NCBI RefSeq assembly: GCF_001652585.1
Contig: NZ_LWLG01000007.1
Location: 50,498 to 82,497, forward strand
Length of the DNA stretch: 32,000 nucleotides
Reading direction: 5' to 3'
DNA from: Thermosulfurimonas dismutans
GTDB lineage: Bacteria; Desulfobacterota; Thermodesulfobacteria; Thermodesulfobacteriales; Thermodesulfobacteriaceae
The translations under genes and the position numbers were made by a program. Under the pieces are notes generated by a model that worked only from the letters and a program-made list of their open reading frames with translations, was not told where the DNA came from and did not search any database. This document shows, in pieces, positions 1 to 32,000 of this stretch; the stretch's first letter is position 1; every line of letters starts with the position of its first letter.

Positions 1-1245
1 GAAGGTGAAAAGCCCCTCACCGAACTCTTGAAAGCCCTTTCATCGGGAACTAAGCCCTCGGATGTCCCGGGCCTCTTTTTCCGGGAAGATGGCAAGATCT
101 CTGGACAAGGTTTTTGGGAACTTTCTCCTGAGGAAATTCCTTCCCCCATCTATGAGGACTACTTCCGAGAATTGAATCTCCTTCCTCCAGAAAAGCGATT
201 TTTTCCGCTGATCTCTCTAGAAGCCTCACGGGGTTGCTGGTGGGGAAAGTGCCGCTTCTGCAACCTCAATCTCCAGTGGCACGGCTATCGTCTGAGGCCG
301 ATGAAAAACGTGCTTTACGACATAAGACGCCACGCCGAAGCCGGACTTCTCGATTTCGCCTTCATGGATAACTGTCTTGACAGATCTCAGGCCCTTGAAC
401 TCTTTGAAAACTTGGCCGGAGAGGGGCGGGATTATCGCATCTTTGCCGAGCTACGAGCCATTTATACCGCAGAGGAATACCGTCGAATGCGAAAAGGGGG
501 CCTCTATTGGGTTCAGATAGGTATCGAGGCCCTTTCAACTTCGCTTCTCAAACGCCTGGGCAAAGGCACAACCGCCATGGCCAATGTAGCCGCCATGCGC
601 CATTGTGAAGAGACCGGTCTTGAACTCTCGGCCAATCTTATATGCCATTTTCCGGGGAGCACCGAAGAAGAAATTCAAGAGACCCTCTCTGCCCTAGATT
701 ACGTCTTTCCCTTTCGGCCTCTTACCACGGTCTCCTTCTGGTTGGGATATGGGAGTCCCATTTTTAGAAATCCTACGGACTTCGGCCTCTCCCGTCTTTA
801 TCCTCATCCTTATTATAGTTACCTCTTTCCAGAAGAGCTACGCAAGCGCCTCAAACCCTTAATTTTATCCTATAGCGGAGATCGCAGGAAACAAACTCAG
901 CTTTGGCGGCCGGTCATCGAAAAGGTGAAAGGCTGGCAAAAAATCTGGTCCAGGCTCAGGGAGGAGAAGGGGCCTCTTCTCACTTATCGCGAAGGCCTGG
1001 ACTTCATTCTTATCCGTCAGGTAACCCCCCAGGGGCGGGTTCTTCACCACCGCCTGAAAGGCCTCTCGCGGGCCATTTATTTGTTTCTTACCGAACCCCG
1101 AAGCCTTGGGGATATAACTTCCGCCTTCCCCAACCTTTCCGGAGAAAAGATTAAGGTCTTTCTCCAAGATCTCGTCCGCAAAAAACTCATGTTTCAGGAA
1201 AAAGACCGTTTTCTGGCCTTGGCGATAAGGGCTAATCTACCTTGA
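1..1245 (+). CDS. B12-binding-type (class B) radical SAM protein, 5'-truncated by the window edge; possibly RiPP-maturase-like
   Basis: Frame 1 is open from base 1 (EGEKPLTELLKALSSG...), so the Met at 28 is internal. The Cys cluster SRGCWWGKCRFCN is a radical SAM Fe-S motif of the CWWG type. The cobalamin-binding domain would lie upstream of the window. Confidence 0.7.
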   Translation, partial: EGEKPLTELLKALSSGTKPSDVPGLFFREDGKISGQGFWELSPEEIPSPIYEDYFRELNLLPPEKRFFPLISLEASRGCWWGKCRFCNLNLQWHGYRLRPMKNVLYDIRRHAEAGLLDFAFMDNCLDRSQALELFENLAGEGRDYRIFAELRAIYTAEEYRRMRKGGLYWVQIGIEALSTSLLKRLGKGTTAMANVAAMRHCEETGLELSANLICHFPGSTEEEIQETLSALDYVFPFRPLTTVSFWLGYGSPIFRNPTDFGLSRLYPHPYYSYLFPEELRKRLKPLILSYSGDRRKQTQLWRPVIEKVKGWQKIWSRLREEKGPLLTYREGLDFILIRQVTPQGRVLHHRLKGLSRAIYLFLTEPRSLGDITSAFPNLSGEKIKVFLQDLVRKKLMFQEKDRFLALAIRANLP

Positions 1246-1648
1246 GTTCCATATCTCGCCTTACCACTTGTCCGGTAAAAAAGGCCACCAGGGTACCGTC
1301 CTCCTTGCGGACTTCAACTTCATATATACCGGTCTTTTCGGTGAGGTTTACCTCACGGGCCTCGGCGATCAGACGATCCCCAAGTCTAGACGAAGCCGGA
1401 TAATATATTTGGGCCGAGACCGCCAGCGCCAGTTTCCCATGACTATTTGAAGCCACGGCAAAGGCAAAGTCCGCAAGTGAAAAGGTTACCCCTCCCTGAC
1501 AGACTCCAGCGGCGTTAAGCATGTCTTCCCTTACCGTAATGGCCACACGGGCGTAGCCCGGGCGAACTTCAAGTAAATCTACCCCGAGCCAGACCGCCAC
1601 CTTGTCGTGCTCTCTCATGAAATGGGCGATCTTTAAAGCTTTGTCCAT
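1232..1648 (-). CDS. PaaI-family hotdog-fold acyl-CoA thioesterase
   Basis: 138 aa. The ...GYARVAITVREDMLNAAGVCQGGVTFSLADFAFAVA... pattern is typical of PaaI/phenylacetic-acid-degradation thioesterases. Its 3' end overlaps the convergent radical SAM gene. Confidence 0.7.
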   Translation of the reverse strand: MDKALKIAHFMREHDKVAVWLGVDLLEVRPGYARVAITVREDMLNAAGVCQGGVTFSLADFAFAVASNSHGKLALAVSAQIYYPASSRLGDRLIAEAREVNLTEKTGIYEVEVRKEDGTLVAFFTGQVVRRDMELKVD

Positions 1649-2898
1649 CAGGCACGTCCTCCTTTGTCCAAGAAATTGGCTATCAAATTGAGGTAACGCT
1701 CAAGGGCTCCCCGGTGCCTTGAAAAAACCTTCAAAGCGCGCTCTCCCCGATCCCTGGACTCCTTCAAAAATCTTTTCATGGCCATGGCCAGGGCCTCCGG
1801 ATCCGGCTTTACCTTTTCACCTCCTCCCTCGGCCTCAAGCTCGCGGGCTACCGAAGCTATGCTCTCTACATAAGGACCGAAGAGGACCGGAACACTCAAA
1901 GCCGCAGGCTCAAGAAGATTATGTCCCCCCACTGGAACCAAGGTGCCTCCCACGAAAGCCACCTCCGCCAGAGCATATAGAGCCCTCAGCTCCCCCAGGG
2001 TATCTACCACCAAAACCCTGGCCGGGGAAGGCCTTGAGCGCAGAGCGGTCTCAAAGCCCAGTCTTTCGGAAAGGGCTTTTACTTCGGCGGCTCTCTCGGG
2101 ATGCCGGGGGCAGAGAATGAGCGTACCATGGGGAAGCCTTTTGAAGGCTTTAAGGATCAGTTCTTCCTCTCCGGCATGGGTGGAACCACACACTATCACC
2201 GGCGGAGAAACAAAGGCCGAAAGATCCTGGCGCAAGGCCTCGATTTCTTCCTTGTTGGGAGGCGGAAAATCGTACTTCAGATTGCCTAAGAAGAGGACCC
2301 GGGGGCCCGGAGAGAGGGCCTCCATACGAATACGGTCCTCCTCGCTGGCCATGGCCAGTACCGCAAAAGGCCTGTAAAGGAAACGAGCCAAAAACCTAAA
2401 TCTTCTAAGTCTTCGGTAGGCTTTTTCCGAAATGGCGCCATTAGCCAGTATCAATGGTACTCCGGCAGCCTTAGCGAAACCCACGAGATCCGGCCAGACA
2501 TCGGTCTCGACTAGGATGAAAAGTCGAGGCCTTATGGCCGAAAAATAGCGCTTGAGGCTCCGTGGACAATGCAGGGGCGAGGGATGGACCCGGGCCAGGT
2601 TCGAAAATCTCTCTTTGGCCAGTTTGAGTCCGGAAGTCGTAGTGGCTGTGAGCACTAGCTCGTATTGAGGAAAGCGTTTGCGGAGTCCTTTGAGCAAGGT
2701 ACCTGCGGCCTGAAGCTCTCCTACCGAAAGGGTATGGATCCAAATACGTTCTTTTTTAGGCGACAAATCATCGAAGCGAGGATGCCATCTTTTTCGCAAA
2801 TAGACCCTTCTTTTCTTCTTCAATTGAGCCAGAAAATAAAAAGGACAAACCAATCCTGAAAAAAGAGTATATGCCAAGTCTAACCTTTCAAATCTCAC
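1648..2898 (-). CDS. waaA: 3-deoxy-D-manno-octulosonic acid (Kdo) transferase
   Basis: 416 aa with a GTG start. N-terminal membrane anchor, then IWIHTLSVGELQAAGTLLKGLRKRFP...LVLTATTTSG, characteristic of KdtA/WaaA. Confidence 0.85.
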   Translation of the reverse strand: MRFERLDLAYTLFSGLVCPFYFLAQLKKKRRVYLRKRWHPRFDDLSPKKERIWIHTLSVGELQAAGTLLKGLRKRFPQYELVLTATTTSGLKLAKERFSNLARVHPSPLHCPRSLKRYFSAIRPRLFILVETDVWPDLVGFAKAAGVPLILANGAISEKAYRRLRRFRFLARFLYRPFAVLAMASEEDRIRMEALSPGPRVLFLGNLKYDFPPPNKEEIEALRQDLSAFVSPPVIVCGSTHAGEEELILKAFKRLPHGTLILCPRHPERAAEVKALSERLGFETALRSRPSPARVLVVDTLGELRALYALAEVAFVGGTLVPVGGHNLLEPAALSVPVLFGPYVESIASVARELEAEGGGEKVKPDPEALAMAMKRFLKESRDRGERALKVFSRHRGALERYLNLIANFLDKGGRA

Positions 2899-2959
2899 GG
2901 CTTAACTATAGCACCGGATGAGCTTTTAAAATACTTCCGAAAGACCTATAATTTCATAA

Positions 2960-5047
<2,088 letters not shown>

Positions 5048-5056
5048 ATTAGGAGT

Positions 5057-5503
5057 CTAACTTCCGTAAAAGAAAATGGGCTCCACCAATTTGATACCAC
5101 CTTTATAGACCACCTCAAGGGCCTTATCAAAATTCTCGTCAGGGACCTTGAAGACCAAAACCGCTCGGTCACCGCCTCCCACAAAGGCGTAGGTATAATC
5201 CACATTGATGTCAGCTTCAGAGAGAAGCTTTACCACCTGATAGAAACCACCCGGTTTGTCCTCCACCTCCACCGCAAAGACGCTTTGCTCCTTAACGGTA
5301 AAACCAGCCGCCGAAAGGACACTACGGGCCTTCTCCGGATTGTCCACCACTAGCCGCAGGATCCCGAACTCCGCACTTTCGGCAAGCGCAAGCGCACGGA
5401 TGTTCACCTGAGCCTTATAGAGGGTCTCGGTGAGTTCCTTAAGACGCCCCTTACGGTTTTCAAGAAAGATCGAAAGCTGTTTTATGGCGTATTGGCTTCG
5501 CAT
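5057..5503 (-). CDS. ACT domain-containing protein (small regulatory partner of the PaaK-like ligase)
   Basis: 148 aa with two ACT-like beta-alpha-beta units (QLSIFLENRKGRLKELT..., FAVEVEDKPGGFYQVVKLL...). It lies 2 nt downstream of the paaK-like gene on the same strand. Confidence 0.7.
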   Translation of the reverse strand: MRSQYAIKQLSIFLENRKGRLKELTETLYKAQVNIRALALAESAEFGILRLVVDNPEKARSVLSAAGFTVKEQSVFAVEVEDKPGGFYQVVKLLSEADINVDYTYAFVGGGDRAVLVFKVPDENFDKALEVVYKGGIKLVEPIFFYGS

Positions 5504-5505
5504 GG

Positions 5506-6819
5506 CTAACCTCCAAGTTTTTCCTGTAATTCACGACGATCAATAACCCTCTTGGCCTTGCCCATAGAACGTTCCAGGGTTTTGGGTTCAACCAATTTAA
5601 CCCTGGCTCTCAAAAATAGGTGATTGGCCAGTTCTTCCTCGAGTTTGTGTTTGAGATTTTCAAGAGATCCCAGATCCCCGGTAAAGATGCGTTCGTCCAC
5701 CTCCACCCAGACCTCAAGGACATCAAGTACTCCTCGCTTGTCCACCACAATGACGTAATTGGGGGTAAGGCCTTCTACCTTGGTGAGCACGTGCTCCACC
5801 TGAGAGGGGAAGACGTTTACTCCAGAGACGATGAGCATATCGTCGCTTCGGCCAACCACTTTCCCCATGCGAAGGATAGTCCGTCCGCAACGGCAAGGCT
5901 CCCGATAGATCCGCGAGATGTCCCTGGTACGGTAGCGAATGAGGGGTAGGGCCTGCTTGGTAAGGGTGGTAAAGACCAACTCGCCCTCCTCGCCCTCTGG
6001 AAGCACCTCTCCGGTCGCGGGATCTATGATCTCGGGATAGAAATGATCTTCAAAAATGTGAAGTTCCCCGTACTCACAAGAAGCTGCTACCCCCGGACCA
6101 ATGATCTCCGAAAGACCGTAAGCCTCAAAATATTTAATGCCCCAGGCCTCGGCCACCGCCTGTCTCAGGCCTTCCGAGGCCGGTTCGGCTCCGAAGAAGC
6201 CCGCTCGGAGCTTAAAATCGTTTCGGGGATCGAACCCTTCCTCCTCGGCCACTTCCGCAAGATGCAGGGCGTAGGAAGGGGTGGAACAGAGAATGGTAGC
6301 CCCGAAATCCCGCATAAGCATGAGCTGACGCTTGGTGAAACCCACGCTTGAAGGCACCACCGCCGCCCCAAGGGCCTCGGCCCCGTAGTGGAACCCGAGA
6401 CCTCCGGTAAATAGCCCATAACCATAAGCATTGTGGACCACATCTCCCGGGCCCACTCGGGCCATAAGGAGGGACCGCATCATGACCTCAATCCAGACCT
6501 TCATGTCGTGTTCGGTATAGGCCACCACCGTAGGCTTACCCGTAGTCCCGGAAGAGGAGTGGATCCGCACTACCTGATCCATGGGGACTGCGAGCAACCC
6601 GAAGGGATAGTGATCCCGTAGATCCTGTTTGGTGGTAAAAGGCAAATTTTTGATGTCCTCGAGACTTCGGATATCCTGAGGCCTGATACCAACCTCATCA
6701 AATTTGGCCTTATAGAAGGGCACTAAATTGTAAACTCTGGTAACGGTCTCCTTGAGGCGTCTTAGTTGGAGAGCTTCGAATTCCTCACGTGAAAGGTAAT
6801 CGGCGGCATTCGGTTTCAT
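5506..6819 (-). CDS. paaK: Phenylacetate-CoA ligase family (aryl/indoleacetate-CoA ligase)
   Basis: 437 aa. AMP-binding loop SSGTTGKPT and length/layout typical of PaaK. Strong RBS GGGGAGGA before the ATG. Confidence 0.85.
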
Positions 6820-6854
6820 GACTATCCTCCCCAGACTTTTATCCCTCCCTTACC

Positions 6855-6881
6855 AAAAAATGGCCTTCAAGGCAAGAAGGC
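6855..6881 (-). terminator. Candidate intrinsic terminator/attenuator hairpin about 35 nt upstream of the paaK start
   Basis: The minus strand reads GCCTTC-TTGCCTT-GAAGGC (6-bp stem, 7-nt loop), then CA and T6. The stem is short and the position in front of a gene is atypical. Confidence 0.35.
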
Positions 6882-7060
6882 TTATTCTTATTTTATTTTG
6901 CAACTGGGACGACTACGCCGATAACGGCTATTATTTCCTCTTCTCTGAGACCCGCTTTTTCAAATCCCAAAGGGTCTTTTTCTCCGGATGGCTCTCCGTG
7001 ACATTTGGCACACAAAAATTCAACTTTACAGGAGAGGCGTAAGCTTTTACTTTTAAAGCT

Positions 7061-7636
7061 ATGAGTGCCTTCCATCGTTACGCCAAGGCCCTATTTGAGG
7101 CCGCTATGTTGAAACACCTAAAGCGCACGGGTTACGCCTATCTAGGTAGCGGCGAGGAGAGTGTAGCGGCTCACAGCTTTGGAGTGATCTTCTGTGCCTG
7201 GCTTCTGGCGGAACTTGTCCCAGAGGCTGATACCGAAAAGGTCATTAAAATGGCCATCCTGCACGATCTTGCTGAGGCCCGTATAGGAGATCTTAATTCT
7301 GTAAACAAACTCTATGATAGCGCGGACGAAAAAAGGGCCTTCCAGGATACCCTTTCCGGCCTACCTTTTGAGGAGGAAGGGAAACAACTCCTTGAAGAAT
7401 ATTTGGCTCAGAAAAGCCTTGAGGCCAGGCTGGCCCGGGATGCCGACCAACTTGATCTCATGATCATGCTCAAAGAGCAGAAGGATCTCGGTAACCCTTA
7501 TGCGCCGCGGTGGCTGGCCTACGCCAAAAGACGCCTTAAGACCGAAAGCGGACGCCAGCTTGCCGAAGCCATCCTTGAGACCGACTGGGCTTCCTGGTGG
7601 CTCGATCAGTTTGTAGATCCGGATGAAAAGGCCTGA
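7061..7636 (+). CDS. HD-domain metal-dependent phosphohydrolase (YfbR-like)
   Basis: 191 aa with H...HD metal ligands (VAAHSFG, ILHDLAEARIGD). There is no SD before 7061. An internal Met at 7106 preceded by GAGG is an alternative start. Confidence 0.75.
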   Translation: MSAFHRYAKALFEAAMLKHLKRTGYAYLGSGEESVAAHSFGVIFCAWLLAELVPEADTEKVIKMAILHDLAEARIGDLNSVNKLYDSADEKRAFQDTLSGLPFEEEGKQLLEEYLAQKSLEARLARDADQLDLMIMLKEQKDLGNPYAPRWLAYAKRRLKTESGRQLAEAILETDWASWWLDQFVDPDEKA

Positions 7637-8651
7637 GCTCGCCCTTTGTAGTCGCTGTGGCCGATGTCTGGCAGTCTGTCCTACTTATGTGGCCACCCAA
7701 CGAGAATTCTTTTCGCCACGGGGAAGGATTTTTCTCTTTGAGGCCGGCCTTTGGGAGCATCCGGCCCTGGAAACCTGTCTTGCCTGTGGAAACTGTGAAA
7801 ACGCTTGCCCTAACCGGGTACCGCTTCCCGAACTTGTCTTTTTAAAAAAATTGGAAGATCCTTCTTCCTCAAAAATCCCTATTTCTAAAGGCCCTCTTCT
7901 TACCTGGCTTCCCAAAGAAGGGACGTTGCTTGACAAGCTCTGTACAGATCAGCTTCCGAAACGAGCTTCCCGGACGTTCAGTCAAAACCTAAAACTTCCA
8001 GAAAAGGGCGATGTTACCATCTTCCTTTCCTGTGGAGCGGAATACCTTTATCCCAAAGCCACCCACAAGCTGATCCTGTTTCTAAAAGGCATGGGATACT
8101 CGCCGGGAGTTACCAGACCTCTTTGTTGTGGGCTTCCGGCGGCCTCCATCGGAAGAAAAAAAGTATTCCTTGAGCAGTCCCGAAACACCCTTGAAGTCCT
8201 ATCTCAGACCGAAGGCCCCATTCTTACCCTTTGCGCTTCTTGCCTGTGGATGTTCAAGAAAGTTTATCCCTTGGTCTTTTCAGATACCAAGGAAGAAAAA
8301 AAAGTCCATTCGGTAGCTCAACGTGTAGAGGAAGCCCTGAGCCACCTTAGCCCGAAGGTCTCTACTTGGCCTTTTCAAGTGGATGACTTAGCTATACACA
8401 TTCCTTGCCATTTGAAAGAATTTAAACCCCAAATTTCGTTCCAAGGGTCTCAAATAAATCTTTGCTGCGGTTCTGTAACCCCTAAAAGGCTTCTTTTTGA
8501 AAACCAGCTTCCGAAACCATTTCTCGAAAAACTTATGGAACTCGGTCCTTCCCTTCTTGTCACCGCCTGTACGGGTTGTTATCTTAAATTGAGAAAACTT
8601 CTTAAAGTCCCTCCAGAAGTAAAGCATTGGGCGGAGTTGTTAAGTGTTTGA
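7623..8651 (+). CDS. (Fe-S)-binding oxidoreductase subunit, GlcF/HdrD-like (2x[4Fe-4S] plus Cys-rich CCG-type C-terminal half)
   Basis: Ferredoxin motifs CSRCGRCLAVCP and CLACGNCENACP. The Cys-rich C-terminal half includes PLCCGLPA and CCGS. It overlaps the HD gene by 14 nt. Confidence 0.65.
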   Translation: MKRPELALCSRCGRCLAVCPTYVATQREFFSPRGRIFLFEAGLWEHPALETCLACGNCENACPNRVPLPELVFLKKLEDPSSSKIPISKGPLLTWLPKEGTLLDKLCTDQLPKRASRTFSQNLKLPEKGDVTIFLSCGAEYLYPKATHKLILFLKGMGYSPGVTRPLCCGLPAASIGRKKVFLEQSRNTLEVLSQTEGPILTLCASCLWMFKKVYPLVFSDTKEEKKVHSVAQRVEEALSHLSPKVSTWPFQVDDLAIHIPCHLKEFKPQISFQGSQINLCCGSVTPKRLLFENQLPKPFLEKLMELGPSLLVTACTGCYLKLRKLLKVPPEVKHWAELLSV

Positions 8652-9573
8652 ACCCTCGTACTTGAAACTAATCGAGTCCGGAGAGCTAGATCGTCGCATA
8701 AATGCCCTTTACGCCCGTATAAGTCCCTGTCTCCTTTGTCCTAACGAGTGCGGAGTGGATAGGCTTTCTGGAGAAAAGGGGCTATGTCAAGTGGGGGCTA
8801 GACCTATGGTTTCTAGTTACGGCCCACATTTCGGAGAGGAAGACCCCCTCGTAGGTTTCGGGGGCTCTGGTACCATCTTTTTCACCTACTGTAATATGGC
8901 CTGCGTGTACTGCCAGAACTGGGAGATAAGTCATCTCGGAGAGGGAGAAGAAATTTCCGTAGAAGACTTGGCCCGTATCATGTTGCTTCTTCAAGCCCGG
9001 GGCTGCCATAATATCAATCTAGTTACCCCTACCCATCAGATCCCCTTTATTGTGGAAGCGTTAAAACTTGCGGCCAAGGAGGGTTTAAGGCTTCCTTTGG
9101 TTTATAACTGTGGCGGCTATGAATCCGTAGAGACTTTGCGGCTTCTTGAAGATATCGTGGATATCTATATGCCGGATATCAAATATGCGGAAGAGAAGGT
9201 GGCCGCAAGACTCTCCAAGGTCACGGACTATCCGAGAAAGGCGAAAGAGGCCTTGAAGGAGATGCACCGTCAGGTGGGAGACCTAGTCATAGAGGATGGA
9301 GTAGCAGTAAGAGGGCTTCTGGTAAGACATCTAGTGCTTCCGGGGAATCTTTCCGGAACCAAAGAGGTCCTTTCTTTTATAGCCCAGGAAATATCGCCTG
9401 ACACTTACGTAAATCTTATGGATCAATATCGTCCCTGCGGAGAAGCCTGGAAATATCCCCCGCTTGATCGATCTTTAAGCCAAGAGGAGTATGAAGAAGC
9501 CCTTAGGTTTGCTCGAGAGGTAGGGCTTAAACGCCTTGATGAACGACGTTCTCGCTTCGTCCTCGCAATATGA
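8644..9573 (+). CDS. Radical SAM protein, PflX-like (pyruvate formate-lyase activase homologue)
   Basis: GTG start. Auxiliary N-terminal Cys motif CLLCPNECGVDR...GLC and radical SAM triad CNMACVYCQN. Confidence 0.75.
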   Translation: MFEPSYLKLIESGELDRRINALYARISPCLLCPNECGVDRLSGEKGLCQVGARPMVSSYGPHFGEEDPLVGFGGSGTIFFTYCNMACVYCQNWEISHLGEGEEISVEDLARIMLLLQARGCHNINLVTPTHQIPFIVEALKLAAKEGLRLPLVYNCGGYESVETLRLLEDIVDIYMPDIKYAEEKVAARLSKVTDYPRKAKEALKEMHRQVGDLVIEDGVAVRGLLVRHLVLPGNLSGTKEVLSFIAQEISPDTYVNLMDQYRPCGEAWKYPPLDRSLSQEEYEEALRFAREVGLKRLDERRSRFVLAI

Positions 9574-10214
9574 AGATATTTGCAGTCGGTGATGTCCACG
9601 GATGTGCGGAGGCACTGGAAGCCCTGCTTGATAGGCTTCCGGTGGAATGGGGAAAGGATTTGTTGATCTTTTTAGGGGATTATATAGATCGAGGGCCTTC
9701 TCCCAGAAAAGTGATCGAGATGGTGAAGAAACTCGTAACCGAATATCCTAACAAAGTGATAGCCCTTTCGGGAAACCATGAATGGATGTTTAAAAGATAT
9801 CTTAAAGGTATAGAATCCGCGGTTTTTCTCTATAACGGAGGGGAGATCACTCTCAGAGACTACTTTGAACGGGGGAAACTTAACATCCCTGAGGAGGACT
9901 TAAACTTTCTAGAATCGCTTCCTCTGTATTATGAGACCAAGGATTTCTTTTTCGTGCATGCCGGTATTCGACCCGGAATTCCCTTTGATAAACAGGACGA
10001 GGAAGACCTTCTTTGGATCCGGGAAAGTTTTTATTACTATCCAGGAAAGTTCGAAAAAACTATAGTATTTGGACATACGCCTTTTCCAGAACCACTGGAT
10101 CTTCCGGATAGGATAGGCATAGATACGGGTTGTGTTTACGGAGGAAAGCTCACGGCTGTTGAACTTCCAGCACGCAAATACTACCAGGTAGATTGTCTTA
10201 GGAGGTGGGTATGA
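9570..10214 (+). CDS. Metallophosphoesterase (PPP-family Ser/Thr phosphatase / ApaH-like)
   Basis: Signature motifs GDVHG, GDYIDRG and GNHE. There is a 4-nt overlap with the upstream gene. Confidence 0.85.
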   Translation: MKIFAVGDVHGCAEALEALLDRLPVEWGKDLLIFLGDYIDRGPSPRKVIEMVKKLVTEYPNKVIALSGNHEWMFKRYLKGIESAVFLYNGGEITLRDYFERGKLNIPEEDLNFLESLPLYYETKDFFFVHAGIRPGIPFDKQDEEDLLWIRESFYYYPGKFEKTIVFGHTPFPEPLDLPDRIGIDTGCVYGGKLTAVELPARKYYQVDCLRRWV

Positions 10215-10732
10215 GCGTAATCTTTGATGATTTTGATGACGATCATTACGCTAAGCGGCCTTCATGGCGCGAAATTGATCGCCTTAGAGATCGCAGTCTC
10301 CATGCCCGTTTACGTGAGAAAAGGGAAAGGGAAACGGCTCAAAAATCCATAAACCGTTCCTCCTGGCTCAAGGAAAAGTATCTCAAAGAAGTGGAAAAGC
10401 TTTTTGCCGGTAAAAAGGGCAAACCGGAGCATGAGAAGGCCTTAAAACGCCTTAAGAACGCCTACGGCACCCAGAGGTTTACCAAGGTGGCCCGGGAATA
10501 TGTAAAGGCCTATGGCCTCCCTGAGGACTGGAACACCCTGCTCTTATTGCTCGAAGCCGGAGATGAGGCTATCGTCTGCGAGGCCATGGAAACCTTGGCC
10601 AAAGTGGCCCCGGAGAAGGGACCGCTTGAGCGCCAGGGTTTCCAAGCCAAGGTGAGAACTCTTAGTCTCATGAGCGAAAACGAGAAGATAAAGCGTACCG
10701 CTAGGAAAGTACTGGAGGAACTTTCCGCCTAA
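10205..10732 (+). CDS. Hypothetical protein (charged, helical; no family recognised)
   Basis: 175-aa ORF in the coupled + strand gene string. The more likely start is the ATG at 10211, behind GGAGG. No motifs were recognised. Confidence 0.5.
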   Translation: MGMSVIFDDFDDDHYAKRPSWREIDRLRDRSLHARLREKRERETAQKSINRSSWLKEKYLKEVEKLFAGKKGKPEHEKALKRLKNAYGTQRFTKVAREYVKAYGLPEDWNTLLLLLEAGDEAIVCEAMETLAKVAPEKGPLERQGFQAKVRTLSLMSENEKIKRTARKVLEELSA

Positions 10733-11622
10733 TGCAAGCTGAAATTGTGGCCTTTCTGGAATACCTGACCCTAGAAAGGAATCTCTCCGAGAACACCCTG
10801 CAATCATATGCCCGGGATCTTGGGGATTTCAAAGAGTTTCTCGAAAAAGAAGGGATAGACGACCTCAAGGAAGTCTCGATAGAGACGATACTTCTCTTTC
10901 TAGAGAGCTTAAAAAGACGAAAGCTCTCTTCCTCAAGTGTGGCTCGAAAACTCTCGGCCTTGAGGAGTTTTTTTCGATTTCTTGAACTGGAGAAAGGTTT
11001 CACCAACAACCCTCTGCTTTTGGTAGAAAGCCCCAAACTCCCTCAGCGATTGCCCAAGGTACTTACTATAAATGAGGTCGAAAGGCTACTTTCCGCTCCT
11101 GACACTTCGACCCCCCGAGGTTTGAGAGACAAAGCCATGCTTGAGACCCTTTATGCTACCGGTCTTCGTGTCTCGGAACTGGTAGCCCTTACTTTCTCTC
11201 AGCTCAATCTTTCGGCAGGCTTCGTGCGAGTCTTTGGCAAAGGCTCCAAAGAGAGACTGGTCCCACTAGGAGACTTTGCCCGAGAATATCTGGAACGCTA
11301 TATCCGGGAGGCTCGTCCTAAACTCCTTTCAGGACGCTCTGACCCTCCTCAGGTCTTCCTAAACCGCTACGGGAAACCCCTTACTCGACAGCGTTTCTGG
11401 CAGATTATCAAAGATTATGCCCGCAAAGTGGGTATAGATACCGAAATCTCCCCTCATGTTTTGCGGCATTCCTTCGCCACCCATCTACTTGAAGGAGGAG
11501 CGGATTTACGAGCTGTCCAGATGATGTTGGGGCATGCCAGTCTTTCCACCACGCAGATTTACACCCATCTTGATCTCAAAAATCTCCGAAAAATACATGA
11601 AAAACATCACCCTCGAGGCTAA
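10732..11622 (+). CDS. xerD: Tyrosine recombinase XerD (chromosome dimer resolution)
   Basis: 296 aa. The N-terminus FLEYLTLERNLSENTLQSYARDL is XerD-like. The catalytic C-terminus reads RHSFATHLLEGGADLRAVQMMLGHASLSTTQIYTH. Its start overlaps the upstream stop in TAATG. Confidence 0.85.
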   Translation: MQAEIVAFLEYLTLERNLSENTLQSYARDLGDFKEFLEKEGIDDLKEVSIETILLFLESLKRRKLSSSSVARKLSALRSFFRFLELEKGFTNNPLLLVESPKLPQRLPKVLTINEVERLLSAPDTSTPRGLRDKAMLETLYATGLRVSELVALTFSQLNLSAGFVRVFGKGSKERLVPLGDFAREYLERYIREARPKLLSGRSDPPQVFLNRYGKPLTRQRFWQIIKDYARKVGIDTEISPHVLRHSFATHLLEGGADLRAVQMMLGHASLSTTQIYTHLDLKNLRKIHEKHHPRG

Positions 11623-12838
11623 GACCTTTCCTTTTAAGCGTTTCATTGTCTTTACAGGCTGGGCGGAAACCCTATCTAGGGCCGCGGAGATAGCTGAAGA
11701 ACTCAAACTCGCAGTTTATGTAGTAGGCGGACCGGTCAGGGATTTTTTTTTGGAAAAACCCGTCAAGGACCTCGATCTCGTAGTAGAGGGTGAGGCTGAA
11801 GAATACGCTCGGGCCCTAAGCCGTGCCCTTTCTGGAGAAATCAAGGCTCGGTCTCCTTTCCTCACATATAAAATTGTTTTTCCCGGAGGAGAGTTGGATC
11901 TCGTAACCGCTCGCAAAGAGGTTTATCCCCGGCCGGCGGCCCTCCCAAAGGTCTCCCCGGGGAGCATCTCGGAGGACCTCTACCGTCGAGATTTCACCAT
12001 AAACGCTATGGCTGTGGGACTTTCAGGGCCTTTCAAGGAAAAGCTCCTTGATCCCTTCGGAGGCCTCTTTGACCTCGAGAGCGGCCTTATACGGGTTCTT
12101 CATATGAATTCCTTTGTGGACGATCCTACTCGTATTTTTCGGGCCGCCCGTTATGCCGTGCGTTTCGAGTTCGATCTGGCTAAGGAAACTATAGGAGCCC
12201 TAGGAAGGGCCTGGACTCAGGATGCCTTAAATCTCCTTACCTCAGCTCGTATCCGTGGAGAACTCCTGCGCGTGCTCTCTGAGAGAGCTCCCGAAAGGGT
12301 TATTTTGTGTCTCGAGAGTCTAGGGGTACTCCAGGCTTTGGGTCTTCCTGAACCCCCCGCTTTCCTAGAAAAAAGCTTAAAAATCATGAATGAGAAGACC
12401 TCGGCCAAAGTCCTTCTGAAAGGTCTCATCCTAAGTTTAACTCGGGCTGAAGCGGCTCTTTCCCAAAAACTAGGACTTTCAGAAAAAGAAGCCCTGGAGT
12501 TTCAAGGCGAGTGGCTAAAATTGCAAGAACTTTTACCCAACATATTGGCCGCTACCAAACCTAGCCAAAGATTTAGGCTTCTTTCGGGTTTTTCTCTCCC
12601 TGTCCTCATAGCCACTGCAAGTGTTGAAAAGGACTTTGGAGAACGATTAAAGGAATTTTTGGCCTTAAAAGAAGTGAAACCTCATCTCACCGGAGAAGAC
12701 CTCAAAGTTCTGGGCATCCCTCCCGGCCCTCAGATGAGGAAAATCCTACAAAATCTCCTTTATGCCCGTCTTGACGGAAAGGTTAGTAGCCGGGAAGAGG
12801 AACTAGCCTTGGTTGGCCGCCTATTGAAAAAATGTTAG
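11597..12838 (+). CDS. cca: CCA-adding enzyme / poly(A) polymerase family nucleotidyltransferase
   Basis: Head-domain motif VVGGPVRDFFL...DLDLVV and RDFTINAM. The track ORF starts at 11534 inside xerD. The ATG at 11597 (MKNITLE...) is the more plausible start. Confidence 0.75.
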   Translation: MKNITLEAKTFPFKRFIVFTGWAETLSRAAEIAEELKLAVYVVGGPVRDFFLEKPVKDLDLVVEGEAEEYARALSRALSGEIKARSPFLTYKIVFPGGELDLVTARKEVYPRPAALPKVSPGSISEDLYRRDFTINAMAVGLSGPFKEKLLDPFGGLFDLESGLIRVLHMNSFVDDPTRIFRAARYAVRFEFDLAKETIGALGRAWTQDALNLLTSARIRGELLRVLSERAPERVILCLESLGVLQALGLPEPPAFLEKSLKIMNEKTSAKVLLKGLILSLTRAEAALSQKLGLSEKEALEFQGEWLKLQELLPNILAATKPSQRFRLLSGFSLPVLIATASVEKDFGERLKEFLALKEVKPHLTGEDLKVLGIPPGPQMRKILQNLLYARLDGKVSSREEELALVGRLLKKC

Positions 12839-13497
12839 ATTTCGGATTTATGATCTTATCCCGTATCGGCGAATTTCTAATTATTCTCCCGGCCTTACTG
12901 GCAGCCATCGTGTTCCATGAGCTGGCTCACGGCTGGGTGGCCTGGCGCTTAGGAGATCCTACGGCCAAGGCCGCCGGACGCCTCAGCCTGAACCCCTTGA
13001 AACACATGGATCCTATAGGCACTTTGGTCCTGTTTCTGACTCAGGCCATAGGTTGGGCTAAACCCGTACCGGTAAATCCGACTTACTTTCGAAACCCCAG
13101 GCAGGATATGATGTTGGTAGGCCTGGCCGGTCCGGTAGCCAATTTCATTCTGGCTTTCGGCATGGCTTTCCTCTACCGAATCCTGCCGCATTTCCTCTCT
13201 GGTATGTATCCCCTTCTTGGTCCTCTCACCCTAGATTTTGGGAAGATTGTTTCAACCATGCTTTATATAGGAGTTCAAATCAACATAGGTTTAGCCCTAT
13301 TCAACCTTCTTCCGATACCGCCTCTGGATGGGAGTCGTATTCTGGCTGGAATACTTCCTTCTCGTCTGGCCTATATCTACCTTCGCTATGAATATTTGGG
13401 TTTTATATTTCTGGTTGCTCTCGTCTTTACAGGCCTGGTCGGAAAAATTATACTCCCGGTGATTATAACTCTTACGAGGTTGTTTCTCGGAGGTTAG
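12832..13497 (+). CDS. Site-2 protease family (M50) membrane metalloprotease
   Basis: 221 aa, multi-TM. Contains the HELAHG zinc motif and the NLLPIPPLDG motif. Confidence 0.75.
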   Translation: MLDFGFMILSRIGEFLIILPALLAAIVFHELAHGWVAWRLGDPTAKAAGRLSLNPLKHMDPIGTLVLFLTQAIGWAKPVPVNPTYFRNPRQDMMLVGLAGPVANFILAFGMAFLYRILPHFLSGMYPLLGPLTLDFGKIVSTMLYIGVQINIGLALFNLLPIPPLDGSRILAGILPSRLAYIYLRYEYLGFIFLVALVFTGLVGKIILPVIITLTRLFLGG

Positions 13498-13499
13498 CG

Positions 13500-14504
13500 G
13501 TGGCCAAAAAAAGAGTGTTGAGCGGGATGCGTCCGACGGGACCTCTTCATTTGGGTCATCTTCATGGGGTTTTACAAAACTGGCTTCAGCTTCAGAAGGA
13601 ATACGAGTGCTTTTACTTTGTAGCTGATTGGCATGCTCTGACTACGGAATACGAAAATCCTCGGCGCATTCCGAAAAATACCCGGGAACTGCTCCTAGAA
13701 TGGCTTTCCGTAGGTCTTTCTCCGGAAAAAGCCACTCTTTTTGTACAGTCGGCCATCAAGGAACACGCGGAGCTCTACCTCCTCTTTGGAATGATCGTTC
13801 CGGTGCCCTGGCTTGAGCGCAATCCCACCTACAAGGAAATGCTTCAAAACTTGAAAAACAAGGACCTAACCACCTATGGTTTTCTGGGTTATCCGGTACT
13901 TCAGGCCGCGGATATTCTGATCTACAAAGCCGAAAAAGTGCCCGTAGGCGTGGATCAACTGCCGCATCTCGAACTCACTCGAGAGATCGCTCGCCGTTTC
14001 AACTACCTCTACGAGCGGGAGGTCTTCCCTCTACCGGAACCCATTCTCTCCCAAGAAGCCGCCAAGGTGCCAGGACTTGACGGTCGCAAGATGAGCAAGA
14101 GCTATGGTAACGCCATCTTTTTGAACGATTCCGAAGCAGAGGTCCAAAAGAAGATCCTTTACATGGTTACTGATACCGAAAGGCCTAGGAAGAGCGATCC
14201 AGGAGATCCGGAAAACCGCTGTGTAGCCTTTAACCTTATTAAGCTTTACACTCCGCAGGAAAGGATTCAGGAAATCATCGAAGACTGTAAAGCCGCCCGT
14301 CTGGGTTGCAAGGACTGTAAAAGAGAACTCGCCGAACGGGTGGTGGAGGCCTTAAGACCCATTTGGGATAAACGTGTTGAACTGGAGAAGCAAAAAGATC
14401 TTTTCGAAGAAATCGTTTCCGAAGGCAATCGCCGAGCCCGGGAAGTAGCCCAAACCACCCTAGAGGAGGCCAAAGAGATCCTTTGGGGAATCTCTTATTT
14501 TTAG
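13500..14504 (+). CDS. trpS: Tryptophan--tRNA ligase
   Basis: 334 aa with a GTG start. Class I signatures PTGPLHLGHLHG and KMSKS. Confidence 0.95.
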   Translation: MAKKRVLSGMRPTGPLHLGHLHGVLQNWLQLQKEYECFYFVADWHALTTEYENPRRIPKNTRELLLEWLSVGLSPEKATLFVQSAIKEHAELYLLFGMIVPVPWLERNPTYKEMLQNLKNKDLTTYGFLGYPVLQAADILIYKAEKVPVGVDQLPHLELTREIARRFNYLYEREVFPLPEPILSQEAAKVPGLDGRKMSKSYGNAIFLNDSEAEVQKKILYMVTDTERPRKSDPGDPENRCVAFNLIKLYTPQERIQEIIEDCKAARLGCKDCKRELAERVVEALRPIWDKRVELEKQKDLFEEIVSEGNRRAREVAQTTLEEAKEILWGISYF

Positions 14505-15196
14505 GCTACAATCGGAATTTCGCGTAAAAACCGAATTGTTCTCCCGTCATAGCCTAGGACTAAGGCCTTGACAAGGAGACCTTTTGACAAGGCCGCTTTC
14601 AAAGCCCTGCTAAAAGCCGGTTGGATATCTTCGGCGGGTACAACTTTTCGAGCCTCCTTTCTGAAAACCAGAAAAAGCAAGCCGGCCCTGTGGCCACTTT
14701 CGAGAAGGCTTCTCAGCGTCTTGAGGTGCTTCAAGCCCCTTTCCGTAGGGGCATCCGGAAAGAGGGCCGTTTCCTCATGGGCCCAGGTAACCCCCTTGAC
14801 TTCAAGATAAAGGTCGCCAGAGGAGGTCTTTAATAGAAAATCCAAGCGGCCCTCCCCTACTCCGGGCTCGGGATAAATTTCATAAAAGTCGCCAAAAGGT
14901 TTTAGTTTAAAAAGAAGGTTGGCCGTAATCTTTCGGTGATAACCCGAATGACAGAAACACCAGTAATCCCGAATACGAAAGGCCAAAAGATCCCAGCGGG
15001 TCTTCCTTCTAGGATTTTTGGCACGGGCCAGGAGGACCTCCCGTCCCGGAATGGCCAGATCTGGAAGTCTTCCGGGATCATGAAGATGAACTTCCTCCCG
15101 GATCCCTGGCCCCAATTCCACTACGGATAAAAATCGGTTAGGTCTTGAGATAAAAAGGCCTTTGGTATTCGCTGGAATTTCGAAGATCTCGCTCAA
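14501..15196 (-). CDS. sfsA: Sugar fermentation stimulation protein homologue
   Basis: 231 aa. The N-terminus GLFISRPNRFLSVVEL... and overall layout are typical of SfsA. Confidence 0.8.
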   Translation of the reverse strand: MSEIFEIPANTKGLFISRPNRFLSVVELGPGIREEVHLHDPGRLPDLAIPGREVLLARAKNPRRKTRWDLLAFRIRDYWCFCHSGYHRKITANLLFKLKPFGDFYEIYPEPGVGEGRLDFLLKTSSGDLYLEVKGVTWAHEETALFPDAPTERGLKHLKTLRSLLESGHRAGLLFLVFRKEARKVVPAEDIQPAFSRALKAALSKGLLVKALVLGYDGRTIRFLREIPIVA

Positions 15197-16206
15197 TTCA
15201 TCCTCTGAAAGAATTTTCCCGGAAGACTCTGGACGAGTCCCTTGAGTTCAAGGAGTAAAAGCAACTCCGAAAGCTCAGTAACCGGGAGCCCGGTTTCCGC
15301 TATCAGCTCATCAAAATGTTTGGGATTAACGGAAAGGACCCCAAGGAGCTTCTCTTCTGAAGGGGATAGCCCTACGACATTATCGTTTTTTTCTTCGTTA
15401 ATTTCCCTAATTACACCTAAAACTTCAATAACATCTTTAGGAGAAGTAACCGGATAAGCACCCTCTCGGATAAGATAGTGTGTACCCTGGCTGGCTTCTG
15501 AGAACACGCTTCCTGGAACAGCCATTACTTCCCGACCTTGGTCAGCAGCCAATCTGGCGGTGATGAGGGAGCCACTCCTCTGGGCGGCCTCCACCACCAG
15601 TACACCTTTACTCATCCCGCTTATGATACGATTTCGCCGGGGAAAACGCCAACGCTCAGGTCTTGAACCGAAAGGAAACTCCGAAATCAAGGCCCCTCCC
15701 CGAGCCACGATTTTTTCCGCAAGCTTTCGGTTTTCATAAGGATAAATCCAATCCAGTCCGGAACCGAGAACCGCCACCGTATAGCCTTCGGCCGAAAGCG
15801 CTCCCCTATGGGCTTCAGTGTCTATCCCTAAGGCCAGCCCTGAAACGATCCCTAGACCGAGAGAGGCCAGCTCCTTGGCCCATTCAAAGGCCACCTTGCG
15901 CCCGTAAGGAGTGGGCTTGCGGGTTCCTACCATTGCAAGGTAGCAAGCCTCGGATTCCAATCTACCCTTAACATAAAGAAAGGCAGGGGGATCTTTTATT
16001 TCCTTGAGAATAGAAGGATACTCAGGGTCTTCGAAAAAAACTATTTTGGCACCTAATTTTGCGGCCTTCTGCCATTCTTCCCGTCCGCGAAGGACGGCTT
16101 CACCTTCAGAAACATTTGGTTCCTGGACTGCCAACTTGGCCATCGAGAGACTCTTACCAGTGAGGATCACAAAGCCGAGGAGAAAGAGCTTTTCTTCAGG
16201 AGACAT
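15193..16206 (-). CDS. dprA: DNA processing protein DprA
   Basis: 337 aa. Rossmann core IVSGLALGIDTEAHRGAL, plus a C-terminal winged-helix-like tail. Confidence 0.85.
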   Translation of the reverse strand: MSPEEKLFLLGFVILTGKSLSMAKLAVQEPNVSEGEAVLRGREEWQKAAKLGAKIVFFEDPEYPSILKEIKDPPAFLYVKGRLESEACYLAMVGTRKPTPYGRKVAFEWAKELASLGLGIVSGLALGIDTEAHRGALSAEGYTVAVLGSGLDWIYPYENRKLAEKIVARGGALISEFPFGSRPERWRFPRRNRIISGMSKGVLVVEAAQRSGSLITARLAADQGREVMAVPGSVFSEASQGTHYLIREGAYPVTSPKDVIEVLGVIREINEEKNDNVVGLSPSEEKLLGVLSVNPKHFDELIAETGLPVTELSELLLLLELKGLVQSLPGKFFQRMN

Positions 16207-16828
16207 CCGTTTTGAAAAGGACGCTTATCTCTCCGGAGCGGACCTTGACTTCGGCTTCCGGTGAAAGGGTTTCAGCCGCAACCTTAAGATATGGATTTTC
16301 CGGAGATATCACTTCTGGAAAAACCTTTACTTTCAATAAAACACCTTCAGGAATATGTTCACCTGAGAGGCTAAGCTTTACCCCTTTTTCCACCAGATCG
16401 AAGACCAGCGCAAAAAAGAGGGCACAAAGTCCAGCCCGCAAACGATTGGCTGGTATTTTGACTCTGAAGGGGCCCTTCTCAAAGTGAAAACTTTTCTCTA
16501 CTTTATGTTTGAAGGTGAGTTCGGCTTCCCAGAAAGTTACCTCTCTTTCTATCATTTCCTTCAAATCCCAAGGGCCTTCAGATTCGTTTCCTAGTTCCGA
16601 TTCCGCGGCCGAAAGAAGATCCACCAGGCGATAAACTTGTTTTTTCATGCGCACCAAATAATTCTCGAAAAGAGTTCGCACTTCTTCAGGCAAGTTTGCA
16701 AGCTTGAGATTGGTTTCAAGAAGTTCTATTTGCATGAGAATGGCCTGAACCGGTCCTCTAAGATTGTGTAAATAACCTTTAAAAAGGAGACCTAACGCGG
16801 TATTCCTTAACAAAAGAGATATGTCCAT
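16196..16828 (-). CDS. Hypothetical protein with histidine-kinase-like H-box (degenerate kinase?)
   Basis: 210 aa. GYLHNLRGPVQAILMQIELLE resembles a HisKA H-box (h-HELR-PL). No N, G1 or G2 ATP-lid motifs were recognised downstream. Confidence 0.45.
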   Translation of the reverse strand: MDISLLLRNTALGLLFKGYLHNLRGPVQAILMQIELLETNLKLANLPEEVRTLFENYLVRMKKQVYRLVDLLSAAESELGNESEGPWDLKEMIEREVTFWEAELTFKHKVEKSFHFEKGPFRVKIPANRLRAGLCALFFALVFDLVEKGVKLSLSGEHIPEGVLLKVKVFPEVISPENPYLKVAAETLSPEAEVKVRSGEISVLFKTDVS

Positions 16829-16882
16829 TAAAAATTTCCTAGCATAGTCCGATATTAAAAGTCAAGTGGTGGAAAGTTCTAT

Positions 16883-17347
16883 TTAGATTTTGTCCAGACA
16901 AAACTCTACTACTAGGGGGTGACCTTCGAGCTCAAAAAGCAGAACCAAATGAGGGGACTTGCAAAGGGGGTGAATATGATGATCCTTCCCAGTAACAAGA
17001 GAGGGCGTGGAAGCCTTGAGGCTTACCCCCTGTTTTTCGAAGCGCCTCCTAAAGGCCCCGCAGATCATGTTGGCCATTTCTCCAGCCGCATCCACCACTT
17101 CATGATTGAGCTCCTGAGGCGCGCTTCCGAAAAGAGCGGACACGATTCTGAAAAGGACCTCCTTGGAAAAAGAAACTATGAAGACCCCTTTTACCTTCTC
17201 GCCTGTAAGACCGGCAACCGCCGAAACCTCTCCGAAAGAGACCTCATTATCTCTAAGAAATTGTTTCTTGAAGACTGGCTCCGCCCCAGTATAAGTTACG
17301 ATAACTTCTCTTACTGATTCCTTTAAGGCCTCAACTAAAGGATTCAT
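16883..17347 (-). CDS. cheX: CheX-like chemotaxis phosphatase family protein
   Basis: 154 aa. VDAAGEMANMICGAF and the overall size are typical of CheX/CheC-like proteins. Confidence 0.7.
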   Translation of the reverse strand: MNPLVEALKESVREVIVTYTGAEPVFKKQFLRDNEVSFGEVSAVAGLTGEKVKGVFIVSFSKEVLFRIVSALFGSAPQELNHEVVDAAGEMANMICGAFRRRFEKQGVSLKASTPSLVTGKDHHIHPLCKSPHLVLLFELEGHPLVVEFCLDKI

Positions 17348-17717
17348 TCTTCTTTAAATACTCCTTCATCTCCTCCCAAGAAATTCCCTCTTCGAACCCA
17401 GGACAAGTGCTCTTTATAATCTCAAAACTCTCAACATCTTTCAAGATACTAGGATGAAGAGGCCATTCGCGACAGCGATCAGGCTTTACCGGATGGACTC
17501 GGCAGAGACCTTCTTTTTCGTCATAAAAAATACAGTGTCCATTTATAGTTTTCATTTCGATACGTTTGTCCTTCCTTACTGCATACCTTTTCAAAAAGTC
17601 ATCCTTTGAAAGCCCTAGATAAACAGCCATGCGCTCAATTTCTTCCGGCAAGAGCGAAACCGTGCTTTCTCCCTGACAGCAAAAACCGCAACGTTTACAT
17701 TCAAAGACTTTCTTCAT
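17331..17717 (-). CDS. YkgJ-family cysteine-cluster (zinc/iron-chelating) protein
   Basis: 128 aa with the family signature CKRCGFCCQ (CxxCxxCC). Confidence 0.7.
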   Translation of the reverse strand: MKKVFECKRCGFCCQGESTVSLLPEEIERMAVYLGLSKDDFLKRYAVRKDKRIEMKTINGHCIFYDEKEGLCRVHPVKPDRCREWPLHPSILKDVESFEIIKSTCPGFEEGISWEEMKEYLKKNESFS

Positions 17718-18377
17718 AGGGGATGGGGTCCTCTAATCCAGCTTCGGAAAAGGCCTTGAGCCTCAACCTACAGGACTCACAACGTCCGCAAGCCACCTTT
17801 TCGTTCTGGTAACAGGACCAAGTGAGATGAAACGGGGCTCCTAACTGGACCCCCAGTCTAACGATTTCGGGCTTAGTTAGGTTTATAAGCGGGGTCTCTA
17901 TTCTGATATGGGTTTCAGGACGGGTCCCCTCCTCGATGGTCCGCTCAAAGGCATCGAAAAAACTTCGGCGACAGTCTGGGTAGCCTGAAAAGTCTACTTG
18001 ATTGGCCCCTATAAAGATTTTTTCGGCTCCGATAACCTCAGCCCAAGAGACGGCCACACAGAGAAAATGGGCATTTCTGAAGGGCACATAAGTTATAGGA
18101 ATACGTTCAGGATCGGGCTCCTCTTCCGGGACCGAAAGTTTGGTATCTGTAAGGGCCGACCCTCCGATGGCTTTAAGGGCCGGCACCTCGGTCACCAGAC
18201 GAAACTTCGGCCTAAAGTGTTCACACAAGTCAAAGAAGGCCTTTTCCTCCCGGGACTCAGTACGTTGGCCGTATTTTACATGTAGAAAGGCCACGTCGTG
18301 CTCTTGGGCGGCCACCGCAGCCGTTACACAAGAATCAAGACCGCCCGAAACGAGAACCACCGCCAGAGGTCTCTTCA

Positions 18378-18378
<1 letters not shown>
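17701..18378 (-). CDS. queC: 7-cyano-7-deazaguanine synthase
   Basis: 225 aa. PP-loop VVLVSGGLDS and C-terminal Zn cluster CGRCESCRLR. Confidence 0.9.
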
Positions 18379-19643
<1,265 letters not shown>

Positions 19644-20807
19644 CTATTTTTCGAAACCTGCAAGCTCTTTGATCTTTTCTACCATATCCAGACGTTCCCA
19701 GGTGAAATCCGGATCCGGACGTCCAAAGTGCCCGTAACAGGCAGTTTTCCGGAAGATCGGCCGACGCATATTGAGATATTCAATCATTTCTCGCGGACGA
19801 AAATCGAATAGTTCTTTTATGATTTCAACGATCCTTTCTATCGGTATGGTATTAGTACCATAAGTCTGTACATTTATGGCCAGAGGCTCTGGGACCCCAA
19901 TAGCATAAGCCACCTGCACCTCAAGTTCCCGGGCCACACCGGCGGCCACCATATTCTTGGCCACGTAGCGCGCATAATAAGAAGGAGTGCGGTCCACCTT
20001 GGTAGGATCTTTACCTGAGAAAGCTCCTCCTCCGTGATGTCCCCGACCGCCATAGGTATCTACAATGATCTTACGGCCTGTCATACCGCAGTCCGCAAGG
20101 GGACCTCCGATCACAAAGCGTCCGGTAGTATTCACCAAAAACTTGGTTTCGGAAGTAAGATGTTCCGGTGCCACCACCTTTTTGATAACCTCCTCTACGA
20201 TGGCCTCCTTGAGCTCTTTGTATTCAACCCAAGGTTCATGCTGGGCCGCAACCACCACCGTGTGGACTGCTACCGGCCTCCGATCTTCGTATTGAATCGT
20301 GACTTGAGTCTTCCCATCAGGTCGCAGAAAAGGAAGGATGCCCTTCTTCCTCACTTCGGCCAAACGCATGGCCAAACGATGAGCATACCAGATAGGCATA
20401 GGCATATAATCGGGGGTCTCATCGCAGGCGTAGCCGAACATAAGGCCTTGGTCTCCGGCCCCGATTTCCTCGCCCCGGTCAACCCCCATGGCAATGTCCG
20501 GACTCTGACGATCGATACTGGTTAGAACTGCACAAGTCTGCCAGTCAAAACCGAGATCCGAGTGATTGTAACCGATCTCTTTGACTACCCCGCGGGCAAT
20601 GGTGGCGTAGTCCACCCGGGCCTCGGTGGTAATCTCTCCGGCGATAAGGATCATACCGGTATTGACCAAGGTCTCACAGGCCACCCTGGCATAAGGGTCC
20701 TTTTCCAAGATAGCATCCAAGATAGCGTCTGAAATTTGATCCGCAACTTTATCGGGATGACCTTCCGTAACCGATTCAGAGGTAAAAAGAAAATTGGAGA
20801 GCCCCAT
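19644..20807 (-). CDS. metK: S-adenosylmethionine synthetase
   Basis: 387 aa. Motifs [23 protein letters not shown] and [20 protein letters not shown]. Confidence 0.97.
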
Positions 20808-20887
20808 TCCTTGACCTCCTTTTAGATCTCAGGGTTTACCTAAACCGGATTTAGGAAGATTTGTCAAGCAAATAAACAAATAAAAAA

Positions 20888-20913
20888 TGGCGTCCCCGGC
20901 GGGATTCGAACCC
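20888..20913 (-). other. Orphan tRNA 3'-end fragment (tRNA-Glu-like) with encoded CCA; possible att-site remnant
   Basis: The minus strand reads GGGTTCGAATCCCGCCGGGGACGCCA. This covers the T-loop TTCGAAT, the 3' T-stem, the 7-nt acceptor 3' strand, discriminator G and CCA, followed by TTTTTT. No matching 5' acceptor strand (GTCCCCG), D arm or anticodon arm lies upstream. Confidence 0.6.
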
Positions 20914-21071
20914 TAAAATATCCTATATTTCGTACAGATTTTGCAAGAAAGTCAAAGAAATGTCAAGTCCGCATGGAAAAATTCCCGAGAAAAAGATATA
21001 AATAATTCTTGACCTTAATGAAAGATCCGGTGTAGACCATACAAAAGTGGTCGAAAAACACGGGGGCCCTG

Positions 21072-22496
21072 ATGAAGAAAGAACCTCCCAAAACTAAGAT
21101 TATCGGCACCATCGGGCCGGCCTCAGCCTCCCGAAAGGTCCTCCAGCAGATGATCCAGGCGGGGATGAGTATTGCCCGCCTCAATCTCGCTCACGGAACC
21201 CCCGAACTTCACGAACAATACATCGCCCTGGTGCGGGCTGCGGCCCGGACGGCAGGACGAAAGGTGGCCATCATGGCCGATCTTCCCGGCCCCAAGATCC
21301 GGGTAGGTGTCCTTCCAGAGGAACCCCTGGAACTCAAAAAGGGAGCCCGGATCTTCCTAGTTCCTCACGAGCGCACTAACGATCCCCGGACCATCCCCAT
21401 ACCCCTACCCGGTCTTCTGGAGATCCTGCGCCCTAAACATTCCGTCTATCTCAACGACGGTCTCATCCAGCTCATGGTGGAGGAGGTCCTGCGGGATAAG
21501 GCCCGGGCCAGGGTGGTCGTGGGAGGGGAACTCTTTTCGCACAAGGGGGTAAACTTCCCGGGAATAGATCTGGGGCTTTCCGCCTTCACCGAGGAGGATC
21601 AGCGCCTCATGTCTTTTGCCCTGGCCCACGGGGTTGAGGCCATAAGTCTTTCCTTTGTGGAAGGCCCGGAAGAAATACGCAAAGCCCGGGAATACGCCCG
21701 CTCTCTTGGATATTCTCCGTTTATCATCGCCAAGATCGAACGCGCCCAGGCAGTGAAAAACTTTTCCGCCATCCTGGAAGAGGCCGACGGGATCATGATC
21801 GCCCGCGGAGATCTGGGAGTCGAGATTCCCATCGAGGAGATAGCCGTGGTTCAAAAGTCCCTCATAGAAAAGGCTGCTCTTGCCGGAAAGGTGGTCATCA
21901 CCGCCACGCAGATGCTTAAGTCCATGACGCACAATCGGCGCCCCACCCGGGCCGAGGTCACGGACGTGGCCAATGCCATCCTGGATGGAACGGACTGTCT
22001 CATGCTTTCCGAAGAAACCGCCGCCGGGCTCTATCCCGTGGAAGCGGTAAAGATGATGGCCAAAATCGCCATAGTGACCGAGAAGGAAAGGAAATACTTC
22101 CCGGTTCGCGAAAACCTCCTGGCCTCTTTTCACAAGGGAAAGATCAGCCTGGATGATGTCCTTTCGCTGGATGTTTTTACCACCGTGGAGCATCTGAAGG
22201 TCAAGGCGATAATCATTCCCACCGATACCGGGGCTACGGCCAGGAAGGTGGCCCGCTTTCGTCTACCGGTCTGGATCTACGCCTTTAGCCCCCACGAATC
22301 CACCTGTGAGCGTTTGCTCTTTTATTACGGAGTGAGACCGGCCCTTCTTACCGAAAGTCTCAGCGATTGGCAGGGGTTTGCTCTCCACTGGTTACGAAAG
22401 AACATCCTCAAAGAAGGACTCGTCGTCTCCCTGCAACGCACCTTCCTCGGCTCCCACAAGACTTACCGCCTGGAACTAATCGAAGTGGAAAATTGA
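21072..22496 (+). CDS. pyk: Pyruvate kinase
   Basis: 474 aa. The N-terminus reads KTKIIGTIGPAS...MSIARLNLAHG. Also contains MIARGDLGVEIP and the MLSEETAAG-type motif. Confidence 0.95.
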   Translation: MKKEPPKTKIIGTIGPASASRKVLQQMIQAGMSIARLNLAHGTPELHEQYIALVRAAARTAGRKVAIMADLPGPKIRVGVLPEEPLELKKGARIFLVPHERTNDPRTIPIPLPGLLEILRPKHSVYLNDGLIQLMVEEVLRDKARARVVVGGELFSHKGVNFPGIDLGLSAFTEEDQRLMSFALAHGVEAISLSFVEGPEEIRKAREYARSLGYSPFIIAKIERAQAVKNFSAILEEADGIMIARGDLGVEIPIEEIAVVQKSLIEKAALAGKVVITATQMLKSMTHNRRPTRAEVTDVANAILDGTDCLMLSEETAAGLYPVEAVKMMAKIAIVTEKERKYFPVRENLLASFHKGKISLDDVLSLDVFTTVEHLKVKAIIIPTDTGATARKVARFRLPVWIYAFSPHESTCERLLFYYGVRPALLTESLSDWQGFALHWLRKNILKEGLVVSLQRTFLGSHKTYRLELIEVEN

Positions 22497-22530
22497 AGGC
22501 GTCCCGCGATGGCCTTGAATTCCGCTTTTT

Positions 22531-22821
22531 TCAAAAAATCATATGATCTCCTTCGGGAAGACGGGTATGTTTACCATACCCCAGATGGATTACTGGGTGC
22601 CGACAGGTCTCGCAGAGACGGTAATAACGTACTTTATCCTCCAGAGCATCAATGATCCCTTCCACCGCTTGGCGCATGACCACAAACTCTTCGGGCGTTA
22701 AACGGCATTCAAAAACGCTGTAGAGGACCCGAATCCCGAAGTCCTCCATTACGCGGGCTACTTTTCTCAGCCTTTTCTCGTCGGCAATGTCGTAGCAGAC
22801 CAGGTAATAGTTTCCGCTCAC
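22531..22821 (-). CDS. cas2: CRISPR-associated endoribonuclease Cas2
   Basis: 96 aa with a GTG start overlapping the upstream stop (GTGA). Contains YLVCYDI (beta1 with catalytic Asp), SVFEC and DKVRYYRL. Confidence 0.9.
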
Positions 22822-23776
22822 AGGATCAATTCCTCCTCGGGTTCCTCTGCGAAATATACCGGGCCGGAGAATTCAAGATTCTTGAGACACTTCCGGCAGA
22901 GGCGGTAGATCCGCACCCGATCCTCCGTGCGCTTGATGAAATCCGCAAGCCAGGAAATAACCTCCTCCAGTTCCTTCTGCGTGAGCCAGCACTCGAACAC
23001 GCTCTTCTGAACCGGTTTTCCATAGTCCTTCAGGAATTTGTGAACCCTCTGTACCGGACGCCATTCCTCCATGAGATCCAGCACCAGGGAAGGTTTTCCG
23101 TAATCCGGGGCGTGCAGGAAACCCAGATAGGGGTCGAGCCCTGCGGTTTCCACCAGGCTCCAGATCCGGGAAAGGAGCAGGGTGTAACCTAGGGAAAGCA
23201 GGGGTTTACAGGATCCCTAGGTGGGCGGCGGGTACGTTCCCGGAATTCAAAACCGGAGCGTTTTGAAAGTATTCCCAGCCCTTCGAAATAATGCCGGGAG
23301 GCCATGCCCTCGAGACCCAAGATCTCGTCAATATCTTTGGCCTTTTCAAGTTCGGTAAGAACGCGTTTAAGGTGAAATATCGGACCTTCCAGGGCCGTTT
23401 CCCCTAGCCTTCGTTTCTGACGGGCCAGGTATTCCCGCTGATTGTGAATTTTTCCGTGTACGAAAGCCCTGGCCAGTTCGAGCCGTTTCCACAGGTTATG
23501 GAAGCTCTGAAACTGGCTTAACCGCAGTTCTATGTTCTTCCCGAGCGGAGGCGAAAGTTTGTCGAGATATTTTCCGGAAAGGGTGAGGAAGTGAACCTCT
23601 ATTCCGCGTTTGAGCAAGGCCTGGAGGGCCGGGGCAGTAAAGTTTACCCTCCCGAAGACCACCACCTGATCCACTTCCGCTAGCCTGACCTCCTTTTTCT
23701 TCTGACCGATTTCCAGCTTGAGCCTTTCTCCTTCCCGCGAGACCTTTAACCCCTGTTCGGTGAGATAAAGGATCAT
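22818..23776 (-). pseudogene. cas1: cas1, frameshifted, with its C-terminal ~80 aa replaced in frame by a Cas2-like segment (cas1-cas2' chimera)
   Basis: The N-terminal 195 codons (MILYLTEQGLKV...LGLEGMASRHYF...RRPPRDPVN) end at a stop at 23189-23191. The canonical continuation [30 protein letters not shown]...LDLMEEWRP lies in another frame, consistent with one base missing near G4 23201-23204. From about 23054 the sequence turns Cas2-like ([22 protein letters not shown]...DRVRIYRLC). Confidence 0.8.
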
Positions 23777-23800
23777 TTTTATCCCCCATCATCATTAAAG

Positions 23801-24145
23801 GTCGCAATCCCTTCTTAGTGAGGGAAAGTTTTCTCATACATCGAGGATATGAAAGTCGCTCAGCAATTCGCTCGTATGTCGCAATCCCTTCTTAGAGAGG
23901 GAAAGTTTTCTCACTTGCCCTTGAATTTCTAGATGTTTCCACGGCTCTAGGGTCGCAATCCCTTCTTAGTGAGGGAAAGTTTTCTCACTCTTACCGCTTT
24001 GATGTCAAAACCGTTTAGGAGGTGAAACCAGTCGCAATCCCTTCTTAGTGAGGGAAGGTTTTCTCACACTCCTATAGCTGAAGGTAAGCCTGGCTATGTT
24101 CTTACTGAGTCGCAATCCCTTCTTAGTGAGGGAAAGTTTTCTCAC
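23801..24145 (-). CRISPR. CRISPR array of 5 x 37-nt repeats and 4 spacers (40, 37, 42, 41 nt), transcribed on the minus strand
   Basis: Repeats are at 23801-23837, 23878-23914, 23952-23988, 24031-24067 and 24109-24145. The plus-strand consensus is GTCGCAATCCCTTCTTAGTGAGGGAAAGTTTTCTCAC. The reverse complement, GTGAGAAAACTTTCCCTCACTAAGAAGGGATTGCGAC, ends in ATTGCGAC, an 8-nt Cas6-type 5' handle preceded by a TCCCT/AGGGA stem. Variant bases occur at 23837, 23896 and 24057. Confidence 0.95.
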
Positions 24146-24218
24146 TGCATATTTTATAACTTAAGAATCTACAGTATCTTTTAAAGCCGTAAATGATAAG
24201 GATTGAAAATGAATGTTT
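24146..24218 (-). promoter_or_regulatory. Putative CRISPR leader (AT-rich) between the terminator and the first repeat
   Basis: A 73-nt AT-rich segment abuts the consensus repeat on the side predicted by the handle orientation. Candidate TTTACG-16 nt-TAGATT promoter elements are present on the minus strand but are weak matches. Confidence 0.5.
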
Positions 24219-24258
24219 AAAAAAGTGGCTCCCCCGATATCTTCGCTGGGGGAGCCAC
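24219..24258 (-). terminator. Rho-independent terminator insulating the upstream cas/accessory operon from the CRISPR leader
   Basis: Perfect 11-bp GC-rich stem: GTGGCTCCCCC (24225-24235) pairs with GGGGGAGCCAC (24248-24258). The loop is 12 nt, and on the minus strand the hairpin is followed by T6 (24224-24219). Confidence 0.8.
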
Positions 24259-24445
24259 AACATAACAGCCCATAAAATCGTCCAAAATAGATACTGGCAA
24301 TCCTTTACTTAAAAGCACCCTAAAAATGACGATATCAAGCAGGCTTATGAATCCCTCACCAAAAAGGGCACCCTTATCGCCAGTTTTTCAAAGAGCTGAA
24401 TCCTCTTATCCTTTAAAATCAAAAATTTTCGGAAGTGTAAAGGGG

Positions 24446-26026
24446 CTATGCGGATCGAGGGCGAACGATAATTTCCTCGCCCTCTAAGGAGAAAATATAA
24501 TCTCCGACCCGAAGTCTTTGGGGATTTCTTCGGAAATGTCTCCGAAGCTCGTGTTCCACATACCGGAGCCTCTCGCGCAGGTGAAGGTAAACCCGTCCCA
24601 ATTCTGCAGGACGACTATAGTGAAGGGTGAGACGGTCCTCTAAAGTAGGCACCAGTTCGGGATCTATGTGAAGCAGGGGTGAGGGATAGCGTCCCTTCAA
24701 AGCCTCTCCGAAAACGCATCCGCAGGGACGATCCAGAACAAAATCCCGAAACCACATCTCAAGCTTGGCGCAACTTATGGGATTCCTGGGTATTCCCTCG
24801 AGCATTCTTTCTATTCTGTGATAGCTATAATCCGGCGTGCCGGAAAGGATGTGGTGCAACAGCTCACGGCCATTCCTTAGAAAACCCACCGAGAGCATTA
24901 CGACCAGTTTTTCCTCCCGAGAAAGATGTTTTCCGGCCTCGGCTCGCCGGAAAACAAAGTCCAGTACCGGACACGCCCGGCGAAGCTTTAATAATTCAGG
25001 AGGATCTTTCCGGGAGACAGATACCGGCATGGATTTTCGGCAAAAACTTTTTAAGGTTTCAAAAGGTAGTTCAAAGCCCTTCTCCCGCCAACCTACACCC
25101 TCGCCCCTGGTTCCAATTTCGTAGGAATGAAATATTCCTTCACTGGGAAAGGGGAGTCTTTCTTTCAGCGTCTCAAAAAATCGCCTGACCCAGAGGAAAT
25201 AAATCGGCTCGGAGAAAAAGAACCACAACCGGTAGCGAAACGGGCTAACCCGTTCCAGCGCACCCTCAAGCCCCCACCCCCAGGCACCACACCGAAAGGG
25301 CCTCCCGCTTCACAGCTTCAGCCTTAATGGCCAGTAAGCCTCGATTGCGCCGGTTTCGGTCAAGCTCTCGCTCCGGAAGGGCTATAACGAAATAAGCCCC
25401 GTGAAGTTTGTTTTCTTCAGTAAGAGGGAAGTAGATGAGATAGGTCCGCCCCAGAAGGTGCTGTGAAAGTTTTTCCAGAGAAGGGGCTCCCTCTTTGATT
25501 ACCAGAGCCGTCTTTCCGTAAGAGGTAAGATGTAACTCGGCATGAAGGGGTCTTCCACGAAAAAGTCTTCTAAGGGGCTCAGTTCCCGAGGACCGAGATT
25601 TGGAGGATAATAGCGCAACGGAGTCTCGGTAGAAACGCTCTCAAGAGGGCCGGCCACCACGGCGGCCGCTCCGGGACGGCCGAGTTCCAAGAACACCCGG
25701 GCCAGCTTTTGCCGCACGGTTTGCGAATCGGCCAGGCGCAGAACCCGCTGAAATAGCGTGGCCGCCCGACGAAGTTCCCCAAGTTCGTAGGCCACTTCGG
25801 CCCGGGCCAGGAGATAGCGGGACTGATCGGGATCGCGCGAGATGGCAAGATCGTAACACTCCGCCGCCTGGGGCTTTAACCCCAAGGTTTCACAGAGAGC
25901 ACCCCACCGGAAGTACTCCTCGGCGGTCTGCCCGGGACGGAGACGGTGACGGAGGATCAAATCGCGGGCCTTGCCGTCTTGACCTTCGGAAAGGAATTTT
26001 TTGGCCTGATCAAGAAATTTGTTCAC
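24446..26026 (-). pseudogene. TPR-repeat N-terminus fused to a degenerate archaeo-eukaryotic primase (PrimPol/CAPP-like) domain; split into 3 frames by two homopolymer indels
   Basis: Piece A is 26026-25499, with TPR-like repeats. Piece B is open 25640-25269 and has no ATG, GTG or TTG (LFRGRPLHA...HLLGRTYLIYFPL...AYFVIALPE...). Piece C is open from 25309, with the track ORF at 25228-24446 (ALERVSPFRYRLWFFFSEPI...SYEIG...ELPF...Cys-containing C-terminal domain). The joins are restored by +1 T at 25560-25564 and -1 G at 25271-25281. The AEP assignment is from remembered motif order only. Confidence 0.5.
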
Positions 26027-26035
26027 GAATAGGCT

Positions 26036-27310
26036 TTATCTTAGAGATTTTAAGATAAAATTCTGTACATTATTCTTTTTTTCCTTTGAATATCTTATCT
26101 TCAAGCCTTCTTCCGTTTGACGGAGTTCGACGGCGTTCTTTTCCAGACCTCCATGAGCAAAAAAGTTTCTCGGATTTGGAGAATCTGGTTTCCGGCCCTC
26201 AATTTCAGCTAAAAGTTTCCAGTCGAAAGGAAAACCTTTAATACTTTTTAAATTATGCATTTCCGTCCCCAGAATACTTCGGAAAATATTATTTTTCCAA
26301 AAGACCTTTTTGGCGATGCTTTCAAGTTTATGTAGAAAAATCTCCTCTTGGCGGGTCTCTAAAAGATTCTCCTTTTCAAAAAACTTCAGCAAAAGCCAGA
26401 CCAAGGTTAAAACCCGAAATAGAGGAGTTAAACGCGCCCGACGCGTGAGGCGAAGACGGCCTCCTTCTTTGCGGATCTTTATTTCTTTCTCGTAAATGTT
26501 CAGGGCCTCTTTTAAGTGAGAAAAAACTTCTTCCGCGGGAACGAAGAAGGTGGTCAGCATTAGGGGCAAGCCGTAAACCATCCCTCCTAAAAAAGTCAAG
26601 ATTTCTTTAAGCCGGGGTTTCCCTACAACTTTTAATTTTTGTCCATTTTCGTCTACCACCAGCTTCTCAAAAAACCGGGAGCTTACATTTACCTCATACG
26701 GACTAAGCGCAGGGAAACGCGGAAGTTCTTCTATTTCCTCCACCACATGAAGGGTGAGAACAGTTTCGGGACCGCCGGAGACGAAAGGATCGGCATTATA
26801 GGCCACAAATTTTATCGGGGCAAAAAAGCTTACTACCTGAAGGATTTCCTTTACCGCTCGATAAGTGAGGACCGGCATAAAGTTAAGGCCGTGGGTAAGG
26901 TCGAGGTGAACTTCTTTGAAATCGCTTTCATTAAGAAGTCTGGCCAATTCATAGAGGAGGCGGTAATAGTAATCCAAAACCTCTCCCTCAAAAACGCCGT
27001 TTTTGAAATATCCCGTTCCGGGAAGGACCAAAATATCTATTTTCGTTTTGTCCAAGGGAATATGGCAATCTTTCAGAAAATTAAAGATTTTGTCCCTTAC
27101 CGCGGCCTTTGCCTCGGCGTAGTTCGTATTTTCGCGTAGAGAGTCCTTATCCACCAGGGAATCCGCTACCAGGATCACTATGTATTCGGGGTTTAGTGCC
27201 TCAAGGAGGACCTTAAGAGAAGTTTTGGATACGGATTCCACTTCCCCGAAACGATAGGTAACCTCATTCCAGCCAAAAGGATTTCCCCAGGGGGCGATGA
27301 GGAGTTTCAT
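26036..27310 (-). CDS. csx1: Csx1-family CARF-HEPN ribonuclease (DxTHG-motif protein)
   Basis: 424 aa. The N-terminus MKLLIAPWGNP... has a CARF-type fold pattern. Also contains the HLDLTHGLNF (DxTHG) signature and the C-terminal HEPN motif RNFFAHGG (R-x4-H). Confidence 0.8.
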   Translation of the reverse strand: MKLLIAPWGNPFGWNEVTYRFGEVESVSKTSLKVLLEALNPEYIVILVADSLVDKDSLRENTNYAEAKAAVRDKIFNFLKDCHIPLDKTKIDILVLPGTGYFKNGVFEGEVLDYYYRLLYELARLLNESDFKEVHLDLTHGLNFMPVLTYRAVKEILQVVSFFAPIKFVAYNADPFVSGGPETVLTLHVVEEIEELPRFPALSPYEVNVSSRFFEKLVVDENGQKLKVVGKPRLKEILTFLGGMVYGLPLMLTTFFVPAEEVFSHLKEALNIYEKEIKIRKEGGRLRLTRRARLTPLFRVLTLVWLLLKFFEKENLLETRQEEIFLHKLESIAKKVFWKNNIFRSILGTEMHNLKSIKGFPFDWKLLAEIEGRKPDSPNPRNFFAHGGLEKNAVELRQTEEGLKIRYSKEKKNNVQNFILKSLR

Positions 27311-27333
27311 GGTTCAAACCTCTAGCTTTTGCA

Positions 27334-28452
27334 TCACAAGTGTTTTTCCAGCTTCTTTATCTCAAAGCGTTTATGGCCATGACAAACGCCAAAAATGCGG
27401 CGAGCATCCCGATCGCTCCAGGCATAAATTTCGTGGGTGCAGTCGGAAACGGGTTTACCTTTCAAAGGGTGACAGTTGAGGGATCCGGGATTGTGATGCC
27501 CTTCTCGCTCCAGGTGTAGGGCCAGCTCATCCATCCGTTTGTTGATTTCATAACATCGATCAGGCGGCAAATCGTTTACATCTTTTGCAAATTCTTCAGA
27601 AAAAGTGATACGCTCCGAAGGCGGCTCCCAGAACCTCTCTTGGTAAATTTTCTGCTTGCACTGCTGCCAGATGAGCTCACCCCACGGGGAAAGCGTAATC
27701 TCTTCCCCCAGAAGCAATAAAAAAGAATCGGGGATTGGACGACAAACATCGGGCTTTACTGGAAGCCCCAGGGCCAGCCGCCGCCAAACCGTAAGGTTTT
27801 TCCTGATGGAAGGCAAAACATCCAAGACCAGGGGCAAACGCGGAATGCGTAAAAGCTCCTCGCTTGTTTCAAAAATATAGACCGCTTCATCCGCGTAAAA
27901 TTGGGAAAGCGTTTGCAAAATACCCTGAATGCTTTTGAATCCTCCGGTTAAATTAAAAATTATCCTAAAACCTTTATCCTTATAGCCGGGGAGACTCTCA
28001 TGTAAACGGCGGACAAGCTCGCTTACCGCACAGTGAAAGTTATCAAGGCTGTCGGTGCGAAGACCGGCAATGTCATCCCAAACCTGGACGTTTGTAACTC
28101 CCTGATACCGCAACCAGGTCTCCACCATACGGGCCGTTTCCCTTCCGAGCCAGGTATCCGTGGCAATAAGAATATGTATGTCCTTTGATCCTGAGGAAAT
28201 ATTTCTCTGATAAATCCTGAATATTCCGTTTATTTCGGCGGAAATTCCGGATGCTTCCTCCGGGGAAAGTTGAAGCAAAAGTTCTCTCCGTTCCTTGAGG
28301 TGCTTTTTGAGTAATTCCCCTTCGGGACCAGAGATCGGCTCCGGGTTGTTTGCGTGTTTAAAAATCAAGGGACGCAATTTATTATCGACTCTATTGGTCA
28401 AGATACTGGTCCCACAGGGAGATAAGATGAGTTTTGTTCTTTTTTTACTCAT
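27334..28452 (-). CDS. CARF domain fused to a RelE/ParE-like mRNA interferase domain (Cami1-like type III ancillary effector)
   Basis: 372 aa. CARF signatures are LILSPCGTSILTN and IFNLTGGFKS (APE2256-like). The C-terminal ~90 aa, FAKDVNDLPPD...INKRMDELA...LNCHPLKGKPVSDCTHEIYAWSDRDARRIFGVCHGHKRFEIKKLEKH, follows the RelE/ParE toxin pattern. Confidence 0.65.
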   Translation of the reverse strand: MSKKRTKLILSPCGTSILTNRVDNKLRPLIFKHANNPEPISGPEGELLKKHLKERRELLLQLSPEEASGISAEINGIFRIYQRNISSGSKDIHILIATDTWLGRETARMVETWLRYQGVTNVQVWDDIAGLRTDSLDNFHCAVSELVRRLHESLPGYKDKGFRIIFNLTGGFKSIQGILQTLSQFYADEAVYIFETSEELLRIPRLPLVLDVLPSIRKNLTVWRRLALGLPVKPDVCRPIPDSFLLLLGEEITLSPWGELIWQQCKQKIYQERFWEPPSERITFSEEFAKDVNDLPPDRCYEINKRMDELALHLEREGHHNPGSLNCHPLKGKPVSDCTHEIYAWSDRDARRIFGVCHGHKRFEIKKLEKHL

Positions 28453-28888
28453 AGAGGGACACTTTTAGCGTAAATTTTTGAACAAAAGGGTTCCTCTTTA
28501 GTTCTTCCCGGGTGTAACCAAAAAGATCACAGGGAAGCCCCACTTCGGCAAAATAGTCAAGGTAAGGGCGTTCGGGAAACGGTCCTTCGGCCCTGTTAAG
28601 CACCAACAAGATAACTGCATCGCTTCCGGGGATGGCCCTGCCTTCGGCAAGGGAGCCGAAAAGGCGTACCTCTTCCACCTCTTCGTGATCTCCAAGGAGC
28701 CTGCGTGCGGCCTCCCTGAGTCTGCGCAGGACTTCTTCACAATGGAGCCAAAATATCTTTACAGAACCGTATGATTTCTCCTGCACCACGGACGGCTTCA
28801 CGGGCGTCCTACCTTTCATTTCCCAAGCGGCGTTTTCGAGATCTTTTTCGGCTTGTCTTAACCAATCAGCGCTTCTTTCAGGCATCAC
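28445..28888 (-). CDS. HEPN N-terminal fragment fused to a minimal nucleotidyltransferase (MNT) domain
   Basis: Residues ~6-45 (ADWLRQAEKDLENAAWEMKG...VVQEKSYGSVK) look like HEPN helices 1-2, and no R-x4-6-H motif follows. Residues ~60-147 contain LFGSLAEGRAIPGSDAVILLV, an MNT GS...SD motif that lacks the second Asp. The gene overlaps the CARF-RelE start by 8 nt. Confidence 0.6.
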   Translation of the reverse strand: MMPERSADWLRQAEKDLENAAWEMKGRTPVKPSVVQEKSYGSVKIFWLHCEEVLRRLREAARRLLGDHEEVEEVRLFGSLAEGRAIPGSDAVILLVLNRAEGPFPERPYLDYFAEVGLPCDLFGYTREELKRNPFVQKFTLKVSLYE

Positions 28889-28946
28889 CGCCTCTTGACC
28901 ACCAGTCTGAAGCGTGGATTTTTGGCTAGGGAGGAAAGGTTCACTT

Positions 28947-30179
28947 TTACAAAACTTTTAACTTTAAGCTATCTTTTTCCTCAGCAATAATTACTTTTTC
29001 CTGGCCTTTAGCAGCAATAGTTTCTCCAATTTCGAACCATTTAACCCAGCCAAGAGGCCAAAATTTATTTTGTTGAATTTTCACCAGTCTTCGACTTTTA
29101 GGAGCCATAATCTTTCCTCGATCGTGCCGGAGACGATTCCTGATTTTCTGCCGTAACTCTTCAGGAAGCAACATAAAAATGGTGGTGCTGAGCAGTCCTC
29201 CGCCCCAACCCAGCCGAAACATTTTTCCCGGATAGGGCTTTGCGTAATAATTAGTGGGACCATTACTAAACACCTTTCTTTCGTAATTCCAGAAATCTCT
29301 AAAAAATTCCTGAAGCGTAATCAAAAATTCTTCTATAGTTTTAGGATAAATATCAAAAGGTATTTGCGGGGAGACGTTTTTCTGGAAGTGAGAAAGTAAT
29401 GTCCGGTCAAGAAGAAGTTCTAATTCGTAAAGGTAGCCCTTTGGCAAAGCCTCCACAAATAAAGGCCTTTCTTTAGGAAAAAATTTTCCTCTATGCCAGG
29501 AAAATATTTGAACTTCAAAAAGTCCGGTAGTTCGCTGAAATAAGGACTTGACATCTCTAATTTTTAAAATTCGTAAGTAGTCCGTATGAGGATCGTTAGT
29601 CTGCTCATTTAATCTGAAATTTTGTAGCCAGAAATTTATAATTTTCTTGAAGGGCTCTCTTTTTGAAATTTGATTTTGGCGTAGCACTTGATATATCTTA
29701 TTCAGTAATTTATTTTCGAAAACTTCGGAATCTTCGTATTTTATCTGTTTCAGAATTCTATAAAGTAAAGCCGTCCGGAAAACACCTTTTATACTCGAAG
29801 CCGGAATAAAAGGAATACCAAAAGCATCCCTTATTTGAGATTTAAATTGCTTAAAAGAGCGATTAGTTTTCAGTTCTATTTTTGAGTAAGATATATTAGA
29901 GACTAAATTTTCGTCAATATTTTCTATATATTTCTTAAGAAACTCAACAATGTTTGGTTTTTCTCCTTGTAGCGCCCATGAAACAAATTCATTTATTAGG
30001 TTTTTATTGGCTAAAAATTTACTAAATTTATTTTCGGAAAGAAAATAAACATGATTTTCTACTTTTAAGTATTCAAAAGGCCCGACAAAGAGATTTCTAT
30101 TACTAATATGGAGGGGAGTGTCAATTTGTAAAGCTATCTTCTTTCTTTCCACTATTTTATTTTCAACCATTTTCATCAA
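28947..30179 (-). CDS. csm5: Type III-A RAMP protein Csm5
   Basis: 410 aa. RAMP motif [16 protein letters not shown] and Gly-rich loop [11 protein letters not shown]. The probable ATG at 30176 overlaps the csm4 stop (TGATG). Confidence 0.75.
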
Positions 30180-31156
30180 AATGGAATGGTTAAAGCTAAT
30201 CCATAGCGATATATCTTATGAGACAAACTTCCTAAAGTTACATCTTCAGGGGTAATATCTACTATAGTTCCGTTAAAACTCTCTTTGAGAACCGAACCCT
30301 CCTTTAAAAAGCGTATTCCCTTTCGTTTTAGAGGAAGAGCTATACGGCCGGAGGTTATCCATCCTCTGGAAATGCCGATTTTGTAAGCTTCAAGCCCGTT
30401 TTCTAATCTCGGGATCTCTTCCCCGGAAGGGATAAGCCGAGAAATAAGCACCTTGCAAGGACTTGAGTGGCTTAGCAATTCTTCAAATTGTTTTTTAAGC
30501 TCTTCCTCCGGTTCTTCTACCTCAAAAACTCCGCAACCGTAGGTCCTTTCCCCTCCCAATCCGATTTCCCCTAAAAGGGCAAGACCTTTCATAAAAAGGT
30601 TTACGCCTTCCTGATTTCCAACCACCACTCCCCAAAGTCCCCCTTCTTTCGCATATTGGATATATCCTTCGTGAAAGAGATTGCTTTCCAGACCTTCTCT
30701 ATCCAGAGCTACACGGGGGCGAATAATTCTTTTATATGCCCGTTGATAACGTTCTTTCTGGATAGTGTAAGCAGTCTCAATTATTGAAGAAGAAACTTCT
30801 CCTTTTAACCATTCTTTATAAAGATTTAAAGGTACCCAGTCCGTCTTTTTGAAGATCTTGAAAATATTAGACCGTTCTTCCTTGGCAGGCACAGCGAAAT
30901 GAGGCTTAGGAAGAAAATAGCAGGTTTGATAATATATAAACAGGCTTGATATTCGAAACGGGGGACTTTTTAAAAATTTCTCGCATATTTCGGAAGCCTT
31001 TTCTATTCCCCAGAAAGCGCTTACCGCATTTAGCCAAGCCGAAAACAAAGTATCCGACCCTACCCACTCGGAAACACTTTCTAAATCTATTCCAGTCTCC
31101 CCGAAATGCGTAAATCCTTTAAATTTCAACTTGAAAATTTTATATTTCATAACCAA
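30176..31156 (-). CDS. csm4: Type III-A RAMP protein Csm4 (Cas5-like subunit)
   Basis: 326 aa. The N-terminus reads [15 protein letters not shown]...[13 protein letters not shown], and the Gly-rich motif is [14 protein letters not shown]. The ATG at 31150 is an alternative to the TTG at 31156. Either start overlaps the PIN gene stop. Confidence 0.8.
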
Positions 31157-31583
31157 CTTTTATCATCAATTCTTGAGTAGAGATTACATCCTCAAACCCT
31201 TTTTCCTTTAAACCTTTGAATAGTTTTTTATCTCCAGTCCATAGAAGCGCTTTAAGCTCTATAGCCAAAGCTACAAACGGAGTATCGCTTTCGTCTATCT
31301 CTTTACAGAGTTGCCAAGCTTTTTGATAAGCTTCTTTAGAAATATATCTTTCATTTACAAATTCGATCTCTTTTATGATTTGATGTACAAAATATTCTAA
31401 TTGCTCAGGTTCAAATTTAGTATGTTTTATAATCTTACTTTTAAGACTCAGCAACTCTGTAATAGCAGAATTGCAGGAGAAAAGATCAAAAATTTGTGAT
31501 GTTATTATTTGTCGTATGTGACCTGTTGCTGACAATAAAGCCGAAAATATTATATTGGTATCCACTACAATTTTAATCTTCAC
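31140..31583 (-). CDS. PIN-domain toxin (VapC-like, PIN_3-type)
   Basis: 147 aa with a GTG start. The acidic residue series is IVVDTNI, ITELL, DESDTPFVALA and WTGDKKL. Confidence 0.8.
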   Translation of the reverse strand: MKIKIVVDTNIIFSALLSATGHIRQIITSQIFDLFSCNSAITELLSLKSKIIKHTKFEPEQLEYFVHQIIKEIEFVNERYISKEAYQKAWQLCKEIDESDTPFVALAIELKALLWTGDKKLFKGLKEKGFEDVISTQELMIKVGYEI

Positions 31584-31812
31584 TTAATATGCCTTTCTCT
31601 ATTAAAATTTTCTTTCCTTCTTTTTCCCACCATGCTCTTTTAGCCTGATCAGCTAAATCATTTATCTCTTTTTCTGATAATTTTATTTGTGTTGCTATTT
31701 CTTCCATTTCTAAACGCTTTAACAACTGTCTGATTACCTCCTTGGGAACAGTTTTGGGTATTTCTATAATAAAACTCTCTGCATTTTCTTTAAATTTAAT
31801 ATTTAAAGACAT
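31573..31812 (-). CDS. Putative antitoxin cognate to the PIN toxin
   Basis: The 79-aa ORF overlaps the PIN start by 11 nt, the classic antitoxin-toxin arrangement. Its SD (GGAGG) is formed by the last codons of csm3. No family was recognised. Confidence 0.5.
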   Translation of the reverse strand: MSLNIKFKENAESFIIEIPKTVPKEVIRQLLKRLEMEEIATQIKLSEKEINDLADQAKRAWWEKEGKKILIEKGILSED

Positions 31813-31813
31813 T

Positions 31814-32000
31814 TTAACCTCCAGAATTTTTAAATTTTTGATGAATATTTTCTATAATTCTACCAAACTCTTTCAGTTCAACTTTTTCATGGTTTTCTAT
31901 TTGAAGTTCCTTAACTTCACCGTTTTCAAATTTTTTTCCGGTAATTTTTATATCGTGGATTTTTACCTGGCCGTAACCCCTAGAGCCGTGTCCCCCCAGA
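31814..32000 (-). CDS. csm3: Type III-A RAMP protein Csm3, C-terminal 61 codons (5' part beyond window)
   Basis: My own translation of the minus strand from 31999 gives LGGHGSRGYGQVKIHDIKITGKKFENGEVKEL...KFKNSGG, with a stop at 31816-31814. GG-GSRGYG is the conserved C-terminal Csm3 motif. The ORF is absent from the track because it has no start in the window. Confidence 0.7.
   Translation of the reverse strand, partial: LGGHGSRGYGQVKIHDIKITGKKFENGEVKELQIENHEKVELKEFGRIIENIHQKFKNSGG

Follow-up and report, generated by a model that had tools for sequence, protein, structure and literature searches.

A type III-A CRISPR-Cas system in the window (the whole 32,000-nt stretch of Thermosulfurimonas dismutans DNA that was analysed) has an adaptation (spacer-acquisition) module that is, at a probability of about 0.88, in an early stage of recent pseudogenisation, and its resemblance to a gene fusion is a product of ordinary decay. 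The genes for CAPP (a CRISPR-associated primase-polymerase), cas1 and cas2A have been broken recently by small frameshifts and deletions, and no new kind of fusion protein is encoded; the pseudogenisation is an event of an ordinary kind whose outcome looks like a fusion protein. The analysis showed the lesions, the original arrangement of the locus, a junction present in no other sequence found, and the restriction of indels to the adaptation genes. The coordinates of the features are given in Table 1, in which L numbers denote related loci and a slash marks the deletion junction.

Table 1. Features of the CRISPR adaptation module and its surroundings in the window (positions are those of the window)
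Feature	Position	Strand	Description
CAPP pseudogene, 5' part	25499..26026	-	TPR ORF, 175 aa, premature stop; Pfam TPR; NF040561 3-99/515; L007 residues 2 to ~165
CAPP pseudogene, middle	25287..25496	-	N-terminal half of AEP domain; other frame; L007 residues 176-245
CAPP pseudogene, 3' part	24446..25228	-	End of AEP domain and PriCT-like C-terminal domain; NCBIfam NF040561 357-509/515
Probable leader	24149..24445	-	Between CAPP gene and array; ~50 nt beside first repeat conserved in L003
CRISPR array	23801..24148	-	5 repeats of ~37 nt (GTGAGAAAACTTTCCCTCACTAAGAAGGGATTGCGAC as transcribed), 4 spacers
cas1 N-terminal ORF	23776-23189	-	195 aa; premature stop 23189-23191, 4 codons past frameshift
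1-nt deletion site	23201..23205	-	Relatives AAC/AAT-GCC-CTG, window AAC-CCCTG; G present in L001, L002, L003, L004 (alignments A1, A3)
cas1 shifted-frame fragment	23052..23200	-	LLSLGY...MEEWRPV, Cas1 residues ~193-242; has GFLH and DLMEE motifs
Deletion junction	23051..23054	-	CCGGTA/CAGAGG; 360-nt in-frame deletion, 2-nt TA microhomology
cas2A remnant	22818..23051	-	Codons 19-95 and stop (22818-22820); first 18 codons gone, including beta1 and YDI Asp
cas2B	22821-22531	-	Intact, 96 aa; GTG start, 4-nt overlap with stop codon of upstream ORF

The cas1 gene of the window is a cas1 by descent, with 83–85% identity to L001 Cas1. The initial annotation of this DNA, made from the letters alone, stated that the cas1 frame ends just after RRPPRDPVN, and translation confirmed the coordinates of the stop codon. 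It also placed the expected continuation of Cas1 in another frame, which was found there, in the frame that lies -1 (or, what is the same, +2) from that of cas1. In base-level alignments, relatives carry the codons GTA-AAC(T)-GCC-CTG (V-N-A-L) where the window has GTAAAC-CCCTG, and the frame shifts after residue 191. The tblastn comparison with L001 Cas1 gave residues 1–191 in one frame and 209–242 in another. The lesion was originally ascribed to a 1-nt loss near a G4 run at 23201–23204. One base is indeed missing from the consensus at this place, and the frameshift in cas1 is borne out by the absence of G relative to all four loci compared in alignments A1 and A3; however, the lost base is not a homopolymer unit but the G of AAC-GCC in relatives, and it is this loss that created the C4 run, which reads G4 on the plus strand. 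Restoring one base gives a frame-corrected product of 319 aa, which matches Pfam Cas1 at profile positions 1–240 of 283 (E 5.6e-82) and Pfam Cas2 at positions 10–72 of 74 (E 4.1e-16), in agreement with NCBIfam; such matches lie well outside what chance would produce, and an alignment to Cas1 and Cas2 HMMs had been proposed earlier as a check. The Cas1 match stops at 246 of 334 in TIGR04093. Mapping on solved structures places the end of the Cas1 part at residue 249 of the 336-aa chain 7cr6_A, and the beginning of the Cas2 part at residue 20 of 8d3l_E and 4qr0_A. The shifted-frame Cas1 fragment is 97% identical to P0012, the full-length Cas1 C-terminus of L003, which runs on normally past the window's junction point (...EEWRPVIVDVIVMRTLNW...EYRAFTI). 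The motifs ILGLEG, LGFLH, and LDLMEE, which we take to be the catalytic Glu, His, and Asp(Glu) motifs of Cas1, are kept in the window and conserved with relatives. A complete Cas1 in the sense of PF01867/TIGR00287, with the N-terminal beta-sandwich and the C-terminal alpha-helical domain in one ORF, is not encoded.

The second lesion concerns the boundary between cas1 and cas2A. A switch to Cas2-like sequence at about 23054, after MEEWRP, was noticed in the initial annotation, and it is real: the junction codon is GTA (23054–23052), and the same frame continues onward to EEELIL and the stop at 22818–22820. At the edges of the junction, relatives read TGG-CGT-CCG-GTA/ATA-GTA-GAT in cas1 and CGT-TTA/CAG-AGG in cas2A, while the window reads TGG-CGT-CCG-GTA-CAG-AGG; TA is present at both deletion edges in the base-level alignments A1 and A3 with L001, L003, and L004. 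The stretch missing from the window amounts to 360 nt when compared to L004 and L003, and to 354 nt when compared to L001, and in BLAST coordinates, L004 positions 592–949 have no counterpart in the window. These DNA alignments support the earlier proposal of an in-frame deletion joining cas1 to the first of two tandem cas2 genes. The deleted segment covers approximately 100 C-terminal Cas1 codons, the stop codon, a 12-nt intergenic spacer, and 18 Cas2A codons, and the deletion links cas1 codon 242 to cas2A codon 19. In relatives, cas1 and cas2A are in the same frame, and a deletion divisible by three keeps them so; what is left of the two genes can therefore be read as a single ORF. Assembly collapse was considered as a source of the 360-nt deletion and rejected, as the edges have just 2 nt in common and there is no flanking repeat. 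Recombination at the DYGKP motif, common to Cas1 and Cas2A, was rejected as well; the motif marks the junction of an unrelated chimera, P0162, and not that of the window.

The fate of the two cas2 genes differs. The cas2A remnant is 85–92% identical to the intact 95-aa Cas2 proteins P0001–P0003 (89–92% to P0001 and P0002), and the absent residues 1–18 are MDRxFYIISYDIGDPRRL in the 95-aa orthologues. The Cas2-like part was described from the start as lacking the beta1 YDI strand with its Asp, which agrees with the Pfam Cas2 match beginning at position 10 of 74 and with the 18 residues absent in comparison to orthologues. The complete ferredoxin-like fold, including beta1 with the YDI Asp (PF09827/TIGR01573), is therefore no longer encoded by cas2A. 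The same fold with the YDI Asp is complete in cas2B, which is full length when compared to its orthologues, matches Pfam Cas2 at positions 2–71 of 74 (E 1.7e-22), and shares 95% of its residues with the L004 orthologue and 79% with that of L001.

The ancestral state can be read from relatives at 75–93% nucleotide identity (L001/L002, L004, and L085/L086), which were reached by a search with a 127-aa junction fragment. In L001, L002, L085, and L086, cas1 is intact (337–338 aa), and so are cas2A (95 aa) and cas2B (96 aa). In L004, with approximately 93% DNA identity to the window, cas1 is cut by the contig end, and both cas2A and cas2B are intact. The nearest named relatives in the genome-contig scan were an uncultured Thermodesulfatator MAG, an Aquificota MAG, and T. 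autotrophicus. The two Cas2 proteins, Cas2A and Cas2B, have a mutual identity of 36–37%, and both are found in L001, L002, L004, L005, L006, L085, and L086. The ancestral module is composed of CAPP (TPR-type), the CRISPR array, cas1, cas2A, and cas2B. The comparison of orthologous loci, which was also suggested at the outset, thereby recovered the cas1-cas2A-cas2B order intact in L001/L002 and L085/L086, and in L004 up to the contig end. Two distinct cas2 paralogues beside cas1 belong to this ancestral state, and the A copy is the one truncated in the window. Other loci of the clade are damaged in their own ways. L003, which with L004 makes up the two closest relatives, carries its own 121-nt cas1 deletion, and its array is down to two degenerate repeats and one spacer; L087 has lost cas1 together with the first ~29 codons (the 5' third) of cas2A, with a frameshift in the remainder and cas2B kept; L005 has a split cas1, and L085 a disrupted array. 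Loss of the adaptation module evidently recurs in this clade, with independent lesions in the window, L003, L087, and L005. In type III systems generally, the loss of adaptation modules is recurrent.

One might regard the chimera as a natural Cas1-Cas2 fusion that has a function, i.e., a compact integrase subunit working with Cas2B. Natural fusions exist (the P0128 cluster, P0130, and P0151), the LEG, GFLH, and DLMEE motifs are kept in the Cas1 part, and the remnants contain few nonsynonymous changes. The order is also the same as in P0128 or in Thermoproteus tenax Cas1/2, presumably another natural Cas1-Cas2 fusion: Cas1 is followed by Cas2 in one frame. However, both domains are complete in P0128, a protein of 389 aa whose cluster has 19 members and which occurs on at least 59 contigs, and in the conserved natural fusions P0128, P0130, and P0151, Cas1 extends to position 265–278 of 283 and Cas2 starts at 1–2, whereas the window chimera is without Cas1 241–283 and beyond, without Cas2 1–9, frameshifted, and unique. 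Its Cas1 part lacks about 87–100 C-terminal residues, its Cas2 part lacks the central beta1 strand, the frameshift breaks the ORF, and the partner CAPP gene is broken, too. Moreover, in the closest relatives (93% identity), the genes are separate and complete. The junction was found in the window's sequence alone: Cas1 and Cas2 domains never share a stop-to-stop frame in the 84 related loci, metagenome contigs scanned for the exact pattern did not contain the junction, and the exhaustive phmmer search among 1.84 billion representatives returned no protein with the same junction. The situation that would have spoken most clearly for a functional fusion, i.e., the same junction within an uninterrupted, conserved ORF of relatives, was looked for, and none of the relatives has the junction. 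The window thus has neither of the two features that define a natural fusion, both domains complete in one ORF and an architecture conserved in related genomes. A better likeness is offered by the metagenome chimeras P0162, P0202, P0124, and P0167, in which a C-terminally truncated Cas1 is joined to an N-terminally truncated Cas2. In profile positions, their Cas1 parts end at 227, 253, or 234, and their Cas2 parts begin at 24, 10, or 5. They are single-sequence clusters, each with a different junction; none comes from the window's lineage, and each arose on its own by an equally trivial event. The window chimera groups with such sporadic deletion products, and its being a functional integrase subunit is highly improbable.

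A further way to keep the chimera alive would be a bypass of the cas1 frameshift by programmed -1 ribosomal frameshifting on the heptamer A_AAC_CCC (23207–23201), which would allow regulated chimera expression. Read in frame with cas1, gtA-AAC-CCC formally has the shape X_XXY_YYZ, slippage by -1 gives exactly ...DPVNPLLSLGY..., and a downstream hairpin of -34.8 kcal/mol (z -2.3) is predicted. However, the predicted hairpin begins inside the heptamer and not 5–9 nt after it, and the heptamer occurs in no relative; all of them read AAC-GCC-CTG in frame. Because it is absent from all relatives, the heptamer is a by-product of the deletion rather than an evolved signal. Neither a heptamer conserved in orthologues nor a structure 5–9 nt downstream, both expected of a programmed -1 site, was found. 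In bacteria, slippage on an A-site CCC is poor. Even if slippage occurred, the product would still be devoid of essential parts of both domains, and programmed frameshifting at this site is hardly credible. Ordinary decay of cas1 and cas2A remains the preferred reading of the chimera.

The third damaged gene, located between the array and csx1, is, judged by its sequence, CAPP by descent. The references for its analysis were two CAPP proteins, one from Thermodesulfatator autotrophicus (L007) and one from a Thermodesulfatator MAG (metagenome-assembled genome, L005), and it carries lesions beyond those first noted, namely two frameshifts and an in-frame deletion of ~35 aa. The middle part is collinear with the flanking parts and aligns with L007 CAPP at 39% identity with no gaps (E 1e-13). 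It is flanked by the frameshifts, at ~25497–25545 and ~25273–25287. According to tblastn with L007 and L005 CAPP, the conserved LPLG...PY..QL.F block has lost ~35 aa near 25058–25063. The stitched three-frame translation scores 179.4 bits, below the NF040561 curated cut-off of 200 bits, and the arrangement that defines the CAPP-TPR family (TPR, AEP core, and PriCT-like domain in one ORF, with >200 bits in NF040561) is not found in the window. In relatives, the full-length CAPP has 564–600 aa and in most loci lies directly upstream of cas1; a CAPP-like gene takes this place in most of the 80 related loci recovered. When the CAPP C-terminal ORF served as the query of a word-indexed search among proteins, three were returned, with no close CAPP orthologue. 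The published domain map of CAPP assigns TPR to residues 1–100, the AEP catalytic core to ~110–340, and the C-terminal domain to 360–546, and by this map, all three CAPP lesions fall within the catalytic core (Zabrady et al., 2021; PMC8211822).

The debatable issue is whether the frameshifts are real. It can be argued that the cas1 1-nt frameshift, and perhaps those of CAPP, are sequencing or consensus errors and that the true gene is an uninterrupted 319-aa Cas1(deltaC)-Cas2A(deltaN) chimera. The three single-base frameshifts are seen in the assembly consensus and could in principle be errors of it, and the cas1 lesion site is now a C4 run. Exact matches to the 111-aa, 195-aa, Cas2B, and CAPP C-terminal ORFs were absent from the assembly collection, i.e., the window's own proteins have no record there. 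However, the base lost in cas1 is, in relatives, a G flanked by C's, outside any homopolymer. When the housekeeping genes of the window (5057–14504) were compared with their L001 orthologues, 11 of 11 were full-length and in a single frame, which gives no frame break in these ~10 kb against three frameshifts within ~2.3 kb of adaptation genes. The frame-broken genes also carry two large deletions, which cannot be explained as consensus errors; such a combination is a signature of relaxed selection and not of a noisy assembly. Relaxed selection on the adaptation genes is supported by the fact that three frameshifts and two large deletions are confined to 3.5 kb of functionally linked genes. An error in the consensus is consequently unlikely, and even if it were accepted, the 360-nt deletion would still be real and the chimera would most likely still be non-functional.

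Genuine decay of the module can also be placed in time. Differences between the window and L004 were polarised with L001 as an outgroup. On the window branch, 8 synonymous and 5 nonsynonymous changes were assigned to cas1, 1 and 0 to the cas2A remnant, and 5 and 0 to cas2B, which sums for the three genes to 14 synonymous and 5 nonsynonymous changes since the split from L004. No further stops or indels were found in the cas1 and cas2A remnants. The window array has no spacers in common with the arrays of L001 or L003 (the L004 array lies off its contig), and therefore acquisition went on after these lineages split. The small number of substitutions, together with the lack of spacers common to L001 or L003, indicates that inactivation was recent. 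It is also worth noticing that the near absence of nonsynonymous change in the remnants is expected of a recent event and also fits continued selection.

The CRISPR array itself and its surroundings are preserved. The array was initially described as very short, with three of five repeats mutated; five repeats and four spacers were indeed found, but the number of mutated repeats is two to three of five. Single-base differences occur in the repeat copies at 23801, 23878, and 24031, and the count is ambiguous because the 23801 copy differs at the first transcribed base of the repeat, which is variable in L001 too. An identical repeat is present in L001, L003, and L085. We infer the direction of array transcription from the ATTGCGAC 3' end and from the co-orientation with the cas genes. 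The segment between the CAPP gene and the array presumably acts as a leader; on its array side, window positions 24200–24107 match L003 positions 4–97. The visible interference and signalling genes, csm4, csm5, csx1, and a CARF-domain gene, give full-length family matches, and the existing four spacers are probably still usable by the locus.

Two characterised systems are of help in understanding what has been lost. CAPP genes operonic with Cas1-Cas2 were described by Zabrady et al. (2021; PMC8211822), and in the type III Marinitoga piezophila CAPP-Cas1-Cas2 system of that work, the TPR + AEP + PriCT-like gene adjoins the array, cas1, and cas2, similarly to the window. In contrast to that module, CAPP, cas1, and cas2A of the window are all disrupted, and there are two cas2 paralogues, not one. 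In the type III-D RT-Cas1-Cas2A-Cas2B module of Vibrio vulnificus, deletion of either Cas2 abolished acquisition, and the requirement for each Cas2 suggests a Cas2A/Cas2B heterodimer (Gonzalez-Delgado et al., 2019; PMC6821258). This is the only two-Cas2 system tested for Cas2 requirement, and it is applied to the window by analogy. Both are type III systems in which a tandem pair of different cas2 genes follows cas1, a layout that the window's relatives have as well; the likeness is one of layout, and the A and B copies share their names. The differences are that the polymerase partner is a primase-polymerase and not an RT fused to Cas1, and that cas2A of the window is truncated. The CAPP-Cas1-Cas2A-Cas2B module of the relatives extends the two-Cas2 layout from RT-Cas1 to primase-polymerase-associated systems, although CAPP-associated modules with two Cas2 paralogues in this clade are only a mildly new context.

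The course of decay may be pictured as follows, with no order implied among the lesions. In cas1, a single base disappeared, and the reading frame changed beyond residue 191. Illegitimate recombination at the 2-nt microhomology probably removed the 360 nt with the cas1 end, the 12-nt spacer, and the cas2A start, and CAPP gained two frameshifts and the 35-codon deletion in its catalytic domain. The cas2B gene, the array, and the visible csm4, csm5, csx1, and CARF-domain genes stayed intact. As far as can be judged from the sequence and from the analogy with the Vibrio module, new spacers are probably no longer acquired by the module of the window, because Cas1 has lost about a quarter of its catalytic alpha-helical domain, because Cas2A has lost the central beta1 strand of the ferredoxin fold with its conserved Asp, and because both Cas2 proteins were indispensable in the tested two-Cas2 system. 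By the same analogy, the intact cas2B is probably unable to rescue the adaptation module. Cas1 and Cas2 could be supplied in trans by an adaptation module elsewhere in the genome, beyond the window. It is quite unlikely that cas2B has been kept for an acquisition-independent role, e.g., as a nuclease- or toxin-like type III partner, or that the Cas1-tail/Cas2A remnant is a dominant-negative regulator of adaptation, for which the candidates would be an ORF of 111 aa starting with the GTG at 23153 or, provided that the frameshift is erroneous or bypassed, the 319-aa product. The only hints for such roles are that the window and L087, wrecked independently of each other, have both kept an intact cas2B, and that the remnants are almost without nonsynonymous change. 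Recent decay accounts equally well for both observations.

The significance of these findings beyond annotation is little, and the apparent "Cas1-Cas2 fusion" ORF should not be taken for a new compact integrase in annotation or mining. The locus can probably use its four spacers and probably cannot gain new ones. The independently damaged members of the clade, i.e., the window, L003, L087, and L005, could form a small natural series in which adaptation has been lost and the interference genes persist.

In type III adaptation modules associated with CAPP (CRISPR-associated primase-polymerase), a tandem of two cas2 genes, cas2A and cas2B, located 3′ of cas1, is a recurrent arrangement, present in about 15 of the loci examined. 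The table lists it for L001, L004, L005, L006, and L085, and further loci also possess it. Within the Thermodesulfatator-like clade, the orthology of the A and B copies is clear; in Thermodesulfatator autotrophicus (L007), by contrast, the B-like copy lies upstream of CAPP. For RT-Cas1 systems, a layout with two Cas2 genes has already been published (PMC6821258), and no published description of it was found for CAPP systems.

The cas2B gene is intact in the window and in the relative L087, two loci where cas1 and cas2A were wrecked in independent events. Five synonymous and no nonsynonymous substitutions in cas2B fall on the window branch, counts too small to tell selection from recency. In L005, from an uncultured Thermodesulfatator MAG, cas1 is divided into two ORFs (108 and 211 aa), with residues of about 100-130 absent or shifted, and between it and cas2A-cas2B lies a gene of 446 aa. 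The arrangement may be another lesion of the adaptation module or else a MAG assembly error.

Cas1 and Cas2A have in common a DYGKP motif, and in P0162, an unrelated metagenomic chimera (JGI contig, 292 aa), the two proteins are joined exactly there, which suggests that this motif can mediate cas1::cas2 deletions. The window junction is located elsewhere. In another chimera, P0124 (Logan contig, 260 aa), one ORF carries part of a reverse-transcriptase domain, up to and including YADD, together with a slice of 70 Cas1 residues and a Cas2 that is almost complete; this resembles an RT-Cas1-Cas2 operon, heavily deleted yet still in frame.

A hotspot of rearrangement seems to lie on the 3′ side of cas2B, since a window segment of ~17.5 kb is inverted when compared to L001, where the ACT/AMP-binding genes directly adjoin cas2B, and since L004 beyond cas2B has 46 nt in common with the window, including the last four pyk codons, before it diverges into an AAA-ATPase/PD-(D/E)XK/XRE island.

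Directly upstream of csm4, the window has a PIN-domain toxin gene and a small ORF, which looks like its antitoxin; the pair appears to interrupt the csm operon as an insertion. The csm5-csx1 interval contains genes for a CARF-domain protein and a small nucleotidyltransferase, which may be cyclic-oligoadenylate signalling accessories.

Coordinates of features in the window and related loci
Locus	Positions	Feature	Details
Window	5057-22496	inverted segment	ACT-domain gene to pyruvate kinase
Window	22531-22821	cas2B	intact
Window	23018-23032	DYGKP, Cas2A	..KDYGKPVQ..
Window	23088-23102	DYGKP, Cas1	..PDYGKPSL..
Window	within 27334-28888	CARF-domain protein	Cas_APE2256, 372 aa
Window	within 27334-28888	small nucleotidyltransferase	MntA-like, 147 aa
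Window	31140-31583	PIN-domain toxin gene	PF10130, E 1.7e-30
Window	about 31590-31830	small ORF upstream of toxin gene	putative antitoxin
L001	286-1886	cas1 + cas2A-cas2B	
L004	1-1472	cas1 + cas2A-cas2B	
L005	4127-7122	cas1 + cas2A-cas2B	
L005	4127-5154	split cas1	
L006	2791-5620	cas1 + cas2A-cas2B	
L085	2608-4324	cas1 + cas2A-cas2B	
L087	1383-1673	cas2B	intact

Follow-up and report, generated by a model that had tools for sequence, protein, structure and literature searches.

The window analyzed here, a 32,000-nt stretch of the Thermosulfurimonas dismutans genome, carries a type III-A CRISPR locus with the gene order csm4-csm5-...-csx1-CAPP-leader-array-cas1-cas2a-cas2b (Table 1). The gene under study lies on the minus strand at 26026-24446, and its placement in the initial annotation, between the effector genes and the leader, was confirmed, with csx1 on one side, the leader and array on the other and cas1-cas2 adjoining. 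No gene types other than cas, csm, csx and toxin-antitoxin occur among its neighbors. Cas1 residues 1-196 are encoded at 23776-23204 and residues 208-247, in a different frame, at 23171-23052; Cas1 has lost its C-terminal ~98 residues and Cas2a its N-terminal ~22, and the reading runs into residue ~23 of cas2a. The Pfam Cas_Cas1 match covers only positions 1-189 of 283. An internal deletion was also observed in an HEPN gene at 28746-28888. The region 28-22496 is tiled by 24 consecutive long ORFs with no obvious breaks, indicating that the damage clusters in the CRISPR locus.

Six-frame translation and the ORF list showed that the minus strand from 26026 to 24446 is covered by three successive open frames, and all peptides quoted for them in the initial annotation were reproduced. 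Piece A (26026-25499, 175 aa, GTG start) shares its reading frame with piece C (25228-24446, 260 aa, TTG start), and piece B, the middle frame, open at 25640-25266, lies between two mutually compensating frame changes. Piece B had been described as containing no ATG, GTG or TTG, which is correct in that it has no usable start but literally wrong, since GTG occurs at 25313, 25292 and 25277; these three are its only start-like codons and fall within 16 codons of its end. The deposited entries are the hypothetical protein OAQ20757 for piece A and the hypothetical protein OAQ20756/TDIS_1212 for piece C.

Table 1. Coordinates of the pseudogene segments, lesions and neighboring CRISPR features in the window.
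Feature	Position	Strand	Description and evidence
Pseudogene segment 1	25582..26026	-	GTG start, three TPR repeats and linker (ancestral residues ~1-148), original frame; Pfam TPR_2, TPR_1, TPR_16; aligns to residues 1-148 of P0001 and P0003
Lesion 1	25580..25581	-	one base lost (ctN gag -> ct gag), frame shifted; frame-aware DP alignment
Pseudogene segment 2	25283..25579	-	N-terminal half of AEP-like domain (LFRGR, HLLG, FVIALPE strand replacing DxD); frame differs from segments 1 and 3; no usable start codon
Lesion 2	25282..25283	-	5-nt deletion (GGGTT-like), restores original frame; private to window lineage; DNA alignment with metagenome contigs L014 and L015
Pseudogene segment 3	25064..25281	-	second half of AEP-like domain: ALER..PFRYRLWFFF, Arg at His226 position, GWRE motif
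Lesion 3	25063..25064	-	in-frame loss of 35 codons (about 105 nt): LGIHPxTLERSLFVDxxGxPYPEQLxFLKRIxPxS
Pseudogene segment 4	24446..25062	-	linker, PriCT-like C-terminal domain, four invariant Cys (RACPV, ISCAK, PCGCVF), YPSPLLH, stop codon; NF040561 positions 357-509 matched
CRISPR leader, A+T-rich	24146..24445	-	95% identical in metagenome contig L015 (blastn)
CRISPR array	23801..24145	-	5 repeats of 37 nt, 4 spacers; minus-strand repeat end ATTGCGAC; repeat search
cas1 pseudogene fused to truncated cas2a	22818..23776	-	tblastn with intact Cas1 and Cas2 of L009
cas2b	22531..22821	-	96 aa, apparently intact

The frame changes were located by frame-aware alignment with the intact homologues P0001, P0002 and P0003. 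The first was placed near 25581/25580 (ct|gag, restores RELEPLRRLFRGRPL) by two of the three and at about 25566 by the third, so the position of lesion 1 is ambiguous; the second fell at 25280-25286. The two sites to which the initial annotation had assigned its indels, an A5 run at 25560-25564 and a G-rich stretch at 25271-25281, are both present in the sequence; the positions and nature given for the indels were partly wrong. Repair at the T5 run is possible, with weaker support from the alignment than 25581. A single extra G at 25271-25281 was rejected, and an 11-nt deletion combined with a 6-nt duplication was likewise superseded, as the alignment with metagenome contigs L014 and L015 showed a 5-nt deletion. 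Here 5 nt are missing from the window between 25283 and 25282, the environmental sequences are in frame (ALSVWRRVLGWGLEGALER), and both contigs read uninterrupted across the site (GTGTGGCGCCGGGTTTTGGGG = ALSVWRRVLGWG).

Lesion 3 had been missed. Its 35 codons are present in all 13 homologues (alignment columns 354-388) and, as also found by frame-aware alignment, are missing from the window between ..GFELP and FETLKSF... Six invariant residues (L, G, R, F, P and Q) fall within the missing stretch, whose deletion takes out the invariant LPLG.H..T.ERS.F block. Family members are typically single uninterrupted ORFs of 531-609 aa; the window gene, with two frame changes and a 105-nt deletion, is not. 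The description of the gene as broken is thus upheld by the frame-aware alignment, the 5-nt deletion and the 35-codon deletion, and the window gene is a true pseudogene with three disabling lesions (-1, -5 and -105 nt).

The repaired 526-aa protein matched NCBIfam NF040561 (CRISPR-associated primase-polymerase type A1) at E 4e-59. Against a curated cut-off of 200 bits, the score was 200.5 bits with the repair of the initial annotation, 204.9 bits with the improved repair and 263.3 bits after the 35 residues were put back, at which point two match stretches merged into one full-length match; the unrepaired pieces reached only 125 and 46 bits. The homologue set comprised 13 full-length proteins (531-583 aa, 34-75% identity), all with TPR and AEP-TOTE domains. 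All 13 matched NF040561 over its full length (best E 2e-133; 274.8 bits for P0003), and every one is encoded by a single ORF. The family profile also matched the crystallized Marinitoga CAPP Prim-Pol domain (7nqd/7nqf) over 220 residues with E about 5e-21. For an AlphaFold2 model of homologue P0003 (pLDDT 86.4), the best Foldseek matches were the CAPP Prim-Pol structures 7nqe, 7nqf, 7p9j and 7nqd, with E 3e-11, a TM of 0.84 on target and 20% identity. Profile and structure comparisons together bear out the earlier designation as CAPP-like; in the window copy, the AEP fold is interrupted by the 35-codon deletion. The N-terminal TPR region was detected by Pfam TPR_2, TPR_1 and TPR_16 at residues 35-101 of the repaired protein, these hits being marginal; the P0003 model has eight helices over residues 2-124, and Foldseek also recovered TPR structures with it. 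The PriCT-like C-terminal domain (CTD) carries four invariant Cys and YPSPLLH, and its Cys columns are common to the DDH-type relatives in which the CTD is covered.

The initial annotation knew of no CRISPR locus for which a TPR-AEP fusion had been described. Such a fusion has been published as CAPP_A type 1, or CAPP-TPR, which consists of an N-terminal TPR, an AEP domain and a Cys-containing PriCT-like CTD and adjoins the array, cas1 and cas2 (PMC8211822); given this definition by Zabrady et al. 2021, the fusion is the archetype of the family and no novelty. The CAPPs of Marinitoga piezophila and Marinitoga sp. 1137 (NF040561; 7nqd, 7nqe, 7nqf, 7p9j) have the same domain layout as the window gene and the same place beside array, cas1 and cas2 in a type III locus, and the NF040561 match is full-length. 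In M. piezophila CAPP (MpCAPP), D177 and D179 are catalytic and the D177A/D179A mutant is inactive; MpCAPP binds Cas1 in two-hybrid and pull-down experiments, and its TPR and CTD are separable interaction modules (PMC8211822). Primase/polymerase activity has been assayed for MpCAPP, MsCAPP and DbCAPP only, and the role of CAPP in spacer acquisition is still only 'implicated' (PMC8211822).

The window gene and its closest relatives differ from these enzymes in several respects. The AEP domain of Marinitoga CAPP is only ~20% identical to that of the window clade, though the Prim-Pol domain superposes at TM 0.84. The window clade lacks D177, D179, H226, E260, the motif II loop and K277, and has an invariant Arg and a new GWxE motif. 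Its loci also contain two cas2 paralogues, unlike those of Marinitoga CAPP-TPR, and the window copy is in addition a pseudogene. The CAPP-RT, CAPP-helicase and CAPP_B (Bacteroidetes VirE_N-like) types are likewise CRISPR-associated Prim-Pols adjoining cas1-cas2; unlike the window clade, they have an RT, a helicase or no fusion, lack the TPR and keep the catalytic triad. The DDH relatives of 930-1050 aa may belong to these types. A TOTE conflict-system primase was rejected as the identity of the window gene (PF22548 at 12.2 bits, E 0.14, cut-off 27; no TOTE partner genes nearby). PF22548 (AEP-TOTE) is nevertheless the nearest Pfam model, and the intact homologues carry matches to it, indicating that the AEP domains are related; in contrast to TOTE systems, the context at the window is CRISPR adaptation.

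An exhaustive profile search yielded 431 relatives at E <= 1e-30, and 152 representatives were aligned with the MpCAPP domain. A contig scan with a pattern around WFFF.EP.HF was biased to the triad-less clade and did not return Marinitoga, and the profile search was used for the DDH relatives. In 96 representatives, D177 and D179 are Asp in 100%, H226 is His in 100% and E260 is acidic in 99%, whereas in 52 others the corresponding columns are acidic in only 6% (D177), 4% (D179) and 40% (E260), and the H226 column is Arg in 52 of 52. In a midpoint-rooted NJ tree without support values, each of the two groups is monophyletic with respect to the other, and four still more degenerate sequences nest in the triad-less group, which thereby holds 56 of the 152 representative clusters, roughly a third of those nearest the window gene, and spans Thermodesulfobacteriota, Aquificota and Desulfobacterota-type MAGs. 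D258 had been considered as the conserved motif III acid and was discarded, as the HMM-anchored column was unreliable and re-alignment with MAFFT pointed to E260.

The motif II S-G-x-K-G-x-H, F262, P263 and K277 are also lost in the triad-less group. LF.GR, H153..G156, E218, W.F, PLG, F292, Q303 and the four-Cys CTD are kept, and a GWxE motif is gained in which W315 and E317 are about 88% conserved. The motif I strand of MpCAPP, AAYDIDIKK, has GAYFVIALPER as its aligned counterpart in the window copy. As the initial annotation had noted, the catalytic motifs are substituted, the DxD positions being occupied by V and A and the His position by R; the E260 column is without a conserved acidic residue in its subclade. 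These substitutions cannot be read as decay of the window copy, being common to all intact homologues and to a monophyletic clade. DxD, motif II His and motif III Glu were already absent from the ancestor of a monophyletic CAPP-A1 clade that has intact ORFs of ~565 aa in several phyla. In Prim-Pols, motifs I and III supply the acidic residues to which the catalytic metals bind, and the nucleotide site is formed by motif II (PMC10345425).

All related loci with sufficient flanking sequence (L003, L004, L005, L006, L009, L011 and L012) have the triad-less CAPP directly beside cas1-cas2a-cas2b or separated from it by the array only, a layout that the window shares. Type III-A csm genes were found nearby in L004, L005, L007 and L009. 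The crude array finder also called an array at 8840-9187 of L009, which is false and corresponds to a tandem-repeat coiled-coil gene. No description of an inactive CAPP or AEP in type III loci, or of a triad-less clade, was found in the literature searched, and neither Thermosulfurimonas nor Thermodesulfatator is mentioned in the examined portion of the supplements of the CAPP paper (PMC8211822).

The timing of the decay was assessed with metagenome contigs L014 and L015, which share 92-97% nucleotide identity with the window. Two stretches of the CAPP gene are missing from the environmental copies, one of 139 nt (window 25587-25449) and one of 271 nt (25121-24851), and the out-of-frame product of 164-165 aa resulting from the environmental deletion is encoded on at least six contigs. 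The different, larger deletions in these near-identical copies indicate that the decay is biological, recent and parallel. Between the window and environmental copies, dN/dS was 0.27 (22 non-synonymous and 26 synonymous changes), equal to the csx1 control, which together with the non-overlapping lesions indicates recent and independent inactivation. The C-terminal ~134 codons are open in both decayed lineages, and only two of their seven changes are non-synonymous, leaving a small chance of residual function. Given the three CAPP lesions, the destroyed cas1 and the other deletions in environmental copies, the adaptation module at the window locus is dead, with no functional product from 24446-26026, and the array of five repeats is presumably frozen. 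Many type III loci have no adaptation genes of their own. In degraded type III adaptation modules, cas1/cas2 decay beside a remaining effector cassette and a short array, as at the window, where the accessory CAPP decays too; in distinction, the decay here is in progress, since near-identical copies of separate samples have acquired different deletions in parallel.

The possibility that the frame breaks are errors of the draft assembly and that the gene is intact in the organism was considered, as the T. dismutans genome was assembled from 454 data at 35x (PMC9676032) and no more than about 20 nt separate the first shift from the T5 run. Lesion 1, at 25581 or about 25566, could in principle be a 454 error, and as the single-base lesion it is the only one that could be a sequencing artefact. 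The 5-nt and 105-nt deletions are not homopolymer miscalls, the neighboring cas1 is short of about 120 codons, the gene is also broken in independent metagenome assemblies, and no further gene in 22 kb of the window appears interrupted, which makes an intact gene very improbable. The chance that programmed ribosomal frameshifting joins the three frames into one protein is practically negligible. The shifts do compensate (-1, then +1 in effect) and one is near a T-run, but each intact homologue is a single ORF, the environmental copies are in frame at the second site, and even perfect recoding would yield a product without the conserved 35-residue block; a slippery site with a structural signal is superfluous for explaining the data.

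That the gene has been split and not lost, with the TPR piece A and/or the Cys-rich piece C (or a 194-aa version of it) still produced and serving a purpose, for example, in binding Cas1 or DNA, appears quite unlikely. Pieces A and C are long and have start codons, the CTD segment is uninterrupted in the window and in the environmental copies alike, which differ there by 2 non-synonymous and 5 synonymous changes, and the separable TPR and CTD modules of MpCAPP (PMC8211822) fit such a split. A recent inactivation accounts for the low dN/dS equally well, however, and the counts are tiny; moreover, the TTG start of piece C lies inside a β-strand of the AEP fold, the 35-residue block is missing, the environmental truncations differ (the A pieces have 165 aa and end in an out-of-frame tail, and a C piece has 119 aa), and the presumed partner Cas1 is itself destroyed. 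A somewhat greater but still low likelihood is given to the triad-less clade, including the ancestor of the window copy, still being enzymes with a re-wired site (the invariant Arg, the GWxE Glu and E218) for nucleotidyl transfer or another nucleic-acid reaction. The Arg in 52 of 52 representatives, the gained W315/E317 pair at about 88% conservation, the retained E218, the E260 column that is acidic in about 40%, and the long-term purifying selection and tight cas1 linkage of the clade are consistent with this, and the invariant Arg and GWxE could form a new, unrecognized active site. On the other side, both DxD Asp have become variable non-acidic residues, and their mutation kills MpCAPP activity (PMC8211822); the whole motif II loop, the F262-P263 pair and K277 are also gone; and two-metal nucleotidyl transfer without such ligands is unprecedented in the Prim-Pol superfamily as reviewed (PMC10345425).

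The best explanation, to which we assign a probability of roughly 0.85, is therefore that the window gene is a recently inactivated CAPP type A1 (CAPP-TPR) pseudogene in the canonical type III-A position, in which the loss of the triad is clade-wide and ancestral and the intact relatives are predicted to be non-catalytic. The initial annotation had offered a decaying accessory or an exapted inactive AEP scaffold as exclusive alternatives; both hold, at different levels, because the scaffold appears inactive clade-wide and the window copy is decaying. The window gene itself is ordinary, and the triad-less clade is a noteworthy, modestly interesting by-product.

Judging from the residues lost, the intact triad-less relatives would no longer synthesize DNA, and by analogy with MpCAPP, an intact triad-less CAPP is probably a non-catalytic subunit of the Cas1-Cas2 integrase. 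It would dock on Cas1 through the TPR and AEP parts, as in MpCAPP, and hold nucleic acid with the retained LF.GR, H..G and PLG elements, the Arg fixed at the former nucleotide-phosphate site and the Cys-rich CTD, and gap filling would be handed to host polymerases. This scaffold mechanism is extrapolated from MpCAPP, an active relative of only ~20% identity, and the inactivity of the clade is likewise predicted from its sequences. For the clade as a whole, we consider it somewhat more probable than the contrary that a large and ancient monophyletic CAPP-TPR branch has lost the whole Prim-Pol active site, fixed an Arg and gained GWxE under purifying selection and, welded to cas1-cas2a-cas2b in type III-A loci, serves as a 'pseudo-primase' subunit of the integrase.

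For T. dismutans, these results mean that the adaptation arm of the type III-A locus in the window is frozen. In the deposited annotation, a single CAPP pseudogene is split into the fragments OAQ20756 and OAQ20757, and the 'Cas1' OAQ20755 is also a fragment. The database name 'primase-polymerase' probably over-annotates the triad-less proteins, which are likely to be inactive enzymes. A clade that keeps the TPR, the fold, the DNA-binding elements and the Cys domain without the residues for synthesis argues that the job of CAPP is partly structural, and its members, for example, Thein_1350 of Thermodesulfatator indicus, are natural mutants for testing such a role. If this is true, the triad-less CAPP would be a natural separation-of-function variant, pointing to a non-catalytic role in adaptation, such as prespacer/leader handling or integrase assembly.

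By nucleotide comparison with two metagenome contigs carrying near-identical copies of the CRISPR-associated primase-polymerase (CAPP) gene (L014 and L015), the window locus is a mosaic. The block from CAPP to the leader was 92-97% identical to both contigs with a dS of about 0.10, and the similarity broke off just upstream of the CAPP start; in the same comparison, dS was about 0.72 for csx1, next to CAPP, and csm5 was saturated. In addition, the csm5 of the window shared only 22% identity with the csm5 beside the closest CAPP homologue. Across csm4, csm5 and the PIN gene the G+C content dropped to 0.32-0.39, compared with 0.56 across CAPP and about 0.5 elsewhere. The effector module appears to have originated separately from the adaptation module.

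Positions within the window of the features compared
Feature	Position
Region compared with L014 and L015	24111-26099
Two cas2 paralogues	22531-23054
cas1 pseudogene	22818-23776
CRISPR array	23801-24145
HEPN gene	28746-28888
csm4, csm5 and PIN gene (low G+C)	29000-32000
PIN_2 toxin gene and upstream partner	31140-31812

In a HEPN/nucleotidyltransferase pair, the HEPN gene is missing residues ~26-108. The N-terminal 25 residues that it encodes were 100% identical to the HEPN protein of L007, a related locus with type III-A csm genes, whereas the neighbouring CAPP and csx1 reached just 60-75%, which suggests a mobile toxin-antitoxin cassette. A PIN_2 toxin gene (147 aa), preceded by a 79-aa partner, lies directly upstream of csm4 and overlaps its start, in the position expected for csm3; csm3, csm2 and cas10 were not detectable anywhere in the window with L007 queries.

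The adaptation module contains a cas1 pseudogene, with residues 1-196 encoded in one reading frame and residues 208-247 in another. A deletion has removed the C-terminal ~98 residues, so that the frame continues into residue ~23 of the first cas2; the database entry is a 195-aa 'Cas1' (OAQ20755). Two cas2 paralogues following cas1 were observed in the window and in seven loci of related CAPPs lacking the MpCAPP catalytic residues (L003, L004, L005, L006, L009, L011 and L012). The adaptation operons of L009 and L012 contain an additional gene of 364 or 408 aa, whose product in L009 is a tandem coiled-coil repeat protein. The 37-nt repeat of the window array (plus strand, GTCGCAATCCCTTCTTAGTGAGGGAAAGTTTTCTCAC) is almost identical to a repeat of Thermosulfurimonas sp. 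F29 that was reported with 12 spacers (PMC9676032).

Among matches P0047-P0161 of the exhaustive CAPP-family profile search, many relatives retaining D177, D179 and H226 are 930-1050 aa long, and their CAPP-like part begins at about residue 350. This layout implies a large N-terminal fusion, which may correspond to the published RT-CAPP type.

Follow-up and report, generated by a model that had tools for sequence, protein, structure and literature searches.

The end of a csm operon in Thermosulfurimonas dismutans raises the question of whether two adjacent CARF genes encode two mechanistically distinct RNA-degrading arms and, if so, whether both answer to the same cyclic oligoadenylate (cOA). 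The window that we analyzed, a stretch of 32,000 nucleotides, very likely shows a type III-A (Csm) CRISPR operon at the end that encodes its accessory effectors. Its visible type III part consists of the 3' end of a Cas7/Csm3-like gene that runs off the window (31814-32000), csm4 (30176-31156, a Cas5-like RAMP; TIGR01903, E 4.1e-74; Pfam Csm4_C), csm5 (28947-30179, a type III-A RAMP; TIGR01899, E 2e-30), and a CRISPR array of five repeats (23801-24148; repeats of ∼36-40 nt with a period of 74-79 nt, family D1 in our repeat search). Profile searches place the Cas7/Csm3-like gene, csm4, and csm5 upstream of the effectors on the same, minus strand. The Cas7/Csm3-like fragment, the translation of which ends ...GGHGSRGYGQV..., matches Csm3 (TIGR02582) weakly over the last 14 profile positions (E 0.027) and cas7_csf2 at 6.6e-4. 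Cas10 and csm2 are expected beyond position 32000, outside the window; the Cas10 of one relative contains GGDD.

The original prediction had placed a CARF-RelE fusion at 27334-28452 next to a CARF-HEPN Csx1 at 26036-27310. Both ORFs are found there on the minus strand, and every motif that had been quoted is present in their translations. The genes run in the same direction with 23 nt between them and close the csm operon at its 3' end; csx1 is preceded by an AGAGG ribosome-binding site. As read from the sequence, the start of the CARF-RelE gene overlaps by 8 nt the stop of an ORF directly upstream, which encodes an MNT-like nucleotidyltransferase of 147 aa (28445-28888, minus strand; Pfam NTP_transf_2, 1.2e-5); in one relative, an NTase and HEPN (NTase_sub_bind) pair occupies the matching position. 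Plus-strand ORFs run antisense to both effectors (e.g., 26639-27139) and were dismissed by inspection as shadows of well-supported genes. The array and remnants of cas1 and cas2 lie downstream of the effector genes. These neighboring adaptation genes have decayed, which makes it uncertain whether the locus as a whole is active. One could go further and regard the locus as a decaying remnant in which both effector genes are disused, given that three in-frame stops interrupt the TPR-PrimPol gene next to it, cas1 has a frameshift and is truncated, the array has only five repeats, and both a PIN toxin module and a degenerate MNT ORF sit as insertions between csm genes. We consider this extremely improbable. 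Neither effector ORF is broken or shortened, every family-invariant residue is kept in both, csm4 and csm5 are intact, and interference with existing spacers survives the loss of adaptation genes.

The product of 26036-27310 (424 aa) is a canonical CARF-HEPN Csx1 of the MJ1666 type. The equivalog profile TIGR01897 matches residues 1-413 over profile positions 1-415 of 417 with 268.4 bits against a cutoff of 110 (E 1.3e-79), and the PADLOC profile CARF9--CARF_HEPN matches end to end (E 2.1e-95). Pfam recognizes both halves, Csx1_CARF at 9.6e-42 and Csx1_HEPN at 2e-13. The DLTHG motif occupies residues 137-141, and its Asp and His are kept in all 56 homologues; the HEPN motif RNFFAH (R-x4-H) spans residues 381-386, with R381 conserved in 54 and H386 in 55 of the 56. 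The closest solved structure is a Csm6 (6o6s, E 1.2e-41 over residues 1-397), and the protein is 100% identical to the NCBI entry [quoted passage not shown]. The Csx1 assignment is thereby upheld.

The product of 27334-28452 (372 aa) belongs, over its full length, to the catalogued CARF7 CARF-RelE (Cami1) family; the CARF-RelE architecture had been proposed. The PADLOC profile PDLC01934 (CARF7--CARF_RelE) aligns to residues 6-372 over positions 2-358 of 359 (E 4.9e-120, 399 bits), and five more PADLOC CARF_RelE profiles also match. Three parts can be distinguished: a CARF domain (residues ∼1-210) with the motifs SPCGTSILTN (11-20) and NLTGGFKS (167-174), a wHTH-like middle (∼213-272), and a RelE-fold domain (∼278-372) with the motifs HPLKG (328-332), HEIYAW (340-345), DARRIFGV (349-356), and FEIKKLEKH (363-371). 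Profile searches that had been suggested for the two proteins succeeded for the CARF families, with Cas_APE2256 (PF09651) at 3.4e-29 for the CARF-RelE protein and TIGR02549 at 1.3e-7 for Csx1; the RelE/ParE part of the suggestion is taken up below. TIGR02619 also matches the CARF-RelE protein (3.3e-13), and profile matches in the PDB lead to Sis0811 (2.7e-16) and Cami1 (2.4e-14); as a single sequence, it matches Cami1 at 2e-5 over the CARF domain and linker. An AlphaFold2 (AF2) model of the full-length protein (pLDDT 93) has Cami1 as its best Foldseek match (8phj_X/8phb, E 1e-14, 386 aligned columns, 18-20% identity); the Crn1-type ring nucleases Sis0811 and Sso1393 come next.

The C-terminal domain behaves differently in sequence and in structure searches. 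Pfam returned no match at all for the C-terminal 96 or 161 aa at E ≤ 10; phmmer with the C-terminus against the PDB gave a chance match to a bacteriocin immunity protein and no RelE, and a C-terminal profile built from 28 sequences retrieved nothing relevant from the PDB. Alignment of this profile by hhalign to E. coli RelE and YafQ, for which approximate sequences were used, was not significant, with short pieces in register. Among the 28 family members, one touches YafQ_toxin (1.1e-3) and one touches Gp49 (3e-3). When the C-terminal 98 aa were modeled alone, AF2 predicted a beta-alpha-alpha-beta-beta-beta topology (pLDDT 90), and all 17 of the best Foldseek matches in the PDB are toxins of the RelE/ParE superfamily, including E. 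coli RelE, M. tuberculosis RelE1, M. jannaschii RelE, HigB, YoeB, ParE2, and BrnT. The probabilities range from 0.54 to 1.00 (at least 0.92 for the first 13) and the TM scores from 0.40 to 0.66; the E-values are modest, the best being 2.6e-3 (probability 1.00, TM 0.56-0.65). The predicted structure thus confirms a RelE/ParE fold that is invisible to sequence profiles, and the original assignment of this domain holds at the level of the model.

Eight residues of the domain (T339, H340, E341, A344, W345, D347, A350, and R352) are the same in all 48 homologues, which come from many phyla, and the T-H-E/W-x-D/R signature is invariant throughout the CARF7-RelE branch. The Thermodesulfobacteria clade has extra histidines at positions 328, 358, 360, and 371, and H328, H340, and H371 may resemble H50, H63, and H87 of YafQ. 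Because of this signature and these histidines, and because identity to Cami1 is ∼19% and the RelE domain escapes sequence profiles, the branch may use a different, YafQ/HigB-like histidine catalytic set; codon or substrate specificity, or ribosome engagement, might differ from those of Cami1, and the protein may in addition be the principal cA4 timer for the co-encoded Csx1 in a thermophile. We regard this proposal as unlikely.

The CARF7 domain of the fusion appears to have a second function. It contains the catalytic-type Ser after beta-1 (GTS) and the Lys in the GGxK loop: S16 aligns to S12 and K173 to K169 of Sis0811 in the profile alignment, both are invariant in the family, and the Sis0811 residues are those mutated in PDB entries 7PQ6 and 7PQA. 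Because these Crn1 catalytic residues are kept, the CARF-RelE protein probably doubles as an off-switch that degrades cA4 through its CARF7 domain. It had been remarked that no dedicated ring nuclease is visible in the window. This is literally true of the visible locus, in that the non-overlapping ORFs of 50 aa or more from 22.4 to 32 kb are all accounted for and none is a dedicated ring nuclease. The remark needs qualification, however, because the CARF7 domain keeps the Crn1 Ser and Lys and because ring-nuclease activity has been reported for both Cami1 and the Synechocystis homologue.

The same evidence can be pressed further, to a locus with one RNA-degrading arm and a timer, in which the fusion is mainly or only a ring nuclease that switches off Csx1 and the RelE domain is catalytically silent, serving dimerization or ribosome docking. 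Beyond the likeness of the CARF domain to Crn1 Sis0811 and Sso1393, some homologues carry the UniRef title "CRISPR system ring nuclease", and the NCBIfam model CRSPR_nucase matches the protein weakly. The closest biochemical precedent, Sll7062 or "SyCsm6" (40.5% identity), degrades cOA, attenuates the cA4-dependent RNase activity of SyCsx1, and showed no cleavage of free RNA in vitro (Ding et al. 2022, PMC9676260). That assay is not decisive, since its authors note that a ribosome-dependent RelE would be inactive on free RNA (PMC9676260). Moreover, eight invariant polar and aromatic residues in the RelE domain, among them the T-H-E triad and R352, exceed what a passive module would need, and Cami1, with the same architecture, is reported to be both an active A-site mRNA interferase and a ring nuclease, so the two roles are compatible. 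A silent RelE domain is thus quite unlikely in our view, and the reading that we prefer keeps two RNA-directed arms.

Type III complexes can produce several cOA species, and the original prediction had allowed that the two proteins respond to different ring sizes. Csx1 might, for instance, answer to cA4 and the fusion to cA6 or cA3, with the two responses tuned independently. The CARF domain of SyCsm6 was described as less specific than SyCsx1 in which cOAs it degrades (PMC9676260). Several lines of evidence make separate signals very improbable. Cami1 is classed as cA4-activated and its solved ribosome complex contains cA4; the Csx1/Csm6 relatives of the window Csx1, including the closest solved one, are placed among cA4-responsive, self-limiting CARF-HEPN enzymes. 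Among 1113 type III loci, effectors with different cOA signals almost never share a locus, and Csx1 together with Cami1 is the commonest two-effector combination counted, with 54 occurrences (Hoikkala et al. 2024, PMC11229360). Both effectors of the window therefore most likely respond to cA4. The idea that one signal drives two RNA-degrading arms, also part of the original prediction, agrees with the published view of Csx1 and Cami1 loci (PMC11229360).

Taken together, we favor, with a probability of about 0.8, a reading in which two cOA sensors, likely both for cA4, feed two RNA-directed arms and the CARF-RelE protein also acts as a timer. Cas10, encoded outside the window, would produce cA4 on meeting target RNA. 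Binding of cA4 to the dimeric CARF domain of Csx1 would turn on the HEPN RNase (R381/H386), which would degrade free single-stranded RNA; binding to the CARF7 domain of the Cami1-type protein would allow the RelE-fold domain to cleave mRNA at the A site of the ribosome, and translation would stop. Slow degradation of cA4 by the CARF7 domain (S16, K173) would in time end the activity of the fusion itself as well as that of Csx1. For the identity of the ligand, the dependence on ribosomes, and the ring-nuclease activity, we infer from characterized relatives. Cami1 in particular is described by papers that cite it, PMC11229360 among them, as a cA4-activated, active A-site mRNA interferase of the same architecture, and it is also reported to have intrinsic ring-nuclease activity and to be captured by the L7/L12 stalk. 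Stalk capture and A-site cleavage may not transfer to the 372-aa protein because it is only 18-20% identical to the Cami1 of known structure.

The pairing of Csx1 with CARF-RelE is real, and it is already catalogued and partly characterized biochemically in other organisms. In our own survey, 19 of 43 related loci have a second CARF effector within 5 kb. An HMM search found no MJ1666-type Csx1 as neighbor in the other 84 loci, where the partners are other types of CARF effector; within the surveyed sample, the combination of this CARF-RelE clade with an MJ1666-type Csx1 is seen only in the window. As a discovery, the pair matters little: both proteins are established cA4 effectors, their co-occurrence has been counted, and a Synechocystis pair has been studied. 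The practical gain is a confident annotation for a gene labeled only "putative CRISPR-associated protein" or "ring nuclease" in databases. In addition, where a locus seems to be without a ring nuclease, the CARF7 domain itself probably takes that role. As thermophilic orthologues, the two proteins may also be convenient for biochemical work on the division and timing of a single cA4 pool between two RNases, one dependent on the ribosome and the other independent of it.

Comparison with named systems places both proteins. The Cami1 CARF-RelE was reportedly described by Mogila et al. in Science in 2023, and its structures are available in the apo form (8PHB) and bound to cA4 on the 70S ribosome (8PHJ). 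Like the window protein, Cami1 joins an APE2256/CARF7 sensor through a wHTH-like linker to a C-terminal RelE-fold domain and is encoded in a type III CRISPR operon. It is longer (406 aa vs 372 aa), and the two RelE domains are unalignable by sequence; for the window branch, the stalk binding, A-site cleavage, and response to cA4 reported for Cami1 are putative. Sll7062 of Synechocystis sp. PCC 6803 is also a CARF7-RelE protein, its match covering 98% of the window protein, and it adjoins the CARF-HEPN protein Slr7061 (SyCsx1) in a type III locus with the same two-effector logic. The Synechocystis genes are divergent and belong to a III-D locus on a plasmid, whereas the window genes point the same way and close a III-A csm operon, and SyCsx1 is of the TIGR02221/DxTHG type rather than the MJ1666/TIGR01897 type. 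The structures of the MJ1666 family (PDB 6O6S and related entries, deposited as Csm6; 4EOG) share DxTHG and Rx4H with the window Csx1 at ∼30-35% identity. The Crn1 proteins (Sis0811, PDB 7PQ2; Sso1393, PDB 3QYF) have the CARF7 fold, the wHTH, and the catalytic Ser and Lys that correspond to S16 and K173, but unlike the window protein they are without a C-terminal RelE-fold domain. That domain shares with the stand-alone type II toxins RelE, HigB, YoeB, and YafQ both the fold and the sequence pattern "L-K-G ... strand ... R-I-F/Y ... strand". Whereas those toxins are controlled by antitoxins, the RelE domain in the window is without one and would be controlled by the CARF sensor to which it is fused.

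The two effector genes are both on the minus strand, with ATG starts, at 27334-28452 (the CARF-RelE gene, 372 aa) and 26036-27310 (csx1, 424 aa), and all motifs quoted in the original prediction are found in their translations. The genes are co-directional with 23 nt between them, an AGAGG ribosome-binding site precedes csx1, and the start of the CARF-RelE gene overlaps the stop of an upstream ORF (28445-28888) by 8 nt. The product of 26036-27310, which had been proposed to be a CARF-HEPN Csx1, is a canonical Csx1 in every membership feature that could be tested. End to end it scores 268 bits against the NCBIfam equivalog TIGR01897 (cutoff 110), and it also matches Csx1_CARF (9.6e-42) and Csx1_HEPN (2e-13) in Pfam and the PADLOC profile CARF9--CARF_HEPN (2.1e-95); among solved structures, the Csm6 entry 6O6S and its related entries come closest (E 1.2e-41, aa 1-397). 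When aligned with its homologues, D137 and H140 of the DLTHG motif are present in 56/56 sequences, and the HEPN motif R-x4-H keeps R381 in 54/56 and H386 in 55/56. NCBI lists a 100% identical protein under the name 'CRISPR-associated CARF protein Csx1 [Thermosulfurimonas dismutans]', so annotation of this gene predates the present analysis.

At its N-terminus the CARF-RelE protein carries an APE2256/CARF7-type CARF domain (PF09651, 3.4e-29, aa 70-206). Because sequence-level searches gave no match for the C-terminal part, it was examined by structure. An AlphaFold2 model (mean pLDDT 93, pTM 0.86) was built from an alignment of 48 full-length homologues with 41-83% identity, spanning Thermodesulfobacteria, cyanobacteria, proteobacteria, Chloroflexi, and others, and folds were compared by Foldseek only, against the PDB. 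The top match is Cami1 (8PHJ chain X, 'cA4-bound Cami1 in complex with 70S ribosome', and the apo form 8PHB), with E 1e-14 over 386 aligned columns at 18-20% identity, followed by the Crn1-type ring nucleases Sis0811 and Sso1393. The last 98 residues alone (model pLDDT 90) have a beta-alpha-alpha-beta-beta-beta topology, and every one of their 17 best matches in the PDB is a toxin of the RelE/ParE superfamily (E. coli RelE, M. tuberculosis RelE1, M. jannaschii RelE, HigB2, YoeB, HigB1, ParE2, and BrnT). These 17 have probabilities of 0.54-1.00 (the first 13 at least 0.92) and TM-scores of 0.40-0.66, with modest E-values, the best being 2.6e-3. The PADLOC library includes profiles of the published CARF classification, and PDLC01934 'CARF7--CARF_RelE' covers residues 6-372 (profile positions 2-358 of 359, E 4.9e-120). 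The protein thus belongs, over its full length, to a CARF-RelE family that had been defined before, and the RelE/ParE-like character originally read from its C-terminus is borne out by the predicted structure and by this profile.

The Synechocystis sp. PCC 6803 protein Sll7062, encoded on pSYSA, has 40.5% identity to the window protein over 98% of the latter's length, and its gene is the immediate neighbour of slr7061 (SyCsx1), where a type III-D operon ends. Ding et al. 2022 (PMC9676260) found that the RNase SyCsx1 depends on cA4, and that the CARF7-RelE protein, termed 'SyCsm6', degrades cOAs, quenches SyCsx1, and does not cleave free RNA in vitro. Intrinsic ring-nuclease activity is likewise stated in the literature for Cami1. 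In a profile alignment, S16 (of G14-T15-S16) and K173 (of GGFK) of the window protein, both invariant in its family, fall on S12 and K169 of Sis0811, the residues replaced in the mutant structures 7PQ6 (S12A) and 7PQA (S12G/K169G). With every ORF of 50 aa or more (overlapping ones aside) between 22.4 and 32 kb accounted for, the visible locus contains no dedicated ring nuclease, as had been noted from the sequence, and the CARF-RelE protein is itself the likely off-switch. It could be a timer only, with a silent RelE-like domain, as the 'SyCsm6' result on free RNA might suggest; we consider this unlikely. Eight positions of that domain (T339, H340, E341, A344, W345, D347, A350, and R352) are invariant across the 48 homologues, which argues for selection for a function.

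We surveyed 85 loci with relatives of the window protein, the window included: 80 from one-genome-per-species contigs (L005-L084), three found by exact-protein look-up (L001-L003), and pSYSA (L004). Neighbouring ORFs were grouped by clustering, with NCBIfam and Pfam supplying names for the cluster representatives. Among the 43 loci that have 3 kb or more of sequence on each side, 19 have a second CARF effector within 5 kb; these counts, like all from this survey, are approximate, two of the looked-up loci being copies of one locus. The partner is SyCsx1/TIGR02221 in 8 loci, NE0113 Csm6 in 5, Card1/Can2 in 4, TIGR02710 CARF-HEPN in 2, and MJ1666-type Csx1 only in the window; these sum to 20 because L041 has two types. 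The two-effector arrangement is common, and the exact partner type varies. Among 1113 typed type III loci, Cami1 occurs in 135, of which 54 also have Csx1; the authors conclude that effectors in one locus mostly rely on cA4 as a common signal, and that those with different signals are almost never found together (Hoikkala et al. 2024, PMC11229360). That Csx1 and the CARF-RelE protein respond to different ring sizes, one of the two options originally raised, is accordingly very improbable.

We note that in L001 a 439-aa gene (11533-12852, plus strand) lies downstream of a 70%-identical CARF-RelE homologue. Its product has no Pfam match at E<=0.01 yet clusters with SyCsx1 (hmmsearch E 6e-157), whose members have TIGR02221/DxTHG as their NCBIfam match; it would seem, then, that the SyCsx1-like CARF-HEPN type has no model in Pfam.

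The genes upstream of the CARF-RelE gene, and the primase-polymerase and cas1 remnants on the other side, likewise lie on the minus strand. Upstream of the CARF-RelE gene are csm5 (TIGR01899, 2e-30), csm4 (TIGR01903, 4e-74), and, upstream of these, the 3'-terminal ~61 codons of a Cas7/Csm3-like gene that runs past the window end. Between csm4 and this 3' end lies a PIN_2 toxin ORF (31140-31583; PF10130, 1.7e-30), overlapped from upstream by a 79-aa ORF (31573-31812) that matches no family and may be its antitoxin; together (31140-31812) they look like a toxin-antitoxin-like insertion within the csm operon. The ORF at 28445-28888 (147 aa) has an MNT-type nucleotidyltransferase domain (PF01909, 1.2e-5) with GSDAV in place of the usual GSxxD-x-D, the second Asp being missing, and ~27 aa ahead of the domain resemble the first helix of a HEPN domain; in L001, a separate NTase and HEPN (NTase_sub_bind) pair occupies the same position directly upstream of the CARF-RelE gene. 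Cas10 is absent from the window; that of a relative carries GGDD and HD motifs, from which nothing certain follows for this genome.

On the 3' side of csx1 are remnants of a CRISPR-associated TPR-primase-polymerase gene (24446-26026), a CRISPR array (23801-24148; five repeats, core GTCGCAATCCCTTCTTAGTGAGGGAAAGTTTTCTCA, 74-79 nt periodicity), an apparently disrupted cas1 (22818-23776), and an intact cas2 (22531-22821). Residues 3-569 of the intact 572-aa L001 primase-polymerase align in one frame (26017..24464), which three in-frame stop codons interrupt, leaving ORFs at 25499-26026 (TPR part) and 24446-25228 (C-terminal part, NF040561 2.5e-36); the gene looks like a pseudogene, though sequencing error or recoding may account for the stops. 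Cas1 is split over two frames (residues 1-192 at 23776-23204, 204-243 at 23171-23052), and the remnant passes straight into a Cas2-like segment (23060-22863), with the last ~95 Cas1 residues missing. These remnants suggest that the adaptation module next to the intact effector genes has decayed; that the locus as a whole is defunct we regard as highly improbable. G+C is 29-43% over csm5, csm4, and PIN, 45-50% in the CARF-RelE gene, 40-45% in csx1, and 52-58% in the primase-polymerase remnants and housekeeping genes (pyruvate kinase, metK, ahcY), and so strong an unevenness (29000-32000 vs 20000-26000) suggests that the locus is a mosaic put together by horizontal transfer.

The analysis shows how the genes are arranged and linked in an operon, to which families their products belong, how these are predicted to fold, which motifs they conserve, and that such pairs recur; the best-supported reading is one cA4 signal with two RNA-directed arms and a CARF7 reset. 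Target recognition would lead Cas10, encoded outside the window, to make cA4, which would switch on both effectors: Csx1, whose HEPN RNase would attack free RNA, and the Cami1-type protein, whose RelE-fold domain would attack mRNA on the ribosome; slow cleavage of cA4 by the CARF7 domain would then reset both arms. Ligand, ribosome dependence, and ring-nuclease activity are here carried over from characterised relatives. The window protein would work like Cami1, with which it shares the CARF7 domain, the RelE fold, the full-length family profile, and the type III context. The original proposal of one signal and two RNA-degrading arms agrees with the interpretation already published for such pairs. 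The Csx1/CARF-RelE pairing, its two-arms-one-signal reading, and the self-limiting role of CARF7 are all in the literature, and the effector-pair finding is correct but already known.
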